Source: Candidatus Heimdallarchaeota archaeon | GTDB lineage: Archaea; Asgardarchaeota; Heimdallarchaeia; Heimdallarchaeales; Heimdallarchaeaceae | Reading direction: 5' to 3' | Length of the DNA stretch: 64,000 nt | Assembly (NCBI GenBank): GCA_021399345.1 | Contig: JAAFKI010000124.1 | Location: 29,521-93,520 of the forward strand | Part shown: positions 1 through 64,000 of the stretch, piece by piece | How positions within the stretch are numbered: position 1 is the first letter of the stretch | Layout: each line of letters opens with the position of its first letter | Position numbers and translations under genes: made by a program | The notes under the pieces: generated by a model | Databases searched by the model: none | What the model saw: only the letters and a program-made list of their open reading frames with translations | Told to the model about the DNA's origin: nothing

Positions 1-973
1 TACCTGGCGTGGACTCAATTGATAAAATTAGGAAACCCCAATTGTTTAACACTCCTATAATTGATGCCGTCCCAAGTAAAGGTAAAATAATTCCTCGTCT
101 GCGTTTATTTGTCATCATTCGCCAAGATGTGGCTAATTCTTTCTTTACACTGTACTTTTCTTCCTTTACAACTGATTTAGTTTTATCAATCATGAAGTAA
201 ACAACAACAGCCGATATAATTATCGCGAAACCAAAAAGAAGATAAATATATGCTAATCTTTCTGGATTTACTGGATCCCAGAAATTAATGAATTGACTTG
301 CTGTAATTTCATCAAGTCCAAAAACAATTCTGTTTTTACCTCTATACAATCTAACTTTCTCATCAATCCCCACAATTTTATCATAAAGTAATCCAGCAAG
401 GATAACACCAACTGAACGACCACCAGTAACAGCAACATTATAAAATCCAATCCTAGTTGCTCGGTTTTCATAAACAGAGAATCTAGAGATGTAACCGTAA
501 GAAGCATTTACTTTACACGATCCAGCTAAACCATGAAGGAAATGATAAAGACTCATACCAAAAATCAGTAACCCATTTGTTAAGGGAATTATTCCTATCC
601 ATCCGAGCCAATTTAATGCGCAAATTCCATAGCCACCTAGAATCAACCCTCCAGCTGCAGTACCGAATAAAATCCACCTTTTAGCATCTGAAGTATCTGA
701 TTTGAAACCAAAATACCCTGAACTAAAAATAACAGCAAGTGCATAGGTTATTTCAACTACAATCACAGAAATATTGGCTGCCCAACCCTCCATACCCAAG
801 TGCTCCCAAATGAAGATTGGCATTAAAACAGTAGTACTACCAAATGCTACACGTAAAAAGAAAGTTGATATCAAAATACCAATAAGAGATAAGTTTGGAT
901 GAGGAAGTTTATACAAACCCTCTTCGCTCTCAGTAGAAGAATCAGAGTTTGTTTTTAGTGCATCTTTACTCAT
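1..973 (-). CDS. MFS-like polytopic membrane transporter; C-terminal part lies beyond the window edge
   Basis: Absent from the ORF track because it runs off the window. My reverse translation from ATG at 973 reads MSKDALKTNSDSSTESEEGLYKLPHPNLSLIGILISTFFLRVAFG... I checked nt 2-300 codon by codon and found no in-frame stop. It contains successive hydrophobic helices, e.g. GGRSVGVILAGLLYDK and AYIYLLFGFAIIISAVVVYFMIDK. The family call is by general appearance only. Confidence 0.55.
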   Translation of the reverse strand, partial: MSKDALKTNSDSSTESEEGLYKLPHPNLSLIGILISTFFLRVAFGSTTVLMPIFIWEHLGMEGWAANISVIVVEITYALAVIFSSGYFGFKSDTSDAKRWILFGTAAGGLILGGYGICALNWLGWIGIIPLTNGLLIFGMSLYHFLHGLAGSCKVNASYGYISRFSVYENRATRIGFYNVAVTGGRSVGVILAGLLYDKIVGIDEKVRLYRGKNRIVFGLDEITASQFINFWDPVNPERLAYIYLLFGFAIIISAVVVYFMIDKTKSVVKEEKYSVKKELATSWRMMTNKRRRGIILPLLGTASIIGVLNNWGFLILSIESTPG

Positions 974-1081
974 ATTGACTTATCCCGCAATTAATGAAGA
1001 AAAGAGTGTGTGAGTGATATTAAAATTTATGGTTTAAATGTAGGTAAGAGCTCATTAAAATTTGAATAAAATTCTTTGAGT

Positions 1082-1095
1082 TAATCAATTGATTA
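1082..1095. promoter_or_regulatory. Perfect 14-bp palindrome TAATCAATTGATTA in a divergent intergenic region; candidate operator
   Basis: Read directly from the sequence: the reverse complement equals the sequence. It lies between the divergent transporter gene and the small-regulator/wHTH gene pair. AT-rich palindromes of this size can arise by chance in this composition. Confidence 0.2.
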
Positions 1096-1216
1096 TAAAA
1101 ACGAAATAGCTTATTGTCACACGCAGTAGCGTAAAGTATTTAAGAAAGGCATAAAGTATTTAATATTGTAGTTACATAAAGTAATCAATAATAGTTATAG
1201 ATGGAGAATAAAAAAA

Positions 1217-1645
1217 ATGAGCAGCGAAAAGCAATCAGTAACGATCGCAAAGATGGTGAAATTAGAGGCTGAAAAGCCAATTGAACTACCAGAAGAATTC
1301 TTATCAGCCCTTAAACCAGATGGCAAAACATTTGCAGTACTTATATTAGCACCAAATACAAGAATTATTAGAATCATTCCAACAAGTACAAATGAGGTTG
1401 CTAAGATTAACATCAACATCGGAAAACTCTCTCCTGACTTCCTTCGTAAAATGGGATCTATCTTCATCAGGCTCGGTATTAAGACACTGTACAGTACAGG
1501 TTTATGTTTTACCCAAAGTGCCTGCGTTTACGAGGGCTACATAGATTCTGATGAACTTAAAGAAGTCAGCATTGACCAAATTAAGGATGAACTTGAGAGA
1601 ATCGAAGGCGTTTCGAGTGTCGAAGTTGATGCCTTAACTGCCTAG
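1217..1645 (+). CDS. Hypothetical small protein; possible AbrB/SpoVT-like N-terminus plus ACT-like C-terminal half
   Basis: 142-aa ORF with a GGAG-containing purine-rich stretch (atggagaat) about 15 nt upstream of the start. The N-terminal part (VKLEAEKPIELPEEFLSALKPDGKTFAVLILAPNTRIIRIIP) looks like a swapped-hairpin DNA binder. The C-terminal part (IGKLSPDFLRKMGSIFIRLGIKTLYSTG...) looks like a small ligand-binding beta-alpha-beta domain. This is impression only. Confidence 0.6.
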   Translation: MSSEKQSVTIAKMVKLEAEKPIELPEEFLSALKPDGKTFAVLILAPNTRIIRIIPTSTNEVAKININIGKLSPDFLRKMGSIFIRLGIKTLYSTGLCFTQSACVYEGYIDSDELKEVSIDQIKDELERIEGVSSVEVDALTA

Positions 1646-1659
1646 AGGAGCGAACCGTC

Positions 1660-2373
1660 TTGGTTCGACGGAGAGTAAAGGAAAAACGTCTCACTTTGCT
1701 TCTCCATCCATTGCGTAGAGAGATTTACCGTCTTGTGTGTGAGACTCCAGGGGCATATTTTTTTGAATTATCTAGTGCTTTAACTGCACCGCATGGTACT
1801 ATTAATTGGCATTTAAGAAAGCTAGAAGAATCTATGCTTATTAAATCTACTAAATTTGGTGGAAAAAGAGTTTATTTTTCTAGAACTTTACGTTCTGAAG
1901 ATGTCGAAAAAGCCTTTGTTGTTCTCAAGCATTCTACAGCAAGGAAAATCTTTGCTTACATTTTGAATAACGAAGGATGTCATCAAACTCTAATAGCTAA
2001 ATCCTTAGGAATTCATCATGACACAGTTCGTCATCACACAGATAGAATGGTACAAGCTAATTTAATATCAAAATTTAGCGTAGGTAGAAAAACTTGCTAT
2101 AAGCTGGATGAAGTGGGTATAAAAATACAAGAAGAAAGTATCAATACTATCTCCAATACATATGTAGCTGCTTTAATGGATATCCTTGAAGAAAATTGTT
2201 TACATCCAGAAATAGAGGAAGTTTCCAAGGATCATTTGACAGTTAGGATAGAATGTCCAGGATCAACTGATGCAACTTTTACAATATCTCTTTCTCAGTG
2301 GACATTTGATGAAGAATGGGAGGAAACTGTACAAATAGATGGTGAAAAAGAAAAAGTTGAGGAAGCAACTTAA
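1660..2373 (+). CDS. Transcriptional regulator with two winged-helix (ArsR-like) domains
   Basis: Two wHTH-like segments: LRREIYRLVCETPGAYFFELSSALTAPHGTINWHLRKLEESMLIK and ARKIFAYILNNEGCHQTLIAKSLGIHHDTVRHHTDRMVQANLISK. TTG start 15 nt after the preceding stop. A T-run follows the stop. Confidence 0.7.
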   Translation: MVRRRVKEKRLTLLLHPLRREIYRLVCETPGAYFFELSSALTAPHGTINWHLRKLEESMLIKSTKFGGKRVYFSRTLRSEDVEKAFVVLKHSTARKIFAYILNNEGCHQTLIAKSLGIHHDTVRHHTDRMVQANLISKFSVGRKTCYKLDEVGIKIQEESINTISNTYVAALMDILEENCLHPEIEEVSKDHLTVRIECPGSTDATFTISLSQWTFDEEWEETVQIDGEKEKVEEAT

Positions 2374-2471
2374 TCTAGAAACATTTTTTTTGTTTTTCCG
2401 TTAGTTTTAATTTCTATCATTAAAATACTTTTATAAGGGAATTTGTCACATAATCTTAAGGAGTGTTAGAC

Positions 2472-3485
2472 ATGAGTTCTAAGGAGAAAACCAAATCTCG
2501 AAAGAGCACAAAGACTTCAAAAACTAGTTTGAAAACGATTTCAACAAAAATTAATGAAATTTACACTAATATGAGTAAAGTGATTGTAGGGCAAAAGGAA
2601 GTAATTAACGCGATGATTACAGCTGTTTTAGCAGACGGTCACGTTTTACTTGAAGGTGTACCAGGAATAGCAAAGACCTTAATGGTTAGAGCACTTGCAA
2701 AAGCAATATCAGCAGATTTCAAAAGAATACAATTCACACCAGATCTGATGCCTTCTGATGTTACAGGAGTAATGGCCTATAAACCAGAAACGGGAGATTT
2801 TTACTTCAAGGAAGGACCGGTATTTACAAACTTGTTACTAGCAGACGAAATTAACAGAGCACCACCAAAAACACAGGCAGCAATGTTAGAGAGCATGCAG
2901 GAAAAACAAGTAACAATAGAAAAGCAAACAACAGCTCTGCCTGATCCATTCATAGTTTTTGCGACTCAGAATCCAATTGAAACTGAGGGGACGTATCCTT
3001 TACCTGAAGCCCAGATTGACAGATTTGCATTCAAGGTTTTAGTTTCCTATCCAGCTGAAGATGAGGAAACTGAGATAGTCAATCGGTTCACTGGAGAATA
3101 TGATTCTTATGATAAACTTGAGGATATTATTCCAGTAATGACTGCTGAGGAAGTAATAAGTTTACAAAAGGTTGTTAGAAAAGAAGTTAGTATTTCTGAA
3201 GAGCTTTCTAAGTATATTGTTAGAATTGTTACTTTAACTAGAGAAAGTGATGAGGTTTACATGGGTGCTAGTCCTCGAGCTAGTCTTTGGATGACCATCT
3301 CAGCTAAAGCATCGGCAGCTATGGATGGAAGAAATTATGTTAATCCTCTTGATATTCAGAAAGTTGCTAAAAATGTTCTTCGTCACAGAGTTCTCATTAA
3401 ACCCGAGTATGAATTCGACGGGACCACTTCAGAGATAATTATTGACAGGATTCTAAAGCATACTCCCGCGCCAAGCATTCAATAA
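2472..3485 (+). CDS. moxR: MoxR-family AAA+ ATPase
   Basis: Walker [12 protein letters not shown], Walker B plus sensor [28 protein letters not shown], and GASPRAS. Length is typical for the family. I prefer ATG at 2472 (AAGGAG 10 nt upstream) over the GTG at 2463 used by the ORF track. Confidence 0.9.
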
Positions 3486-3500
3486 TAGAGATTGAGATAC

Positions 3501-5675
3501 ATGAAGCTAAATCGTAAGTATTTCTTACTACTCGTTATATGTTTAGAAATGGTTATGTTAGTTGGTGGAAGCACCTACATTATCAATGCTAAAACCAATA
3601 ATGTGGTCGCACAAGAAACTGATTTCACAGTCGTAATTTCTAAAGATCAGTACTATTTCAAAAACGATACAATGAGAACAGATGGCTATATCTATTGGGT
3701 TGACTTAAACTCTCCTGGTGGATACCTAACCATCTTTGGGAATACTTCCGATATGTATGAAATCTCTTTTTGGGACGGCTTAGGTGATATGAATGAAGGT
3801 CAAGACTATGAACTTGAACCTGACAGAATAAGGGTGTATCCAAGAACAACTGGTTTAAATTATAAAATTAGGAGCAATTATTATCCTGATTATTTCCTTG
3901 ATACCAATTTTGTAGTAATATTTGACACCTTTTGGGCTCAATTCAGTTATCTAACACCAGATGGAGATGAAAGATATGCTCCAGTAACCTATCACAATAA
4001 ACAATTATTACCTGAGGATGCTGGTCTAGTAAGTTTTGCTCCCACAGATAATGCAATAATTGTTAAAGAGGGCGACTCATTTGGAATAACATGGGATTAT
4101 GAAGAAAGAGCTATGGATCCATTCCATGAACCATTGACATATGAAGTTACTTACAATTTTGATCCAATTTATTTACAGTTTACAGAACAGATGTTCGAAA
4201 ACCAATCTCAACAACAAGAGATTGAACAAGTTGAGAGCTTGTTAAATCTATTACAAATTTACTTCAAACTTATTGCATTTATTGCGATAGCAATTAGCAT
4301 ATTTGCTGCACTTTTTGGTTATTTAAGAGCTAAAAGGAAATTCAAATCCAAGCTCAATGAAGCACGAAGTATGCCAAAAAAGATGTTAAAAGATATTGAA
4401 GCTGAAATAGACCCCCGGAAAAGAGTATCATCGCTCTTCAACGCTTTCTTTATTTTACTTTTAATCTCTCCAGCACTTTATACGAATCAGCAGATAACAA
4501 CCGATATGGATGTTGTAGCAAATAATAAAATGGTTACAATCGAGGGATATACCCCCATCATGTCAGGTGAAAGAGATATTAGGTATGAATCCTCTATCGA
4601 ACTGGGAGCGGATGGAATTGCATTTGAGACAGTTATTATGGAATTACCTTTTACAGTGGATAATTTCAGTATTTGGGCCGATACAGGTTCAGTTTTAGAA
4701 TTCAGAGCATATAATGAATTTCATGCTCCCCTATCTTACCAACAATTCAGCGATAAATATGTAATAAGAAATCTTCAAGGATTTATTGAGTATGAAATAG
4801 TACGACCTTATACATACTATAACAACAGCAACATCTTAGTATATCTTGATTATTTCTGGTTATTATTCGTTGATCCAGAATTGCAAGAAGAATCTCAACC
4901 ACCAATTTATTCAAAGGCAGATATCAAATTTACAGTAATTGTTCCAGAGGGGGCAATATTATACAGTGCATCACCTGAAAGCATTCTAACTCTAAGTCAA
5001 ACTCCAGAAGGTAGAAGAAAAGTAACTTTCACCGATGAAGATAGAGATATCGATCCTTATCATGATTTGTTCTCAACACAGATTACATATTCGTTTATTG
5101 ATGTAATTGAAGCAATAGAAAATCAATCTGCCAGATTTGAACACTTCAGAGTTGAAACAAAAATATCTGAAGAACAGAGGGCTTCTTTAAGTAGAAATCT
5201 TATATTTATCAGTTTATTAGGTTTAATTGCACCTATTCTAGCTTTTCTTTTAACATATTTTATTGTTCGAAGAAGAATGTTAAGAAAAATTCAAGAAGAG
5301 GAGCAAAAATATGAAATGCTTGTTTCAGTTGAAGAAATACAATTGCAGGCTATGAATAGAGCTAAGGAAATAGATGCAGCATCAGAACCATGGAAAGCAA
5401 TGTTGGGTGAGTACTGGGAATTATTAGGATATATTAGCAGGATTGTACCAGTAAACTTACTAGCAGCGCCTGAAGAGCTCCATGAGAGGACTGTCAGACA
5501 ATATATTCCTGCTAACCTTATCACTGAGACTTTAGAGATTCTCTCAGTAGGGGGAGCCCTTTCAAACAGTTGGATAAGTAATGAGCAAATCTACTATAAT
5601 AAACAACAAGCTCGAGATTATTTAGAATCCGTAATGAAATTAATCGAAAAAATAGAAAAATGGAGAAAAGATTAA
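3501..5675 (+). CDS. Membrane protein with an internally duplicated ectodomain (two ~250-aa repeats, each followed by a TM helix) and a helical cytoplasmic tail
   Basis: N-terminal signal/anchor LLLVICLEMVMLVGG. Repeat 1 contains VVIFDTFWAQFSYLTPDG...PEDAGLVSFAPTDNAIIVKEGDSFGITWDYEERAMDPFHEPLTYEVTYNF. Repeat 2 contains LVYLDYFWLLFVDPEL...PEGAILYSASPESILTLSQTPEGRRKVTFTDEDRDIDPYHDLFSTQITYSF. TM helices: IAFIAIAISIFAALFGYL, FNAFFILLLISPALY and LIFISLLGLIAPILAFLLTYFIV. I prefer ATG 3501 over TTG 3492. Confidence 0.75.
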   Translation: MKLNRKYFLLLVICLEMVMLVGGSTYIINAKTNNVVAQETDFTVVISKDQYYFKNDTMRTDGYIYWVDLNSPGGYLTIFGNTSDMYEISFWDGLGDMNEGQDYELEPDRIRVYPRTTGLNYKIRSNYYPDYFLDTNFVVIFDTFWAQFSYLTPDGDERYAPVTYHNKQLLPEDAGLVSFAPTDNAIIVKEGDSFGITWDYEERAMDPFHEPLTYEVTYNFDPIYLQFTEQMFENQSQQQEIEQVESLLNLLQIYFKLIAFIAIAISIFAALFGYLRAKRKFKSKLNEARSMPKKMLKDIEAEIDPRKRVSSLFNAFFILLLISPALYTNQQITTDMDVVANNKMVTIEGYTPIMSGERDIRYESSIELGADGIAFETVIMELPFTVDNFSIWADTGSVLEFRAYNEFHAPLSYQQFSDKYVIRNLQGFIEYEIVRPYTYYNNSNILVYLDYFWLLFVDPELQEESQPPIYSKADIKFTVIVPEGAILYSASPESILTLSQTPEGRRKVTFTDEDRDIDPYHDLFSTQITYSFIDVIEAIENQSARFEHFRVETKISEEQRASLSRNLIFISLLGLIAPILAFLLTYFIVRRRMLRKIQEEEQKYEMLVSVEEIQLQAMNRAKEIDAASEPWKAMLGEYWELLGYISRIVPVNLLAAPEELHERTVRQYIPANLITETLEILSVGGALSNSWISNEQIYYNKQQARDYLESVMKLIEKIEKWRKD

Positions 5676-6352
5676 AAATGAAAACTAAATCAAAAATCTT
5701 CTATTTTATGTTGATATCGCTTCTTATCGCGAGTATATTTCCAGTTTATCATTCAGTTGGGCAAGAAGGTGTGTATACTTCCCCCACATATTCATTTGAA
5801 ATAGATGAAAATACTAATTTCACTGTCGTTTCTCAAGCCCCTCTTACTTGGCAACAAAATCAATATGAAAATATAACAGTCACAATAAAAACTACAGGAT
5901 TAGCAGTAGGTGAGAATCTCTCATTAACTTTGGTTTCTTTCTTTTTTAATTATCCAGAAGATCCAGTTCCTCACTCATCTGGTTCAAAAATAATAAACCA
6001 GAATCTTACACAAATAGATCAAACCTATGAATTTAATAGAACATTTATCCCACCAGATGAAGATAGATTCAATATTACTATCAAGATTATTGCTAATAGT
6101 ACTGGAATTCCTGTTGCTCAGGAGTTTTTTGCTCAATTCCCAGGAGATGAGCCATATATTGAAGTTAAAAAAAGCAAAGCTTTACCCGTAATCAACCTTC
6201 CAGGCTTTCCTGATCCACAGACTTTTGCTAGATGGATATTCATTTTTCTTGTAATTATTGGGATTATATCACTACCATCTATCTTTGTAGCTTATACGAA
6301 AATCCAGGAAACGGTGAAAGGTAGAAAAAAGAAAGGAGAAGATGAGAAATGA
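5660..6352 (+). CDS. Small surface protein with N-terminal signal/anchor and C-terminal TM anchor; unknown family
   Basis: N-terminus KIFYFMLISLLIASIFPVY. The sequon-rich middle has NFT, NIT, NLS, NLT, NRT, NIT and NST. C-terminus WIFIFLVIIGIISLPSIFVAY followed by KGRKKKGEDEK. It overlaps the upstream gene end; an alternative ATG is at 5678. Confidence 0.65.
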   Translation: MEKRLKMKTKSKIFYFMLISLLIASIFPVYHSVGQEGVYTSPTYSFEIDENTNFTVVSQAPLTWQQNQYENITVTIKTTGLAVGENLSLTLVSFFFNYPEDPVPHSSGSKIINQNLTQIDQTYEFNRTFIPPDEDRFNITIKIIANSTGIPVAQEFFAQFPGDEPYIEVKKSKALPVINLPGFPDPQTFARWIFIFLVIIGIISLPSIFVAYTKIQETVKGRKKKGEDEK

Positions 6353-7941
6353 GTTCTGAAGAAACTACAACTCCACTTGAAAGATCTATGAAGAAGATGG
6401 ATGTTCTAATGAGATCGTTTGGACTGAGGACAAGGGTATTCAAAGGCACATCTAGAGCAGTAGTAAAGGGCACACGAAAACTCTATCCTTATGAGTTAAA
6501 TGCCACATTAGTAGAGACAGCTAGAGGAGTTGGAATTCGCGTTAGACTTGAAAAGATCTGGTACACATTCCTCAAACTCACCCCATTCTTTATCGTTATA
6601 CTCTTTTCAATTTTACAAGCAACAGTTCCTGCAGCAGGAGAAAGTATTGCAAGTGCTACAGGAGTAAATTTGTTTTTACTTCTTTTAGGAACAAATTCAA
6701 ATGGCTTAGGTATTTGGATAGCACTACCTATTATAGGATTAATAGTTGTTGGTGCAGAAATTCTAGAAAGAATCATTCGTGCAAAATATATTCAAGATCG
6801 AATGCCTAGATTTCTCAGTGGAGCTGAGTGGACAGTTGCTGAACCACCAGTAGTTCTAGATCTCATTGGTTCCGCAAATAATCTATTTTGGTTAATGTAT
6901 GTTGTACTAATTATTAGCTTTGCACCGATATCCTTCCATGGGGATATATTTGCTAAATTCTTAGAAGTATATGAAGTAGATGCGGGAGCATTGATTGAAA
7001 CTACAAAGTTTATTTCAATCCTGAATATAGGCTTTTTAGGGGGACTTTTGTTTGCAGTTCTTTATCAAAACTATGAAAAATTTAGAGGTAGTCTCGATAG
7101 ACAACAGCTAAGACAGGATATCAAATTTGAGAGCCAAACAAGACAAATGTTTCAGATTGCAATCGGAGCAACAATGTTTGCAACACTAATGCTAGTTGGA
7201 TATTATTTCACATTTTGGTCAGGAATTACTGTGACTCAGGTTTTGATATTTTATGCTGTTACTATAATATCAAGTGTTCTTGGTGTATGGTTATTCTGGC
7301 AAAAAGAAGGCTATATCTTCATCACAATGGCGATTTGGTTCTTCCTAAGTGCGGTTGTAATGATTTTTATGAATGCCAACAATCCATCTTATTCATGGAT
7401 GATTATTTGTAACTTGTTCCTTATTGTTCTAGTAGTAGTTTTATCTCTGAATAGATATTTTACGAAAAATTTGGAAAAGAAAGGAATTCATGAACCAAGC
7501 TGGATGTATAACCTCTTCCCATTATTTGCATTTATTTCAGTACTCATCAAAAAGAAGGTTAGAATATCAAGAGGTGTGGATAAAGAACTTGATGAGATTC
7601 TAGAAGAGGAAATGAAGGATAGAGTAAAAGAGAAAGAACCGCTAGTTATCGACATGGGTAAAGTTAAGAAGAAAGGAAAAGAATCTATAAAAATTATTCA
7701 AACCTATCAAAAAATACTCTCAAGAATTGTCAAGGGTGAGGTTAACATTGTGTCTCTTGTCGGTCTTAATAATCTTGTTTTAGATATAATTAAAGACGAT
7801 AAGAAATTACACAAGGAAGCAATTCAAGTTTTCAAAGTAGTAGATAGTTTACTTTGGGATGATAATTATGTTTTGAAACAAGGTGAAACTATTCTGACTT
7901 CTGCAACAAACATCTATGAAGAACTTGTAAAACAAAGGTGA
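6349..7941 (+). CDS. Polytopic membrane protein with ~70-aa N-terminal and ~130-aa charged C-terminal soluble regions; unknown family
   Basis: ATGA start/stop overlap with the upstream gene. There are many hydrophobic helices, e.g. LTPFFIVILFSILQ, GIWIALPIIGLIVVGAEIL, FWLMYVVLIISFAPI, VLIFYAVTIISSVLGVWLFW and IFITMAIWFFLSAVVMIF. The tail is K/E-rich. Confidence 0.7.
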   Translation: MSSEETTTPLERSMKKMDVLMRSFGLRTRVFKGTSRAVVKGTRKLYPYELNATLVETARGVGIRVRLEKIWYTFLKLTPFFIVILFSILQATVPAAGESIASATGVNLFLLLLGTNSNGLGIWIALPIIGLIVVGAEILERIIRAKYIQDRMPRFLSGAEWTVAEPPVVLDLIGSANNLFWLMYVVLIISFAPISFHGDIFAKFLEVYEVDAGALIETTKFISILNIGFLGGLLFAVLYQNYEKFRGSLDRQQLRQDIKFESQTRQMFQIAIGATMFATLMLVGYYFTFWSGITVTQVLIFYAVTIISSVLGVWLFWQKEGYIFITMAIWFFLSAVVMIFMNANNPSYSWMIICNLFLIVLVVVLSLNRYFTKNLEKKGIHEPSWMYNLFPLFAFISVLIKKKVRISRGVDKELDEILEEEMKDRVKEKEPLVIDMGKVKKKGKESIKIIQTYQKILSRIVKGEVNIVSLVGLNNLVLDIIKDDKKLHKEAIQVFKVVDSLLWDDNYVLKQGETILTSATNIYEELVKQR

Positions 7942-7945
7942 AATA

Positions 7946-8887
7946 ATGTCAGTAGCAGGTGAACCAAAAACTGTGAAAGAGAAGAAAGATAGCGTTAAAA
8001 TACCTCTGAAGAAGCTAAGGAGATTGGAGATTCTTGCCAAAGAAAAAACTACTAGCTTCCTTCAAGGACATAGACGATCCATCTTTCGAGGACCTGGTAC
8101 TGAATATGCAGATTTAAGAGAGTATATTGAGGGTGATGATCTCAGATTTGTAGATTGGAATGCTTCATCCAGAGTTCCTTTCAAATTGATAGTTAGGGAC
8201 TATGAACAAGAGAGGAATACAAATGTCATATTAATGTTAGATACTAGTTATTCTATGTTACTGGGTGAACCAAATCCCAGAATTAAAATGGCAGTAGAAG
8301 CAATAGCCACCCTTGCATATACTGTTATGAATAACAGAGATAATTTTGGATGGGTTTCTTTCTCAGAAAAAATACACAAATATATTCCTGCTAGAGGTGG
8401 AAAAACACACCTTTATCATATTTTTAATGAAATGTTGAAGATTGCTCCATTTGGTAGCACAAATATAGGCGAAACTGTAAAAGAAATTGCTTTAGCTCAG
8501 AAGAGAAGATCGATTATAATAATACTTACCGACCTTCATGGCAATCTTGAGGAAGCAATGGATGGGTTCAAGGTTGCCAATGTTAAGCATCACGATTTTA
8601 AACTGTTTCATATTCATGATCCTGAAGAATTTTTATTTCCTAAAAACCCTAGACAAGTAAAATACCAAGATCCTGAAACAGGAGAAATAAAAACAGTTAA
8701 TTTGAGTAATTTACTTGAAAGAGGAAAGTTCATGTATGAGCTCGGCCTCGAGATTAGAAAAATTAATGAATTTAAGCGAAAGGTTAGAGGTTTAAATATA
8801 GAAGTGATAGATGCGCCAACAACTGTTCTAACAGAAAAATTATTGCTTACTTATTTTGGTTCAAAGAGGAGAGGACTAGTAAGATGA
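7946..8887 (+). CDS. DUF58-family protein (vWA-like fold, MIDAS motif present); the classical MoxR partner
   Basis: Hallmark RGPGTEYADLREYIEGDDLRFVDWNASSRVPFKLIVRDYEQERNTNVILMLDTSYSM, where DTSYS matches DxSxS. Later IIIILTDLHG. It starts 4 nt after the previous stop. Confidence 0.88.
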   Translation: MSVAGEPKTVKEKKDSVKIPLKKLRRLEILAKEKTTSFLQGHRRSIFRGPGTEYADLREYIEGDDLRFVDWNASSRVPFKLIVRDYEQERNTNVILMLDTSYSMLLGEPNPRIKMAVEAIATLAYTVMNNRDNFGWVSFSEKIHKYIPARGGKTHLYHIFNEMLKIAPFGSTNIGETVKEIALAQKRRSIIIILTDLHGNLEEAMDGFKVANVKHHDFKLFHIHDPEEFLFPKNPRQVKYQDPETGEIKTVNLSNLLERGKFMYELGLEIRKINEFKRKVRGLNIEVIDAPTTVLTEKLLLTYFGSKRRGLVR

Positions 8888-10746
8888 AATACGTTCGAGT
8901 CAAGTCTCTATTTATTCTACTGTTAATCATAACCTCAAGCAATTTCATCATTATCACAACAATTGAGTACGCAATTGCTGGGAGTCCTAGTTCAGGAGAT
9001 ATTCCTCCTCCAGACGGAGGAGGTGAAGATACAAGTGGTGGGAGTTCCGCTGGAGGATTATATATGAATTATAGAATTCCTTTAGTAATAAAATCAGGTC
9101 CATTTGGTCCCACATTGATAACAATCAATACTTTCTATGATGGAGTTCCGATAATCTTTGGTTTCGAATCTATAGAACATGGAAATGAAACCATTTTAAA
9201 CCAAAATGAAACATTGGTAATCAATCCCTTGTTTGAACCTAATCTAGTAAATGGGTCTTTGATTCAAACCTTTGCACCACTTCAAATTAATATATATCAT
9301 CCATTTAGTAATTCAACCTTTGATGATACATTTTCCTATTCCCCCTTAGTCATGTCTATGTGGGGAAGGCATTATCAAAGTCAGTATGACAATATGAAAG
9401 CAATGATAGTAGCAGGAATTAATTCAACGGATATCACAATTACAAATCCCGGAGAAAATCCTGAGTTTTATGATTTACCACTTATAGGAGACACTTTGGA
9501 ATTAGATGTACAAAAGGGTACGATTATTGAATCCACTAATCCAATTGGAGTGGTTTTTTATTCTCTCTCAATTACTGAAGGATCATTTGCATACAATGCA
9601 ATTCCCCGTTTTTTGTGGGGAAAAGAGTATTATGTATACCCAGCACAAGAAATTGATTCAATCCCGCTTTTACAAGGTGATACTGAACTCACTATATCTA
9701 CAATAGGCGAGGGGGAAACTATTCATCCTATAACAAGTAATCTGAATGATCCTATAGAGGATTTACCTGAAAATGGAGTAGTAACGCTTTCTAATAGTGG
9801 TCTTGCTGCAGGTGAGTTTTACCACTATATTACTAGTAATTATATAAATTTCTCATTAACATTAATGTACAATTATACTTTTAATGGAACAACTCATAAA
9901 GCAACAGTTCAATACATGGCATCAGAAAAAATGACTTATGCTGAATGGTACTTAACTGCTTTAAGTTATAAAAACCAAGAACTCGGTATTATTATTCATA
10001 GAGAAGAATCTTGGATAATTCCAATGATATTAGAAGATAATGGAACTATTTACTATGATATTGGAGGATATGTTGAAAAGAATCTTGGTGATTCATTTAC
10101 CCATATTTGGAATAATTCTCTTGGTATTTTTGCAAATGGTTCATTCCATGGTTTTCTTTTAACTTCACCCCCAGAATCAGCCAATTGGAACAGTTCTGCC
10201 AACAATCTCTACCCACTCAATTTATTATCACACTTTGACAACACATCTACCTTCTTTCCATCTTGGTACAGATTCCCCAATTTAAATGTAAGAGAAGTAT
10301 TTGTAAGTCCAACAAATCCTACAGAATTCAGGAGACTTCAATTAGATATTATTGTTCAGAATAATGGTTCAGTACCTTCTGCTCCTTTTTGGGTAAGGGT
10401 AGTTGTCAATGATACAATAAGAATCAACAAAAAAGTTGAAGGGGGGCTTGACGTAATGGAAGCGATCCCAATCATTTTTGAAGAGTTTCAAGGATTCGGA
10501 CTGAAGGTTTGGAATATTTCCATTTTTACAGATTCTGAAAGTCAAATATATGAGCTTCACGAGTTTGATAATTCTTATCAATTATTTATTGAAGTAACTA
10601 GAAATTGGAATATAGTTTACACTGGTATTGCTATAGCAGTTGCGATAGTATCTTTCATCATTTATAAAATTACCAAAAGATTAAGAAAATCAAGAAGGAG
10701 AAGAAAAACACAGTTTGATGTAATACTGAGTGATATTGAGGTTTAA
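8884..10746 (+). CDS. Large sequon-rich surface protein with a CARDB-like beta-sandwich near a C-terminal TM anchor; otherwise unknown
   Basis: ATGA overlap with the DUF58 gene. N-terminal anchor LFILLLIITSSNFIIITT, then a Gly-rich linker PPPDGGGEDTSGGSSAGG. More than 15 N-x-S/T sequons. NVREVFVSPTNPTEFRRLQLDIIVQNNGSVPSAPFWVRVVVND resembles CARDB. The C-terminus is YTGIAIAVAIVSFIIY followed by KITKRLRKSRRRRK. Confidence 0.7.
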   Translation: MKYVRVKSLFILLLIITSSNFIIITTIEYAIAGSPSSGDIPPPDGGGEDTSGGSSAGGLYMNYRIPLVIKSGPFGPTLITINTFYDGVPIIFGFESIEHGNETILNQNETLVINPLFEPNLVNGSLIQTFAPLQINIYHPFSNSTFDDTFSYSPLVMSMWGRHYQSQYDNMKAMIVAGINSTDITITNPGENPEFYDLPLIGDTLELDVQKGTIIESTNPIGVVFYSLSITEGSFAYNAIPRFLWGKEYYVYPAQEIDSIPLLQGDTELTISTIGEGETIHPITSNLNDPIEDLPENGVVTLSNSGLAAGEFYHYITSNYINFSLTLMYNYTFNGTTHKATVQYMASEKMTYAEWYLTALSYKNQELGIIIHREESWIIPMILEDNGTIYYDIGGYVEKNLGDSFTHIWNNSLGIFANGSFHGFLLTSPPESANWNSSANNLYPLNLLSHFDNTSTFFPSWYRFPNLNVREVFVSPTNPTEFRRLQLDIIVQNNGSVPSAPFWVRVVVNDTIRINKKVEGGLDVMEAIPIIFEEFQGFGLKVWNISIFTDSESQIYELHEFDNSYQLFIEVTRNWNIVYTGIAIAVAIVSFIIYKITKRLRKSRRRRKTQFDVILSDIEV

Positions 10747-10749
10747 TAA

Positions 10750-13011
10750 ATGACATCACCAGAGCCTGAACAAGTAAAGAACTTTTCTACAAGAATAAGG
10801 CAATTCCTCAATAAATTTTGGAAGAATTTTAAAGCTAAAGGTGTTCTACCAAAGGATCAATATGAATCATTTAGTGTAATTCTAGGAAGAGACTTAGTTT
10901 TTATGGATTGGACTATTCAATTTGGTGGGCAACTTCTAGGTATTCTTCTAGGAGCTTTGGTAAGTTTTCTTATTGGTGCAAATCTCTTCAAAGATCTCTT
11001 TGGTGCAAGTGAATCTATAAATCCAAACTCTTACATCTCACTTTATGTTGGAACTTTACTAGCAGTCGTAGGTTTATCTGTATATTATATAATGAAACTT
11101 GGGATTAGAATTAACACACCTAAAAAAATAGCTAAAAATAAATTCAACACAGCCAAAGTAGCATTTTTTGGTCTTTCGTTTGTTTTTGGTTTATCTTATT
11201 TGTATAATACTTTCTTGGAACCAGCTGTTAACAAAATTGCCGGCATTGTGAATCCTTTGGATCCAAATGGAGGAGATCCTGGAAATGGAGGAGGGGGAGT
11301 TGATTGGCAGTCAACAAATCAATACATAATTCTTATAGCTTCTATTTTAGCAGCAGCAGCAGTATTTGCTCTTCTTTATTCCGGAATAATGTATTCGATG
11401 AACAAGAAAGTTGGAACAATAGATGGAGTAGCTATTATTGCAGCGTCTACATTATTGATGTTCTATTTATTATCACAGTTTTCAATGCCTCAATATTTAA
11501 TCGAGGCATTTCAAACTAAATCATATTCACTGCTCTTACCCTTACTAAATGATATTCTATATTATTCGCTTATTGCATTTGTAACAATAATGGTTTATCA
11601 CCTAAGCAGGAGAATTGAGTTATCTATCATCATATTGTTCCTTGGTTTTGCATTTGGATATGAAACCACAAATATTGTTGAGTTTCTTATTATTTTAAAA
11701 TGGGATTTTCCCGAGAAATCGTATATTTCAGCTACTTTAATCAAAACTTTGCAAGGGTTACAATATGCAGGTTTAGCAGGAATGATTGCATATCCTCTGG
11801 TTTTCTATAGAGACACAGCAGCATTCTTTAGGAAAGCATATGTAACAATTAGAAATCAGGGACTGGTTTTATTTGTATTCTTCTTAGTAGTGCTTGTAAT
11901 CGAAATAATATTGCAATTTATTTTTACATACCTAGGTATTTTATTCTCACTTATTATTTTCATTGTTCTAGTTGGCGTGGTTAATTCACTTATTACGAAA
12001 AAATATGGAAAGCAAAGCTTTACAGGTTTGTTGTCAACAATGTCTCAGGCAACTCTCCAGATGGGTGAATCTGTGATTCCTACATTGAAAAAGCAAACTA
12101 AATTTCTTGAGGAAAAATCGATCAGAAGAAGATTGACCACCGTGATTTTAGGAACTACAATTCCTTTAGCTCTATATTTTGGTATTATGTATCTAACGAC
12201 AGCGATAACTGAGCAAACAGTTATTGGTACAACAGTATTTCTGTATACAGCTGTTCCTATTTCTATTGGGTTCATCGCATTTTCATTGAGTTACCTCTGG
12301 GTTAAGAATCCAATTATAAGAAGTAATTTTAATTATCAATATCCTCTAAAAATAGCTGGATTGATTGGAGGAATTTTTTACTTCTTCTATGCAGTTAATG
12401 GTTTAATCTACAATAGAGTAGGAGTATATCCCTTAATTGCTCTTTTCTATATACCAATAGTTTTGATAGCTGTTTTTAGAAAAGATAAACTAGGTACTTT
12501 GTTACTCTCTTTAGCTGGTGATAATAAAGATACAGCACTCAAAGAGCTACTCCTCAGGAGGGATTTAGATATTCCTTCTTTAGATGAGAAATTTTACAAA
12601 TCTCCACCTTACCTAAAAACTTGGCTTGCCTTGATTTTGACAAAACGAGGAGAAAAAGCTCAAACTTCTCAGAATCTTGTATCAATGCTAACAAGTAGCT
12701 TTCCATTAGAAAGGGCAACAGGTGCTTTGTGCATACTTTATCTAAATGATAAAGATACTATGGAAAGAGTAATTAAAATTCTTGAAAGTGATTCTGATCC
12801 TAGAGTTAGAGATGCCATAGCCTATGGTATTAGATATTTTGATGATCTTCCTGAAGAAATTTACAAAAGAATCATCGACTCCCAACACTATGAAGATGAT
12901 GCTAAAGTACTTGAAACACTGAAAGAAACCATTTCTTCTTTGGATATAAGGTTCTCTGCTGAGGAAAAAGAAGAGGAAGTGGAACTAGAAGAGTATTTTG
13001 AGGAAATTTAG
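10750..13011 (+). CDS. Large polytopic membrane protein (>12 predicted helices) with C-terminal cytoplasmic HEAT-like repeats
   Basis: Starts 3 nt after the previous stop. Hydrophobic helices run through aa ~55-575, with a Gly-rich loop DPNGGDPGNGGGGVDW. The C-terminal region ESDSDPRVRDAIAYGIRYFDDLPEE plus preceding helical repeats looks like HEAT/PBS-lyase repeats. The tail is acidic. Confidence 0.7.
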   Translation: MTSPEPEQVKNFSTRIRQFLNKFWKNFKAKGVLPKDQYESFSVILGRDLVFMDWTIQFGGQLLGILLGALVSFLIGANLFKDLFGASESINPNSYISLYVGTLLAVVGLSVYYIMKLGIRINTPKKIAKNKFNTAKVAFFGLSFVFGLSYLYNTFLEPAVNKIAGIVNPLDPNGGDPGNGGGGVDWQSTNQYIILIASILAAAAVFALLYSGIMYSMNKKVGTIDGVAIIAASTLLMFYLLSQFSMPQYLIEAFQTKSYSLLLPLLNDILYYSLIAFVTIMVYHLSRRIELSIIILFLGFAFGYETTNIVEFLIILKWDFPEKSYISATLIKTLQGLQYAGLAGMIAYPLVFYRDTAAFFRKAYVTIRNQGLVLFVFFLVVLVIEIILQFIFTYLGILFSLIIFIVLVGVVNSLITKKYGKQSFTGLLSTMSQATLQMGESVIPTLKKQTKFLEEKSIRRRLTTVILGTTIPLALYFGIMYLTTAITEQTVIGTTVFLYTAVPISIGFIAFSLSYLWVKNPIIRSNFNYQYPLKIAGLIGGIFYFFYAVNGLIYNRVGVYPLIALFYIPIVLIAVFRKDKLGTLLLSLAGDNKDTALKELLLRRDLDIPSLDEKFYKSPPYLKTWLALILTKRGEKAQTSQNLVSMLTSSFPLERATGALCILYLNDKDTMERVIKILESDSDPRVRDAIAYGIRYFDDLPEEIYKRIIDSQHYEDDAKVLETLKETISSLDIRFSAEEKEEEVELEEYFEEI

Positions 13012-13054
13012 TTTCTCGCAATTATTTTTTCACTTACCAAAGAAAAGAAGAGAA

Positions 13055-13741
13055 TTACTTCAGAATTATTCGTGCATCTACAGGGAATAAACCATCCTCA
13101 TTTGCAATTATTGGATTAATATCCATTTCTGCAATATACTCCTTATATTCCCATGCCAATTCTGAAAGTTTTACAATCAAATTAGAAAGTTCTTCTTTAT
13201 TCACCTTTGGCATTCCTCTGAAACCTTCTAACAAAACCCTTGCTTTGATTTCTTCAATAGCTTGTAATGCTTGTGGTTGAGTTGTTGGACACAAACGAAA
13301 AACCACATCCTTGATTGCTTCAACCATGACTCCCCCTACACCAAATAGAATGACAGGGCCAAAAGTTGGATCAGTATTTGTTCCTATAATCAATTCAAGG
13401 CCTTTACCAACCATTTTTTCAACAAGAACACCTGCAACATCAACACTTGAAAATCTATTCATAAAATCATCAAATGTTGATTTTACTTCCTCTTCTGATT
13501 GTAGATTTACTACAACTGCATCATAGTCTGTTTTATGGATAACTTCAATCGACATCAACTTCATAACTACGGGATATCCAAATTTGCTAGCTGCTTCTAT
13601 AGCTTCTTCTTTTGTTTTCACTAGAGTAGAAGGAGGAACAATTATCCCCATTTTTCTCAATATCATTTTTGCTTCATGTTCTAGAACAGCTTTCCTCTGT
13701 TCTGATTGGATTATTGTAAATATTTCTTTTATTCCACTCAT
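13055..13741 (-). CDS. acdB: ADP-forming acetyl-CoA synthetase, beta subunit (ATP-grasp)
   Basis: 228 aa, immediately downstream of the alpha subunit with a 2-nt gap. Contains YPVVMKLMSIEVIHKTDYDAVVVNL, LIIGTNTDPTFGPVILFGVGGVMVE and DINPIIA, which are typical of ACD beta. Confidence 0.85.
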   Translation of the reverse strand: MSGIKEIFTIIQSEQRKAVLEHEAKMILRKMGIIVPPSTLVKTKEEAIEAASKFGYPVVMKLMSIEVIHKTDYDAVVVNLQSEEEVKSTFDDFMNRFSSVDVAGVLVEKMVGKGLELIIGTNTDPTFGPVILFGVGGVMVEAIKDVVFRLCPTTQPQALQAIEEIKARVLLEGFRGMPKVNKEELSNLIVKLSELAWEYKEYIAEMDINPIIANEDGLFPVDARIILK

Positions 13742-13743
13742 TT

Positions 13744-15165
13744 TTAGTCCTCCACTTTGATAGATCTTGGATCCACACCATGTTTTTGAATATGTTTAGT
13801 ATATTCAGTAAGCATACCTAAAGCTCTCACAGCTCTACCAGGACTTTCAAATGCAGGTAAATCATCCTTCAATAATTCTGCAGTTGCATAATCTGCTTCT
13901 TCGCCTCCAACTAAAGCTGTTACAAAGGGTTTTTCTTTTCTTTTAGCTAATTCTTTTGTAATTTTGATATATTCTTCTATATCTAAATCAGGTATAACTG
14001 GAATACAGATGTTAACAATTGAATCTACATTTGGATCATCATAAACAGATTCTAAAGCAATTCGATAATCTTCTGCAGTTGCACTACCAGTTATATCAAT
14101 TGGATTTCCTGTTGAATAAAATGATGGGAAAGTGTCATCAAGTTTCTTCTGTACTTCAGCTGAAAACTTAGCAAGTGCAAGGCCACAATCAGAAACCATA
14201 TCTGATGCCATTACTCCAGCTCCACCACCATCTGTTACGATTGCTACTTTATTTCCTAATGGCAAAGGTTGAGTTCCAAATACTAAAACACAATCTTCTA
14301 ATTGATCCCACGTTATTACTCGGATTATACCAGCGTCATTTAGCAAGTCATCCACTATTACATCATTAGCTGATAATGCAGCAGTATGTGATGCGCCTGC
14401 TTTTGCACCAGTTTCAGTACGATTTGCTTTAATTCCCATAATAGGTTTTTTCAGAGATATTTCTCTTGCTTTTTGCATGAATTCTCTGCCGTTTTTGAAG
14501 TCTTCCAAATAGATAATAATCATTTTTGTATCAGGGTCTTGTCCAACATATTCTAAAGAATCAGTTTCGTTAATGTCACTTGCATTTCCATATGAAATAA
14601 ATTTGGAAACCCATTTACCAGAACCTAAACGAGAGAGCTGATCAATGAAAGCAGCACCGAAAGCTCCACTTTGAGTGAATATTGATACAGGCCCGTTAGT
14701 TGGTCTTTTCAATTTACTATCTGGTAAAAACATTGTGTCATAACCAAGAGCTGGTGAGTATAAACCCAAGCAATTTGGTCCAATAACAGTAATTTCAAAC
14801 TCTCTCATAATATCTAACATTTGTTGTTGAAGTTTGATTCCTTCATCCCCAATTTCGCTAAAACCACCAGTTGTAACAATAATGTTCTTTATACCTTTTT
14901 TTCCACATTCTTGTAATGCCAAAGGAGCATATCGAGCGGGAACGATAATGCATGCTGCATCAATTGAATCATCTATCTCTAAAACTGATTTGTATAATTT
15001 ATTATTATATAGCTCTCCACCTTTTGGGTTAACAAGATATGTTTTCCCAGGAAAAAAGTTTACAAAATTATATGCTACTACATTCCCAGGTTTATTGGGA
15101 GTAGTTGAAGCACCTACAACACAAAATGATTTGGCGTTAAAGAATTTCTCTAGCCTTGCTTTCAT
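13744..15165 (-). CDS. acdA: ADP-forming acetyl-CoA synthetase, alpha subunit (CoA-binding / succinyl-CoA-synthetase-like)
   Basis: FFNAKSFCVVGASTTPNKPGNVVAYNF, YLVNPKGGEL, DAACIIVPARYAPLALQECGKKGIKNIIVTTGGFSEIGDEG, GPNCLGL and GASHTAAL. Confidence 0.88.
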   Translation of the reverse strand: MKARLEKFFNAKSFCVVGASTTPNKPGNVVAYNFVNFFPGKTYLVNPKGGELYNNKLYKSVLEIDDSIDAACIIVPARYAPLALQECGKKGIKNIIVTTGGFSEIGDEGIKLQQQMLDIMREFEITVIGPNCLGLYSPALGYDTMFLPDSKLKRPTNGPVSIFTQSGAFGAAFIDQLSRLGSGKWVSKFISYGNASDINETDSLEYVGQDPDTKMIIIYLEDFKNGREFMQKAREISLKKPIMGIKANRTETGAKAGASHTAALSANDVIVDDLLNDAGIIRVITWDQLEDCVLVFGTQPLPLGNKVAIVTDGGGAGVMASDMVSDCGLALAKFSAEVQKKLDDTFPSFYSTGNPIDITGSATAEDYRIALESVYDDPNVDSIVNICIPVIPDLDIEEYIKITKELAKRKEKPFVTALVGGEEADYATAELLKDDLPAFESPGRAVRALGMLTEYTKHIQKHGVDPRSIKVED

Positions 15166-15388
15166 TAGCTATCAGAAACAAGAAATATTGTTTTGTTAAA
15201 AATTTTTGGAATAATACTACAAAAACTCCTTTCATATTCCTAATTGATTCTGTATTTATTGCGAAACCTCGAATAATGCAGTAGATGCATTGTGCATAAA
15301 TTGTGGAGTAAAATTAATAAACAAATAAACTCCATTTTTCTCTTTTGTTAAAGAGAAAGCTTTCAAACACAACCTTATTTATTATTTC

Positions 15389-16588
15389 ATGTTTTCTTCA
15401 AGTATGGATAATGAGATTTTAATCCCTGCATATTGGAAAATTCCATATCAAGAAGAAATGACAGGAAAAATAACAAAAACTAGAGGAAGGGAGTTACAGT
15501 TCAGTAAGAAATTCTTTTACCCAGGAGGAGGGGGACAATTATCAGATAGAGGTACTATTATTTATACTGATAAAGAATTTCCAATAATTGATGTCTATAA
15601 AGACGAGGAGGGAATCTGGCATAAAATAAAATCTAAAGAAAAAATTGAATTTGAAGAAGGAAAAGAAGTACTTCTAAAATTAGATTGGGAAAGAAGATAT
15701 TCGTTTATGAAAGCACATTCTTCCCAACATCTCATATCTCACATTCTAGAAGAGTTTTATCAATGTAAAACTCTAAAAGCTAATTTTGAGGAAGGTAAGA
15801 TCGATATTGAAACTTCCATAAAATTATCACTTGAGCAGGTGTTAAAAGCGATAGAACATGCAAATGATATTATAAATTCAGGAACTAAAATTGAATCAAT
15901 TGTTGTAAATCAAGAGAAATATAAAAGAGAATTCAAACAAAGAACAAGAGGGAAGACCTCAGATGAAAAAACGGTTAGACTCATTCAACTTGGTGAAGAT
16001 GAAGGATTTGATTTAGCCTGTTGTGGAGGTATTCATGTGAAGAATCTTTCAGAAGTTAAGGGAATAATTCTTGAGAATCTCAAGGCATATACTCTCAAAC
16101 TTCTAGTTGATCAACATGGTCTTACATTTGCAAATCAACAAAGAAAAATGATGATTGCTTTAGAAGAGCTCACTCAAAAGAAAGATGAAAAACTTATTGA
16201 GATGATACAAAATAAACTTAACAACTTCGATGTCCTACAATCAGGAAATGTAAAATTATTGAAAATGATTTTCAGAAATCTACAACATTGGAAGATAACA
16301 ATCAATGGAATATCTTGCATTTTTTTCGAATTACCAGAAATTGACCGTCAAGCAATTCAATCAGCTGCTAAAGAAATGATTGAAGGATTTCTTATAGTTA
16401 TAATAGGAAAGAATGAAATTCTTTACATCTTGTCTTCTGATGAAAGAATTCCAGCAGATGAAGTTACGAAGAAGCTTCTAGAAATTACAAAAAATAAAGG
16501 TGGGGGAAACAAAGCTTTTGCACAAATATCAATACAAAAAGTAGAAAATCCACTAAAACTAGTTAAAGATGTAATAAAAAACTTCTAA
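15389..16588 (+). CDS. alaX: AlaX-type alanyl-tRNA editing protein (long form with DHHA1-like C-terminus)
   Basis: Zinc/editing motifs HSSQHLISH and CCGGIHV. C-terminal KGGGNKAFAQ, as in the AlaRS C-terminal domain. Confidence 0.8.
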   Translation: MFSSSMDNEILIPAYWKIPYQEEMTGKITKTRGRELQFSKKFFYPGGGGQLSDRGTIIYTDKEFPIIDVYKDEEGIWHKIKSKEKIEFEEGKEVLLKLDWERRYSFMKAHSSQHLISHILEEFYQCKTLKANFEEGKIDIETSIKLSLEQVLKAIEHANDIINSGTKIESIVVNQEKYKREFKQRTRGKTSDEKTVRLIQLGEDEGFDLACCGGIHVKNLSEVKGIILENLKAYTLKLLVDQHGLTFANQQRKMMIALEELTQKKDEKLIEMIQNKLNNFDVLQSGNVKLLKMIFRNLQHWKITINGISCIFFELPEIDRQAIQSAAKEMIEGFLIVIIGKNEILYILSSDERIPADEVTKKLLEITKNKGGGNKAFAQISIQKVENPLKLVKDVIKNF

Positions 16589-16599
16589 GCTTAATTTGC

Positions 16600-17598
16600 T
16601 TAGAAGAACACATCATCTCTTGGTGCAATGTAAGTATAAGTTATTGGATCAGATTTCTCATTTTTCTGAACTTTGTTTTCATCTATTAGTTTATTCAGAT
16701 GGGCAGTCATGTTGGTTTTTGGTGCCAATATAGAATAGGGATGATACCAAACGATACCTTGAGAATTATGAACTCTTTCAATTAGTTGGTTCATAGTCAG
16801 ATACTTCTGTTCTGTCATCGCCATTTCTAATTGATTTTCAAACTGATGAAATGCTTCCTTTACATCATTTACGTAAGGTATAACATGTCGATTTTCTTGA
16901 TAATTATCATGAGCAGGACATATCATGGAAATTTCTGCTTTTTCGAGAAACTCGATATTTTTCAACCATATTTTATAAGAACCCGAATAATCAATTAAAT
17001 AGCTGCTAGAGAGAGCAGGATACAAATTGAGTGCATCACCAGTAAACATAGCTCTTTCTGCAGTTGCAAAAAACATACTATGACCTTCACATATTCCATC
17101 AAAATTAATTACCATCAACTTTGTATCATCGATTTCAAACTTTTCTCCATCTTTGAAATAAATATCTGGTTTGAATGCATCTAAATCATCGAATGGATCC
17201 TTCTTAACAGCAAAGTATAATTTCTCCTTTCTTGTGAAATTGAAATTATTTTCTTTAATCAGATTATTAGGGTCATCCATTATAGATTTACATTTTTCAT
17301 TAATAGCGACTTGGGCATTAGGAAATATTTTCTTTAGCTTGTACACTCCCCCCATCACGTCAGGATAGGGATGTGTAAGGAAAATAAATTTTACATCTTT
17401 TGTGTCTTTTCCCTTATTGAAAATTGCTTCTAGAAATGTGTTTTCTATACTTCCTCTTCTTCCAGTGTTGATTATTGCAAAGGAATCTTTACCTAGCAAA
17501 TATCCTCTATTACGTTCTCCCCCATCTCCAGAGGGACCATCTATTATTGAAATTCTTTCATTTATCGCATGAATTGGATCAGATATCATTTTAGACAC
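16600..17598 (-). CDS. Metallo-beta-lactamase-fold protein with a degenerate metal motif and a possible C-terminal winged-helix
   Basis: MBL-like order of elements: FAIINTG, FIFLTHPYPDVMGG (where HxHxDH is expected), CEGHSMFF, MFTGDAL and ICPAHD. It starts 3 nt after the stop of the upstream zinc-ribbon gene. Confidence 0.65.
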   Translation of the reverse strand: MSKMISDPIHAINERISIIDGPSGDGGERNRGYLLGKDSFAIINTGRRGSIENTFLEAIFNKGKDTKDVKFIFLTHPYPDVMGGVYKLKKIFPNAQVAINEKCKSIMDDPNNLIKENNFNFTRKEKLYFAVKKDPFDDLDAFKPDIYFKDGEKFEIDDTKLMVINFDGICEGHSMFFATAERAMFTGDALNLYPALSSSYLIDYSGSYKIWLKNIEFLEKAEISMICPAHDNYQENRHVIPYVNDVKEAFHQFENQLEMAMTEQKYLTMNQLIERVHNSQGIVWYHPYSILAPKTNMTAHLNKLIDENKVQKNEKSDPITYTYIAPRDDVFF

Positions 17599-17601
17599 CG
17601 T

Positions 17602-18432
17602 TTATCTTGCTTCTGCTAATATTTCAGCAACAGTTTTACTTACTTTCTTCATCTTATCAATTTCTTTTGATTTCTCTAACTTATGTTTCTCATATTTCTT
17701 TTCTGAAATCTCACCAGTTTGTGAGTTCACATATAGAACCTCTAAATCTCTTTGTAGAGATTTCATCTTGTTTTCTAGAGCATCAAAAGTTTTGCGCATT
17801 TTAGCCAATTCGATATTGAGTTTAGTTGTAAGATTTTCTATGTTCTTCTTGAACCTTGTTTCCATTTCTTCTAAAGTAGCTCTACTAACTGCTTTATCTC
17901 CCTTAAGTCCAGAGAGCTTTTTGAGCTTCGAGCGTTCATTATTTCTATCTTCGATGATTTCTTCAATTGGCAAAATTGCAGAGAAGTTTTCAAATTCGTT
18001 TTCTTCAGAAATAACAAAATCTACTTCTTCTTTTAACTGCTTGATTCTGGGTAAAGCTTCATCTTTAGGAATTAATTTATTCTTCACCCTATCTAGTAAT
18101 TTATCGATTTCTGCATCGATATCAGTTCTTCTTCTCAAAAGAGCGTTATAATCATCTCTCTTTACTATTACATCTGCTATTCGCTCTACTAGTTCATCAT
18201 CAGTTAAGTCCTTTATCTCCTCCTGCGTCTCTTCTACTTCAATTTCTTCAACTTCCAATGGTTCATAAATCATACCAGTGGGAGAAGTGGGGTCTACCTT
18301 AGCAATTTCAATGACTTCTTCGGACTTTACAATTAGTTCTGGTTCTTCCTTATGTAACAATCTTGCACCGCATTTACGACAAAAGTTCCAATGAGATTGT
18401 ACTGGGTTTCTACAGTAATGACACTCATTCAT
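17602..18432 (-). CDS. Zinc-ribbon plus long coiled-coil protein; unknown function
   Basis: N-terminal CHYCRNPVQSHWNFCRKCGARL (two CxxC pairs), then an acidic linker and about 180 aa of heptad-like K/E/L-rich sequence. I prefer ATG 18432 over GTG 18441. Confidence 0.65.
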   Translation of the reverse strand: MNECHYCRNPVQSHWNFCRKCGARLLHKEEPELIVKSEEVIEIAKVDPTSPTGMIYEPLEVEEIEVEETQEEIKDLTDDELVERIADVIVKRDDYNALLRRRTDIDAEIDKLLDRVKNKLIPKDEALPRIKQLKEEVDFVISEENEFENFSAILPIEEIIEDRNNERSKLKKLSGLKGDKAVSRATLEEMETRFKKNIENLTTKLNIELAKMRKTFDALENKMKSLQRDLEVLYVNSQTGEISEKKYEKHKLEKSKEIDKMKKVSKTVAEILAEAR

Positions 18433-18501
18433 CCTTAACACCTAAACTACCTTTGTACATCATGCTTAAAAAAGATATCATTATTTAGAAACTGAAAATA
18501 T

Positions 18502-19056
18502 ATGAAAGTTGTAATTTGTTCTACCAATCCAGTTAAAATTGAAGCAGTAAAAGAAGCTTTTAGTTCATTTTTTGAAAATATAGTTTATTTTCCTCTCGAA
18601 ATGAGTAATCATAAGGAAATTGTAAAACAACCTATGTCTTCCAAGAAAACACTTAGTTCAGCTGTAAAACGGGTTCAGGTTGCAAGAAAAGAAGAAAATG
18701 CAGAATTTTTTGTTAGTATGGAAGGGGGCATGGATTGTGATGATTATGGTGCTTTTCTAACTTGGTATGTATGTGTAAGTAATAACTCAGGTAAAGATTC
18801 AATTGCAGGGGGAGGGAGAATGCCTCTTCCAAGGACAATTTATGAGGAATTAGTAAACAATACATCTTTGGAATTAGGGGATATAATGGATAGAATAACA
18901 AATGAAGAGAATGTTAAACAAAGAGGTGGTAGTACGGCTGTATTTACAGGAAACAAAATATTCAGAAAGGACGTTTTTACAAGAGAACTGATTATTGCTT
19001 TAATACCTTTCACAAGTGATATTTTTCAAAAAATAGAAGGAAACGAGAAAATCTAA
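18502..19056 (+). CDS. yjjX: YjjX-type non-canonical purine NTP phosphatase (ITPase/XTPase)
   Basis: N-terminus MKVVICSTNPVKIEAVKEAF, ~180-aa length, and FFVSMEGG, all typical of the family. Confidence 0.7.
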   Translation: MKVVICSTNPVKIEAVKEAFSSFFENIVYFPLEMSNHKEIVKQPMSSKKTLSSAVKRVQVARKEENAEFFVSMEGGMDCDDYGAFLTWYVCVSNNSGKDSIAGGGRMPLPRTIYEELVNNTSLELGDIMDRITNEENVKQRGGSTAVFTGNKIFRKDVFTRELIIALIPFTSDIFQKIEGNEKI

Positions 19057-19182
19057 ATTAACAAAAACATCTCTACGATTCTTTAGGCATAAGATTATCT
19101 AAAACAACAAATTAGTGTACAAAAAATCACACTTATAAATGCAAAATTGAAATACACTCAACCGCAAAATATTGTGATTATA

Positions 19183-19410
19183 ATGAAAGATAAAGTTCAA
19201 GCAACATTAAACGAAATTCGTGTAGCACTACAACAAGATGGTGGAGACATTGAACTTGTAGATGTAGAAGAAGATGGTACTGTAAAAGTAGAATTACAAG
19301 GTGCATGTAGAGGGTGTCCTTATAGTCAAATGACTTTAACAGGTTATGTAGAAAAAGTACTAAAGGAAAGAGTTCCTGGAGTTAAAGAAGTTATAAATGT
19401 GAATTCTTGA
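19183..19410 (+). CDS. Nfu/NifU C-terminal-domain Fe-S cluster scaffold protein
   Basis: LQQDGGDIELVDVEEDGTVKVELQGACRGCPYSQMTL with a CxxC motif. I prefer ATG 19183 over the TTG at 19147 used by the ORF track. Confidence 0.8.
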   Translation: MKDKVQATLNEIRVALQQDGGDIELVDVEEDGTVKVELQGACRGCPYSQMTLTGYVEKVLKERVPGVKEVINVNS

Positions 19411-19495
19411 AGCTTTGAGAACAGAGTAACAGTTACACAAACTTTTTTATCTTAATCTCCGTTGTTTTTTTATTACTGCTTGCAGATGATTATCA

Positions 19496-22039
19496 ATGAC
19501 AGATTCTTTACCTCCTGAAATAGCTGCTCATAGAAACCGCATCAGTCCAGAATTAGCAGATTTTATTATTAAAGCACTTCAAGGAGAATTTACATCAGAA
19601 GCCTCTAAACAAATAGGGAGAATTTTATGGAATGTTATTGATGATCCTGTCTATGAGAAAGATGAAGAATTAAGGTATCTAGCAAGCAAAATAGGTGTAA
19701 TGACAGGGCAATATGATTTAGCTATCAAAGCGATTACAGATGATATCGTAGGTACAAAAGTATGGGGAAGTGTTGCTCTTTTCGAAATTGGTGAGGTTGA
19801 TGAAGCTATCTCTACATTACAGCAAATAATAGAAAAGGAAACATCAGACTTTATGCCTCTGATAGAAGCCATTTTTTGGTTGGTATATCTGAAGCATTTA
19901 ATTGGTGATTCAGAAAATATTGACAGTTACAAAACCATTTTAGAGGATATCTTTGATCCTCGAAATACGAGAAGAATACATCAACAAATTCAAGACATAA
20001 AGGATTTCACTGAAGGATTAATCGATCTTCAATCTGCAAGCAATATAGCAGGCTTAAAGAAAATTGAAGAATTTATTCACAAAAGAGAAAATGCAGGAGA
20101 TCAATTTTGGCAACTAATAGGACTATTAATACTTGGAGAACAACAACTTGATTCCTCTGATTATATTGCCTCAAATAAAATATATGTTAAAGCAAGAGTT
20201 TTAGCAGAAAACATATCTAATGTTCCTCTAATAGGAGCCGTTGATATCGGTTTAGCTCATGTTCATTTTCTCAAAGGAGAACTAAAAGCGGGAAATATAC
20301 TATCTGCACAAACAAATGATAAATTGCAGGGAATTTCTCAGTATTATCTGGCTAAAGGACATTTTGTTAGAGGACAGATAATGATTAAATTGGGTCATCA
20401 TAAGATGGCAAGAGATAGCCTTAATGCTGCTTATTCACTTGCTAACCATTATCATGATTACAATAAATCATTCATAACTCTTTTAGCTATTGCAGAAAGC
20501 TATGCAATTACCAATGAAAAGGATAAGGCTCAAGAGATTTTTGATAAAGCTTACAATCAAGTCGTAAATATAGGAAACAAAAGGCAATTTGCTCAAGCAT
20601 TGGTGCAAATTGCTACCAGCGATTATAGGCAGGGAAAGTTTGATTCAGCACTAAAACGAGCAGATCAAATTGAAACATTATCAGAGGAGATACAATATCA
20701 AAAAGGAAAAACAGATGCTTTACGCCTAAGATCTCAAATTAATATAACTCGAAATAATGAAGTAGATAGAAACATCTTTACTCTTCTTGCCTGCCAGATT
20801 CTATATTTGGAAGTTGGCGATGAGGATAGTAGTGCTAACTGTGATATCTTAATAGCAGAAGGCTATACAAAGCTAGGTAATTCTCGAAAAGCAGCAATCC
20901 ATTTAAATAATGCGAAAAACTTCTTCTTAAGAATTTCAGATAGTATGAAGATTGCAGAAATTAAAGAACTTCAAGCTTCATTTGATATAAATGATGGTAA
21001 ATTCGATGAAGCTTTAGTTAAACTTAGATCCTCTTATAGTCATTACTCTGATGTGTTTGATCGTAATAAACGAGTAGGATGTTTACGAAAAATAGCAGAC
21101 ATTTTAGCTCTGAAAGGAGATTTCAGAGAGAGTTTAGCAAGATATACGAAGGTACAAGGCCTCATAAGTGAAAACAATGATATGGTTGATAATGTTGTAC
21201 TCCAGCTCAACAAAGCTAGAATTAGTCAGTATGCGAGTAAAACTGATATTGCTCAAGAGAGCTACAAATTTGTAGAGAGGTATTTAAGAGAAAATAAACT
21301 TAAAACTTTATTGGGGCAAATTTTGGTTGAAAAAACACTAATGTATATTGTTGAAGATAAAGAAGAGCTTGCAACTGAAATAATGTCTCAGATTCAAGAA
21401 TTAGCCAAAGAGGGTTATGACGACTTTAAATACTGGTATTGTTATCTTGAAGCCCTTAGGAATATAAAATCAGGCGAGTATGTTAAAGCTTATTCTGACC
21501 TTACAAGTATTCTTCAGCAAACTTTGGAAAAGAACAATATTATTTCAATAGGAATTCTATTCAATCTAATTCGTCTCGTGATTGAGATAAACGAAGAAAA
21601 CCTTGCAGATTTGTTTGTTTATCAGGAAGTAAATAACTACATTGTTCTGCTGAAGGGGATTGTAACTGAAGGAAACTTCTACTATCTAAGAGGAATTACT
21701 TTTTTGGTCGATTTATTATGGCAATTCATGTCTGAAATTGAGAGTGACTATAATGAAATAGTTGTTCAAGCTTCTGAATATTTTGCAAGCACAGGAATAG
21801 AAGAGTTTGGGAATCTACTTCTAACATTACAATATAATATAGGAGATTGGGAAGGGCAAACTGAATCCAGAATTAGAACAATTTTAGGGGCCCCCAAAAC
21901 ATATGAATCTCCAAAAATAGCTTTGTTAGAGATTCTTGAGAAGTCCAATAAATCACTATTTATAGAAGAAATTCTAAGAACAGAGAACAGATTCTTAAAA
22001 GAGATTAAGTCCTTGAAAGAAGCTAAAGATAAAAAATAG
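19496..22039 (+). CDS. Large cytoplasmic TPR/helical-repeat protein
   Basis: 847 aa with no TM helix. Contains repeated ~34-40-aa helical-pair units with the A/G/Y pattern of TPRs, e.g. YLAKGHFVRGQIMIKLGHHKMARDSLNAAYSLA, AIAESYAITNEKDKAQEIFDKAY and LIAEGYTKLGNSRKAAIHLNNA. Confidence 0.7.
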   Translation: MTDSLPPEIAAHRNRISPELADFIIKALQGEFTSEASKQIGRILWNVIDDPVYEKDEELRYLASKIGVMTGQYDLAIKAITDDIVGTKVWGSVALFEIGEVDEAISTLQQIIEKETSDFMPLIEAIFWLVYLKHLIGDSENIDSYKTILEDIFDPRNTRRIHQQIQDIKDFTEGLIDLQSASNIAGLKKIEEFIHKRENAGDQFWQLIGLLILGEQQLDSSDYIASNKIYVKARVLAENISNVPLIGAVDIGLAHVHFLKGELKAGNILSAQTNDKLQGISQYYLAKGHFVRGQIMIKLGHHKMARDSLNAAYSLANHYHDYNKSFITLLAIAESYAITNEKDKAQEIFDKAYNQVVNIGNKRQFAQALVQIATSDYRQGKFDSALKRADQIETLSEEIQYQKGKTDALRLRSQINITRNNEVDRNIFTLLACQILYLEVGDEDSSANCDILIAEGYTKLGNSRKAAIHLNNAKNFFLRISDSMKIAEIKELQASFDINDGKFDEALVKLRSSYSHYSDVFDRNKRVGCLRKIADILALKGDFRESLARYTKVQGLISENNDMVDNVVLQLNKARISQYASKTDIAQESYKFVERYLRENKLKTLLGQILVEKTLMYIVEDKEELATEIMSQIQELAKEGYDDFKYWYCYLEALRNIKSGEYVKAYSDLTSILQQTLEKNNIISIGILFNLIRLVIEINEENLADLFVYQEVNNYIVLLKGIVTEGNFYYLRGITFLVDLLWQFMSEIESDYNEIVVQASEYFASTGIEEFGNLLLTLQYNIGDWEGQTESRIRTILGAPKTYESPKIALLEILEKSNKSLFIEEILRTENRFLKEIKSLKEAKDKK

Positions 22040-22049
22040 ATTTTAACTA

Positions 22050-23342
22050 TCATTTCACTGAATGCAATAGATCATCAATAATGTGTTTTGATAATCCAAG
22101 ATAATTTATCGGATCAAGAATATCTTCAATTTCTGTAGATGAGAACATTTCAGCAATTATGGAGTTTGTTTTTGCTGCTTCTATAAAGTCTTCTTCATTT
22201 GATAATTGTTTGAGTAATTCATGTGCTTTCTGCCTTCCCATTTTATTTGATAAACGAATCATCAGATGTTCTGCACATTGAGCTCCTTTCCGAAGATAGA
22301 GATTCTCTTTTATTTTTGGAATATTAAAATGCAGATTCTTCAGAATATCATTCATCTGTAATAAGATATAATGGGTTAAAATAGATGTTTCAGCAAAAAT
22401 AACTCTTTCTGCACTTGAATTTGATAAATCTCTTTCATGTTCCAATCCCACATTTTCTAGAGTAGGTTGTATTTTACTTCTAATGATTCTAGCTAAGCCA
22501 CAAATTCTTTCACTCTTTTCAGGATTCTTTTTTTGAGGCATAGTTGAAGAACCTACTTGCGTACTGATGAAAGATTCTCTAATTTCATTGATTTCGGTTC
22601 GTTGTAAATTTCTGATTTCTTTTGCGAAATGCTCTAAGACAGTAGCAATAAGTGCAAGGCTGTAAATGTAATTTGCATGAATAACTCTAGAAATTACTTG
22701 TGTAGTAATTGGTTGTTTTTCTAAATCTAGTTTTTCAAGGATTATCTTTTCTATTTCTTGGGTTCCATATGATGCGTAAGTTCCAACCGCTCCTGAAAAT
22801 TTACCATAAGCTACCTTAAATCCTTCCAATGTCTTTTTCGCTAGAAGTAATTCATTTAGAAAATTCCCAAATTTCATTCCATATGTTGTTGGTACAGCAT
22901 GTATTCCATGTGTTCTCCCAATACATGCTAATTCCTTATGTTCTTCAGCTAATTTACTTACAATTTCAATTGTAGTTTCCAAAGCGCTCAAAATCTCTTT
23001 TTTAGCTTCTCTGAGTTGTAATCCTCTCACAGTATCCTGTATATCATAAGAAGTAGCTCCAAGGTGGATGTATCCGCCATACTCACCACATTGTTCAGAA
23101 ATTGCAAGGACGAGACTCATAAGATCATGGTGGATTTCCTTCTCTATTTCTTTAGCTCGCTCCAATTTAACAAATTCAGGTATGCATTTCAATTGAATAA
23201 CATCATTAGCTTCTTTTGGTATCTTTCCAACCTTGAAATTAGCATCAGCCAATTCCTTCTCTATCAACAGTTGTAATTCAAATTTTCTCTGTGATGAAAA
23301 AACATCATTTAAGTTAGTTTTATACCTTTCAATTTCGAGCAT
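22050..23342 (-). CDS. purB: Adenylosuccinate lyase
   Basis: Fumarate-lyase signature GSSTMPQKKNPEKSE, plus HLGATSYDIQDT, IGRTHGIHAVPTTYGMKF and an N-terminal RY...VFS pattern. Confidence 0.85.
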   Translation of the reverse strand: MLEIERYKTNLNDVFSSQRKFELQLLIEKELADANFKVGKIPKEANDVIQLKCIPEFVKLERAKEIEKEIHHDLMSLVLAISEQCGEYGGYIHLGATSYDIQDTVRGLQLREAKKEILSALETTIEIVSKLAEEHKELACIGRTHGIHAVPTTYGMKFGNFLNELLLAKKTLEGFKVAYGKFSGAVGTYASYGTQEIEKIILEKLDLEKQPITTQVISRVIHANYIYSLALIATVLEHFAKEIRNLQRTEINEIRESFISTQVGSSTMPQKKNPEKSERICGLARIIRSKIQPTLENVGLEHERDLSNSSAERVIFAETSILTHYILLQMNDILKNLHFNIPKIKENLYLRKGAQCAEHLMIRLSNKMGRQKAHELLKQLSNEEDFIEAAKTNSIIAEMFSSTEIEDILDPINYLGLSKHIIDDLLHSVK

Positions 23343-23410
23343 ATTACCACCTCACACTACAGTATAAGGTATTTAGTAGTATATTAAAAGATGTCCGACA
23401 CTAAATACAG

Positions 23411-24712
23411 TTATTGTTTCAATTTCTTTTTCTTTCTTACCGCAAGTGTGAATACTGCAAGGAAAGCAAACAAGTAAGCATAGTTTGAAGGTGTTGGAGT
23501 TGTTGGTGGAATATAAGGGAGTAATTCAAAATTGTACGTTGTAGAATCTACACTTAAACTTGTTTCATTTAGAATTGTAAATTGAGTGAATCCCCTATCA
23601 AAAAGAGGTTCTTGTATGTGATATAGAACATCATTACTCAGATATAGACTTTCTATGTGTTCATGTCCATATAGATTAACTTCTATTGGATATCGTTTGT
23701 TGAAGTTTGTTGCATCACTATGGAAATCATGATGATAATATAGTATTGTAGCATCGTCACTGTTTTCACTAAGAATTTGTCGCATTTGTAAGATCTCTTC
23801 TGAATTAAGTCCTTCAAATGATGATCCGAATCCAACCAGTGCCCAATCCAGATATGTAAAATTTTGATAACGAATAGGTCCAAGATAGTTATACCAATTA
23901 TCTTCTACTATGTCAGGAACCATTGTACTTTGAGAAAATTCATGATTTCCATGTATACAATATACAGGTAAATCAAGAGTGTCTAAAGCCCAAAGTCCAA
24001 GACGAAGCTGAATCTCTCCTCTCATATGTCCACCAGTCACAGGATTAAGAAAATACAAAGTTGGACCTTGTATTAAATCACCAGTAAAAATTACAAAATC
24101 TGGATCTAACTCTTTAATTTTGGCTAATTCTTCTAGATTGATATCTGAAGAATTAAAGGCAGTATCATTACTATATGTATATGAGGGGAAATGAGCATCA
24201 GATATGTGTACAAATGTAAATGGATATGTTTTTTCCTCAATTATTTTTACTGAATGAGTCTGATAATCAGATCCTTCGCTACAATTTAATTGTAAATCAT
24301 ATAGTCCCTCCTCCATTTGAGTTGGTAAGACCTCAAAATACCACTTTTCATCAACATAATCAGAGGAAACTATGTTAAGAATTTGAGAGGAGTTGGTTTT
24401 ATGTAAAGTGAAATTCCAATCTGATGCGCTAGAAGAGCCAGATGTAATTATATTCAGTTTTTCATTAAAAACAATGATAGAGGGGTTAGCTTTGTTTGGA
24501 TATTGTATCATCCCAAAAAATCTAGCTACTAGAGCATATCTTGGGTCCTGTGTTTCGTTAAAGAATTCATCTGGTGAGTTGGCAAAATAATCAAAACTAG
24601 GGTAATAGTCCTCTGGTTTTTCCTGTTTTGACAATATATTTTGATGGGGAAGAATTAAACTTACTGTAAGAAACAAAATAGTTAAACCCAATACAAATGA
24701 CTTAGATTTCAT
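23411..24712 (-). CDS. Secreted/anchored calcineurin-like metallophosphoesterase
   Basis: Signal-like N-terminus MKSKSFVLGLTILFLTVSLILP. Phosphoesterase motifs FVHISDAHF, FTGDLIQG, IHGNHEF and YGHEH. The C-terminus is PPTTPTPSNYAYLFAFLAVFTLAV followed by RKKKKLKQ. I prefer ATG 24712 over TTG 24745. Confidence 0.8.
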   Translation of the reverse strand: MKSKSFVLGLTILFLTVSLILPHQNILSKQEKPEDYYPSFDYFANSPDEFFNETQDPRYALVARFFGMIQYPNKANPSIIVFNEKLNIITSGSSSASDWNFTLHKTNSSQILNIVSSDYVDEKWYFEVLPTQMEEGLYDLQLNCSEGSDYQTHSVKIIEEKTYPFTFVHISDAHFPSYTYSNDTAFNSSDINLEELAKIKELDPDFVIFTGDLIQGPTLYFLNPVTGGHMRGEIQLRLGLWALDTLDLPVYCIHGNHEFSQSTMVPDIVEDNWYNYLGPIRYQNFTYLDWALVGFGSSFEGLNSEEILQMRQILSENSDDATILYYHHDFHSDATNFNKRYPIEVNLYGHEHIESLYLSNDVLYHIQEPLFDRGFTQFTILNETSLSVDSTTYNFELLPYIPPTTPTPSNYAYLFAFLAVFTLAVRKKKKLKQ

Positions 24713-24838
24713 TTTATCAAATAAAGGAGTTAACTCATTGTTCAAAAAGATTCTGGAAAGACAATGTGTATTGAGGAGATTTTTTTGTGATTTCCTTCAT
24801 GGAAAACCTTTTTTTAGAATCCAAACCTAGTAATAATT

Positions 24839-25927
24839 ATGCCACATGTAAGAATGTCTCGAAATCTTAATCAAAGTATTTTCGCACTTATTGTTGGAAC
24901 AATGTTTAGTGTTCTTCTTATACCAGTTTTTGGAATGAATGTTTTAATTCTGGCAATCTTTGAGATTCCCTTAGCCTTTCTTGTGGCATTAATAGCAGTT
25001 ACGGAATGTTTGTACCAGTATAAAGATGATGTTTCGGTAGATTCTACTTTCAACATGATTATGCCTCTATTGAAATCATTAGGCATTTCGATACCTGTTG
25101 TTCTGTTTTATGGGGCCATCACAATAATTTTCAATGAAACAATTCCAGCTTTTGAACAAGCTCTACTCCCGCTTTTTATTCAATATCAAGGTTTACCAAG
25201 CCTAGTAACAATTTACCTAATCAATTTTGTTCCAATTTTTGTAATGCTGTTTGCATTACCTTTCTTTTTGTATATTTACGGAAAAGTACATGTTCTTTTC
25301 TTCACTGATAAAGAAGATAGGAAGACCAGAGTAACAAAAGCAGATATGGAAGAAAAGGAACTTAACAAAAAAGTATTCCAAATGACAGATAAACTGGAAA
25401 ATTATGCTTTTCAACTACAACAATATCTTCTAGAACTGCAAGGTGTACCAAATCAAATAGCCGTAGTTAATGATTATGAATCTTTCAAAGCTTTAAGTAT
25501 GAGATTGAACATGGTTAAAGATTACGTAAAAACAATAGACATAGCTGATGATAAAACAACTAAAAAGATTCTTTCAGAAGAAGAAGTGAAAATGAAATTA
25601 AATGAAGTAGAAATGCAGAAGAAGACAGTCATTGACATTGTTGAACAAAATCTCAAAAAGCTCAAAAAGGATAAAAAACGATTCGAAAAAGAAGAGGAAG
25701 AGGGCATAGAAGAGGCTGAAGAGCCAGAAGAAATTAAGCTGCCAGATGAAGTCGAGGAAGCTGAAGAACCAAAAATTGTTCAAGAGCCAGAGAAAACAAA
25801 GCCAAAGAAAACAAAGCCAGAAGAACCAAAACCAGAAGAACCGAAACCAGAAGAGCCAGAACCAGAAGAGCCAGAATCTGATGAAGAAGAATTACAAGAT
25901 CCAAGTGAAATTATTCAAGACGATTAA
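24839..25927 (+). CDS. Membrane protein (about 4-5 TM helices) with a coiled-coil and an acidic P/E/K-rich disordered tail
   Basis: TM helices IFALIVGTMFSVLLIPVFGMNVLILAIF, LAFLVALIAVTE, ISIPVVLFYGAITIIF and LINFVPIFVMLFALPFFLYIY. The tail reads ...EEPKIVQEPEKTKPKKTKPEEPKPEEPKPEEPEPEEPESDEEE. Confidence 0.7.
   Translation: MPHVRMSRNLNQSIFALIVGTMFSVLLIPVFGMNVLILAIFEIPLAFLVALIAVTECLYQYKDDVSVDSTFNMIMPLLKSLGISIPVVLFYGAITIIFNETIPAFEQALLPLFIQYQGLPSLVTIYLINFVPIFVMLFALPFFLYIYGKVHVLFFTDKEDRKTRVTKADMEEKELNKKVFQMTDKLENYAFQLQQYLLELQGVPNQIAVVNDYESFKALSMRLNMVKDYVKTIDIADDKTTKKILSEEEVKMKLNEVEMQKKTVIDIVEQNLKKLKKDKKRFEKEEEEGIEEAEEPEEIKLPDEVEEAEEPKIVQEPEKTKPKKTKPEEPKPEEPKPEEPEPEEPESDEEELQDPSEIIQDD
25819..25878 (+). 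repeat. Four tandem 15-bp units (AGAAGARCCNRAAYC) encoding (P)EEPK/EEPE repeats inside the CDS
   Basis: Read directly: agaagaaccaaaacc / agaagaaccgaaacc / agaagagccagaacc / agaagagccagaatc. Preceded by a duplicated aaaacaaagcca. Confidence 0.85.
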
Positions 25928-25960
25928 TTTTCATAAAAAAAGAATAGAAGGAAGGATAAA

Positions 25961-26620
25961 TTAAGCTTTTTCATAAGCTTCCATCAATTTTTCTACAAAA
26001 TTATCCTCAGGAAAAGATCCTTCAAACTGAACATCCCCTTGATTAATCACAGTTTTTGGAACGCCCATTACAAAATATTTCTGTGAGAGCAGTGGAAATT
26101 CAGTAGCTTCAACCATCTCACCATAAATATTTGGATTTGCCATTGCTGCTTTATGAGCTAATCTAACAGCAGCTGGGCAATAAGGACAAGTAGGTGTTAC
26201 AAAGACTTGAATCTTCATTGGTTTGTCAATCTTTTGAATTTTCTCTAAATTCTCTTTTTTTAGAGTAATCTTTCCTGCTGAGATATCTAATATATCTTCC
26301 ACCAATGAACCAAACTCATAACCACTTGGAATTCCAGTAAACACAACATTACGCTCTTCTTTTCCATGTAATATAATGGTTGGAAATCGTTCAATGTTAT
26401 ATTTTTGAATTTCAGGAGGATTTTCTTCCTTATTGAAAAGTTCAACCTTTATCATGTTTTCAGGAGCGAGTTCCGCTAACATCTCCATGATTTCTTTTGT
26501 TTGAGCACATGTCAAACACTTCTCTTTATCTACAAATAACTTGGCAGTAACTTGGTTTTCCATGTGTTGGAAAATCTCTTTAACTTGCCTTTTGATATTA
26601 TCATCAACATCTACTGACAT
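25961..26620 (-). CDS. Protein disulfide oxidoreductase (two thioredoxin folds, archaeal PDO type)
   Basis: Two CxxC sites, KCLTCAQ in the N-terminal unit and TPTCPYCPAAV in the C-terminal unit. Length about 220 aa, with GVPKTVI after the second site. Confidence 0.85.
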   Translation of the reverse strand: MSVDVDDNIKRQVKEIFQHMENQVTAKLFVDKEKCLTCAQTKEIMEMLAELAPENMIKVELFNKEENPPEIQKYNIERFPTIILHGKEERNVVFTGIPSGYEFGSLVEDILDISAGKITLKKENLEKIQKIDKPMKIQVFVTPTCPYCPAAVRLAHKAAMANPNIYGEMVEATEFPLLSQKYFVMGVPKTVINQGDVQFEGSFPEDNFVEKLMEAYEKA

Positions 26621-26704
26621 TTAAATTCACCTTCGTGTGTGCTATATTTATACACACTCAATCAAATATAAATATTTCTCTCTTGCAAAAAGAAAAAAAA
26701 GAGA

Positions 26705-26977
26705 TTAACCAGTTCGTTTTATTATATGATAACCAAATTCTGTTTTTACTAGACCTGAGAGTTCTCCTTTTGCTAATGAAAATGCTGTTTTTTCGAATTC
26801 CTTTACCATCTGTCCTCTAGTGAAGAATCCTAAACTTCCTCCTTTCTTTCCTGAAGAGCAAATTGAATGCTTTTTTGCTAGTTCTGCAAAATCAGTTCCA
26901 GCTTTTATTTCATCTAGTATTCGAATAGCTTCCGATCTTTTTTTAACGAGAATGTGGCTTGCTTTAACTTTGGACAT
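26705..26977 (-). CDS. Parvulin-type peptidyl-prolyl isomerase
   Basis: 90 aa. ASHILV...[33 protein letters not shown]...[13 protein letters not shown] is a full single-domain parvulin pattern. Confidence 0.88.
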
Positions 26978-27044
26978 AATATCACCAAGTTTCCTTTTTT
27001 CAAGATATTAAAAAGTATTTGATTTATCATTTGGAGATAAGAAT

Positions 27045-27740
27045 TCAGCTTAGAATTATCCGAGCATCGATTGCCTTCAATCCTTCCTTAGTTGCTACAA
27101 CAGGATTCAAATCCATTTCCTTTATTACCTTATTTTCTTCAATAATCTTTGAAACATTTATCACAAAATTACTCAGTTCCAACAAGTCAACTTCAGGTAA
27201 ACCACGATAACCGTCTAACATTTTCTTACCCTGAATTTCCTCTATCATGTCTCTTACATCCTTTTCAGATATGGGAATTAAACGGAATGTTACATCTTTA
27301 TAGATTTCAACAAAAATCCCTCCTATTCCCAGAGCAATCATTTTACCAAACTGATCATCTGTATTAGTTCCAATAAGAAGTTCCACTCCTTCAACCATTT
27401 CTTCAATACTAAAACCTTCAATTTCTGCTGAGGGGTAATAGTTCTTAACACTAGTCAGCATCTCATTATACGCTGTTCTTAATTCACTATCTGAAGAAAT
27501 CCTGATTTTAACTCCTCCCGAATCAGATTTATGAATTACATCTTTTGATATTATCTTCAAAACCACAGGATATCCTATTTCATTTGCTTTTGTAACACAT
27601 TCATCTAGATTTTTTGCAAAACACATTTTGTTTAATGGTAAACCAGCAAGTTTCATTATTGTCCTTGATTCTGCATAAGTAAGAATATGCCGTCCTTCAG
27701 ATGATATTTTGTCTAAAATGATTTTAATTTCAGAACTCAT
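27045..27740 (-). CDS. Second, orphan ADP-forming acyl-CoA synthetase beta (ATP-grasp) subunit
   Basis: Paralogue of 13055-13741: YPVVLKIISKDVIHKSDSGGVKI, LLIGTNTDDQFGKMIALGIGGIFVE and DLNPVVA. There is no adjacent alpha subunit. I prefer ATG 27740 over GTG 27749. Confidence 0.8.
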   Translation of the reverse strand: MSSEIKIILDKISSEGRHILTYAESRTIMKLAGLPLNKMCFAKNLDECVTKANEIGYPVVLKIISKDVIHKSDSGGVKIRISSDSELRTAYNEMLTSVKNYYPSAEIEGFSIEEMVEGVELLIGTNTDDQFGKMIALGIGGIFVEIYKDVTFRLIPISEKDVRDMIEEIQGKKMLDGYRGLPEVDLLELSNFVINVSKIIEENKVIKEMDLNPVVATKEGLKAIDARIILS

Positions 27741-27925
27741 GATAATCACAGATATTCCTTAGGTGGAATGTTTCAAGTAGTAAGTTTACCTTAGACCTTT
27801 ATCTTTTAAAAGCTTCCAAAGTCACTTCTATTTCTTTTCATCTAAGAACAATTATTTAAGCTTCAAAGAGAAATATTTTTGATAGCTATATTTCTTTTAG
27901 ATTAGAGAGATAATAAGGTGAATCT

Positions 27926-29815
27926 ATGAATTATAGAAATAAGATGGAAGAAATCATTTCAGGAAAAAATCGATTATCTGAGGAAGAGCGCCTAAAGCTA
28001 GACTTCAAACCTGACGAAATTCCCCCCCTTCCAAAAGGAGAAGAGGCTTTAAAACCTAGAACAAAGGCAGGATGGGAGACTGAAGCTATTATCAGAGCAA
28101 TGATATCTAATCTGCATAATGGTAGAGATTGGGAATCATTATACATCTATGGTGGTTCTGGTAAAGTTGCCAGAGACTGGAAATCCTTCTATGAGACCAT
28201 TGATCTCTTAAAAAATTTAGAACCAAATGAAACATTATTTTTGCAATCTGGTGTCCCTTATGGTAAAATGCAAACAACACGCTGGTCCCCCAGATGTGTT
28301 ATAACAAATAGCGTTATTGTACCTCATTGGGCCCCTAATTTTGAAGAATTTGTTGCTTCAGGATTATCTGTCTATGGACAAATGACAGCTGGTTCGTTTA
28401 TATTCATAGGATTACAAGGTATTATTCAAGGAACTTATGAAACAATTGCAGCTGCTATCAAAACTGCAGAAAAGAAAGATGTCTATCAGAAATTATCAAA
28501 TTTTGAGAAAAAGCTGATTGTTAGCGCTGGTTTAGGTTTAATGAGTGGAGCACAACCCCTATCAATCAAAATGTGTGGTAAAATCGCTATAGTTGCTGAA
28601 GTAAATCCGAATTTAATAGATAGAATGTATAATACGGGAAGAAATCAAGGGGTTCCTTATCTTGATTATAAGACTGAATCTATCGAAGAAGCAATAAAAA
28701 TTGCTAGAGAAGCAGCGGCAAAAGATCAATCCATTTCTATAGGCGTTTTATGCAATGCTGTTGACCTTTTACAGCATCTTGTTGATAACAACATCACACC
28801 TCATGTTCTAACTGATCAAACATCAGCACATGATTTGTTAAATGGTTATTACCCCATGGGTATTTCCTATGATGAGGCAGATATTCTAAGAGTTGAAAGC
28901 CCTGAAGAATATATCGAGCAATCTAGAAAGACTGTTATTCGTCATGTAAATCAGATGGTTGAACTTAACAAGCGAGGATCAGAAACATTTGATTATGGTA
29001 ACAATATTCGACAACAAGCCTATGAATTGGGAGTGAAAGACGCCTTTGATTATGGAGGATTTGTTCTAGAGTATGTTAGACCACTTTTCTGTGAAGGAAA
29101 AGGACCTTTCAGATGGATGGCTTTGAGCAATGACCCCCAAGATATCAGAACTACTGATGACTACGCAAAGAAGTTATTCTTTGATGATAAACAATTAGTG
29201 AATTGGTTGGAGTTAGCTGATAAATATATTCCTTTTGAAAATGGATTGCCTGCTAGAGTTTTCTGGGCAGGTTTTATTGGTCGAGCAGCTTTTGGAATGT
29301 TAATGAACAAACTTGTTGCAGAAGGAATTCTTAAAGCTCCTGTTGTTATAGGAAGGGATCATCTTGATGGTGGAAGTGTTGCATCCCCAAACAGAGAAAC
29401 TGAAGGTATGAAGGATGGCAGTGATGCTATTGGCGATTTTCCTGTTCTAAATCTGATGGGGAACGCGTTGAGTGGAGCAACTTGGGTTTCATATCATGGT
29501 GGTGGTGGAGTGGGAGTAGGATATTCGCTTCATGCAGGACAAGTAATTCTAGCAGATGGTACTAGACTATCTCAAGAAAGATTATTCAGAGTACTAACTT
29601 GGGATCCGATGAGTGCAGTTTTAAGACATGCTGCAGCGGGATATGAGAAAGCTATTGAAATTGGAGAGAAACATCAACTAGTTATACCAGGGAAAAATGA
29701 GCATAAAGAATTTGACTATAATAAATTATATCAACACATAATTAGTTGGGTCAAAGAAAGAACAGGAATCGAGTTATTTCAACCACTAGAGAAACTAGAG
29801 CTAGATCTATCTTGA
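27926..29815 (+). CDS. hutU: Urocanate hydratase
   Basis: KAGWETEAIIRAM, YGGSGKVARDW, ETLFLQSGVPYG, VYGQMTAGSFIFIGLQGIIQGTYET and WVSYHGGGGVGVGYSLHAGQVI. Confidence 0.9.
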   Translation: MNYRNKMEEIISGKNRLSEEERLKLDFKPDEIPPLPKGEEALKPRTKAGWETEAIIRAMISNLHNGRDWESLYIYGGSGKVARDWKSFYETIDLLKNLEPNETLFLQSGVPYGKMQTTRWSPRCVITNSVIVPHWAPNFEEFVASGLSVYGQMTAGSFIFIGLQGIIQGTYETIAAAIKTAEKKDVYQKLSNFEKKLIVSAGLGLMSGAQPLSIKMCGKIAIVAEVNPNLIDRMYNTGRNQGVPYLDYKTESIEEAIKIAREAAAKDQSISIGVLCNAVDLLQHLVDNNITPHVLTDQTSAHDLLNGYYPMGISYDEADILRVESPEEYIEQSRKTVIRHVNQMVELNKRGSETFDYGNNIRQQAYELGVKDAFDYGGFVLEYVRPLFCEGKGPFRWMALSNDPQDIRTTDDYAKKLFFDDKQLVNWLELADKYIPFENGLPARVFWAGFIGRAAFGMLMNKLVAEGILKAPVVIGRDHLDGGSVASPNRETEGMKDGSDAIGDFPVLNLMGNALSGATWVSYHGGGGVGVGYSLHAGQVILADGTRLSQERLFRVLTWDPMSAVLRHAAAGYEKAIEIGEKHQLVIPGKNEHKEFDYNKLYQHIISWVKERTGIELFQPLEKLELDLS

Positions 29816-29980
29816 TTCACTATACTTTTTTCCAATATAAGCATATTTTGAAAATCGTACATTAATCATTCTTTTTATTAATTAATAATGGCAAATCAGG
29901 TATGACTAAGAGAACTTCTTTAGATCAACGTTTCGTGACTTATTCGTAACTTTAATAAAGACTTACCAGAGTTTTCGACC

Positions 29981-31339
29981 ATGAAAGTTGTATATGTTGG
30001 ACATGGTTCCTCTGGCTGGACATCAGCTACCACTCTCCGTGCATGGGATAGAAATGCAGAGATCACAATAATTGACAAGAAGAATTATGATGCATATCAT
30101 CCTTGTGCTATGCCTTATGCAATTGGTGGATTGTGGGAAGATGAGAGTCTTCTAATCGAATCTTTAAATTACGATATGATGAAGATAAACTTTTTGCGTC
30201 GTCATGAAGCTCTCAATATTGATCGCCAAAATAAGAAGGTAAATGTTAAAAATCTAGAAAATGATGAAGTTTTCGAAGTTGAGTATGATTATCTTGTTAT
30301 TTGTATAGGTTCTAAAGCAAAATTTCCTCCAATTCCAGGAGCTGATGGAAAAAATGTTTATGCTCTAAAATGGATTGAAGACTCTGCAAAAATACGAGAA
30401 GCTGCTGCGAAAGCTTCAAAAGCTGTCGTTTTAGGTGCTTCTGCAATAGGGCTTGAAGTTGCTACAGAACTCGCTCATAGAGGAATTGAAACCGCTGTTC
30501 TTGCTAGATCCAGACTCATGCGTTTACTAATAGATCCAGATTATGCAAATGAAACTGTAAAACTCCTAGAAGAGAAGCTCCCCAAGCTAAAATTCGTTAT
30601 TGGAGTAGGGATAAATGAAATTGTTTTAGATGAAAATGGCATGGCAACAAAAGTTACAACTGATCAAGGAGATTTTGATTGTGATTTTGTTGTTGCAGCA
30701 ACAGGTATTAGACCAGAAGTCACCTTAGCACAAGAAGCAGGATTAAAAATAGGTGAATCTGGTGCAATTGTAACTGATGAAGAATTGAAAACTTCTGACC
30801 CAAACATACTTGCAGTAGGTGATTGTGCTGAAACAATTCATTTAGTTTCAAAACAACCTATCAATTCAGCAATAGCAACTTGCTGTGTTAGAATGGCAAG
30901 AGTAGCAGCTATGACAATTGCAAAACCTGGAACTTTGAAGTTTCCAGGTACGATGAACAATTTCATAGTGCCATTTATTGACCTTAGAGTTGGGTCTGTT
31001 GGACTAATTAAGAAAGCAGCAGAGGATGCAGGTTTTGAGGTAGTTATTGCCAAAATTAAGACACACAACAAACCTCTATATATGCCAGATGCTGAAGAAT
31101 TGTACTTCAAAATACTCGCCGATAAGAATACAGGAAAAATACTTGGTGCTCAAGCAATTGGACCAGATTCTATAACAGATAATTTGAACGTAATTTCTTT
31201 GGGAATGCAAAACGAGATGACTTTTCTAGAACTACTTCAATCTGATTTGTGTTACGCTCCAGCAGTAAATGAGACGATTTATCCAGTTACCCAAGCTTTA
31301 GAAATAATCTCAAGAAAAATGCTAAGAAGAAAAAAGTAG
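29981..31339 (+). CDS. Pyridine-nucleotide-disulfide oxidoreductase of the NADH oxidase / CoA-disulfide reductase type
   Basis: FAD motif VYVGHGSSG, a single redox Cys in AYHPCAMPYAIGG, a second dinucleotide motif AVVLGASAIGLEVA, and AVGDCAE. Confidence 0.8.
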   Translation: MKVVYVGHGSSGWTSATTLRAWDRNAEITIIDKKNYDAYHPCAMPYAIGGLWEDESLLIESLNYDMMKINFLRRHEALNIDRQNKKVNVKNLENDEVFEVEYDYLVICIGSKAKFPPIPGADGKNVYALKWIEDSAKIREAAAKASKAVVLGASAIGLEVATELAHRGIETAVLARSRLMRLLIDPDYANETVKLLEEKLPKLKFVIGVGINEIVLDENGMATKVTTDQGDFDCDFVVAATGIRPEVTLAQEAGLKIGESGAIVTDEELKTSDPNILAVGDCAETIHLVSKQPINSAIATCCVRMARVAAMTIAKPGTLKFPGTMNNFIVPFIDLRVGSVGLIKKAAEDAGFEVVIAKIKTHNKPLYMPDAEELYFKILADKNTGKILGAQAIGPDSITDNLNVISLGMQNEMTFLELLQSDLCYAPAVNETIYPVTQALEIISRKMLRRKK

Positions 31340-31468
31340 TTAAGGATAATGATGAGTAATTTAAGCTCATCTTCGCTTTTCTTCTCTCGCTATTCCATTT
31401 TAATATCAATTTTCTAGAACATTATATAAGTTAGAAAAACAATCATACTTTGTGTTTAGTGATTGAAG

Positions 31469-32428
31469 ATGAATAAATATAAACCAGTTGATCCAATAAA
31501 ATCACCTAGATTTTCAGGAATCCAAACATTCATGCGCTTACCTTTTATTAAAAAACTGGAAGGAGTAGATTTTGCAATAATAGGTGTACCTTCAGATGCA
31601 GGAGCATCTTTTAGAACAGGACAAAGAGAAGGTCCAGCAGCAATTAGGAAAATATCAGCCTTGCTTAGGCACCACAATCCTATATTGGACATTAGTCCTT
31701 ACGAATTTCTTTCAGGGATAGACTACGGAGATTTACCTGTCGTCCCAGGATACATCGAAGAAGGTTATAAGAGAATCGAAGAGAGTTTAGTACCAATTAT
31801 AGAAGCAGGAATTATACCCATTCTACTTGGTGGTGACCATGCAATATCTTTACCAGAATTGAGGGCTATAACCAAGATTCATGGTCCTGTTAGTTTAATA
31901 CATTTTGATTCTCATAGTGATACAGTCGACGAATATTTTGGTAAGCCATATAATCATGGAACACCATTTAAAAGAGCAATTGAAGAAAATCTTTTACTTG
32001 CTGATAATTCTATACAGATAGGATTAAGAGGATCAATTTATTCCTCAGAACATCTAGAAATCCCAAAGTCATTAGGATTTGATGTTGTAACAACAGAAGA
32101 GATTAGAGAAATAGGTTTGGATTCTTTAATAGAACGAATTAAAAAAAGGGTAGGAGAATCTAAAGTTTTTCTTACTTTTGATATAGATTTTGTAGATCCT
32201 GCATATGCACCTGGAACGGGTACTCCTGAAATTGGTGGCTTTACTAGCGGAGAAACTTTGAAATTAATCAGAGGATTAAAGGATTTGAATTTCATAGGGT
32301 TTGATGTTGTAGAGGTTTTACCTGCATATGATCCTTCTGAAATTACTGCTCTTTTAGCAGCAAACATAGTTTATGAATTTATTTCAATTATCGCCATTTT
32401 GAAAAAAAGAAAAATTAAAAAAAATTAA
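31469..32428 (+). CDS. Arginase-fold ureohydrolase (agmatinase-like; formimidoylglutamase role possible)
   Basis: PRFSGIQTFMRLP, GVPSDAGASFRTGQREGPAAIR, and Mn ligands in GGDHAIS, HFDSHSDT and TFDIDFVDPAYAPGTGTPEIGG. I prefer ATG 31469 over TTG 31463. Confidence 0.8.
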   Translation: MNKYKPVDPIKSPRFSGIQTFMRLPFIKKLEGVDFAIIGVPSDAGASFRTGQREGPAAIRKISALLRHHNPILDISPYEFLSGIDYGDLPVVPGYIEEGYKRIEESLVPIIEAGIIPILLGGDHAISLPELRAITKIHGPVSLIHFDSHSDTVDEYFGKPYNHGTPFKRAIEENLLLADNSIQIGLRGSIYSSEHLEIPKSLGFDVVTTEEIREIGLDSLIERIKKRVGESKVFLTFDIDFVDPAYAPGTGTPEIGGFTSGETLKLIRGLKDLNFIGFDVVEVLPAYDPSEITALLAANIVYEFISIIAILKKRKIKKN

Positions 32429-32430
32429 GC

Positions 32431-34071
32431 TTACCTTAATTTTCTTTTCTTTCTAAATCTTACAATAGTAACAGATGATATTAAGATGATAACACCACCA
32501 ATAGAAGCTGCATAGTAAATTATCTCATTATTCACATTATCAAATTTTACTAGGATTGATGTTTGATTGTTTAAACCAGCCTTATCTACTGCAACAGCTG
32601 TAATGTTGTGCATTCCTTCTGCATAGAGACTTGTATTGCATTCAAACCGAAGTTCAGAATATGGATAATAATCTGGCATAACTAAACTTTTTACTAGCAA
32701 TCCATCTATGTAGAGTTCAATGCTTTCCAATTCTTGATTATCATCACCTTTTGCAACTATTTCTACAATATCAGAGAGTGTATCGTCTGAATTTGGTTTT
32801 AGTATAACAATTGATGGAACTTCTATATCTGGAGGTGCCTCACCATCTGCATTAAATGAAAGAGAGGTTGATACGATGTCTGAAGCTAATCCATCAGCAT
32901 CATATGCTAAAATATTAACCATAAATGAATCACCAAGAGCAAGACCATCGAACGCTACATCTCCTGAATAAATTCCGTTCATTAAAGGATCTTCTAATTC
33001 AATCATTTTTATTGAAGCATCATTAATTGAGTACATATATCCATCCAGTGGATCATTGGGTTCCCAGCCTGAAGGTACAAATCTTGCATAAACTTTACTT
33101 ATTCCCGTAGAACTCCCAACTTCTACTTCAATATTTGCTACACTTGTAAAAAGATTCCAGATTTCATAAATAGGTAAAGGAACCATTTCGATTTGTATTT
33201 TAGGAAAACACACTATTGGTTTAGCCCATATCTTCACGTCTAATGCATCATTTCCATCTCCATCCACAGGTAAATAGCCACTTGGAGCTACAGTGTGCCC
33301 TTGACTATCATGATTGTCATCTATCTGTGGTGCTTGGTGACTGCCAAGATTTCTTACATGAATAACAGCTTCTTCAAATGCAGTCCCAATTGTTAAGCAA
33401 GAAGCTACCGATGACCAAAAGGATTCTGAAAAAGCTCCGTTTGTTCTATCAGCATTGAAAGCTGCACCAGATAGTGTATGGGCTGATGTTACTATTATTC
33501 TATTATCTTTACTGTTTGGGTAAATAAATGAACCAGAATGGCATCCTTCAATTATAAGAATGATTCTTTTACATCCCGTAGTAATTTCAAAATTACGCAG
33601 ATATGAATTCAGATCAGTATCCCATAAGGCATCACCAACCATCACTGCAAGAGCATCATAATCACCATGAGAAAAGAGGGCTATCCCTAAACTCTGGCTT
33701 GAATTTACATGCTGTGGTGCCCATTCTTCAATTGCCCATTTAAGATTAATCTTTGTTGAAGAAGTATTTACATAAGGTTGGCTTGGTCCAACTTCAGGAC
33801 CCATATAGTAAATCTGCTCTGAAGTAAACCCATTACCTCTCAGAATTTCGTAAGTTATATTAACTGCACTTTGAATAGAATCCATATCCTTATGATCCGA
33901 CCTATCTCCTGCAAGAAGAATCCAAGCACTTTGAACTTCACTACTTGTAGGAACTTCCTTTATACCTAGGGAACAATCTTCAGAACGTACATTTGTTTGT
34001 AGACATGCTACAGAAAGAAAAGTGGTTAATAACAAAACTACTGATATAAGCTTTTTAGAGTTGTTTTTCAT
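32431..34071 (-). CDS. Surface-anchored clan CD cysteine peptidase (legumain/C13-like) with C-terminal Ig-like domains and a TM anchor
   Basis: Signal LISVVLLLTTFLSVACL. Catalytic dyad context IALFSHGD ... RIILIIEGCHSGSF (compare legumain ...HG... EACESGS). The distal half is beta-rich. The C-terminus is AASIGGVIILISSVTIV followed by RFRKKRKLR. Confidence 0.7.
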   Translation of the reverse strand: MKNNSKKLISVVLLLTTFLSVACLQTNVRSEDCSLGIKEVPTSSEVQSAWILLAGDRSDHKDMDSIQSAVNITYEILRGNGFTSEQIYYMGPEVGPSQPYVNTSSTKINLKWAIEEWAPQHVNSSQSLGIALFSHGDYDALAVMVGDALWDTDLNSYLRNFEITTGCKRIILIIEGCHSGSFIYPNSKDNRIIVTSAHTLSGAAFNADRTNGAFSESFWSSVASCLTIGTAFEEAVIHVRNLGSHQAPQIDDNHDSQGHTVAPSGYLPVDGDGNDALDVKIWAKPIVCFPKIQIEMVPLPIYEIWNLFTSVANIEVEVGSSTGISKVYARFVPSGWEPNDPLDGYMYSINDASIKMIELEDPLMNGIYSGDVAFDGLALGDSFMVNILAYDADGLASDIVSTSLSFNADGEAPPDIEVPSIVILKPNSDDTLSDIVEIVAKGDDNQELESIELYIDGLLVKSLVMPDYYPYSELRFECNTSLYAEGMHNITAVAVDKAGLNNQTSILVKFDNVNNEIIYYAASIGGVIILISSVTIVRFRKKRKLR

Positions 34072-34229
34072 AATGTTCTATTTTATTTCACTCCACTTAC
34101 ATCTAATAAATTTATCTGGAAGACTTTAAAAAAGAAGTTCCACAAAAATGAGGGATAAAATTCCTCTAATAAGAAAGTGAAATAGATTTGAATGGTAATA
34201 GTTTTTAATGCTTATCTATTCTTCAAATT

Positions 34230-35591
34230 ATGTCTAATAAAGATTTGATTAAGCAAGCTTTACATCTCATCGATAATTGGCTTGATTATCAAGTATATAT
34301 CAAAGAGATACCAGGAATAGCTGTAGGTGTTTTTTTTGAAGATGAAATTATTTTCAAGAAAGAATACGGATATGCAAATTTGGAAGAAAAAATTAAACTT
34401 ACTAATCAACATTTATTCCGTATTGCTTCTCATTCAAAATTATTCACTGCTACTGCAATAATGAAACTCTATCATAAAGATAAGCTGTCCTTAGACGATA
34501 AGGTTTCGAAATTCCTACCCTGGTTTACTTCTGAAACAGATGAAAATCTACAACAAATACGTATCAAACATTTACTCACTCACTCTAGTGGGATGACTCG
34601 TGATGGCCAGACTGCTCATTGGTCTAATTATGAATTTCCTTCAATAGAAAAGATAAAATCACAAGTGAAAAAAGGTATAAGTTTCTTTGAGACAAGTGAA
34701 ATATTGAAGTATTCAAATTTTGGATATACGCTTTTAGGTCAGATAATAGAAGCTGTATCTGGTCAAAGCTATCCAGATTATATTCAAAAGGAGATTCTTG
34801 AGCCACTTGAGATGCTTAATACTATTGTCGACGTTGATGAAACTAACATTTCTAGACATGCTACAGGGTACAAAACCAAATATCCAAAACAAGAACGAGA
34901 AAAACTTGATCATGTTCCTGCAAGAATCATGCACTCAGCAACTGGCTTGAGTAGCACTGTAGAAGATCTAATTAAATTCTATCAAGCTCACATATCAGGT
35001 AATAATGCTCTATTCCCCGACTATATCAAACGTGAGATGCAGCGAATTCAGTTTAAAGCAGAAAAAGCAGATTGGGGATTAGGTTTTAGTATCACAAGTC
35101 TTCCTGATATTAAGATAGTTGGACATGGCGGCGGTTATCCAGGATTTATTACAAGATCAGGACTCATTCAAGATAAGAAATTGATTATTGTAGTTCTTAC
35201 AAACGCTATCAACGGTCCTGCATTAACTCTATTTCTAGGTATAAACAAAATGCTAGCTCATTTAGCAAAAGAGAAAGTGAAATTTAAGCATAAACCTGAA
35301 GAAGCTATTCCTGACTTTAAAAAGATAATTGGTTTTTATGTTTCAGATTGGGGAACATCATTATTCAGTCAAATTGGTCCAAAACTTGTGGTTATTGGTC
35401 CTGGTGATGATAATCCTGCAGAATTCATGCAAATTTATAAACATGATAAGGATTACAAATTCATTGCTCCGAAAGATTTACCTTTTGCATCTCCTGGTCA
35501 ACCTATCGAGTTTATTGATGGACCTGATGGAGAGAAAATCTTTGTAGACAGTCACAAAGGTAAAGCAAAAAGATTCAAGTATGAATACTAG
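34230..35591 (+). CDS. Serine hydrolase of the class C beta-lactamase / D-aminopeptidase (penicillin-binding-like) family
   Basis: SxxK in FRIASHSKLFTA, YxN in KYSNFGY, and HGG in IVGHGGGYPGF. No signal peptide. Confidence 0.8.
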   Translation: MSNKDLIKQALHLIDNWLDYQVYIKEIPGIAVGVFFEDEIIFKKEYGYANLEEKIKLTNQHLFRIASHSKLFTATAIMKLYHKDKLSLDDKVSKFLPWFTSETDENLQQIRIKHLLTHSSGMTRDGQTAHWSNYEFPSIEKIKSQVKKGISFFETSEILKYSNFGYTLLGQIIEAVSGQSYPDYIQKEILEPLEMLNTIVDVDETNISRHATGYKTKYPKQEREKLDHVPARIMHSATGLSSTVEDLIKFYQAHISGNNALFPDYIKREMQRIQFKAEKADWGLGFSITSLPDIKIVGHGGGYPGFITRSGLIQDKKLIIVVLTNAINGPALTLFLGINKMLAHLAKEKVKFKHKPEEAIPDFKKIIGFYVSDWGTSLFSQIGPKLVVIGPGDDNPAEFMQIYKHDKDYKFIAPKDLPFASPGQPIEFIDGPDGEKIFVDSHKGKAKRFKYEY

Positions 35592-35616
35592 TTCCAATCA
35601 AAATTAGAGGAAATGA

Positions 35617-37005
35617 TTAAAGAGTCATTTGCTCAAATCTTGCTTGGAAAAATCTCAAATGCTTTGGTTCATAAATCATTTTTAATCCAGGAATTGTATC
35701 TCTTCTTTCATATAGATCTATTACTGAATTTGCAACATACTCCATGTGAGTATTTGTATAAACCCTTCTAGGAATCGTTAGTCTAACCAATTCTAATGGA
35801 GGGAAGATATTCTCACCAGTTTGTGAATCTCTACCTATTGAAACAGCACCTCTTTCCATCGTTCTAACCGCAGAATGTTCATATATCGCTGCTGATAATG
35901 TTTGTCCAGGCCATTGTTCTCTTTGTAGATGAGGTAGGAATTCTAATGCATTAATAAAAACTGCATGACCACCAATAGGTTTCACAACTGGGACATTAGC
36001 CTGCATAAGTAATTCGCCTAAATAGCGAACTTGATTTGTTCTATACTTTAGATATTCATATTGTGTTCCTTCCCTTAATCCTCTTGCAAGAGCCTCCATA
36101 TCGCGTCCTGCCATACCACCATAAGTATGAAGACCTTCATAAATAACTACGGAACTTCGTGTTGCTTCATATATTTCTTTATCACTCGTTGCGATGAAAC
36201 CGCCTATATTTACTAGACAATCTTTCTTCGAACTATGAATACAGCCATCAGAATAACTCATCATTTCATTTAAAATGTCAATTATTGGTGTATTTTCATA
36301 ACCTTTTTCCCTTTCTCTTATAAAATAAGCATTTTCACTAGAACGTGTGATATCATATATTACTTTGATTTTATAGCCATCACAAAATTCCCTTAACTTT
36401 CGAAGGTTTTCCATAGAGATAGGTTGACCACCAGCCATGTTGACATTCATTTCCACATTAACAAAAGCTATTTTATCGAGTCCATATTCATCTATGTAAC
36501 CTTGCAACTTCTCAAAATCTATATTGCCTTTGAAAGGGTGTAAATTTTCTGGATCATGGGCTTCATCTATTACTGTATCAACCATCTTCCCACCAGGTAT
36601 CTCCACATGCATTTTTGAAGTTGTAAAATACATATTTCTAGGAACAATTTGCCCTGGTTTTATAAGGTATCTAGATATTAGATGTTCAGCAGCTCTTCCT
36701 TGATGGGTTGGAACAACGTATTTATATCCGAGTATATCTTGTACTGCTTTTTCTAGATTATAGAAATTCTTACTGCCAGCATATGCTTCATCTCCAAGCA
36801 TCATACCCGCCCATTGATTATCAGACATAGCAGATGTACCAGAATCTGTTAAAATGTCGATATAAACGTCTTCAGACAGCAACAAAAATGTGTTAAATCC
36901 TGCTTCTCTTATTGCCTTCTTTCTTCTTTCTTCTGATGGGATTGTAACTGGTTCAACAACTTTGATTTTAAATGGTTCAACTGGGGGTTGCATAATTTCA
37001 ATCAT
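35617..37005 (-). CDS. PLP-dependent beta-eliminating lyase (tryptophanase / tyrosine phenol-lyase family)
   Basis: EPFKIKVVEPV, FNTFLLLSEDVYIDILTDSGTSAMSDNQWAGMM, GDEAYAGSKNFY and the PLP-lysine context HSSKKDCLVNIGGF. I cannot distinguish Trp from Tyr specificity by eye. Confidence 0.85.
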   Translation of the reverse strand: MIEIMQPPVEPFKIKVVEPVTIPSEERRKKAIREAGFNTFLLLSEDVYIDILTDSGTSAMSDNQWAGMMLGDEAYAGSKNFYNLEKAVQDILGYKYVVPTHQGRAAEHLISRYLIKPGQIVPRNMYFTTSKMHVEIPGGKMVDTVIDEAHDPENLHPFKGNIDFEKLQGYIDEYGLDKIAFVNVEMNVNMAGGQPISMENLRKLREFCDGYKIKVIYDITRSSENAYFIREREKGYENTPIIDILNEMMSYSDGCIHSSKKDCLVNIGGFIATSDKEIYEATRSSVVIYEGLHTYGGMAGRDMEALARGLREGTQYEYLKYRTNQVRYLGELLMQANVPVVKPIGGHAVFINALEFLPHLQREQWPGQTLSAAIYEHSAVRTMERGAVSIGRDSQTGENIFPPLELVRLTIPRRVYTNTHMEYVANSVIDLYERRDTIPGLKMIYEPKHLRFFQARFEQMTL

Positions 37006-37165
37006 CTATATTTATATTGAAAAAGATTTCTACGAGATTTTTAAGCAGAGATTGTAAAACTTGCGGTTATTCGTCTCTGAACAACATATCTACAATGGAT
37101 AACATTTTTATCTATGAAATAAAAGTCGAATCCAGATAATCAAAATAGATTAGAAGGTTATAATT

Positions 37166-38320
37166 ATGGGATTGATAAAAACTCCAATGTGGAAAGTCCA
37201 TGAAGATGCCGGAGCTAAGATGACTGATTTTGCAGGGTACTATCTTCCAGTTTCTTATACCGGAATTGACTTGGAAATCATGGCTACCAGAGAAAATGTT
37301 TCAATAGTAGAAGTTACAGACATGGGACGTTACTCTCTCAAAGGCAAGTATGCTTCTAAGCTTCTGGAACTACTCACACCCCGACTTATTGCAAAGATGA
37401 ATGATATGAAATGCGGTTACACTTATTATCTTAATGAAAATGGTGGCTATCGCGATGATACAATCATCGGTAAGAAGAGCGAAACAGATTTCTTTAACGT
37501 CTGTAATGCTGGTGATCAAACAATAAAGGTTTTAGCTTGGATAGGACAGTTTGTAAAAATCTTTGAAGAGTTCACAGGAGAACCTCTTGAATTCAAAGAT
37601 TGGACAGAAGAAACAACTATGTTTGCAGTTCAAGGTCCAAATTATAATGTAATTTTGGACAACTTAGGAGTCCCAGACACAGGTAGATGGGAAATGGTAG
37701 AAGCTGAAGTAGAAGGATGTAAATGTCTATTCACTGGTACCGGTTATACTGGTGAGAATGGATTCGAAGTAGTTATTTTTGATTCTGATTTACAAGATCC
37801 TTCAAAAGGTATCAAGGTTTGGAATGCTATTTTAGAAGCAGGTAAAGACGTAGGTATTGTTCTTTGCGGTCTGGGTGCTCGAGATGCTCTTAGAATTGAA
37901 GCTGGATTACCGCTTTATGGTGAAGATATCTATGAAGAAGTTAACCCAATTGAAACCGGTTATGATTTTTCCATCTTTTGTAAGCATGATAAAGAACCAT
38001 TTTACTTTGGTAAAGAAGCTATTCTAAAAGCCAAGAATGAAGGTGTAAAAATCAAGCACGTGGGTATCAAATTGCTTGAAAAAGGTATCCCAAGAGCTGG
38101 TTATGAAATTCTAAACATGGTTGGCGAAAAAATAGGTTCCATGGTAAATGGCATCAGATCTCCTGTTATTGGAGCTGGTATTGGAATGGCTTTTGTTCCT
38201 ATTGAATACGCAGAACATGGTAAAGAAGTTCTAGTTCAAATCCGAAAGAATCAAGTAAAAGCTATGGTTCATAAACTTCCATTCTATGACCCAAAAGTTT
38301 GGGGCTGGAAAAGAGAATAA
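37166..38320 (+). CDS. gcvT: Glycine cleavage system T protein (aminomethyltransferase)
   Basis: TPMWKVHEDAGAKMTDFAGYYLPVSY, FAVQGP, TGYTGENGFEV, GLGARDALRIEAGLPLYG and a C-terminal barrel. Confidence 0.88.
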   Translation: MGLIKTPMWKVHEDAGAKMTDFAGYYLPVSYTGIDLEIMATRENVSIVEVTDMGRYSLKGKYASKLLELLTPRLIAKMNDMKCGYTYYLNENGGYRDDTIIGKKSETDFFNVCNAGDQTIKVLAWIGQFVKIFEEFTGEPLEFKDWTEETTMFAVQGPNYNVILDNLGVPDTGRWEMVEAEVEGCKCLFTGTGYTGENGFEVVIFDSDLQDPSKGIKVWNAILEAGKDVGIVLCGLGARDALRIEAGLPLYGEDIYEEVNPIETGYDFSIFCKHDKEPFYFGKEAILKAKNEGVKIKHVGIKLLEKGIPRAGYEILNMVGEKIGSMVNGIRSPVIGAGIGMAFVPIEYAEHGKEVLVQIRKNQVKAMVHKLPFYDPKVWGWKRE

Positions 38321-38324
38321 TAAT

Positions 38325-38346
38325 TTTCTTTTTTTTTCTTTTTTTT
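38325..38346 (+). terminator. Oligo-T tract (archaeal-type termination signal) after gcvT
   Basis: ttttctttttttttcttttttt directly follows the gcvT stop, in the 28-nt gap to the convergent GTPase gene. Confidence 0.45.
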
Positions 38347-38348
38347 GC

Positions 38349-39197
38349 TTACTCTTCACTTATCTTTTCTTGTTTAAGACGCAGATATTCATCAGGATCT
38401 TCCCAAACAGGTATCTTAGCTTTATTATTATACTCGGTAAGAAAAACTCTTGCAGCTGTTTCTAGGTCTAATTCTCCACCTTTTTTCCTCTTGTGCCTCT
38501 TTTCAGTAAATTTCTCTAAAAACTCAGGAGGAGATTCGTATTCAATTTCATACGTTTTTTTAATTGCTCCAGAATTAATTTTATCAATACTTTGTACTAA
38601 TGACCATGCACCTTTGACAGGATCAGAGAGTTTTTCTGGTTTAGCTATACCAAGAAGTATCTTATCAGCTGTGGATAACCTCTTTGAGACCACTCCAGGT
38701 GTGTCATAAATCTTCAATCTTGTAGTTATTCTAAGAGCTTGTAGTGCTTTAGTGAATCCTGGAATAGGGGCAACTGGAGCACTTGATCTCCCCTTTAGAA
38801 TATTGATCAAGGAACTTTTCCCAGTATTTGGGAGACCTATAAAACAAGCAATGATATAGAACATATCATCCTTAACTGCAGAAAGGATTGCATTCCTCAG
38901 TATTGAAGTGCTTAATCTTTCTCGAGCTGAAGTTGGTATAACTTTGAACCCCTCGCTACTTAATATTCTTCTCCATTTTTTTACAATGTGATCAGGAACA
39001 AGATCAACCTTATTCAGGACAATCAATAGTCTTTTTGATGGATCTCTGTGAACCATTCGTTCATATCTACCAGATCTTGATAAGCTTGGAAATCTGGCAT
39101 CTAAAACCTCAACTACAACTTCGCTACCTTTAATCATTTTACGTACCATTGTATCATAGTCATCTTTTGGCATTCTACGCTCAACTCGGTAATTCAA
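38349..39197 (-). CDS. Circularly permuted ribosome-biogenesis-type GTPase (YlqF/RbgA / Nog2-Lsg1-like)
   Basis: Permuted motif order: G4 LNKVDL, then G1 GLPNTGKSSLIN, then G3 YDTPGV. The basic C-terminal tail is KRHKRKKGG. Confidence 0.85.
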   Translation of the reverse strand: MNYRVERRMPKDDYDTMVRKMIKGSEVVVEVLDARFPSLSRSGRYERMVHRDPSKRLLIVLNKVDLVPDHIVKKWRRILSSEGFKVIPTSARERLSTSILRNAILSAVKDDMFYIIACFIGLPNTGKSSLINILKGRSSAPVAPIPGFTKALQALRITTRLKIYDTPGVVSKRLSTADKILLGIAKPEKLSDPVKGAWSLVQSIDKINSGAIKKTYEIEYESPPEFLEKFTEKRHKRKKGGELDLETAARVFLTEYNNKAKIPVWEDPDEYLRLKQEKISEE

Positions 39198-39202
39198 TTA
39201 TG

Positions 39203-39391
39203 CTAGAATTCTTTTGGTGGTCCAATATCAGGACGTTCTGGTTTATATGGTCGATCTGGGGGGGTTCCAGGTTGAAATGGTGGTGAAACACCATGATCTT
39301 TCATATGTGCTTCTAGCAATCTTCTTAAACGTTCTACCTCTTGTTCTAGCTGTTTTACTCTCTCTTCTAAGGGTAGGAGTTCTTTAGTCAT
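39203..39391 (-). CDS. Small coiled-coil / proline-rich protein; unknown function
   Basis: 62 aa: LEERVKQLEQEVERLRRLLEAH followed by SPPFQPGTPPDRPYKPERPDIGPP. It ends 5 nt before the GTPase start. GC is visibly above the intergenic background. Confidence 0.5.
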   Translation of the reverse strand: MTKELLPLEERVKQLEQEVERLRRLLEAHMKDHGVSPPFQPGTPPDRPYKPERPDIGPPKEF

Positions 39392-39443
39392 ATGTGTATA
39401 ATTAATGTGAAAAGATATAAAAGATGTGATTGAAGTTAGAATA

Positions 39444-40235
39444 ATGAAATTTCACGATGCTCATTGCCATTTAGCTAATAAGGATTTCATGAAAGACTTT
39501 GATATTTCTACTTCTATGAAAAAGTGGAAAAATTCAGGTTTGGAATATGTTATTGGTGTTTCATCCAATATTTCCGAATCTTACAAAATCCTTGAAATGA
39601 GCAAAGAATTCAAAGGAATAATTCCGGGGATAGGGATTCATCCTTGGAAAGCAAAAACACAAATGAAAGAAGAACTTAAGGCAGAATTCAGACAAATTAT
39701 TAATGATAATGAAATAATTGTTTTAGGTGAAATAGGATTAGATCATCATTTCATCAGAAGAGAAGAGCGTTATTCATACCAGGAAGAATATTTTCGATTT
39801 TTCTTAGAGCAAGCAGAGAAAAACAGTTTACCCATAAACATCCATCTAAAAGGGGCTGAAGAAGAAACTTCCAATATTCTTACCTCTTATAAAATCCCTT
39901 CTGAAAACATCTTAATACATTGGTATTCTGGACCAAAAAAAGTCTTTAATCAATTCCTAGAGAGAAATTATTTTTTTAGTATCAATCCTTCAGTTCTTAC
40001 AGGTTCCACTCATATAGAGGTTTTGAAAAACACACCTTTAAATCGAATTCTGACAGAATCAGATGGTAATGTTAAATATACCATTAATAATATAAGAGTA
40101 ACTGGTTCTCCAGGTATTATTCCTAAAGTATTAAGTAAAATAGAAGAAATAAAAAATATAGAACTAGAAGAATTATCTGTACTTCTCCAAGAAAATATAA
40201 GAATATACGCAAACATAACAGGTGATAGAATATGA
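39444..40235 (+). CDS. tatD: TatD-family metal-dependent hydrolase/nuclease
   Basis: FHDAHCHL, GEIGLDHH, INIHLKG, IHWYSG and TESDGN. I prefer ATG 39444 over GTG 39426. Confidence 0.85.
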   Translation: MKFHDAHCHLANKDFMKDFDISTSMKKWKNSGLEYVIGVSSNISESYKILEMSKEFKGIIPGIGIHPWKAKTQMKEELKAEFRQIINDNEIIVLGEIGLDHHFIRREERYSYQEEYFRFFLEQAEKNSLPINIHLKGAEEETSNILTSYKIPSENILIHWYSGPKKVFNQFLERNYFFSINPSVLTGSTHIEVLKNTPLNRILTESDGNVKYTINNIRVTGSPGIIPKVLSKIEEIKNIELEELSVLLQENIRIYANITGDRI

Positions 40236-41263
40236 GTGAAAAATCTTTAAACAGAGTTCTAAGACAAAAGAAACAATATGCGTCTGAAGTTTTAAAGCGA
40301 ACTTCAAGTAAGAAGAAAAAGGTTGCTTATCACTTCAATTGTCCAGATGGTCTAGTTTCAGCCGCTTTGTTTCGTTATCTCTTTGCAGATAAAGATTTAA
40401 TCTATATTCCAATAGATTATCCTTTACTTAAAGAGGACAAAATATCTCAGGTCTTGATCAATGCAAACTGGTTTGCGATATTAGATCTCAGCCCTTTCAA
40501 TACAAACAAAATAGAATATTTTTTTGATCACCATATATCAAATCAAGGAGTGGAAATCAAATCCAAAGTTTCCATTTTTGATCCAAAATCACCAAGTGCA
40601 GCAGCTCTTATTGTAGAATATTTTGGAGCTAAATTACCAGATTTCATGATAGAATTGTCTGAAATCACTGAAATTACCGATACAGCTAGTTATAGCACGC
40701 CAGCTCCTGTGGAAATTAAGGATAATTTAAGCGAGTATGATTGGGATGAAAGAGTTTGGTTTTTAGAAGATGTGTGTAAATCAACATTCACAATTGCTGA
40801 GCATGATCTTGTTATAGAATTATTGGCATCAAAAGGGTTAGATGGTTTATGGGAAAGGGATATTTTAAATCGTGTGAAGAGACTACGAAATTCTCGAAAA
40901 GAATCTTTCGATATAGCACAAGGAATTGAAATTACTGATTTCATTATTCTTATTGATAATCCTCTTCATTATAATACTGCAGCCATAGCATCAGAATTAC
41001 AGAAAAGAGGAGTAAAGGGGGTCGCATATCTTACTGTCTACCCAGAAGAAACCAAAATAAGTCTTAGATTAAACAGAGAAATGTCAATCAAAGATGTTGA
41101 AAAATACAGAGTAGATTTACTTGCAAATAAGATGTCAGGAGGAGGGCATAAGGGAGCCTCTGGAGCAGAAATGGAAGATCTTAATGAAACCCTCAAAATA
41201 ATAAAAACTTGGACAAGGGAAGTCAACTTAGAGATGAAAATCGTAGATTTAAGAAAAAGGTGA
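40232..41263 (+). CDS. DHH/DHHA1-family phosphoesterase (NrnA / RecJ-like small form)
   Basis: FFDHHIS (DHH motif) and SGGGHKGASG (DHHA1 GGGH motif). Motif I is reduced to HFNCPDG. ATGA overlap with tatD. Confidence 0.75.
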   Translation: MSEKSLNRVLRQKKQYASEVLKRTSSKKKKVAYHFNCPDGLVSAALFRYLFADKDLIYIPIDYPLLKEDKISQVLINANWFAILDLSPFNTNKIEYFFDHHISNQGVEIKSKVSIFDPKSPSAAALIVEYFGAKLPDFMIELSEITEITDTASYSTPAPVEIKDNLSEYDWDERVWFLEDVCKSTFTIAEHDLVIELLASKGLDGLWERDILNRVKRLRNSRKESFDIAQGIEITDFIILIDNPLHYNTAAIASELQKRGVKGVAYLTVYPEETKISLRLNREMSIKDVEKYRVDLLANKMSGGGHKGASGAEMEDLNETLKIIKTWTREVNLEMKIVDLRKR

Positions 41264-41275
41264 GAGAGGATAAAA

Positions 41276-42751
41276 CTATCCTTTAACATTACCAATTGGT
41301 TTTACTCTTACAACTGGATGACCAAGTCCAGATACTTCGATAGCATTAATCACTTCATCAATATCTTTGTATGCAAAACCAGCTTCTTCTGCTAAACCTG
41401 GCATTGATGCTCCTTTAACATATATCCCTTTTTCGCTCATTCTTTGTTGAAGGAAATCTCCTCTTATTTGTCTTTTTGCTTTGCTTCTACTCATTGTTCT
41501 CCCTGCACCATGGGCTGTTGAACCAAAGCTTACATCCATTGCTTTATGTGTTCCTGTTAAGAGATAAGAGCCAGTTTCCATGGATCCTCCAATAATGATG
41601 GGTTGTCCAATTTCCTTATACTCTTGAGGAATTTCAGGATGATTTGGTGGAAATCCTCGAGTAGCTCCCTTTCGGTGAACCATTAATTCTCTTTTCTCAC
41701 CATCAATTCTGTGCTCTTCAATCTTGGCAATGTTATGAGCTACATCATAAATCAAATCTAATCCTAATTCATCTTCATCTTGGTTGAAGACTTCTGTGAA
41801 AACTTGTCTAACGTTATGTGTTATTATTTGCCGATTAGCATAAGCCATATTTGCCGCACAACTCATAGCTACAAAATAATCTTCTCCTTCTTTTGAGTTT
41901 ATAGGGACACTTGCTAGTTCTTGATCAAGTACTGGAAGATTGTATTTAGTCATTGCAGTTAAACAGTTTCTTAAGTAATCTGAAGCAACTTGATGGCCTA
42001 ATCCTCTAGAACCGCAATGAATCATAATAGTAACTTGATAGTTTTTATTCAAACCTAATTTTTTACCCTTCTCCGGGTCAAACAAATCTCCAGGTTTTAC
42101 TACTTGTATTTCCAGATAATGGTTACCAGAGCCAAGTGTTCCTAGTTGTCTAAGTCCTCTACTCTGTGCTTTATTACTAACCTTTGAAGAATCTGCTTCA
42201 GGCATCTTTCCCTGACTTTCAATTCTACGTACATCTTCTTCTCTAGCATAACCTTTTTCCAAACACCACTGTGCACCGTTTTCTAGAACATTTTCAAACT
42301 CTAATCGAGATATATTTGCCAAATACTGGTCGTGAGTTAGTTTAACACCTACTCCTGCAGGAACACGACGAAACAACAGGTCTACAAGCTCCTTAATTTT
42401 AGGTTTTACATCTCTTTCTTCTAAGGTTGTGGTGAGCATGCGTACTCCACAATTGATATCAAAACCAACCCCCCCAGGGCTAATTACTCCTTCCTCCATA
42501 TCCATTGCAGCAACACCGCCTATTGGAAATCCATATCCAACATGTGCATCAGGAAGAGCAATTGCATATTTCTGAATTCCAGGAAGGGTTGCTACATTAG
42601 TTATCTGATCAACAACTTTGCCTTCAAGTCCTTTTTTTAGAGCTGGAGTTACAATCAATCTTGCAGGTACCCTCATACCCTTTTTGTATGATGTGGGGAC
42701 TTCCCAAGTTGTTTCATCAATTTGTTTCATTGGAATGTTTTCGCTTGACAT
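41276..42751 (-). CDS. rtcB: RtcB 3'-phosphate RNA ligase
   Basis: PDAHVGYGFPIGG, GFDINCGVR, LGSGNHYLEIQ, HCGSRGLGHQ, DVAHN and HGAGR. I prefer ATG 42751 over TTG 42760. Confidence 0.92.
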   Translation of the reverse strand: MSSENIPMKQIDETTWEVPTSYKKGMRVPARLIVTPALKKGLEGKVVDQITNVATLPGIQKYAIALPDAHVGYGFPIGGVAAMDMEEGVISPGGVGFDINCGVRMLTTTLEERDVKPKIKELVDLLFRRVPAGVGVKLTHDQYLANISRLEFENVLENGAQWCLEKGYAREEDVRRIESQGKMPEADSSKVSNKAQSRGLRQLGTLGSGNHYLEIQVVKPGDLFDPEKGKKLGLNKNYQVTIMIHCGSRGLGHQVASDYLRNCLTAMTKYNLPVLDQELASVPINSKEGEDYFVAMSCAANMAYANRQIITHNVRQVFTEVFNQDEDELGLDLIYDVAHNIAKIEEHRIDGEKRELMVHRKGATRGFPPNHPEIPQEYKEIGQPIIIGGSMETGSYLLTGTHKAMDVSFGSTAHGAGRTMSRSKAKRQIRGDFLQQRMSEKGIYVKGASMPGLAEEAGFAYKDIDEVINAIEVSGLGHPVVRVKPIGNVKG

Positions 42752-42860
42752 TTTTCTCAATGTAAAGGAATTGTTAGTTTTAATAAGTCTCTTGGTTTAT
42801 CAGAAAATATCTACAAAGGGATTATTTTTATTAGTAATTTATTTCTCCTTTCTGAGTTCA

Positions 42861-43289
42861 ATGTTCAAATACAACATACTCTCTGAAGAAGTAAAATCAG
42901 ATTTTGCTTTTGAAGTTAATGCAGATAACCTCTCAGAACTTTTCAGAGGTGCAGGAATAGCTATGATGGAAGCTATGGTAAACGTCAAAGAATTTGAGGC
43001 AAAACGCGTCTGGGAATTCAAAATCGAATCTGATACCCTAGACCTATTATTGTTCGATTTTCTAGGAGAACTAGTATTTGTTAAGGATGTTGAATCTGTT
43101 TTATTCAAAGACTATGAAATTATAATCGAAGAAAATGATAAGTTCAAACTCTCGTGCAAAGCTTTTGGTGATGATATTGATTATGAGAAATATGAAATAT
43201 TAACTGATGTAAAAGCTGTTACTATGCACAAGTTTGTCTTAGAAAAGAGAAATGATGAGTGGTATTGTCATATAATCTTAGACTTATAG
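42861..43289 (+). CDS. Archease (RtcB activator)
   Basis: 142 aa: MFKYNILSEEVKSDFAFEVNADNLSELF...DFLGELVF...VKAVTMHKF...CHIILDL. The ORF-track entry 42618-43289 extends it artificially over the rtcB 5' end. Confidence 0.85.
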   Translation: MFKYNILSEEVKSDFAFEVNADNLSELFRGAGIAMMEAMVNVKEFEAKRVWEFKIESDTLDLLLFDFLGELVFVKDVESVLFKDYEIIIEENDKFKLSCKAFGDDIDYEKYEILTDVKAVTMHKFVLEKRNDEWYCHIILDL

Positions 43290-43429
43290 AACAGAGGTTT
43301 CTATATCATATTAGATTAACACTAAACAAGCGTATTTACCTCTCAAATCAGTACTATATCTGATTAATAATCTTTATAAACTAAACTTCTTCTCGTTAAA
43401 ACAATCCTATAAATGATAGAGGAATTACT

Positions 43430-43852
43430 ATGGGTGACATAAGAGTAAAAGACAAATATACTGTGAAAGAAGGACTTCTTTACACTAAAGAAAGTGAATG
43501 GGTTCTTCAAGAAGGAGACATCTGGATTTATGGCCTTAGCAATTATGCTAGTGTCGAACTAGGTGAACTTGCGTATGTAGAACTTCCTGCAGTAGGTGAT
43601 ACCTTCGGTAATGAAGATTCAATGGGTATTGTTGAAGCTCTAAAAGCTGTCGTTGATTTCTATTCTCCATTTGATTGTGAAGTTGTAGAAGTTAATTCAG
43701 ATTTAGAAGATGATGCATCACCAATTACTGAAGATTGCTATGGTGAAGGCTGGATTCTGAAGCTCAAAGCAACTGGTCCAATTGATCATCTATTCAACCA
43801 AGAAGATTACGTAAAACTCATTGAGAAAAAGATCGAAGAAGGTTCTCATTAG
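43430..43852 (+). CDS. gcvH: Glycine cleavage system H protein (lipoyl carrier)
   Basis: GIVEALKAVVDFYSPFDCEVVEVN with the lipoyl-lysine context, and GEGWILKLK. Confidence 0.88.
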   Translation: MGDIRVKDKYTVKEGLLYTKESEWVLQEGDIWIYGLSNYASVELGELAYVELPAVGDTFGNEDSMGIVEALKAVVDFYSPFDCEVVEVNSDLEDDASPITEDCYGEGWILKLKATGPIDHLFNQEDYVKLIEKKIEEGSH

Positions 43853-43910
43853 ATTTTAAGAGGAGAATTTTTCCCCCTTTATTTTTATCAATTAACAAAG
43901 AGGAACAAAA

Positions 43911-45296
43911 ATGACAGAAGGTTTTAAAGAACATCCTTACCTAGGAAATAGTCAACAAGATGTCGATGAAATGCTTCAGTATTTGGGTCTCAAAAGTATC
44001 GAAGAGCTCTATTCCGATATTCCTGATGATATAAGATTCAAAGGAGAATTGGATTTACCACATTATAAGAGTGAATATGAACTTTTAGAGGCAATTAAGG
44101 CAAAAATGAGTAAAAATATCACTACAAGAGAAGTAAGATCTTTCATGGGTGGTGGAGTATTAGATATTTATATGCCTGCGCTCCAAGATGAAGTTCTTAG
44201 AAGAACTGAATTTTACAGTGCATATACCCCTTACCAACCTGAAACTTCTCAGGGAACGACTCAAGCCTTATTTGAATATCAAAGCATGATCTGTGAACTT
44301 GTTGGAATGAATGTTGCTAACTGTTCTCTTTATGATTGGGCTACAGCTGTAGGAGAAGCAGCTTTAATGGCTTCTCGAATAACAAAAAGATACAAGTTTA
44401 TCTACACAGCAGCTACTGCCCCCAATAGAGAAGCAGTTTTGAAAAACTATGTTGTAGGAGCTAATCTGGAACTAGAAGAAATTCCTTATGATCCCACAAC
44501 TGGTAAAATGAATATAGCTGAAGCTAAAGCTAAGATGGATAATACAGTCGCTGGTATTTATATTGAAAATCCAAACTTCTTAGGAGTCATCGAAGATGGT
44601 TTAGAAGAAATTATCGCAGATGCTCATGAAAAAGGAGTAAAGGTTGTTATCGGAGCTGATATGAATTCATTGGCATTACTGAAGCCACCAGGTGAATATG
44701 GTGCTGATATTTGCATAGGAGAAGGTCAAACAATTGGCGGTGGTCCATTGAATTTTGGCGGACCGCTATTAGGTATTCTTGCAATGCAATTTGATAGAAG
44801 AGAAACAAGACAGATGCCGGGACGTATTGTTGGAGTTACTATAACTGCTAATGAAGGAGAAAGGGCTTTTGCAAATACATTAGAAACAAGAGAACAACAT
44901 ATCAAAAGAGAAAGAGCTACAAGTAACATTTGTACAAATGAAGGTCTTGTAGCACTAAGTTGTGCTATTCACTTAGCACTTTTGGGCCCCGAAGGTTATA
45001 AAGACACTGCAGAAACAATGTATCTAAGTGCACATTACTTGGTTAAAGAACTTGAGAAAATTGGTGTTAAACGGGTGTTTAACAGTGAATTCTTTAACAC
45101 ATTTATTCTTGATCTTAAGATTCCTAAAAGCAAAAAACAAGAATTCATAAATTTCATGTTGGAGAGAAAAATCTTTCCAGGAATTCCTTATTCAAACGAT
45201 GGTGAAAACTATGATTACATTGTTACAACTTCATATCTACTGTGTGAAGAAGACCTTAACGATTATGTTAAGGCAATTGGAGAGTGGAGGAGCTAA
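43911..45296 (+). CDS. gcvPA: Glycine dehydrogenase (decarboxylating) subunit 1
   Basis: AYTPYQPETSQGTTQALFEYQSMICELVGMNVANCSLYDWATA, PLNFGGPLLG, and GRIVG.T...G.RAF..TL.TREQHIKRERATSNICTN. Confidence 0.88.
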   Translation: MTEGFKEHPYLGNSQQDVDEMLQYLGLKSIEELYSDIPDDIRFKGELDLPHYKSEYELLEAIKAKMSKNITTREVRSFMGGGVLDIYMPALQDEVLRRTEFYSAYTPYQPETSQGTTQALFEYQSMICELVGMNVANCSLYDWATAVGEAALMASRITKRYKFIYTAATAPNREAVLKNYVVGANLELEEIPYDPTTGKMNIAEAKAKMDNTVAGIYIENPNFLGVIEDGLEEIIADAHEKGVKVVIGADMNSLALLKPPGEYGADICIGEGQTIGGGPLNFGGPLLGILAMQFDRRETRQMPGRIVGVTITANEGERAFANTLETREQHIKRERATSNICTNEGLVALSCAIHLALLGPEGYKDTAETMYLSAHYLVKELEKIGVKRVFNSEFFNTFILDLKIPKSKKQEFINFMLERKIFPGIPYSNDGENYDYIVTTSYLLCEEDLNDYVKAIGEWRS

Positions 45297-45298
45297 AA

Positions 45299-46816
45299 AT
45301 GTATAGACAAGCAAAATACGACGAACCTCTTCTCTTTGAACTAAGTAAAAAAGGTCGAAGAGCTCATCTTCCCCCAAGATGTGATTTCTCCAGAGATGAC
45401 ATCAATATTCCTGAGAATATGAGAAGAACTGTTCCTCCTGAATTACCAGAGCTTCATGAAGGTGAAGTAATGCGTCATTATGTGCATTTATCTCAGCAGA
45501 ATTACTGTATTGATACAGGCACTTATCCACTTGGTTCTTGTACTATGAAGTATAATCCTAAGATAAATGAAACAGTTGCTCGAATGGAGAAAATGATGTA
45601 TTTGCATCCAAATCAACCAGTCGAATCTGTTCAAGGTATCCTAGAAGTACTCTATGAGCTTCAAGTAGCATTGGGAGAGTTAGCAGGTCTAAAACATACA
45701 ACTTTGCAAACCCCAGCTGGTGCAAGCGGTGAATATTGTGGTCTTGCTTTAATCAAAGCTTACCATGATGATCATGGAGATACACAAAGAGATGAAATCA
45801 TTGCTCCTGATTCAAGTCACGGAACTAATCCTGCTAGTACTGTTATGAACGGTATGAAGCTCATTGAAATAAAATCCAATGAAGATGGAAGAGTAAATAT
45901 GGAAGCTCTAAAAGCTGCAGTATCAGATAAAACTGCAGGTTTGATGCTAACAAATCCTAATACACTTGGTATTTTCGAAAAAGATATCATCGAAATGTCA
46001 AGGATTGTTAAAGAAGCCGGTGGTTTACTCTATTACGATGGTGCAAACTTCAATGCTATTGTAGGGAAAATAAGACCAGGTGACATGGGGTACGATGTAC
46101 TTCATTTCAACTTACACAAAACATTCTCAACTCCACATGGTGGAGGAGGTCCTGGTTCAGCAGCTGTTTGTTGTAATGATCTTCTAGAACCATATTTACC
46201 AATACCAACTATCGAATATGATAAGGAAAAGGACTTTTATTTCTATAATCATGATCGTCCAAAATCTATTGGCAAAGTTCATGGTTATCACGGAAATGCA
46301 GCAATTGCACTAAGAGCTTATACATACATAGCAGCCTTAGGTTTCCAGGGATTGAAAGATACAGCAGAACACGCAGTATTAACTGCAAACTATGCAGTTA
46401 GAAAACTTGAGAAACTTGATGGTTTTAGACTAAGTCATACATCTGAAATTCCAAGAAAACATGAAGGTGTTCTTGAAGCAACACCGTTCTTAAGAAAATA
46501 TGATGTTTCAGGAATGGATATTGCTAAAATGATCATTAGCAGAGGTCTTCATGCTCCAACCGTTTACTTCCCTCTGATCGCTCATGAGGCTTGGATGGTT
46601 GAACCAACTGAGAATGAGAACAAAGACAGAATTGATCAATATGTTCAAGCTGTTTCGGAAGAAATGGAAAAAGCAAAAGTTGATTCTGATTATGCTCATG
46701 ATGCACCAAAATGGACATCAGTTGGAAGAATTGATTCAGCTTGGTCTGTTAGAAACTTAGTTTTGTCCTATAAGATTTACAAAGAGAAGAAAGAGAAAGG
46801 GGAATTCGTTCCTTAA
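45299..46816 (+). CDS. gcvPB: Glycine dehydrogenase (decarboxylating) subunit 2
   Basis: LGSCTMKYNPK, PDSSHGTNPAS, and the PLP lysine in HFNLHKTFSTPHGGGGPG. ATG 45299 has GGAGG 8 nt upstream and sits 2 nt after the gcvPA stop; the ORF track uses GTG 45284. Confidence 0.88.
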   Translation: MYRQAKYDEPLLFELSKKGRRAHLPPRCDFSRDDINIPENMRRTVPPELPELHEGEVMRHYVHLSQQNYCIDTGTYPLGSCTMKYNPKINETVARMEKMMYLHPNQPVESVQGILEVLYELQVALGELAGLKHTTLQTPAGASGEYCGLALIKAYHDDHGDTQRDEIIAPDSSHGTNPASTVMNGMKLIEIKSNEDGRVNMEALKAAVSDKTAGLMLTNPNTLGIFEKDIIEMSRIVKEAGGLLYYDGANFNAIVGKIRPGDMGYDVLHFNLHKTFSTPHGGGGPGSAAVCCNDLLEPYLPIPTIEYDKEKDFYFYNHDRPKSIGKVHGYHGNAAIALRAYTYIAALGFQGLKDTAEHAVLTANYAVRKLEKLDGFRLSHTSEIPRKHEGVLEATPFLRKYDVSGMDIAKMIISRGLHAPTVYFPLIAHEAWMVEPTENENKDRIDQYVQAVSEEMEKAKVDSDYAHDAPKWTSVGRIDSAWSVRNLVLSYKIYKEKKEKGEFVP

Positions 46817-46942
46817 AACATCTCTCTTTTATTCTATTTCTTTTTTTTTAATCAAGATTAAAATTCCGATAAGTCTATTTTTCACAATAATTTTTGCTAA
46901 AAAATTAAGATGCCAGAGGAAGGAAGTTTAACTTTTTTTCTA

Positions 46943-47422
46943 CTACTTTCTTCGTCTAACCTTTAGCTGTGCCGGAGGATTGACAAACAAACCTATTATC
47001 AATATTATCGTCATTCCGAATATTTCTTTGAATGTTACACTATCAACTACTCCAGGGGGAAGTATGCTTCGTATGGCCCCTATTGCTTCAAATCCAAAGA
47101 ATATAATAAAAATCTGTATGAAAAGATATAATCCTATACTAATTAAGGAACCACGAATGAGATAACGATATAATTTCCTTTCTTTAGTATCTCTAACTCT
47201 GTTCATAAGGGATTCTGTAATCAGTAAAGATACAGCACTTAACCCAATTGCACCAAATATAGGAAATGCAATTAACAATGGAAGATATTCCCAGTTATTA
47301 AATTCAACAATATCATGTAAATAATAGAAGTGTGGTATTTGAGCTAAAAATGACATCGCAAAAATTGCAATTACACTTGGCCACATCGACTGTTTGTCTA
47401 AAAGTCTAATTTTTGAACTCAT
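46943..47422 (-). CDS. Small membrane protein (4 predicted TM helices); unknown
   Basis: Helices WPSVIAIFAMSFLAQI, LPLLIAFPIFGAIGLSAVSLLI, SLISIGLYLFIQIFIIFFGF and GMTIILIIGLFV. I prefer the ATG start. Confidence 0.55.
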   Translation of the reverse strand: MSSKIRLLDKQSMWPSVIAIFAMSFLAQIPHFYYLHDIVEFNNWEYLPLLIAFPIFGAIGLSAVSLLITESLMNRVRDTKERKLYRYLIRGSLISIGLYLFIQIFIIFFGFEAIGAIRSILPPGVVDSVTFKEIFGMTIILIIGLFVNPPAQLKVRRRK

Positions 47423-47523
47423 AATAATCTTCCTTAGCACAAAGCTCTTTTTGAAACCTACAAAAATGTTAAGTTATAACTTTTTTGATGAATAATCAAA
47501 AAATTTCTAGAATTTTAAAGTTG

Positions 47524-49095
47524 TTAATGCTCTGTTTCATCAAAGGTATAACCTTTCTCTATTCGAAATTCACAGAAATTATGCCCAGTTCCATGGCACT
47601 TTGTTTCAGTAACAATTGGTGGATCTTTAAGTACCAAAGCAAGGCGTCCTGCAAGGTAACCTGCTTGAAAATCACACAGCACTTCATTGAGATTGGTTTC
47701 GGAGAGATTTGCTCCTGAAGCATATGCACATTCATGAATTCTTACAAACATCTCATCTTCATCTTCACCATCGAAAACTTCAACGAAAGAATGTTGTCTA
47801 GATAGATAATTTGTAGGATGTGTTAGATATTTCTGCATAATATGAGTTGCTTGTTTTAAGGATTCGATAGGTAATTCAGCATCCTCGGAAGCTAATAAAT
47901 CATAAATTAATCTCTTACCCGGACCAATAACACCTAGTTCTCTACCTGCGGAATACAATAGAGCACCACAGAATTTATCTCGAAACTTAAGTGACATTAT
48001 TTGTTGTTGTAAAGAACTGATATGAACGTAATCTATATCATTTGGTCGAAGTGCTTCCTTCATCAGAAGAGAATTATAACCATTTTGAGTTGTTTCATGA
48101 ATAAACTCATAGAATAGTTGCCTCCTATGCTCTTCAGCTGGTAAATCACCAAGAAACTGAACTTGTTTTGCCTGGGAACTAACGTCCAAAACTTTGTAAG
48201 GTGCCTTACCTATTTCTTTGCCAAGATATACCTCAATATCAAATTCGCAGTAATCATCGCCAAGACCTTTACACTTTGTTTCAATGACACCAGTCGCAGA
48301 ACCAATCATGGCTTCGATAGTTCCCGCAATCTCACCAGCAGTAAAGTGACATAATGGCTCTCCAATGTTGATAGCACCAGCACTATTTGCAAGTTCATAG
48401 ATTCTAAGGGTAGCTGTGTATCCTTCGATTTTTGCTACGTCGCAATGAGTAGCATGAAACAAAGGTATAACGTTAGTATGACTATATAGTTGTGCCAAAG
48501 CAAGAAGAGCTTCTTGAAATCTTTCTTCAGGTTTAACCGCACCTACTTTAGGGTTCAAAACAGTAAGATAATAAGGTGCTGCACCAAAAATACCTAATTC
48601 TCTCCCGCTCTGATAGAGAAGTTGAGGAATAAGGGGATCTAATTGAAGTAGAGACATCATTACTTGTTGATAAACACTGATATGAACATAATCTCCAAGA
48701 TTCTTACGAACAATTTCTTGAGAGATAATGCTACTGATAGTATTCTTTGTGAGAATCATCATACTTTCTTTTCTACGTGTATCTTTTTCTCTACTAATTA
48801 TATTGGGTAGGATTTGAGACCAAAGTTTTTCTCTAATAACATCTTCAGTGATTAAGCCTTCGGCTATACGTTCTTCATTCATCATGACAACAGGAACACT
48901 CAGAATACCATATTTGGCAGCAATTTCTTGTTCTTCGCTAATATCTATTGTGCTAACATGAAGCATTCCTTTCATAGAAGTACCTGCGATATTCTCAATG
49001 ACACGCTTAACATCAGGACAAGCGAAACAAGTAGGACTTGTAAAGAATAACAGTCTAATTCTTTCGGATTCTTGAAGAGTTTCATCTTCGGCCAT
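47524..49095 (-). CDS. Thioredoxin-fold domain fused to two tandem V4R (4-vinyl-reductase / Bet3-like fold) domains
   Basis: N-terminus LLFFTSPTCFACPDVKRV...ILSVPVVMM, a CxxC thioredoxin fold. It is followed by two homologous ~200-aa modules. Each ends with C-x25-C-x7-C-E-F: PLCHFTAGEIAGTIEAMIGSATGVIETKCKGLGDDYCEF and VLCDFQAGYLAGRLALVLKDPPIVTETKCHGTGHNFCEF. I prefer ATG 49095 over TTG 49119. Confidence 0.75.
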   Translation of the reverse strand: MAEDETLQESERIRLLFFTSPTCFACPDVKRVIENIAGTSMKGMLHVSTIDISEEQEIAAKYGILSVPVVMMNEERIAEGLITEDVIREKLWSQILPNIISREKDTRRKESMMILTKNTISSIISQEIVRKNLGDYVHISVYQQVMMSLLQLDPLIPQLLYQSGRELGIFGAAPYYLTVLNPKVGAVKPEERFQEALLALAQLYSHTNVIPLFHATHCDVAKIEGYTATLRIYELANSAGAINIGEPLCHFTAGEIAGTIEAMIGSATGVIETKCKGLGDDYCEFDIEVYLGKEIGKAPYKVLDVSSQAKQVQFLGDLPAEEHRRQLFYEFIHETTQNGYNSLLMKEALRPNDIDYVHISSLQQQIMSLKFRDKFCGALLYSAGRELGVIGPGKRLIYDLLASEDAELPIESLKQATHIMQKYLTHPTNYLSRQHSFVEVFDGEDEDEMFVRIHECAYASGANLSETNLNEVLCDFQAGYLAGRLALVLKDPPIVTETKCHGTGHNFCEFRIEKGYTFDETEH

Positions 49096-49322
49096 TAGAA
49101 TAACCCCAGTGAAAAACAATAAATCTAGAATGATAAAAACGTTTGCTTAATTTCAATGTGAAATAAAAAATTAATCAGACAATTTTTAATAAAGATGTTT
49201 AAGGGAAATGAACACGTAAATACTGATAAAAATAAAAGAAATAATTTTTTTTTCCAATAGCAACAATTATATATCAATGATAACCACATCACTTGTTCAT
49301 AAACGAATTTAATGGTGAAAAT

Positions 49323-50990
49323 ATGTACGGTCAAGGACAAGTACCAGTTATTATTCTAAAAGAAGGAACTCAAAGATCGAAAGGTCAAGATGCTCAAAGA
49401 AACAATATCATGGCAGCAACTGTTGTCGCTGATACCATAAAGAGTACACTTGGGCCTCGAGGTATGGATAAGATGATGGTTGATAGTTTAGGAGACATTT
49501 TAATCTCCAACGATGGCGCCACTCTTCTTGATGAAATTGATGTTCAACATCCTGCAGCTAAAATGATTGTTCAGGTTGCTAAGGCTCAAGACCAGGAAAC
49601 AGGTGATGGGACCACTAGTTCAGTTATTATAGCAGGAGAGCTCCTCAAAAAAGGGGGCGAACTGTTAGATAAGAAAATCCATGCTTCCTTAATTGTTGAA
49701 GGTTACAAAGCAGCTTCCATGAAAGCTCAAGAGATAATTGAGAGTCATGCTAGAACACTCAATCCAACTGAAGATGACAAACTTCTCATCCAAATTGCTG
49801 AAACCTCTTTACACAGTAAAGCAGTTCATGCAGCTAAAGAAATTATCGCTCAAATTGCTGTTGACAGTGTTAAGCATGTAGCTGATGAAACTAATGGCAG
49901 TTTCACAGTAGATCTTGATAACATAAAGATCTTACAAAAAATTGGTAAGAATCTTCGAGAAACAGAATTAATTGAGGGCGTTATAATTGATAAGGAAGTT
50001 GTTCACACTGCAATGGCCAAGAATGTAAAAAATGCCAAAGTGCTTTTACTCAACCAAAATATCGAAGTTCAGAAAGGCGAGTGGGATCGAGAGATACGTA
50101 TAAACGATCCTCTAGAAATGAAATCCTTTCTGGATAATGAAGAACAAATTCTAAAAGATATGGTTGACCAAATTGCTGAAGTTGGTGCAACTGTTGTTGT
50201 TGCTCAAAAGGGCATCGATGATATGGCTCAATACTTCATGGCTAAAAAGAATATTACGGCAGTTAGACGTGTGAAGAAAAGCGATATGGAAAAACTCGCT
50301 CGTGCTACTGGAGGTAAAATTGTTACCAACCTCAAAGATGCCAAAAAGGAAGATCTTGGAGATGCAGGGTTAGTTAAAGAAGTAAAAATTGGTGATGAAG
50401 ACCATGTTTTTGTTCAAGAATGCAAAAATCCAAAATCCGTTTCTATTATTATCTATGGTGCTACTAAGTATGTTACTGATGAAGCAGAAAGAGCTTTACA
50501 TGATGCTCTATGCGTAGTTAGAAATGTAGTTGAAGATAAAACCTACCTCCCAGGTGGAGGAGCAACCTTTACAGAGCTTTCATTGAGACTAGATGAATAT
50601 GCAGATGTGTTCAAAGACAAAAGACAATTAGCTGTTAAAGCTTTTGCAGAGGCGCTTCTTTCGATTCCAATAACCTTAGCAGAAAATGCAGGAATTGATC
50701 CATTAGATATTCTTAACGAGCTTCGTTCCGCTCATGCAGTAGAAAATATATCAGCAGGATTAAATCTATTCAAAAATGGGAAGATTGGTGATATGTTCAA
50801 AGCAGGTATTATTGAACCACATAGAGTTGTTGCTCAAGCAATAAAATCTGCAAGTGAATCTACCATTATGATTTTGAGAATTGATGACGTTATAATAGCT
50901 AGATCCTCTGGTCCAGCTATGCCTCCAGGTGGAATGCCAGGTGGAATGCCAGGTGGAATGCCAGGTGGAATGCCACCAGGTATGATGTAA
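49323..50990 (+). CDS. ths: Thermosome subunit (group II chaperonin)
   Basis: LGPRGMDKM, SNDGATLL, QDQETGDGTTS, VPGGGA-type LPGGGATF and a C-terminal GGMP repeat tail. I prefer ATG 49323 over TTG 49293. Confidence 0.92.
   Translation: MYGQGQVPVIILKEGTQRSKGQDAQRNNIMAATVVADTIKSTLGPRGMDKMMVDSLGDILISNDGATLLDEIDVQHPAAKMIVQVAKAQDQETGDGTTSSVIIAGELLKKGGELLDKKIHASLIVEGYKAASMKAQEIIESHARTLNPTEDDKLLIQIAETSLHSKAVHAAKEIIAQIAVDSVKHVADETNGSFTVDLDNIKILQKIGKNLRETELIEGVIIDKEVVHTAMAKNVKNAKVLLLNQNIEVQKGEWDREIRINDPLEMKSFLDNEEQILKDMVDQIAEVGATVVVAQKGIDDMAQYFMAKKNITAVRRVKKSDMEKLARATGGKIVTNLKDAKKEDLGDAGLVKEVKIGDEDHVFVQECKNPKSVSIIIYGATKYVTDEAERALHDALCVVRNVVEDKTYLPGGGATFTELSLRLDEYADVFKDKRQLAVKAFAEALLSIPITLAENAGIDPLDILNELRSAHAVENISAGLNLFKNGKIGDMFKAGIIEPHRVVAQAIKSASESTIMILRIDDVIIARSSGPAMPPGGMPGGMPGGMPGGMPPGMM
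50928..50975 (+). repeat. Four tandem 12-bp units (ggtggaatgcca) encoding the (GGMP)4 chaperonin tail
   Basis: Read directly from the sequence; the repeat is in frame within the thermosome CDS. Confidence 0.9.
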
Positions 50991-51066
50991 GAAAAAATTT
51001 CTTACTCTTTCTCTTTCTTTTTGTTGTTAGGCAAACTTCAAATATATTTTTCAAGTTGTTTGATTA

Positions 51067-52410
51067 ATGCTAAACCAAGCTGAAGATTTTATTGGAAATT
51101 TCAAAAAATTAGATATAATTACATGCAGTTATAGCAATTCCAATATAACTCAAGTGTCATTCATTCAGGATAAATTTGAAATATACATTACAGGTTTAAC
51201 TAATCAAATTCATATTGAACAGATCAAATATAATCCAAAAGTGATTCTTCAGTTCGGAGATAATGAAGCTAATTTGAAATATCAAGGTATAGCAAAGATT
51301 GTAAAAATTACTGAAAGCAAGGAAAGAAAACTGAAGAAATTAACTAAAGCTGACTCTGTATCACAAGAAGGAATTTTTGGTCCTGTTTTGGTAAAAATCA
51401 TACCTACAGAAATTGAAGTTAAGAAGTGGGATTTTGTCCATAGATTTTTGGAAAATAAACCAAAAACGATAAAGGAAGTGTTTCGTTCAATCGGAACTAC
51501 CATAAAAATCTGGTTGAGAGCAACTCGGTTATCTTTTGTAGCAGTTAGCGTAACAGGTGTTTTTGTAGGAACAGCTGTTGCCTTTCGTGAAACAGGATCT
51601 TTGAACTCCTGGCTAAACTTTCTTCTAGCAGCTATTGGTATTTCTTTCTTTCATATAGCAGTAGATTTACTCAATGATTTTTCAGATCATCGTTCAGGTT
51701 TAGATGAAAGTAACATTCACTTAACACCATTTTCAGGAGGTTCAAGAATGATTCAAAGTAAGCTTTTTACACCAGCAAAAGTCCTACTAGGAGCAATCTT
51801 CAGCCTAGCAGTTTGTTTATCAATTGGTCTCTACTTAAATTTCACAGTTGATGGAAATGTTATTCTCTATATAGGATTAGGTGGAGCATTCTTAGGTATT
51901 TTTTATGTAGGGGCACCCTTAAAACTTGTATATTATGGTTTAGGAGAGCTTGCCATATTTGTTAGTTTTGGACCTGCAATAGTTTTTGGTTCCTATTATT
52001 TACAAAAAGAAGTCTTTTCATGGGAACCTATTTTAGCCTCAATCTTGATTGGATTATTAATTTTCTTGATACTTTATATCAACCAGTTTCCAGATTATGA
52101 AGCAGATAAAGCAAATAAAAAATTCAATTGGGTAGTTCTTTTAGGAAAGAAGAAAGCTAGACATATTTATGCATTCTTTATGGCTCTAACATATATACTA
52201 TTAATCGTTTTTTCAATACTAAACTTCTTACCTCTTCTCAGCCTAACAGTTCTAATAACTCTTCCTCTACCGATTTTGGCTATAATTACTGCATACAAAC
52301 ACTATGATAATTACTTAGCTATGATTCCTGCATCAGCAATGACAATACTAACTACACTAACCTTTTCTATTATCCTAGGAATCTCACTATTTGTTGCTCC
52401 ATTACTCTAA
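51067..52410 (+). CDS. UbiA-superfamily prenyltransferase of MenA type with an extra ~145-aa N-terminal soluble domain
   Basis: TM core with Asp-rich motifs NDFSDHRSGLD and FPDYEADKANKKFNWVVLLGKKKA, a MenA-like pattern. The first ~145 aa contain no TM helix and look like a small beta-barrel domain. Confidence 0.7.
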   Translation: MLNQAEDFIGNFKKLDIITCSYSNSNITQVSFIQDKFEIYITGLTNQIHIEQIKYNPKVILQFGDNEANLKYQGIAKIVKITESKERKLKKLTKADSVSQEGIFGPVLVKIIPTEIEVKKWDFVHRFLENKPKTIKEVFRSIGTTIKIWLRATRLSFVAVSVTGVFVGTAVAFRETGSLNSWLNFLLAAIGISFFHIAVDLLNDFSDHRSGLDESNIHLTPFSGGSRMIQSKLFTPAKVLLGAIFSLAVCLSIGLYLNFTVDGNVILYIGLGGAFLGIFYVGAPLKLVYYGLGELAIFVSFGPAIVFGSYYLQKEVFSWEPILASILIGLLIFLILYINQFPDYEADKANKKFNWVVLLGKKKARHIYAFFMALTYILLIVFSILNFLPLLSLTVLITLPLPILAIITAYKHYDNYLAMIPASAMTILTTLTFSIILGISLFVAPLL

Positions 52411-52428
52411 AAAAGCAAAAAGATAATC

Positions 52429-53694
52429 CTAATTAGTTATTTTTCTACCTTCTTTAACGATTATTTTTCCATCTTTAAATACAGTGTCAGTGTGATTAAT
52501 TCCAAATCTATAGGGTATAGATGCAACACTAGGTATGTCTAAAATTAAAACATCTGCTTTTTTTCCAATATCTAAAGAGCCAATCTCATTTTCTCTATTT
52601 AGAGCTTTAGCTCCACCATAAGTCGCTGCTCTCAAAGCTTCTTCTGGAAGCATTTTCATCATGAAAGAGCCTAGACCAATAACTGATTGCATGTCTAAGA
52701 TGTAGCAATTTGGGTTAAAATCTGATGATAAAGCTACTTCTACTCCTGCATCTTTAAACATCTGATAATTTGCGTATTTCTTTAGCATTAACACAAAGGG
52801 AGTAGCTGGAAGTAGATTTGCGACAACTTGCGATTGAGCCAAAGCACTAGCTGATACAGCTTCTGCAAAAAGCAAATGATCTGCAGACACAGCTTCAAGT
52901 TCAGCGGCCATTAATGCAGCTCCAACATTCTCTAATTCATCTGCATGTACTCGAAGTTTAAAACCCATCTTCTTGGATTCATTTAAGAAGTGTTGAGATT
53001 CTTCAACAGAAAAAGCCCCCTTATCAGTCCAAATGTCAACATATTCTGCGAGATTTTGATGTTTTATCTGAGGTAATAACTGAATCATACTCTCTATATA
53101 TTCCAGTTGATTCCCAAGATAATCTGCAGGTTTGATATGACAGCCGAGGAAAGTAGGAACAATATCAATTGGATGCTTTTCATTAACGCTCTGAATTACT
53201 TCAAGAATCTTTATCTCACTTTTTGCATCCAAACCATATCCTGATTTAGCTTCAATTGTTGTTGTTCCATGTAAAAGCATTTCATCCAACCTTTTAAGAG
53301 CCAATGCTTCTAGTTCTAATTTTGAAGCTTCTCTTGTCTTGTTAACTGAAAACATTATTCCACCGCCACTTTGAGCTATTTCTAGATAAGATTTACCTTG
53401 TATTTTCATTCTCAGTTCATGAGATCTATCTCCTGCAAAAACCAAATGAGTATGCGAATCAACAAAACCTGGACATACAGTTTTCTTTTTTTTACAATCT
53501 ATTATCTCATAATCAAATTTCGAATAGTTGGATAAAATTGTTGAAGTTTCACCAATTGCTTCAATAAGACCATTCTTAATTACAACAGCATCAGGTATTT
53601 CGTTAGAATAGATTGGTTCATAATTTAAAACAGGTCCTAGATATAGTTCTGAAGCATTTGAAATAACAATTCCTTCTTTTTGTGAATTCTGCAT
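52429..53694 (-). CDS. hutI: Imidazolonepropionase
   Basis: CPGFVDSHTHLVFAGDRSHELRMKIQGKSYLEIAQSGGGIMFSVNKTREAS, HADE and SDFNP. I prefer ATG 53694 over TTG 53703. Confidence 0.88.
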   Translation of the reverse strand: MQNSQKEGIVISNASELYLGPVLNYEPIYSNEIPDAVVIKNGLIEAIGETSTILSNYSKFDYEIIDCKKKKTVCPGFVDSHTHLVFAGDRSHELRMKIQGKSYLEIAQSGGGIMFSVNKTREASKLELEALALKRLDEMLLHGTTTIEAKSGYGLDAKSEIKILEVIQSVNEKHPIDIVPTFLGCHIKPADYLGNQLEYIESMIQLLPQIKHQNLAEYVDIWTDKGAFSVEESQHFLNESKKMGFKLRVHADELENVGAALMAAELEAVSADHLLFAEAVSASALAQSQVVANLLPATPFVLMLKKYANYQMFKDAGVEVALSSDFNPNCYILDMQSVIGLGSFMMKMLPEEALRAATYGGAKALNRENEIGSLDIGKKADVLILDIPSVASIPYRFGINHTDTVFKDGKIIVKEGRKITN

Positions 53695-53800
53695 CAATCT
53701 CAATTTTTAAACAAAAAAGAGGTTTTTAAAGTTTGCTTAAATATTTGAAAAAAGAATAATAGAGAGGAATGAGATTTATGCCGCATTCCTATTAGTAGTT

Positions 53801-55324
53801 CTAGTCTAAACTTCCAATTTCCTTTTCAACTTCTTCAAGAATCTCGCCTGATTTGACAAGAGCTTTCATATTTGTGTGATCATCAAATAATGGTCTATCC
53901 TCATCTAGGAAATCTACATGTCTTCGAATTACTTCTTTAGCTTTAGTAACGCCTTTACCAAACTGAAATTCTCTAAAGTCTAATGCTTGAGCAGCAGCCA
54001 TTAACTCTATACCTAAAACACCATAAGCATTATCCATTATTTGGAAATTCTTAATAGCAGTATTCATACCCATAGATACGAAATCCTCTTGATCTGCAGC
54101 AGCAGGAATTGATTGAATACTTGCTGGCGCTGAGAGAATTCTCATTTCTACTATTTGCATTCCAGCTGTATATTGACTTAACATTAATCCCGACATTAAT
54201 CCTGCCCCTTTTGTTAAGAATGGAGGTAATCCCACACTCAAAGCTGGATGATTTAATCTGTTCATTCTTCTTTCAGACATTACACAAACCATTGTAATCG
54301 CTGCACCAATCATATCCATTGGTAAGCTAACAGGTGATCCTTGGAAGTTAGCACCAGTAATCTGAAGATTCTCTTCAGGAAAGAAGACTGGATTATCCCC
54401 TACTCCGTTTAGTTCTATCTCAACTTGACTACGAGCCCAGTCTATAGCGTCATGTGCAGTACCCAATACTTGGGGGGCAGAACGCATAGAATATGCATCT
54501 TGAACTTTAACCTTTAATTTTCCTTCATATAAATCTCCACCTTTGAACAGTTTAGTGAGTGATTTTGCGCATCTTACTGCTCCAGGAAAACCTCGAACTT
54601 CATGAAGTTTTGGAGTATAAGGTTTCATGTTTCCCATTAATGCTTCAATTGACATAGCGCATGCAATTTCTGCTTGTTTCATGAAACGGAGAGCATCATA
54701 CAAACAAATAGCACTCATTGCAGTAAGAAGGTTGGATCCATTAATTGCAGCTAAACCATCTCTTGCTTTCAGACCTGGAATTTCTATGCCAGCTTTGTCC
54801 ATAGCTTCTTTACCTTGAAGAAGTTCTCCTTTATAGTAAGCTCGTCCTTCTCCCATCAACAATAGAGCAATTTGTGACATTGGAGCTAGATCTCCAGAAG
54901 CACCAACAGATCCTTTTTGGCAAACTTCTGGTGTAACTCCTTTATTCAACATTTCAACAAATGTTGCAGCAATAATGGGTCTATTCCCAGAATTTCCATG
55001 GGCTAAAACATTCAATCTTCCTAGCATTGCACCACGAACATATTCTATTGGTGCAGCATCTCCGATTCCTGCAGCATGATTATATATCAAATATTTCTGA
55101 AATTGTCCAACTTGTTCATCTGTTAAAACAACTTCTGAAAACTCCCCAATCCCTGTATTTACTCCATACATAATCTCTCCAGCTTCGATTTTTTCTTCAA
55201 GCATTGCACGACATTTTTTCATTCTTGTAATTGAATCTGGGTGCAATTCGACTTTCTCGTCATGACGAGCAACGTTAACAACATCTTCAATTGTTAACCC
55301 TTTTCCAGTAATCGCATAAGTCAT
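53801..55324 (-). CDS. hutH: Histidine ammonia-lyase family (MIO enzyme), immediately upstream of hutI
   Basis: MIO triad in GSVGASGDLAPMS, plus YGVNTGIGEFS, YNHAAGIG, QDAYSMRSAPQVLG, GANFQGSP and QEDFVSMG. Confidence 0.82.
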   Translation of the reverse strand: MTYAITGKGLTIEDVVNVARHDEKVELHPDSITRMKKCRAMLEEKIEAGEIMYGVNTGIGEFSEVVLTDEQVGQFQKYLIYNHAAGIGDAAPIEYVRGAMLGRLNVLAHGNSGNRPIIAATFVEMLNKGVTPEVCQKGSVGASGDLAPMSQIALLLMGEGRAYYKGELLQGKEAMDKAGIEIPGLKARDGLAAINGSNLLTAMSAICLYDALRFMKQAEIACAMSIEALMGNMKPYTPKLHEVRGFPGAVRCAKSLTKLFKGGDLYEGKLKVKVQDAYSMRSAPQVLGTAHDAIDWARSQVEIELNGVGDNPVFFPEENLQITGANFQGSPVSLPMDMIGAAITMVCVMSERRMNRLNHPALSVGLPPFLTKGAGLMSGLMLSQYTAGMQIVEMRILSAPASIQSIPAAADQEDFVSMGMNTAIKNFQIMDNAYGVLGIELMAAAQALDFREFQFGKGVTKAKEVIRRHVDFLDEDRPLFDDHTNMKALVKSGEILEEVEKEIGSLD

Positions 55325-55489
55325 ATTCTTAATCCCTTTATTTAATTTTAAGAACTCTTAGAACACTTTGTTTAAAATATTTCCTCAATGTAACTGAAAA
55401 CAAGAAACTAAGAAAAATTATGAGGATTAAAAAAATTTGGGGAAAGCATAATGAATAAATAATACAGAATGTAGGAATATTAGATAATC

Positions 55490-57031
55490 ATGAACCAAGA
55501 AATTGTAGTTCTAGACGGAGATTCCTTAACTATAGATTCTTTGATCGAAATTACACGATTTAGAAAAAAAGTTAAAATCAGTGAGGAAGGAACAAGAAAG
55601 ATTAGAGAAGCAAGGATAATTATTGAAGCTAAACATGATAAAAATGAAATTATTTATGGTGTATCTACTGGTATTGGAAAATTGTCCAATACAATCATTT
55701 CTCCTTCTGAAAGAGAAATTCTTCAAAAGAATTTGATCAAATCACATAGTATTGGATTTGGTCCTTATCTGCCCGATGAAATAGTTTTAGGTGCCATGGT
55801 TATAGAGTTGAATTCCTTTTGTAGAGGGGGTAGCGGTGTTCGAATAGAAATTACAGAAATGCTTGAAAAGCTGATTAACGAGAGAATCATACCTCTTGTA
55901 CCCAGTATAGGTTCTCTGGGGGCAAGTGGAGATCTTTCACCTCTTGCATATATTGCTAGAATTCTAATCGGCGAAGGAAAAGCAAAGTTAGATGGTAAAG
56001 TACTCAAAGGTTCCGAAATTCTTGCTGAACTTGGTTTGTCTCCTATAAAACTTAAAGCTAAAGAAGGATTATCATTAATTAATGGAACACATGTACTAAC
56101 TTCTTTTGCAGCACATACTATTTCTGATTCTATGAATATATTAGAAAACTCGGTTATCACAGTTGGTTTAACTTTGGAAGCTTTCGAAGGCAATATTAGT
56201 GCTTTTTCTTCTTTTATAATGGATTTACGACCACACGTAGGACAAATGAGATTCGCCAAAGCTATTTTAGATATTCTTAAAGGCAGTGATTTGCTAAGCA
56301 ATCAACCAAAAAGAATTCAAGATCCTTATTCTATCAGATGTTCTCCACAAGTTCATGGAGCGATATTAGATGTTGTAGAGCACTGCAAGAATCTAGTAGA
56401 AATTGAAATTAATTCAACAACTGACAATCCTCTGGTCTGCTTAGAAACTTCAGAAGTTGTTTCTGGGGGAAATTTCCATGGAGAACCTATAGGTCTTGCT
56501 ATGGACTATTTGTGCATAGCCATGACGGAATTAGGAAATATCTCTGAAAGAAGGGTAAACCTTTTACTAGATTCAACAATATCAGGACTTCCATCTTTCT
56601 TGATACAGAAACCTGGTTTAAACTCAGGTTTAATGATGATACAGTATGTAGATGCAGCGATAGCTGCTGAAAACAAGATATTAGCTTCGCCTGCTTCAAT
56701 CGATAATATATCAGTTTCAGCTAATCAAGAAGATCATGTTTCTATGGGTTTTACTGCAAGCAAGAAAGCATACCAATTAGTCAAGAATGTTGTACAAATG
56801 ATAGCCATTGAATTTTATACTGCATTTCAAGCATTAGGATTTAAAGAGGATTTGAATAATATTTCTGAAGCTGTAAAAGAGATTTATGAAATAGTAAGAA
56901 AAGATATCCCTCCATTAAAGGAAGATAGATTCTTTGATGAAGAAGTGAAATGGATATCTGAAAGAATAGAAAATCAAGTATTTACTAAAATGGTTAAAAA
57001 TAAGATGGGGCACATTTTAGGTGATAAATAG
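55490..57031 (+). CDS. Second histidine ammonia-lyase-family paralogue (canonical HAL motifs), divergent from hutH
   Basis: GSLGASGDLSPLAY, YGVSTGIGKLS, KSHSIGFG, QDPYSIRCSPQVHG, GGNFHGEPIG and NQEDHVSMG. Confidence 0.82.
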   Translation: MNQEIVVLDGDSLTIDSLIEITRFRKKVKISEEGTRKIREARIIIEAKHDKNEIIYGVSTGIGKLSNTIISPSEREILQKNLIKSHSIGFGPYLPDEIVLGAMVIELNSFCRGGSGVRIEITEMLEKLINERIIPLVPSIGSLGASGDLSPLAYIARILIGEGKAKLDGKVLKGSEILAELGLSPIKLKAKEGLSLINGTHVLTSFAAHTISDSMNILENSVITVGLTLEAFEGNISAFSSFIMDLRPHVGQMRFAKAILDILKGSDLLSNQPKRIQDPYSIRCSPQVHGAILDVVEHCKNLVEIEINSTTDNPLVCLETSEVVSGGNFHGEPIGLAMDYLCIAMTELGNISERRVNLLLDSTISGLPSFLIQKPGLNSGLMMIQYVDAAIAAENKILASPASIDNISVSANQEDHVSMGFTASKKAYQLVKNVVQMIAIEFYTAFQALGFKEDLNNISEAVKEIYEIVRKDIPPLKEDRFFDEEVKWISERIENQVFTKMVKNKMGHILGDK

Positions 57032-57888
57032 TGAAATTTTCTGTAATCGGTGATTGCCATGGCAGCAATGTAAACTTGAATCGTATTCTTCGAAAAATAA
57101 GAAAGACAGATGCTCTCTTTATAACAGGAGATATAGCTGGAACCATATCCTATTGTTTGGTTCTAAAGTCTATTCTCAAAAGCAAGAAAATCTCTAGGGA
57201 AAAATATACAGAATTGGTTTACGATAAATACCTTCCCCAGTTTATCGAATTTCAGAGAAAATCTACAAGAAAAATTTTCAAAATACTCTCAAAAGCAAGT
57301 ATGCCTGTTTTTTATACTCATGGCAATAGTGATTCTGAAGAAGTTATAGAAGTTTTCAAAGAATATTCTGAAAGCAGTCCTCAGTTCTATTACTTAGGAG
57401 ATTCAACAGCTAAACATGATAATCTGCTAGTAGTAGGGTATGGATTCTGTTCTCCAGCTGAATATAGAACGCCCTTCCAAACACCTGGTGAAAAAGACAA
57501 GGAAGAAATATCAAAAGACTTGATTAAACTTGAAAATAAAATTCTGGAATATGATAAAAATAAGAAGGATCTTCTTATCGGTTTATTTCATGAACCTCCT
57601 AAGGACACAAAACTGGATTATATCGGATGGTGTTCTACTCATTCAGGAAGTGAATTAATTCAAAACCACACTCTCAAAATTCCTTATGATTTGATTTTTG
57701 CAGGACATATTCATGAATCACAGAATTATGACATACAAAAAGAAACAATTTTAGTAAATCCAGGTCCTCTTGTTAATGGAAAATGGGCTATTGTTGATAC
57801 TGATAAAAGAACCGTTTCTTTGAGAAAAATACCTATTATGCTTTCTATCAAAAGTTTAATTTATCGAAGCAGAGAAACCTTCAAGTAA
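57031..57888 (+). CDS. Cytoplasmic calcineurin-like metallophosphoesterase
   Basis: VIGDCHG, ITGDIAG, THGNSD, LFHEPP and AGHIHE. The GTG start shares one nucleotide with the upstream TAG stop. Confidence 0.75.
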   Translation: MKFSVIGDCHGSNVNLNRILRKIRKTDALFITGDIAGTISYCLVLKSILKSKKISREKYTELVYDKYLPQFIEFQRKSTRKIFKILSKASMPVFYTHGNSDSEEVIEVFKEYSESSPQFYYLGDSTAKHDNLLVVGYGFCSPAEYRTPFQTPGEKDKEEISKDLIKLENKILEYDKNKKDLLIGLFHEPPKDTKLDYIGWCSTHSGSELIQNHTLKIPYDLIFAGHIHESQNYDIQKETILVNPGPLVNGKWAIVDTDKRTVSLRKIPIMLSIKSLIYRSRETFK

Positions 57889-57970
57889 AATTCTAATGAT
57901 ATAACCAAAAATTTAATAAAGATTCAAATTTACTGTATTTTACTCAAAAATAGTAAAAAGAGAGATTCAT

Positions 57971-59107
57971 ATGATCCCCGTTGTTGATGTTGATATTAAA
58001 GAACCTGAATTGAAAGCAGTTCAAGATGTTGTTAAGAGCAAATATCTTGTTGAAGGTAAGCATGCTCGTTCATTTGAGGAAAAATTTTCTAAGTTTAGTG
58101 GAGCAAAATTTACTTCAACTGTCGTAAATGGAACATGTGCTTTACACCTTGCAATGGTTGCTCTGGATATCGGTCCTAAGGATGAAGTAATCACAACCCC
58201 ATTTACATTTGTTGCATCTTCCAATACAATTCTCTTCTCTGGGGCAATACCTGTATTTGTAGACATTGACAGAGAAACATATAACATAGATCCAGAAAAA
58301 ATTGAAGAAAAAATCACTGAAAAGACAAAAGCAATAATGCCAGTTCACATTTTTGGAAACCCATGTGACATGAAAGCAATTATGGACATAGCTGAGGATC
58401 GAAATTTAATTGTGATTGAAGATTGTGCACAAGGCCATGGAGCAACAATTGACGATACCCATGTCGGGAATTTTGGAAGTATTGGATGTTTTTCATTTTA
58501 TGGAAGCAAAAATCTAGTAGGGGGAGAAGGGGGGGCGGTAATAACTAATGATGAAGAATTAGATGAGAAAATAAAAAGCATAAAAAACCATGGGCGAAGT
58601 CCTACGGGAGGATATGCACATTATTTTATAGGCTTTAACTATCGGATGACAGATTTGACCGCTGCTATAATGAATGTTCAAATGGATAGAGCACAAGAAA
58701 TACTCTCAAAGAGACATGATTCAGGAGATAAATATAGAGAGGGATTGAGCGAACTAGAAGATTTAAGGATCCAAAAAGTATTTTCTGGTCATCAACATTC
58801 TGATTACATTATGGCGCCGGTTATTTTAAACAAAAAGTTTTCACAAAATGAAGTTATTGATTACTTGAAAAGCAAAAATATAGGATCTAGAGCTATTTAC
58901 AATAAGCTTTCCTATCAACAACCTTGTTATTTAGATTTATCAAAGTGGCATTTATCAAGAGTTATTGATTATCCAGATTATTCAAAAAGCAAATGCTCAA
59001 ACTCCGAGTTTGTAGCACAAAACCACTTTGAAATTCCAATGGTTACGTCTCTAACGGATGAATCTATCACATATATAATAGAAACTCTTAGTGAGTTTTT
59101 TGATTAA
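57971..59107 (+). CDS. DegT/DnrJ/EryC1/StrS-family PLP-dependent (sugar) aminotransferase
   Basis: VNGTCALHLA, IEDCAQGHGA, the PLP lysine in FSFYGSKNL, GGEGGAV and GFNYRMTDL. Confidence 0.85.
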   Translation: MIPVVDVDIKEPELKAVQDVVKSKYLVEGKHARSFEEKFSKFSGAKFTSTVVNGTCALHLAMVALDIGPKDEVITTPFTFVASSNTILFSGAIPVFVDIDRETYNIDPEKIEEKITEKTKAIMPVHIFGNPCDMKAIMDIAEDRNLIVIEDCAQGHGATIDDTHVGNFGSIGCFSFYGSKNLVGGEGGAVITNDEELDEKIKSIKNHGRSPTGGYAHYFIGFNYRMTDLTAAIMNVQMDRAQEILSKRHDSGDKYREGLSELEDLRIQKVFSGHQHSDYIMAPVILNKKFSQNEVIDYLKSKNIGSRAIYNKLSYQQPCYLDLSKWHLSRVIDYPDYSKSKCSNSEFVAQNHFEIPMVTSLTDESITYIIETLSEFFD

Positions 59108-59210
59108 AACAGCTGGAATATTGATTTTTTTCTCTTTTTACTATATTTTTACCTAATAAATGAACAAGGATTCTTTCGAAAAGCTTTTTTGACTATAGTG
59201 AGAATAATGA

Positions 59211-60125
59211 ATGAGCATAATGAGTGATATCGGTAGTGATGATTTTCCCCTATACATGTCTTCAGTCACAGTTGAAGAAACTGACAAAGCAGAAATTGTT
59301 GTAATCTATGAGGGAGATGGAACTGGAATCGATAACGTCTTACTCATAGGTAAAAATAATAACTTACCTCAAGACATATCAAAAGCAACTCTATTTGTAA
59401 AAGAAGATAAAACAGGGAGAGCAGCATATAAAATTGTATTTCCTATTTGGGAAGATGGTTCCTTTCAAGCAGTAGTTGAAAAGGAAGGAAAATACATCTA
59501 CGAGCCAGGTGAAGCTCATAACATAGTCTTCCGTGGTCGAGGAGTATTTCTTGATCTTCGTAAAATTTTCCACTTATCAAAAGAGATAGAGAAAACAAAG
59601 AAAAAAACTAAGAAGAAAGAGAAAATAGTTATCGAGGAATCCACTCCAGAAGAAACTGAAGTAAAGCAGACTGAACCTCCAGCTTATGATGATTACAACA
59701 TGTTATCTCTCAAACCAAAAAATTTCAGAATTTTTGGACCTGAACTTAAGGGTAATTTAATTCAATTACTTGACTATCTTGAAAATGAGAAAAGTCAAGC
59801 AATGATCTTCGATAATGTTATCCTTCCAGATCTGGCTAGGTCACTGAAAATCTGTATAAATGAGGAACTAAGGGCGTCAGTTTATGATGTCTGTTTTCCA
59901 GCAATTATATTCATCGAAAAAGCATTGATTCTTAGTAATATGATCCATAACCAATTAGAGAAAGAGGAATCAAAAGAGAGATACAAAAGAGAGGTTGTAG
60001 ATAAAATCTCAGAAGTTAGAAAGACCATACAAATAACAGAATTTCATCGCTCTACAGATTTAATAAAACGAGACTATGATGATGATATTCATGCTCTGAA
60101 AATGCGGTTTTACGAGGAAATTTAA
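59211..60125 (+). CDS. Hypothetical two-domain protein (beta-rich N-domain, K-rich linker, helical C-domain)
   Basis: 304-aa ORF with coding-like composition. Linker KEIEKTKKKTKKKEKIVIEESTPEETE. No motif recognised. Confidence 0.55.
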   Translation: MSIMSDIGSDDFPLYMSSVTVEETDKAEIVVIYEGDGTGIDNVLLIGKNNNLPQDISKATLFVKEDKTGRAAYKIVFPIWEDGSFQAVVEKEGKYIYEPGEAHNIVFRGRGVFLDLRKIFHLSKEIEKTKKKTKKKEKIVIEESTPEETEVKQTEPPAYDDYNMLSLKPKNFRIFGPELKGNLIQLLDYLENEKSQAMIFDNVILPDLARSLKICINEELRASVYDVCFPAIIFIEKALILSNMIHNQLEKEESKERYKREVVDKISEVRKTIQITEFHRSTDLIKRDYDDDIHALKMRFYEEI

Positions 60126-61243
60126 TCCGTGTTTTGAATATTAATTTTTGTCAATTTATATTGATGATATGCAATTAGAACCTTTATATAACCACTTCTT
60201 ATATCCGGAATATCTATTGGCGAATCAAGATCTAACTCCAGTTGATCTATAGTCTCTAGTTTTTGTTCTGAAGAGATGATTACAAATTTGGTGCTTTTAG
60301 CATTTATTAAAACTCTAGAACTTATTTGTTGATTCCCACGTCCCAAAAGAAAACCTTGACCTCCGATAGGTGTTAGTATAATAGTAATATCTTTCCCTTT
60401 TGTAAATTCATATAACGATGCTTCGTTAATATCTCTATTCACTATCTTTCCATTCTCAAAGAGATCTACACCTAACAGGGTTTTCTCTACATTCATCGCT
60501 TTCATCACGTGATAAACAGTACTTCCTGTTCCTAGAACAACTATTCCATCATTAATTGAATGCTCTTCCTTAAGCTCGAGTGCCATTACTTCGTATGTTT
60601 CTACAGAAGTTACTGATGATGAGATCTTTCCTCCCTGTATTAATCCAGTTTTCTGAGGAACCATTAAATGACCGAATAGAGTGGCGTGTACTTTATTTTC
60701 TCTAAATAATGCCTCATTCACATCCATAACATCTTCAGCAGTTATTACTAGCTCATCAGCAACTAGGTCAACCATGATTTCACCTAAGTCTTGAGGATGA
60801 TAGAGAAAACATCCACTAAACATTTTTACTCCAGAAGGAATTCCCAAAGTAGGTATTTTATCAGCGATTACAGATGCAACGTCTCTAGCTGTTCCATCAC
60901 CACCTACAAAGAGTATTAAATCGACCTCATTTTCTAGAAAGATTTTGCATGCCTTTTGGGTATCTTGAGCGGCAGTTCTATCTTCAGAAGGAGTGTAAAT
61001 CAAAACTTTCTCGAAAGGATACTCTTCCAATATTTCTGCCCCCATTGGATCATCACAGTGATAAAAAATAAGAGGTAACGAGGAGGATAATGAGGAGAGT
61101 GCTTTTTTCACTCTTTCAAAGGAATATTTCTCCCCACCTTCAAAATACTCCCATGCATCTTCAATTAAATCAGTTCCTTTCCAGCCTTTCTTTCCACCTA
61201 TTCCTGCAATAGGATTAACTAGAAAACCTATTTTAAATGACAC
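60122..61243 (-). CDS. ATP-NAD kinase-like protein (NADK/DAGK fold, COG3199-like)
   Basis: FLVNPIAGIGG N-terminus and LILFVGGDGTARDV (GGDG motif). Length about 370 aa. Confidence 0.65.
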   Translation of the reverse strand: MSFKIGFLVNPIAGIGGKKGWKGTDLIEDAWEYFEGGEKYSFERVKKALSSLSSSLPLIFYHCDDPMGAEILEEYPFEKVLIYTPSEDRTAAQDTQKACKIFLENEVDLILFVGGDGTARDVASVIADKIPTLGIPSGVKMFSGCFLYHPQDLGEIMVDLVADELVITAEDVMDVNEALFRENKVHATLFGHLMVPQKTGLIQGGKISSSVTSVETYEVMALELKEEHSINDGIVVLGTGSTVYHVMKAMNVEKTLLGVDLFENGKIVNRDINEASLYEFTKGKDITIILTPIGGQGFLLGRGNQQISSRVLINAKSTKFVIISSEQKLETIDQLELDLDSPIDIPDIRSGYIKVLIAYHQYKLTKINIQNTD

Positions 61244-61311
61244 ATGATTCTGTAAAACAAAGATTTGATTAAGTTTTTTATCCGACGTGAATGAAAAAGA
61301 AACTTAAATCT

Positions 61312-61866
61312 TCATTTATCTTCTTCATCTTTCTTAATTTTCTTAATCCCCAAGTATTGGAAAACAGAGGCTATTAAGGGTGATACAAGCTGCATCCAGA
61401 AGACCGTATAACCATAAGGTAGATTCCGATTTAAGTGTATGAGGAGATCATTAGACATTGTGCCAAGAACAGAATCTGTTAGCAGAGGTTCAGGTATTTG
61501 AAACACTAGATCAACAGAGAACTGGGTTAAAGGCAGGATTGCAGCTAGTACTATGAGCATAGTAATTAAAGGCAATATGAAAGTATAGAGCTCTTTGGGT
61601 TGTCTATAAGTTAGATAAACAAGGTTTCCAAAGAATAGTAAAGCTCCCAATACAAAGATTAATCCTATAATTAGTGTTAAAGTTAAAGTTGGTTGAAGAT
61701 CATACAAATAATCATTCAAACTAGTTACTTTGAATTGTTTAAGATGAGAATATAGCTTGAAGTAATGAATTATGTCTATAGCAAAAAGGAAAGATGTTAA
61801 AAGCCAGAATATGGCAGATGTTATTCCATAAATATTTTTGGAGAAGATTCTATAATCATACTTCAT
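61312..61866 (-). CDS. Small membrane protein (about 4 TM helices); unknown
   Basis: Helices GITSAIFWLLTSFLFAIDII, LTLIIGLIFVLGALLFFGNLVY, ILPLITMLIVLAAILPL and WMQLVSPLIASVF. ATGA overlap with the upstream gene. Confidence 0.6.
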   Translation of the reverse strand: MKYDYRIFSKNIYGITSAIFWLLTSFLFAIDIIHYFKLYSHLKQFKVTSLNDYLYDLQPTLTLTLIIGLIFVLGALLFFGNLVYLTYRQPKELYTFILPLITMLIVLAAILPLTQFSVDLVFQIPEPLLTDSVLGTMSNDLLIHLNRNLPYGYTVFWMQLVSPLIASVFQYLGIKKIKKDEEDK

Positions 61867-62261
61867 TTTTCTTTACCCCCAGTTTCAGTAGTTGATCTTT
61901 TCTTAACTGGAAAATACATATTTAGTATCTTGCCTATAGATAGTTCTTTCCCCAATTTTTTCTCAATGATTTTCACATGAAGTTGATATGTTATAAATAA
62001 ACCAGCTATAATTACGAAATAAGCTAGTACGGAAAAAGCTGGATCAATAGATAAAGCAGTAGGGTCTGCATCTAAAAAAAACATTGGATAACCAAACATT
62101 GAAACAATCCAAATAATTCCCCACATACTGAAGTTCAATATGAATCCACGAAATGTCCATTCTCCAATAATTGCTGTGAAGAGAAAAGTTAGGATAAAGG
62201 CAATTAAAACATAAGCAGAACCATAGATCAACAACAGATGCCTTTTTTTAAATTCAGTCAC
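61863..62261 (-). CDS. Small membrane protein (3-4 TM helices); unknown
   Basis: Helices LLLIYGSAYVLIAFILTFLFTAII, GFILNFSMWGIIWIVSMFGY and FSVLAYFVIIAGLFITY. First gene of a three-gene minus-strand unit. Confidence 0.6.
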   Translation of the reverse strand: MTEFKKRHLLLIYGSAYVLIAFILTFLFTAIIGEWTFRGFILNFSMWGIIWIVSMFGYPMFFLDADPTALSIDPAFSVLAYFVIIAGLFITYQLHVKIIEKKLGKELSIGKILNMYFPVKKRSTTETGGKEK

Positions 62262-62724
62262 AAACTAAAGAAAGATGAGACGGTTTTAAGTTTAACTGAA
62301 TTACATAAAACAATTAGAAAAAAATAATTTAATACAGTAGAGCATTTTCTGCTACAGAGTTTTGATTATATCACATTTTTTTCTTTTGAAAAACGCAAAA
62401 AAGCCAAAGTGTGATATATAAATCTATCTTTTTTTGCATCTTATTGCACTTTTTTGAGAAAACTATTTAAGTGAAAATGCCCTAATATTACTACTAGAAC
62501 ATTAGAAACGGGTAAATTCACAGTTTTTACCGATAATGTTGTATACGTATAAGCGATACGTAGAAAAGTGTCCAAAACCCCGTAAGAAAGCCGTTTTGAA
62601 CCTCCCAAAACTTTATAAGGGTCAACGTTAGGAAACAGTATCGCTAACAAAATTCGACTCTTAGACGAGCTCTAAAGAGTAAGACAACCATTCCAAGTGG
62701 TTGAACATCAAAAAGGTGTAAAAA

Positions 62725-62997
62725 ATGAAAAGACGAAAACTTCCACGCGGTGGAGAAGACATAATTAAAGTCTTAGATGTAAGCGGCCCTATGACTCAGA
62801 AGCAAATCCTTGGGTCAGTAAGCCAACCCGAAAGGACTGTCCGTTACGGTATTAGAAGGTTGCTTGAGAAAGGAATCCTTAAGAAAATGTCCAATTTATC
62901 AGATATGCGTAGTGTATTTTATTACTTGGATCCTGCAATACGTGACAACTTTGAGTTTCTCGTTGGAGAAACAGTTCAAGTTAGTCAAACAGCTTAA
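62725..62997 (+). CDS. Small winged-helix DNA-binding protein
   Basis: 90 aa: IIKVLDVSGPMTQKQILGSVSQPERTVRYGIRRLLEKGILKK...VFYYL. AGGTG lies 8 nt upstream of the ATG. Confidence 0.75.
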   Translation: MKRRKLPRGGEDIIKVLDVSGPMTQKQILGSVSQPERTVRYGIRRLLEKGILKKMSNLSDMRSVFYYLDPAIRDNFEFLVGETVQVSQTA

Positions 62998-63039
62998 GTT
63001 TATGCTGGAGTCTTAGGCTCCGTAAATATAGGGAGTGTG

Positions 63040-63063
63040 AGAGGGTTTTTCCCTCTTTTTTTT
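63040..63063 (+). terminator. Hairpin plus T-tract terminator after the wHTH gene
   Basis: agaggg-ttttt-ccctct followed by seven T. It is preceded by a second small hairpin, ggagtc-tta-ggctcc, at 63007-63021. Confidence 0.6.
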
Positions 63064-63129
63064 CTATTGTTTTCTTTTAATCCCATTCAACACAAATTAT
63101 ATTAATCTTGTAAACTTTTCTTAGCTGTA

Positions 63130-63441
63130 ATGACCACTATTTCCCCTCCCGATGAGATTGACAATTTGCATAACGTGGCTTTATGGATGCGCTCTACAGT
63201 ACAAGCTTATCAAGAAGGTATAATTAATCGCAAACTCACTTCAGGAATGGCAAAAAAAGTTCTAAGAAAAATAAAGAGCTATTTACCAACACAACAAGAA
63301 AAAGAACACAAAGAAGCCATTGAAGATCTCTGTATCTCTCTAAGTACTATTGACAGAGCAGAAGGTAGTTTTGAGAAGTTTTATTTAGATAGTCTCATAG
63401 AGGATATGGAAAAAGTAGCTAAACTACTAAAAGAGGAGTAA
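63130..63441 (+). CDS. Hypothetical all-helical 103-aa protein, start-stop coupled to the downstream small GTPase
   Basis: Its stop TAA (63439-63441) is 1 nt before the GTPase ATG (63443), and its last codons contain the GTPase RBS (aaagaggag). No motif recognised. Confidence 0.6.
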   Translation: MTTISPPDEIDNLHNVALWMRSTVQAYQEGIINRKLTSGMAKKVLRKIKSYLPTQQEKEHKEAIEDLCISLSTIDRAEGSFEKFYLDSLIEDMEKVAKLLKEE

Positions 63442-63442
63442 A

Positions 63443-63979
63443 ATGACCAAAATTCAACCAGATTACAACTACAAAATCCTATTATTAGGATCCGCAGCTG
63501 TTGGTAAAACAAGCTTAGTACAACGATTTGTTCACGACAGATTTGATGGCTCCTACCTTATGACTATCGGCATGGAACCGTCTGAAAAACATATAGATTT
63601 AGAAGATGGAACAAGGGTTGCTCTTTCTATCTGGGATTTAGCAGGGCAAGAAAGGTTTCGTTTTATTCGACATACATTCTATAAAGGGGCAAGAGCAGCA
63701 TTATTAGTTTATGATTTAACAAGAGCTGCAACTCTCAAAGATGTTCAAAAGTGGGAAAAAGAATTTGTAGATAACTGTGGTAAAAATGTAATCAAAGTTC
63801 TTGTTGGTAATAAAGAAGATTTAAAAAATCAAATTGCTGTTTCAAAAAAAGAGTACGAGGCAGTTCACACAAAAATAAAAAGTCACTATAGCATCAGAAC
63901 AAGTGCATTAACTGGAAATCAAGTAGAAGAAGCTTTTACTAACATTGCACAATTATTAGTCAACCAATCAAAAAAATAA
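63443..63979 (+). CDS. Rab/Ras-like small GTPase (eukaryote-like; no C-terminal Cys prenylation motif)
   Basis: G1 LLGSAAVGKTSL, switch I YLMTIGMEP, G3 WDLAGQERF, a Rab-like YKGARAALLVYDLT, G4 VGNKEDL and G5 RTSALTG. It ends ...LLVNQSKK. Confidence 0.88.
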   Translation: MTKIQPDYNYKILLLGSAAVGKTSLVQRFVHDRFDGSYLMTIGMEPSEKHIDLEDGTRVALSIWDLAGQERFRFIRHTFYKGARAALLVYDLTRAATLKDVQKWEKEFVDNCGKNVIKVLVGNKEDLKNQIAVSKKEYEAVHTKIKSHYSIRTSALTGNQVEEAFTNIAQLLVNQSKK

Positions 63980-64000
63980 AATTAATTTTTTTCTGTTTCT

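Follow-up and report, generated by a model that had tools for sequence, protein, structure and literature searches.

The window, a stretch of 64,000 nucleotides from a Candidatus Heimdallarchaeota archaeon, contains seven tightly packed genes that encode a MoxR-type AAA+ ATPase, a DUF58 protein and five membrane or surface proteins. The question raised by this locus is what such a set of proteins does together, and whether it belongs to one of the MoxR-vWA systems already described.

Operon organization and putative signals

The seven genes, here g1 to g7, lie on the + strand, as do all the features described below, at positions 2472-13011, with junctions of -16 to +15 nt. g1 is followed by 15 nt up to the ATG of g2 at 3501, and g2 overlaps g3 by 16 nt, or is separated from it by +2 nt if g3 starts at the ATG at 5678, which is the start kept in distant orthologues. 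The remaining junctions are -4 (ATGA) for g3/g4, +4 for g4/g5, -4 (ATGA) for g5/g6 and +3 for g6/g7. An earlier note on this DNA had placed the packed ORFs at these positions with the right gap numbers, though its list merged the first two junctions.

A T-run (TTTTTTTTGTTTTT; 2384-2397), read 3' of the upstream HTH gene and present in a matching position in most Heimdallarchaeaceae loci, resembles an archaeal terminator and would set the operon apart from the upstream genes. A candidate BRE/TATA box (AAAATAC-T-TTTATAAG; 2422-2437) is located 35-50 nt 5' of the g1 ATG and is the putative promoter; in alignments made by eye, the element A(A/T)A(T/C)(A/G)xTTTATAAG is kept in nearly all Heimdallarchaeaceae loci. 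The conserved TATA/GGAG/ATG arrangement is found 5' of g1 only. At the other end, a T6 run (13025-13030), read 14 nt past the g7 stop codon, is a possible terminator before the convergent ATP-grasp gene.

Conservation and distribution

The identical seven-gene order is present in all 27 of the 27 Heimdallarchaeaceae species genomes recovered. It is also found in distant relatives, Kariarchaeaceae and other lineages, in at least three further unrelated flanking contexts. In loci L035/L036, L038, L039, L042 and L043 the gene order is identical and the flanking genes are unrelated; g2, g3, g4 and g6 show only 22-36% identity there, and the MoxR protein shares 59-64% with distant operon copies. 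The unit proposed in the earlier note is thus conserved in Asgard archaea (Heimdallarchaeia), its order being kept even in genomes where all flanking genes differ, and the comparison of genomes that the note had suggested shows that this order is not unique to the source genome. Locus L037 carries five genes only (MoxR, g2, g3, g4 and DUF58). These constitute the operon core, and g6 and g7 are an accessory pair that travels together.

An exhaustive phmmer search of 1.84 billion proteins confines the relatives of g2 and g4 to a narrow Heimdall-type clade and, on these sequence comparisons, the operon is found only in Heimdall-type Asgard archaea. It is single-copy and surrounded by housekeeping genes on the chromosome, and no relative whose locus is long enough to tell lacks it. 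Its slowest-evolving parts are cytoplasmic (MoxR and DUF58, about 84% identity); the fastest are exposed (g3, 48%; g6, 56%).

The MoxR and DUF58 proteins

The ATPase is encoded by g1 (2472-3485; 337 aa), which matches Pfam AAA_3 (6.8e-65) and AAA_lid_2 (6.7e-19) and harbors Walker A (GVPGIAKT), Walker B (LLLADE) and GASPR motifs. Its ORF opens at GTG 2463, but the start is likely to be ATG 2472, because this ATG and a GGAG motif at 2460-2463, the putative ribosome-binding site, are conserved across genomes. The product of g5 (7946-8887) is a cytoplasmic DUF58 protein with a vWA fold (Pfam DUF58, 1.5e-36; VWA_2, 3.7e-10), in which hydropathy reveals no TM segment. The codons of its MIDAS DxSxS motif lie at 8240-8254, and 31 orthologues agree in all of the MIDAS residues, namely D99, S101, S103, T172 and D196. 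Both proteins are canonical by Pfam and motifs, the MIDAS being intact, just as they had been recognized at the outset.

The membrane and surface partners

g2 (3501-5675) encodes a membrane protein of 724 aa, or 727 aa if started at TTG 3492. Its predicted order is a signal anchor, beta-ectodomain 1, a TM segment, a conserved basic cytoplasmic loop, a second TM segment, beta-ectodomain 2, a third TM segment and a cytoplasmic four-helix domain. The duplication of the ectodomain is real, since one half matches the other by BLASTP (E = 1e-11, 27% identity). In a Foldseek comparison of the AF2 model (pLDDT 74.8; ectodomains about 90) with the PDB, the best eight matches are all RPN1/Ost1 (E = 3e-13 to 2e-9), human RPN1, with its cytosolic helical domain, scoring highest, and M1 aminopeptidase N-domains match at about 1e-5 each. 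The protein is predicted to fold like Ost1/ribophorin I, a likeness drawn from a single AF2 model built from 11 sequences, with global TM-scores of only 0.19-0.32. The two halves are more alike than either is expected to be to Ost1, so that two matches of one domain each may add up to the match over both. At the sequence level, g2 and its six orthologues match no Pfam family, Ribophorin_I remaining unmatched even at E <= 1-10; the hhalign comparison with RPN1 gives Prob 0.8%, and the PDB profile search gives 0 matches. In the cytoplasmic loop, the D301-I-E303 codons (4392-4400) specify a candidate acidic motif that would dock the MIDAS site of DUF58; D301 and E303 are at least 90% conserved in a family that is only 30-60% identical.

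g3 (5660-6352) encodes a bitopic protein of 230 aa, or 224 aa from ATG 5678. Its sequon-rich ectodomain is followed by a TM helix and a basic tail, as indicated by hydropathy, and carries in juxtamembrane position an invariant L-x-G-F-P motif, of which G182, F183 and P184 do not vary. The protein is small and doubly anchored. Neither family nor PDB searches return a match to it. g4 (6349-7941) encodes a polytopic membrane protein of 530 aa. In its AF2 model (pLDDT 83.8, pTM 0.72), about eight TM helices lie between two cytoplasmic domains, a beta-domain of four strands at the N-terminus and a helical domain at the C-terminus. Foldseek finds nothing in the PDB at E <= 1e-3 (best E = 0.3, TM <= 0.15), and no OST, TRAP or Sec61 chain among the PDB entries is matched. 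Its invariant residues are R12, E56, T57, G60, R144, A159, W161 and W503, and it contains neither a transglutaminase-like domain nor conserved Cys/His. Because g4 has no analogue, function cannot be read from this core component.

g6 (8884-10746) encodes a surface protein of 620 aa that comprises a signal peptide, a G/S/P-rich linker, an IgGFc_binding-like beta region (8.3e-6), a membrane-proximal CARDB domain, a TM helix and a short cytoplasmic tail; its PDB profile matches are 2l0d (1.5e-7), 3idu and 2kl6. In the window protein CARDB scores 1.5e-3 and 19.1 bits, under the Pfam cut-off of 22.7, and it is clear in orthologues (1.5e-9 to 1.7e-10; 38.4 and 41.4 bits). Tests with 2000 residue shuffles per region find the ectodomains enriched in sequons for g6 (16 observed vs 6.9 expected, P ~0.001) and for g3 (7 vs 1.8, P ~0.001), an enrichment that is retained in the orthologues of both; that of the g2 ectodomains is not significant. 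The cytoplasmic C-terminal peptide FDVILSDIEV (codons 10714-10743) is almost unchanged in 21 of 21 Heimdallarchaeaceae orthologues, with conservative D/E, I/V/M, F/Y and L/F swaps only, although many of these share no more than 46-56% identity in the ectodomain. Distant orthologues retain an acidic, hydrophobic C-terminus, and the peptide is a candidate docking motif.

g7 (10750-13011) encodes a polytopic membrane protein of 753 aa, the core of which, at about residues 190-290, is CPBP/Rce1-like but degenerate; towards the C-terminus, which is acidic, lies a cytoplasmic HEAT (alphaRep-like) domain. HEAT_2 is weak in the window protein (6.7e-4) and reaches about 2e-11 in orthologues. In Kariarchaeaceae-type operons, g7 matches Pfam Rce1-like (L038 and L042, 22.4 and 20.0 bits), and hhalign aligns the window family with the distant one over 653 collinear columns (Prob 98.2%, E = 4.9e-14). 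The EExxxR motif, kept as EEYLLRG in L038, is reduced in L035, lost in L039 and replaced by FALLYSG in the window protein, where the downstream His positions of L038 are also unmatched. Judged by sequence, g7 combines HEAT repeats with a membrane part derived from a CPBP/Rce1-like protease fold.

The earlier note had regarded the five partners as unclassifiable. This holds for g3 and g4, but not for g2, with its Ost1-like model, g6 (IgGFc_binding-like, CARDB) or g7 (CPBP/Rce1-like, HEAT). The membrane topologies that it described agree with hydropathy and with the AF2 models of g2 and g4, and its description of g6 as sequon-rich with a CARDB-like module is borne out by the shuffles and the orthologues.

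Proposed function and alternative readings

By analogy with other MoxR/vWA systems, the seven genes are proposed to form an operon for a Heimdallarchaeia-specific, MoxR/vWA-powered envelope machine for the biogenesis or remodelling of surface glycoproteins, a tentative reading whose probability is put at about 0.45. Several conserved cytoplasmic parts of the membrane partners could face MoxR and DUF58: the basic loop of g2 with its D-I-E motif, the helical domain at the g2 C-terminus, both terminal domains of g4, the acidic, almost unchanged g6 tail and the g7 HEAT domain. On the model of NorQ/NorD, CbbQ/CbbO, RavA/ViaA and midasin, DUF58 would use its MIDAS site to clamp an acidic residue on one of the membrane proteins and would itself be pulled by the MoxR hexamer, and the resulting conformational change would be relayed through the membrane to the extracellular side, where the two ribophorin-I/M1-aminopeptidase-type beta-domains of g2 would handle polypeptides. 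ATP would be consumed on the cytoplasmic side, there being none outside the cell. The machine would most likely serve N-glycosylated surface proteins, in their biogenesis, assembly or remodelling, with g3 and g6 as clients or structural parts and g7 as a protease-derived scaffold, an active protease in at most some lineages. Mechanistic precedent exists for such a motor and adaptor (PMC13036017, PMC7159879, PMC3495828), and the chaperone role that the earlier note had suggested for MoxR and the vWA protein, the assembly or remodelling of a membrane complex, is consistent with it; the additional role in metal insertion is unsupported, as none of the seven genes codes for a metalloenzyme. In the loci examined, the operon is never linked to an AglB/STT3 or glycosyltransferase gene.

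In an alternative reading, modelled on the MoxR-vWA-YebA (transglutaminase-like peptidase) operon, the system carries out membrane-proximal proteolysis or quality control: DUF58 would recruit, MoxR unfold or extract, and g7 cleave substrates, while the beta-domains of g2 would recognize misfolded extracellular polypeptides. The coupling of MoxR-vWA to a membrane peptidase is an earlier proposal (PMC3495828), M1 peptidases contain beta-domains of the predicted g2 fold, and the window g7 is homologous end to end with the orthologues that match Rce1-like, one of which keeps its catalytic motif. The erosion of EExxxR and of the His positions described above speaks against this reading, as does the failure to detect any other peptidase domain in the seven proteins; moreover, proteolysis cannot be the core function, because g7 is absent from the five-gene core of L037. 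It is rated as rather unlikely. Somewhat less probable still is that g2 is the genuine Ost1 of this lineage and that the operon encodes accessory parts or an assembly chaperone of an AglB/OST-translocon, MoxR/DUF58 maturing or regulating the N-glycosylation machinery. The structural matches of g2, human RPN1 first, argue for it, together with the sequon enrichment of g3 and g6, the similar layout of Asgard Ost1, which has extracellular, TM and cytosolic four-helix-bundle parts and binds ribosomes (PMC11417166), and the fact that the fullest set of OST subunit homologues is found in Heimdallarchaeia (PMC10307638). Asgard Ost1 homologues, however, are reported to be widespread and to have been found by sequence searches (PMC8813620, PMC11417166), yet g2 and its six orthologues never match Ribophorin_I, and exhaustive phmmer returned no Ost1 from eukaryotes or other Asgard lineages. 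In addition, g2 carries an extra TM hairpin between its two domains, its internal repeat looks independently duplicated, g4 resembles no OST, TRAP or Sec61 chain, and the AglB gene is not linked.

Two further readings are given very little weight. One of them sees here a strongly diverged Bat/aerotolerance-type operon, whose BatA/B, TPR (BatC/E) and BatD partners have been altered beyond recognition. BatD-like proteins are surface-anchored and beta-rich, which counts in its favour, and the nearest DUF58 proteins outside the clade, among those returned by the search, are encoded in bacterial MoxR-DUF58-BatA/vWA operons, locus L034 being arranged alike. Their identity is about 30%, and a sharp drop from 42% to 30% among the proteins returned sets off the operon clade. 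Furthermore, scans of about 30 proteins at E <= 1 found no vWA, BatA N-terminal, TPR or BatD domain in the five partners, and among 1.84 billion representatives the relatives of g2 and g4 all lie inside the clade; the earlier view that this is not a Bat-type operon, lacking BatA, BatD, TPR and membrane-anchored vWA partners, is upheld. Equally improbable is a role in conflict or in defence against viruses, like that of the MoxR-vWA systems which Kaur et al. 2020 described; the membrane proteins would then be sensors or effectors. The MoxR protein has a secondary match to Pfam bpMoxR (2.6e-11), and the exposed g6 is the most variable gene between the near-identical strains of L007 and L009 (87-88% vs 92-99% for its neighbours). 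A CPBP/Abi-like fold also occurs in some abortive-infection proteins. Nevertheless, domain searches detect no effector, VMAP, iSTAND, FtsH or beta-propeller component, and PADLOC yields only trivial AAA+ matches. Defence islands are typically patchy and mobile, in contrast to this single-copy operon among housekeeping genes.

Comparison with known systems

Among the known systems closest to the envelope machine proposed here are the Bat operons (Bacteroides, Leptospira) and related bacterial MoxR-DUF58-BatA/vWA operons, in which MoxR (AAA_3) also comes first, DUF58 later, and the rest are membrane or surface proteins. The window operon differs by lacking a TM-anchored vWA protein, TPR and a BatD domain, by having g2, g3 and g4 between MoxR and DUF58, and by partners that all belong to Heimdallarchaeia-restricted families. 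The three-gene MoxR-vWA-YebA-like operon (Zhang and Aravind 2012, PMC3495828) occurs in archaea and bacteria, with proteins at the membrane as its proposed targets. It likewise combines a MoxR and vWA/DUF58 pair with a polytopic membrane protein of about 8 TM segments. Unlike its counterpart, g4 has no transglutaminase-like domain or conserved Cys/His, and the sole peptidase-related fold of the window operon is the mostly inactivated CPBP of g7. Going by its gene list (pkb2-fn3-aaa_atp-duf58-tgm; PMC8430577), the bifidobacterial PFNA cluster places MoxR and DUF58 beside an Ig-like (FN3) surface protein and a membrane protein; compared with that list, the window operon is archaeal and has no Ser/Thr kinase, FN3 or transglutaminase.

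Among individual proteins, Ost1/ribophorin I shares with the g2 model tandem extracytoplasmic beta-sandwich domains, a TM anchor and a cytoplasmic four-helix domain. g2 differs in having no detectable sequence similarity to it, in the TM hairpin and conserved cytoplasmic loop between its beta-domains, in halves whose 27% identity suggests a separate duplication, and in being encoded with MoxR/DUF58, not AglB. The CPBP/Rce1-like (CAAX protease, Abi) intramembrane glutamic proteases resemble Kariarchaeaceae-type g7, which matches PF02517 over the core helices and keeps EExxxR; the window g7 is collinear with it but has no Pfam match, has lost the catalytic motifs and is far larger, with >12 TM segments and the cytoplasmic HEAT domain.

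The proposed mechanism itself follows the motor and adaptor logic of NorQ/NorD, CbbQ/CbbO, RavA/ViaA and midasin, in which a MoxR-class AAA+ protein also works with a vWA/MIDAS partner, the MIDAS being intact in the window operon. In NorQ/NorD, the vWA protein reaches with a finger into the pore of the AAA+ protein and undergoes twisting or stretching, so that the membrane-protein client is remodelled (PMC13036017). The clients of those systems are defined enzymes (NOR, Rubisco, respiratory complexes and pre-ribosomes), whereas the window operon encodes no enzyme client, and its candidate clients are membrane and surface proteins.

Organisation and distribution of the operon

The operon is formed by seven ORFs on the + strand (2463-13011), in an AT-rich window (G+C about 34%) where neither RNA genes nor paralogues of the operon proteins were found. 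They encode, in order, a MoxR protein (g1), a 724-aa protein with a predicted ribophorin-like fold (g2), a 230-aa bitopic protein (g3), a 530-aa polytopic protein (g4), a DUF58 protein (g5), a 620-aa surface protein with a CARDB domain (g6) and a 753-aa polytopic protein with a HEAT domain (g7). The earlier note, made without database searches, described these same-strand genes as tightly packed, and this is borne out by junctions of +15, -16 (or +2), -4, +4, -4 and +3 nt from g1 to g7. Upstream of g1, behind the preceding HTH gene, a T-run, a TTTATAAG box (2430-2437) and a GGAG motif followed by the ATG at 2472, the likely start of g1, are conserved across Heimdallarchaeaceae, and a T6 run is found 3' of g7. 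No other operon junction leaves room for a promoter, and the sequence suggests a single transcript for the whole operon. A scan for bacterial-type promoters and terminators was uninformative, its matches being at or under the shuffle expectation.

The window closely matches Heimdallarchaeota metagenome contigs, four of which encode an identical DUF58 protein. Scanning with this protein covered one genome per GTDB species, and 27 Heimdallarchaeaceae-type loci were recovered, including the complete Ca. Heimdallarchaeum endolithica and Ca. H. aukensis genomes. In these loci, as far as the contigs reach, the genes and their order are the same, which taken alone is weak evidence for a unit, because the flanking genes are also syntenic there. 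The gene order, whose conservation in other genomes had been proposed as a check, recurs as well in distant copies with entirely different neighbours, where all seven genes are present (L035/L036; L038; L039; L042, named Kariarchaeaceae; and L043, on a 2.85-Mb contig). Their identity to the window is 59-64% for MoxR, 42-52% for DUF58, 31-36% for g2, 23-32% for g3, 22-27% for g4 and 24-26% for g6, g7 being recognisable by profile comparison only. A five-gene variant, MoxR-g2-g3-g4-DUF58, occurs in L037 (GCA_964645535.1, 6149-12534) and defines the core, making g6 and g7 an accessory pair; small GTPase genes of the Arf/Ras/Roc type lie on both flanks of this locus.

When g2 and g4 were combined into a single query, exhaustive HMMER searching across 1.84 billion representative proteins returned only 44 matches, all within two small families: the g2-like proteins have 706-780 aa and 35-40% identity, and the g4-like ones 513-541 aa and 21-28% identity. 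The source names of the members are Heimdallarchaeota, Heimdallarchaeaceae or Kariarchaeaceae, apart from three broader or different labels, namely Promethearchaeati (L032), Thorarchaeota (L013 and the protein record P0126) and Euryarchaeota (P0075). The last label stands on an older record of a protein of L037, whose encoding locus has Arf/Ras-type GTPases in its flanks. The operon is a real, conserved and lineage-restricted unit, confined to Heimdallarchaeia. Median identities are 84% for MoxR and DUF58, 69% for g4, 68% for g2, 58% for g7, 56% for g6 and 48% for g3, and the fastest-evolving parts are extracellular, probably glycosylated domains.

The MoxR ATPase and the DUF58 protein

Both proteins recognised at first reading hold up. 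The g1 product scores far above the Pfam cut-offs for AAA_3 (217.3 bits, cut-off 27; 6.8e-65) and AAA_lid_2 (67.8 bits, cut-off 22.7; 6.7e-19), its Walker A, Walker B and GASPR sensor motifs are intact in the translation, and it is a predicted MoxR AAA+ ATPase. The g5 product matches DUF58 (126.1 bits, cut-off 23.4; 1.5e-36) and VWA_2 (40.8 bits, cut-off 27), and its MIDAS (DxSxS ... T ... D), reported as intact, is complete: all of 31 orthologues, among them copies that are just 42-52% identical, keep D99, S101, S103, T172 and D196. Operon-encoded DUF58 proteins group in one clade with 42-98% identity, separated by a sharp gap from their next relatives at about 30%, which are encoded in classical bacterial MoxR-DUF58-BatA/vWA operons, as in the contrast locus L034.

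g2 and its predicted likeness to ribophorin I

Ribophorin I, part of the N-glycosylation/translocon complex, is counted among the eukaryotic signature proteins. The g2 protein has 727 aa from the TTG at 3492 or 724 aa from the ATG at 3501, and one half is homologous to the other (E = 1e-11, 27% identity) in an alignment that passes through the TM segment. An AF2 model from 11 family members has a mean pLDDT of 74.8, reaching values near 90 in two beta-ectodomains (47-222 and 363-534), and ends in a cytoplasmic domain of four helices (633-726). The eight best Foldseek matches of this model in the PDB are all human RPN1 or yeast Ost1 (E = 3e-13 to 2e-9, prob 1.00), chain identities that were confirmed by a human RPN1 search of the PDB sequences; 3kd4 and some forty M1-aminopeptidase N-terminal domains come next, at about 1e-5. 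The global TM-scores against RPN1/Ost1 are 0.19-0.32, low because the domain arrangement differs. This single model shares with Ost1 the tandem beta-sandwich ectodomains, the TM anchor and the four-helix domain, and has an extra TM hairpin.

Sequence comparison does not recover this likeness. Pfam Ribophorin_I (PF04597) matches neither the window g2 (E ≤ 0.1) nor any of six diverse orthologues (E ≤ 1 to 10), hhalign of the g2 alignment A4 against human RPN1 is not significant (Prob 0.8%), the PDB profile search with g2 gave 0 matches and an exhaustive phmmer search of 1.84 billion proteins recovered no Ost1. The g2 duplication is probably separate from that in Ost1, because its repeat unit includes its own TM helix, which means that two single-domain matches may simply add up to the two-domain score. 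The modelled ectodomains are predicted to belong to the Ost1/M1-N fold class, in an overall layout like that of RPN1, g2 itself not being a detectable member of Ribophorin_I. Published surveys report sequence-detected Ost1 homologues as widespread across Asgard archaea (PMC8813620, PMC10307638, PMC11417166), so that g2 is probably a second family, separate from Ost1. Asgard Ost1, like RPN1, has a cytosolic four-helix bundle (PMC11417166). Neither Wu et al. 2022 nor Eme et al. 2023 gives a gene-level mapping of Ost1 in the supplementary files. No STT3 gene was found among the called genes of the Pfam-annotated, contig-derived loci; outside the operon, the window was covered by sampling. The idea that the C-terminal tail of g2 is a DUF4129 domain was dropped for lack of a supporting Pfam match at E ≤ 1 to 10; this domain occurs in actinobacterial MoxR clusters.

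The other membrane and surface proteins

The five membrane proteins had been regarded as unclassifiable. This still applies to g3 and g4, which have no family or PDB match, and no longer to g2, which is Ost1-like, to g6, which has a CARDB domain, or to g7, which is of CPBP/HEAT type. Pfam, NCBIfam and PADLOC scans of the seven proteins and about 25 orthologues gave nothing for g2, g3 and g4; sequence and profile searches of the PDB with g2, g3 and L038 g7 gave nothing beyond HEAT/alphaRep and a chance match to USP25. In hhalign comparisons of g3 with g2, g6 with g2, g3 with g6 and g4 with g2, TM or signal segments alone were matched.

The AF2 model of g4, from a 26-sequence alignment (pLDDT 83.8, pTM 0.72), shows a four-stranded domain at the cytoplasmic N-terminus, then about eight TM helices, and a helical domain at the C-terminus, and Foldseek finds no match for it in the PDB (best E = 0.3, TM ≤ 0.15). 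Its invariant residues are R12, E56, T57, G60, R144, A159, W161 and W503, with no Cys or His among them. A profile search with the g4 alignment returned close relatives only, the distant members having come from the exhaustive search. The small bitopic protein g3 carries seven sequons in its ectodomain where 1.8 are expected, and an invariant juxtamembrane L-x-G-F-P motif. That its L-P-G-F-P is a PGF-CTERM signal, with g4 or g7 as the archaeosortase, was considered and rejected, since there is no NCBIfam or Pfam exosortase/archaeosortase match; g4 also has no conserved Cys or His, and the g3 tail is far longer than in PGF-CTERM.

In g6, a signal peptide is followed by an IgGFc_binding-like region and, next to the membrane, a CARDB domain. 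Its CARDB (PF07705) score in the window is 19.1 bits, under the cut-off of 22.7, with 23.9, 38.4, 41.4 and 29.4 bits in orthologues, and the family profile matches the CARDB structures 2l0d (1.5e-7), 3idu and 2kl6, by which the g6 family is assigned a CARDB domain. It has 16 sequons against 6.9 expected. The cytoplasmic tail FDVILSDIEV is nearly unchanged across Heimdallarchaeaceae, with conservative D/E, I/V/M, F/Y and L/F changes only, whereas the ectodomain is just 46-56% identical in many of them. Among near-identical strains (L007, L009) g6 is the most divergent gene, at 87-88% against 92-99% for its neighbours. In L001, an ENA copy, the called g6 product has only 377 aa and tblastn recovers just the 3' part, which may reflect either an error of assembly or a genuine difference.

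The polytopic g7 protein ends in a HEAT/alphaRep-like domain. CPBP/Rce1-like (PF02517) is matched by L038 g7 at exactly the cut-off (22.4 bits) and by L042 g7 at 20.0 bits, and is not matched by the window g7; hhalign joins the window and distant g7 families over 653 collinear columns (Prob 98.2%, E = 4.9e-14). At the EExxxR site the window protein has FALLYSG where L038 keeps EEYLLRG; the catalytic motifs EExxxR, FxxxH and HxxxN are not found in it, and the downstream His positions of L038 are unmatched. This replacement argues that the window g7 is a catalytically dead CPBP derivative, as predicted from its motifs.

Neighbouring genes

A double winged-helix regulator of the HVO_0163_N/HTH_24 type (1660-2373, +) lies directly upstream of the operon and may regulate it. 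Its gene is inverted, with the neighbours in place, in the two Ca. Heimdallarchaeum genomes (L031, 3661-4362, -; L033, 3619-4317, -). The preceding gene (1217-1645, +) encodes a protein of 142 aa that matches no family and no PDB entry; its median identity is 98.6%, with 76% of the columns invariant in 19 Heimdallarchaeaceae genomes, far higher than the roughly 84% of MoxR and DUF58. In Heimdallarchaeaceae it always precedes the HTH gene and the operon, a position it does not have in the Kariarchaeaceae-type loci. These have a conserved trio downstream of the operon (L035, 16724-21593; L038, 13383-18167; L042, 9778-15487), made up of a protein of 557-584 aa, an apolipoprotein-like helical protein of 432-463 aa and a third one of about 1475 aa. 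The first of them matches AAA_16 in L035 and weakly in L042, and has no recorded family in L038. Ahead of the operon, L035 and L038 encode a zinc-ribbon protein, and neither this protein nor the trio has a homologue found in the window. In L038 only, a 39-aa ORF (3626-3745) is called between MoxR and g2.

Downstream in the window, two paralogous ATP-grasp subunits, about 40% identical, are encoded at 13055-13741 (-) and 27051-27734 (-), one of them convergent with the operon end; they appear to be of the ADP-forming acyl-CoA synthetase type. Urocanase and two divergent aromatic-amino-acid (histidine/phenylalanine) ammonia-lyase genes (27926-29815, +; 53801-55324, -; 55490-57031, +) point to histidine degradation. 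A 546-aa protein (32431-34071, -) matches Peptidase_C13 (2.3e-6, 27.8 bits, cut-off 22.8), the mostly eukaryotic legumain/GPI-transamidase family. Elsewhere, the sampled parts of the window encode housekeeping proteins (RtcB, glycine cleavage P-protein, thermosome).

Proposed role and its alternatives

The best-conserved parts of the five membrane proteins are cytoplasmic: the loop of g2, where D301 and E303 are at least 90% conserved, the tails of g2 and g6, the termini of g4 and the HEAT domain of g7. By analogy, the operon is expected to work like a MoxR-vWA chaperone system. Following NorQ/NorD and the general MoxR-vWA model, the DUF58 MIDAS would bind an acidic residue in a cytoplasmic segment of a partner, MoxR would pull on DUF58, and the change would be relayed across the membrane to g2 and its ribophorin-like domains. 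The role proposed on these grounds, with a probability of about 0.45, is the biogenesis, assembly or remodelling of glycosylated surface proteins, g3 and g6 being clients or components. All functional assignments are made by analogy, and the likeness to Ost1 comes from one model, with no support from sequence.

The CPBP matches of distant g7 proteins bring to mind a membrane-proximal proteolysis system using this domain. Such a system is unlikely, as the catalytic motif is lost in the window g7 and the whole gene is absent from the core variant. A genuine accessory complex of the OST/translocon, with g2 as Ost1, agrees with the Foldseek ranking and not with the sequence searches, and is improbable. 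About as improbable is a reading in which g2 and ribophorin I share true common ancestry and the operon encodes an accessory complex of translocon/OST type in archaea, powered by ATP, where the MoxR-vWA pair would couple cytoplasmic ATP hydrolysis to nascent-glycoprotein handling across the membrane. Eukaryotes are thought to have arisen within Heimdallarchaeia, the archaeal class where they are currently placed; such a complex, if true, would bear on the origin of the accessory machinery of the ER translocon and OST. Among prokaryotic proteins, MoxR has been described as most closely related to the AAA+ domains of midasin and dynein (PMC3495828).

If the link to surface glycoproteins is true, the operon would represent a new archaeal way to spend cytoplasmic ATP on extracellular events and would add to the picture of the pre-eukaryotic secretory machinery; if it is false, a well-delimited new family set is still provided for structural and genetic work. 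What stands out is that a predicted ribophorin-I-like fold is encoded alongside MoxR and DUF58, and that the core membrane protein g4, confidently modelled, has no solved structural counterpart. The sharply defined, conserved partner set offers testable candidates for MIDAS clients, namely the g2 loop with D-I-E, the g6 tail FDVILSDIEV and those domains of g4 that face the cytoplasm, and the short conserved acidic cytoplasmic motifs make the client question directly testable. No paper linking MoxR with Heimdallarchaeota or ribophorin was found in the literature search.

Comparison with known MoxR systems

To our knowledge, MoxR-DUF58 is among the most widespread prokaryotic gene pairs of unknown function, with clients known in few cases only. 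A diverged Bat operon is very improbable. The defining partners were tested and are absent: BatA/VWA has no match at E ≤ 1 in g2, g3, g4, g6, g7 or their orthologues, and the TPR (BatC/BatE) and BatD families have none in any operon protein. In contrast, the bacterial-type loci L034 and L041 show their BatA/VWA partners clearly. A TPR protein is encoded in the window at 19496-22039, 6.5 kb from the operon and with other genes between. The Pfam scans of operon proteins and orthologues agree with the earlier note, which had seen no BatA/B or TPR partner here.

The MoxR-vWA ternary conflict systems are defined by a third core component and effector domains (Kaur et al. 2020; PMC7159879). By Pfam, the operon differs from them in having no VMAP, inactive STAND, FtsH, beta-propeller-vWA fusion or effector. 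PADLOC gives weak AAA+ matches only and is negative for a conflict system, the chromosomal setting is housekeeping, and this reading is very improbable. The operon also differs from the MoxR-vWA-YebA operon with its transglutaminase-like peptidase: no match of the Transglut_core type and no Cys-His-Asp domain were found, and g4 has neither invariant Cys or His nor a PDB match. It is not a PFNA cluster either. Compared with the MoxR and DUF58 families themselves, g1 and g5 are members.

Follow-up and report, generated by a model that had tools for sequence, protein, structure and literature searches.

In prokaryotes, genes that stay next to each other across genomes often code for proteins that interact. 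For small GTPases the closest described arrangements are MglB–MglA, where mglB precedes mglA in one operon, and the Asgard GTPase–roadblock and GTPase–longin fusions; in each of these a small partner is either encoded immediately upstream of the GTPase or fused to it. Asgard archaea have dozens of Rab-, Ras- and Arf-like GTPases, and we know of almost no Asgard small GTPase that can be matched to a regulator. In Tran et al. (2024; PMC10933270), the GTPases of MK-D1 are described as generally lying outside operons with regulators, and genome layout is said to be of little help in matching Asgard GTPases to regulators. Across the titles and abstract openings surveyed there was no helical partner of an Asgard Rab-like GTPase; the supplementary trees and tables of PMC10933270 may classify Heimdall GTPases. 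The locus analysed here has the same partner-first order, with a 103-aa protein, p103, encoded directly ahead of a Rab-like GTPase.

The window (the whole 64,000-nucleotide stretch of DNA that was analysed) corresponds to contig C55:29521-93520 of a Heimdallarchaeaceae genome of 3.27 Mb in 199 contigs that is 88.6% complete, and three open reading frames follow one another on its + strand in the order wHTH (small winged-helix, 90 aa), p103 (103 aa) and Rab-like GTPase (178 aa). The GTPase gene occupies positions 63443-63979 of the + strand. A sequence-only reading of this DNA had called its product Rab-like on the basis of the motifs TIG, WDLAGQERF, YKGARAALLVYDLT, GNKEDL and TSA, and it can be seen that all of these are present; moreover the protein matches Pfam Ras (PF00071) at 158.4 bits against a cut-off of 21.6 (E 1.5e-46), and its best solved relatives are Thor-Rab and then Rabs. 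On these matches we assign the GTPase to the Ras superfamily as a Rab-like member. The G motifs GSAAVGKT, T41, DLAGQ, NKED and TSAL are invariant in 31 GTPase orthologs. The Rab family is defined also by the RabF1-F5 motifs, and a bona fide Rab by a prenylatable C-terminal Cys motif, which is absent from the GTPase: as had been stated, it has no C-terminal Cys, its sole Cys being the internal C112 and its C-terminus reading ...LLVNQSKK.

The closest solved relative of the GTPase is Thor-Rab of Thorarchaeota (7EZB; E 3.9e-40 with the single sequence and 1.7e-46 with a profile), which, as described in PMC10933270, shares with it the G motifs, the short C-terminus and the lack of a prenylatable Cys. 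In the same text the authors liken the switch-I arginine of Thor-Rab, R37, to the intrinsic finger of MglA; in the GTPase, however, this position is Met40 ('ylmtig' against 'ykrtig' in the HMMER alignment). A second difference is that Thor-Rab appears there without a described partner gene, whereas the GTPase of this locus is preceded by p103. The GTPase keeps the catalytic Gln69 and has a P-loop with Ala at the Ras-G12 position (GSAAVGKT). After Thor-Rab, the top-scoring solved structures are those of eukaryotic Rab11, Rab43 and Rab1. These have in common with the GTPase the WDxAGQERF, YxGA and LVYDxT-like stretches, but the GTPase has neither a C-terminal Cys nor a hypervariable tail, and reads TIGMEP where they read TIGVEF (switch I / beta2).

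The GTPase is one paralog among 35 Ras-family matches in the source genome. A quick maximum-likelihood tree of 71 rows was built from the 31 p103-linked GTPases, the best match from 20 of the 52 class genomes outside the family, and 20 of the 34 other Ras-family matches of the source genome, two truncated at contig ends and the 12 weakest being kept out. The sequence-only reading had proposed a phylogeny against both Asgard and eukaryotic families, and a part of this was obtained; the tree covers sequences from the class alone, and orthology to any eukaryotic Rab is outside its reach. The 31 p103-linked GTPases form a single clade (SH-aLRT 98) belonging to a subfamily with TxGMEP in switch I, and the phyletic range of p103 matches this clade exactly. 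The nearest relatives outside, from families f3, f5, f6 and f7, join it at a support of 83-84 only, and a paralog of the source genome on contig C163 groups with the f2, f3 and f4 matches. No p103-like open reading frame was present at the 20 outside GTPase loci. In the Heimdallarchaeia family f6, a conserved 83-aa CxxC...CxxC open reading frame lies some 20-30 nt upstream of the related GTPase at 10 of the 10 loci examined. Like p103 it is small, on the same strand and upstream of a GTPase of the 'GMEP' subfamily; however, it shows no similarity to p103 and has weak zinc-ribbon Pfam matches below cut-off. As judged from these loci, the small upstream partners of the 'GMEP' GTPase type vary between families.

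p103 itself lies at positions 63130-63441 of the + strand. Between its TAA stop codon (63439-63441) and the GTPase ATG, which begins at 63443, there is the single base A at 63442, so that the 1-nt spacing given in the sequence-only reading is confirmed. At 31 of 31 loci the orthologous GTPase gene follows p103 immediately and in the same orientation. Conservation of the gene pair had been named as a check on the proposed coupled arrangement, and both are borne out, the junction being tight (-8 to +27 nt) in every genome that carries the pair. A gap of +1 nt occurs at 14 loci and one of -8 nt, where the genes overlap in ATGAGTAA/G, at eight; gaps of +12 or +13 nt are found at five loci, of +4 nt at two, and of +21 nt and +27 nt at one locus each. 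The pair is never split or rearranged in the 31 genomes, while the neighbouring wHTH and p206 genes have moved, and the synonymous divergence between distant pairs is greater than 1. Since the linkage is unbroken although synonymous divergence is saturated, it is kept by selection, and we conclude that the p103–GTPase arrangement is well beyond chance.

A ribosome-binding site for the GTPase had also been claimed within the last codons of p103. A Shine–Dalgarno-like GAGGAG is indeed present there (63433-63438, + strand), 4 nt upstream of the GTPase ATG; however, such a motif is missing at 11 of the 31 loci, so that this part of the claim does not extend to the whole family. The motif was scored as a match, in the 20 nt before the ATG, to the general consensus AGGAGGTGATC, since no convincing rRNA copy (16S 3' end) was found in the assembly. 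By this measure a match of at least 4 nt precedes the GTPase ATG at 20 of the 31 loci, and one of at least 5 nt at 12, compared with a single locus of 31 for the p103 ATG.

In archaea the centre of the TATA box is some 26-27 nt upstream of the transcript start. The octamer TATATTAA, a putative TATA box that in the window occupies 63098-63105 of the + strand, 24 nt ahead of the p103 ATG, is found 22-25 nt upstream of this ATG at all 31 loci, the genome background for the octamer being 0.037 per kb per strand. There is no promoter-like gap before the GTPase. With this spacing of the octamer, transcription would begin on the p103 ATG or no more than a few nt away from it, which points to a leaderless mRNA and confirms the assigned p103 start codon, and as the gene 3' of the GTPase is convergent, p103 and the GTPase would make up a bicistron. 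The arrangement thus implies that the p103–GTPase mRNA is leaderless and bicistronic, with a transcript start that we infer from the position of the box. The conserved TATA box would drive this mRNA, p103 would be translated first, and the ribosome would stop at the TAA and restart 1 nt downstream on the GTPase ATG, or, in other genomes of the Heimdallarchaeaceae, within the ATGAGTAA overlap of the two genes. Through such stop-restart coupling p103 and the GTPase would be made together. The RNA evidence consisted of four runs in the form of contig sets, in which depth and ends mean little and DNA carry-over is possible. One contig piece from an RNA library lies on p103 (63150-63307, with 7 other letters; again DNA carry-over is possible), and no contig bridging p103 and the GTPase was present in the four runs.

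The wHTH gene (62725-62997, + strand), which encodes the 90-aa protein, is a member of a multi-copy family with about five copies per Heimdallarchaeaceae genome that is present in 82 of the 83 genomes of the class; its Pfam matches to HTH_24 and MarR fall below the cut-offs (E 0.002). The claim that a hairpin and seven T residues follow this gene proved correct: a terminator-like structure is located at 63040-63063 of the + strand (AGAGGG / TTTTT / CCCTCT at 63040-63056, then seven T), and the folding energy of an 81-nt stretch containing the hairpin is -24.6 kcal/mol (z = -3.15), which only 2 of 200 shuffles equalled. T-runs of at least five are found 33-140 nt upstream of the p103 ATG at 29 of the 31 loci. 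Because of the terminator-like hairpin and T-run, and because p103 has its own putative promoter at 31 of 31 loci, we regard the wHTH gene as a transcription unit separate from p103–GTPase. The independence that had been suggested for it therefore holds for transcription but not for position, as the gene is still syntenic: at 24 of the 31 loci fewer than 300 nt separate its ortholog from the downstream p103, and at a further four the ortholog is 0.75-1.8 kb upstream. At the remaining three, no ortholog was seen within the 389-2000 nt of available sequence, and in two of these genomes whole-genome matches put it kilobases away. Contigs cover the wHTH gene in all four RNA runs, where DNA carry-over is again possible. 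Three contigs stop at 63031-63037, just 5' of the hairpin, from which no inference was drawn. An Rfam search of 61800-64000 returned RT-11 only, and its 20.5 bits are noise, the gathering score being 143.5.

We examined p103 for its distribution. In a six-frame search it was found intact, in one copy each, in 31 of 31 genomes of the Heimdallarchaeaceae, which span five genera and include the source genome, with identities within the family down to 35-37%. The six-frame search of 30 other genomes of the class gave one marginal match (E 0.005, with stops), and when a profile of the 31 sequences was run over 400 Asgard genomes it matched 31 of 31 in the Heimdallarchaeaceae and 0 of 369 elsewhere. 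Against 1.84 billion representative proteins the profile gave eight matches, seven of them family members or fragments and the eighth a repetitive 636-aa secreted-type protein that we judged spurious; no fused form was seen among these matches. A 5.8-billion-protein collection yielded 48 matches, all of them Heimdall records that were unnamed or annotated 'hypothetical protein', and none with a Pfam domain. Relatives are recorded in AB_125 and in two closed genomes, those of Ca. Heimdallarchaeum aukensis and Ca. Heimdallarchaeum endolithica. p103 has no family in Pfam, NCBIfam or PADLOC, and against PHROGs the only matches were at E 0.022 and 0.043, neither of which was usable. Its absence from the 20 outside GTPase loci, together with its confinement to the Heimdallarchaeaceae, argues that p103 arose, or diverged past recognition, at the base of this family.

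The median dN/dS is 0.28 for p103 (101 pairs), compared with 0.08 for the GTPase (74 pairs), and p103 has evolved 3-4 times faster than the GTPase. We conclude that p103 is a real gene under purifying selection. Among the 31 sequences the positions K35, D66, L67, S70, T73, R76, F81, S88 and L89 are invariant, and these residues, R76 included, cluster in the block DLCISLSTIDRAxGxFEKFYLxSL.

An AlphaFold2 model of p103, built from a 31-row alignment, has a mean pLDDT of 88.8 and a pTM of 0.82, and shows helices at residues 13-28, 34-50, 55-72, 74-77 (short, 4 residues) and 82-102 with no strand. The all-helical partner of the sequence-only reading is thus recovered in the model as four long helices and one short one, and the conserved block extends from the last part of helix 3 through the connector into the first part of helix 4. 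Foldseek of the model against the PDB gave nothing at E <= 0.001. The wide VIA-align search gave a designed cage as its top match (Z 9.9), the others being generic bundles or unrelated proteins, all with Z below 10, and values below about 13 are regarded as uninformative for helical bundles; the ESM Atlas returned unnamed clusters only (top score 0.77). We are confident, on the strength of the model, that p103 is a predicted four-helix bundle of no known family.

This sets p103 apart from the described partners, as MglB, roadblock and longin proteins are alpha/beta whereas p103 is predicted to be all-helical with no Pfam match. A roadblock/LC7 (MglB-like) or longin identity, which the sequence-only reading had already thought improbable, was ruled out, since the model contains no alpha/beta sheet and there is no Pfam match at E <= 1. 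TBC domains are about 200 aa or more in length and carry Arg and Gln fingers, and a TBC-domain RabGAP was ruled out because there is again no Pfam match at E <= 1 and 103 aa is below the size of the domain. Vps28 (ESCRT-I) was likewise rejected: the PDB profile matches are weak and to yeast Vps28 chains only (E 0.035-0.048), with no Pfam VPS28 match, and the source genome encodes a separate Vps28-domain protein, to which p103 aligns in hhalign with a probability of 0.9% over 20 columns, in a register unlike that of the PDB matches. GAP bundles of the ExoS, YopE or SptP type are not among the Foldseek or VIA-align matches listed, and the invariant R76 is present in p103. In hhalign, p103 also gave probabilities of at most 0.5% with p206 and with three other open reading frames located tightly upstream of Ras-family paralogs in the source genome.

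The gene on the other side of the GTPase, p206, codes for 206 aa on the - strand. Its 3' end (63985-64000, 16 nt) is inside the window and the remainder runs past the window end, the gene extending from the window-equivalent position 64602 to 63985 (93505-94122 of the contig). p206 is present in 31 of 31 genomes of the Heimdallarchaeaceae and in none of the 52 class genomes outside the family, and it adjoins the p103–GTPase pair at all 31 loci, being tail-to-tail with the GTPase at 29; in the two Ca. Heimdallarchaeum genomes it instead separates the wHTH gene from p103 and has the orientation of p103. No consistent Pfam family was obtained across the 31 members, no PDB sequence matched below E 0.24, and Foldseek with the p206 model gave nothing at E <= 0.001. 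The model is weak (pLDDT 66.7, pTM 0.21), and from it and the alignment the protein would have two N-terminal helices, a long helical (coiled-coil) hairpin and a conserved PPERPLL...FDDE tail. An impression that its N-terminus is ribbon-helix-helix-like received no support from the Pfam, PDB or Foldseek searches. The restriction to the Heimdallarchaeaceae, the putative leaderless promoter and the presence of p206 as a second co-distributed orphan all go beyond the sequence-only reading. Taken together, the locus is a Heimdallarchaeaceae-specific module around one Rab-like paralog with the orphan p103, flanked by the orphan p206.

Three observations, namely a linkage that is unbroken although synonymous divergence is saturated, a concordant phyletic history and one conserved patch on the p103 surface, suggest that p103 is, on balance, probably a dedicated binding partner of the Rab-like GTPase. 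Its role toward the GTPase would then be that of MglB toward MglA, and the contact surface would probably be the corner between helix 3 and helix 4 (D66...R76...F81...L89). Several observations speak against a partner. The four-helix bundle is a generic fold, and the invariant S70, T73, S88 and R76 could be purely structural. The loci that have no Shine–Dalgarno-like motif before the GTPase and the faster evolution of p103 also count on this side. The nearest relatives of the GTPase outside the Heimdallarchaeaceae work without p103, so that this type of GTPase does not require it. Instead of the GTPase, p103 could also serve p206 or the wHTH protein. If p103 is a binding partner of the GTPase, it may act as an effector or adaptor connecting the GTP-bound state with p206, whose distribution is the same, or as a GAP or co-GAP supplying the invariant Arg76, each of which we would put forward tentatively; the remaining probability falls to a GEF or a stabiliser. 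The GAP option fits the retention of Gln69 and the Met that occupies the site where Thor-Rab and MglA have their intrinsic arginine.

The interfaces through which Rab and Arf effectors bind are usually small helical modules. The phyletic patterns of p206 and p103 are identical and the two genes are neighbours of the same GTPase at 31 of 31 loci, which is consistent with p103 binding the GTP form of the GTPase and bridging it to p206, the N-terminal domain, coiled-coil hairpin and PPERPLL...FDDE tail of p206 providing the output. However, p206 is transcribed separately, at most loci in the convergent direction, and its model is poor, and we consider an effector of this kind possible but doubtful.

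Some bacterial effectors contain GAP domains that are four-helix bundles with an arginine finger, and p103 could be a minimal GAP in which Arg76, in the short turn between helices 3 and 4, reaches into the active site as a complement to Gln69. All 31 sequences have R76, which is located in the most conserved block at a helix-loop junction, and the GTPase has Q69 without an intrinsic switch-I arginine. On the other hand, no GAP family is among the Pfam matches or the listed fold matches of p103, catalytic action needs no coupled synthesis, and the P-loop of this GTPase has Ala at the position of Ras G12, a substitution that in Ras hinders a finger of the RasGAP type, so that a minimal arginine-finger GAP seems to us rather unlikely. 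It is also unlikely that the coupling reflects co-expression only, with p103 a lineage-specific protein that has its own job, was born or inserted before the GTPase gene and now supplies its promoter, since, although p103 has no homolog outside the Heimdallarchaeaceae, related GTPases elsewhere are without it and its constraint is weaker than that of the GTPase, the pair is unseparated in 31 of 31 genomes while wHTH and p206 have moved and a tight or overlapping junction has been kept in all 31.

The favoured reading, in which p103 is a dedicated partner, can be extended to p103 as a new, lineage-born class of small-GTPase regulator (an Arg76-finger GAP or an exchange factor) with p206 as the downstream effector. 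We think it improbable that the extension holds in full; if it did, a Heimdallarchaeia genome would for the first time give a direct reading of a matched GTPase–regulator–effector set. In every genome of the Heimdallarchaeaceae p103 is tied to one particular paralog, which leaves two well-defined proteins, or three if p206 is counted, for assay. If nucleotide cycling is modulated by p103, the few folds of small-GTPase regulators would gain a new one, and the way in which such regulators are recruited de novo would become visible. The Heimdallarchaeaceae are within the closest archaeal relatives of eukaryotes; as the module is confined to this family, it bears on the diversification of archaeal GTPase circuits and not directly on the eukaryotic ancestor.

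The GTPase gene is adjoined on its other side by p206, a gene on the minus strand that encodes a 206-aa orphan protein; its 3' end falls at the very end of the window (63985-64000), the rest of the gene running on past it (contig C55:93505-94122; L001:2758-3378). We found p206 next to the GTPase in all 31 loci, and its phyletic range is that of p103, the 103-aa orphan encoded directly upstream of the GTPase: both are confined to the family Heimdallarchaeaceae. The protein has no match to any known family. Its N-terminus is highly conserved (Q-R-I-A-R-I-I-E-L-P-I-P...HHKE) and is followed by a helical hairpin and an acidic tail (PPERPLL...FDDE).

Further upstream, the small winged-helix (wHTH) gene is preceded by an unusually long, gene-poor spacer of ~460 nt (62262-62724), where the sole ORF is a doubtful one of 69 aa on the minus strand (62441-62650) and an Rfam match to RT-11 (62606-62705) fell far below threshold. 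Contigs from two sequencing runs start at 62655 and 62663, ~65 nt upstream of the wHTH ATG. Before the spacer lie an ATP-NAD kinase gene (60122-61243, minus strand; 373 aa, with N- and C-terminal Pfam NAD_kinase domains) and, adjoining it, a pair of small ORFs for multi-pass membrane proteins, one at 61312-61866 and the other at 61863-62261. These share 4 nt, and neither matched a Pfam family.

Elsewhere in the genome, a 482-aa ORF at locus L079 (C123:67403-70969) has a long N-terminal region followed by a C-terminal VPS28 domain (E 5e-11), and may therefore encode a fused ESCRT-I-type protein. It is flanked on the same strand by ORFs of 241 aa and 193 aa.

In another Heimdallarchaeia family (f6), a related GTPase clade is preceded by ~20-30 nt, at 10/10 loci (L059-L068), by a zinc-ribbon-like CxxC...CxxC ORF of 83 aa (for example L067:2199-2450, plus strand; identity 56-100%). 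This is a different small candidate partner for the same GTPase subfamily, outside Heimdallarchaeaceae. Two further Ras-family paralogs in the Heimdallarchaeaceae genome studied here likewise have tightly coupled upstream ORFs: one of 228 aa, rich in coiled coil and overlapping by 1 nt (locus L081; C41:41964-43420), and one of 282 aa at a gap of 4 nt (locus L082; C41:179663-181103). Neither ORF matched Pfam. Unannotated GTPase partners may be common in this genome.
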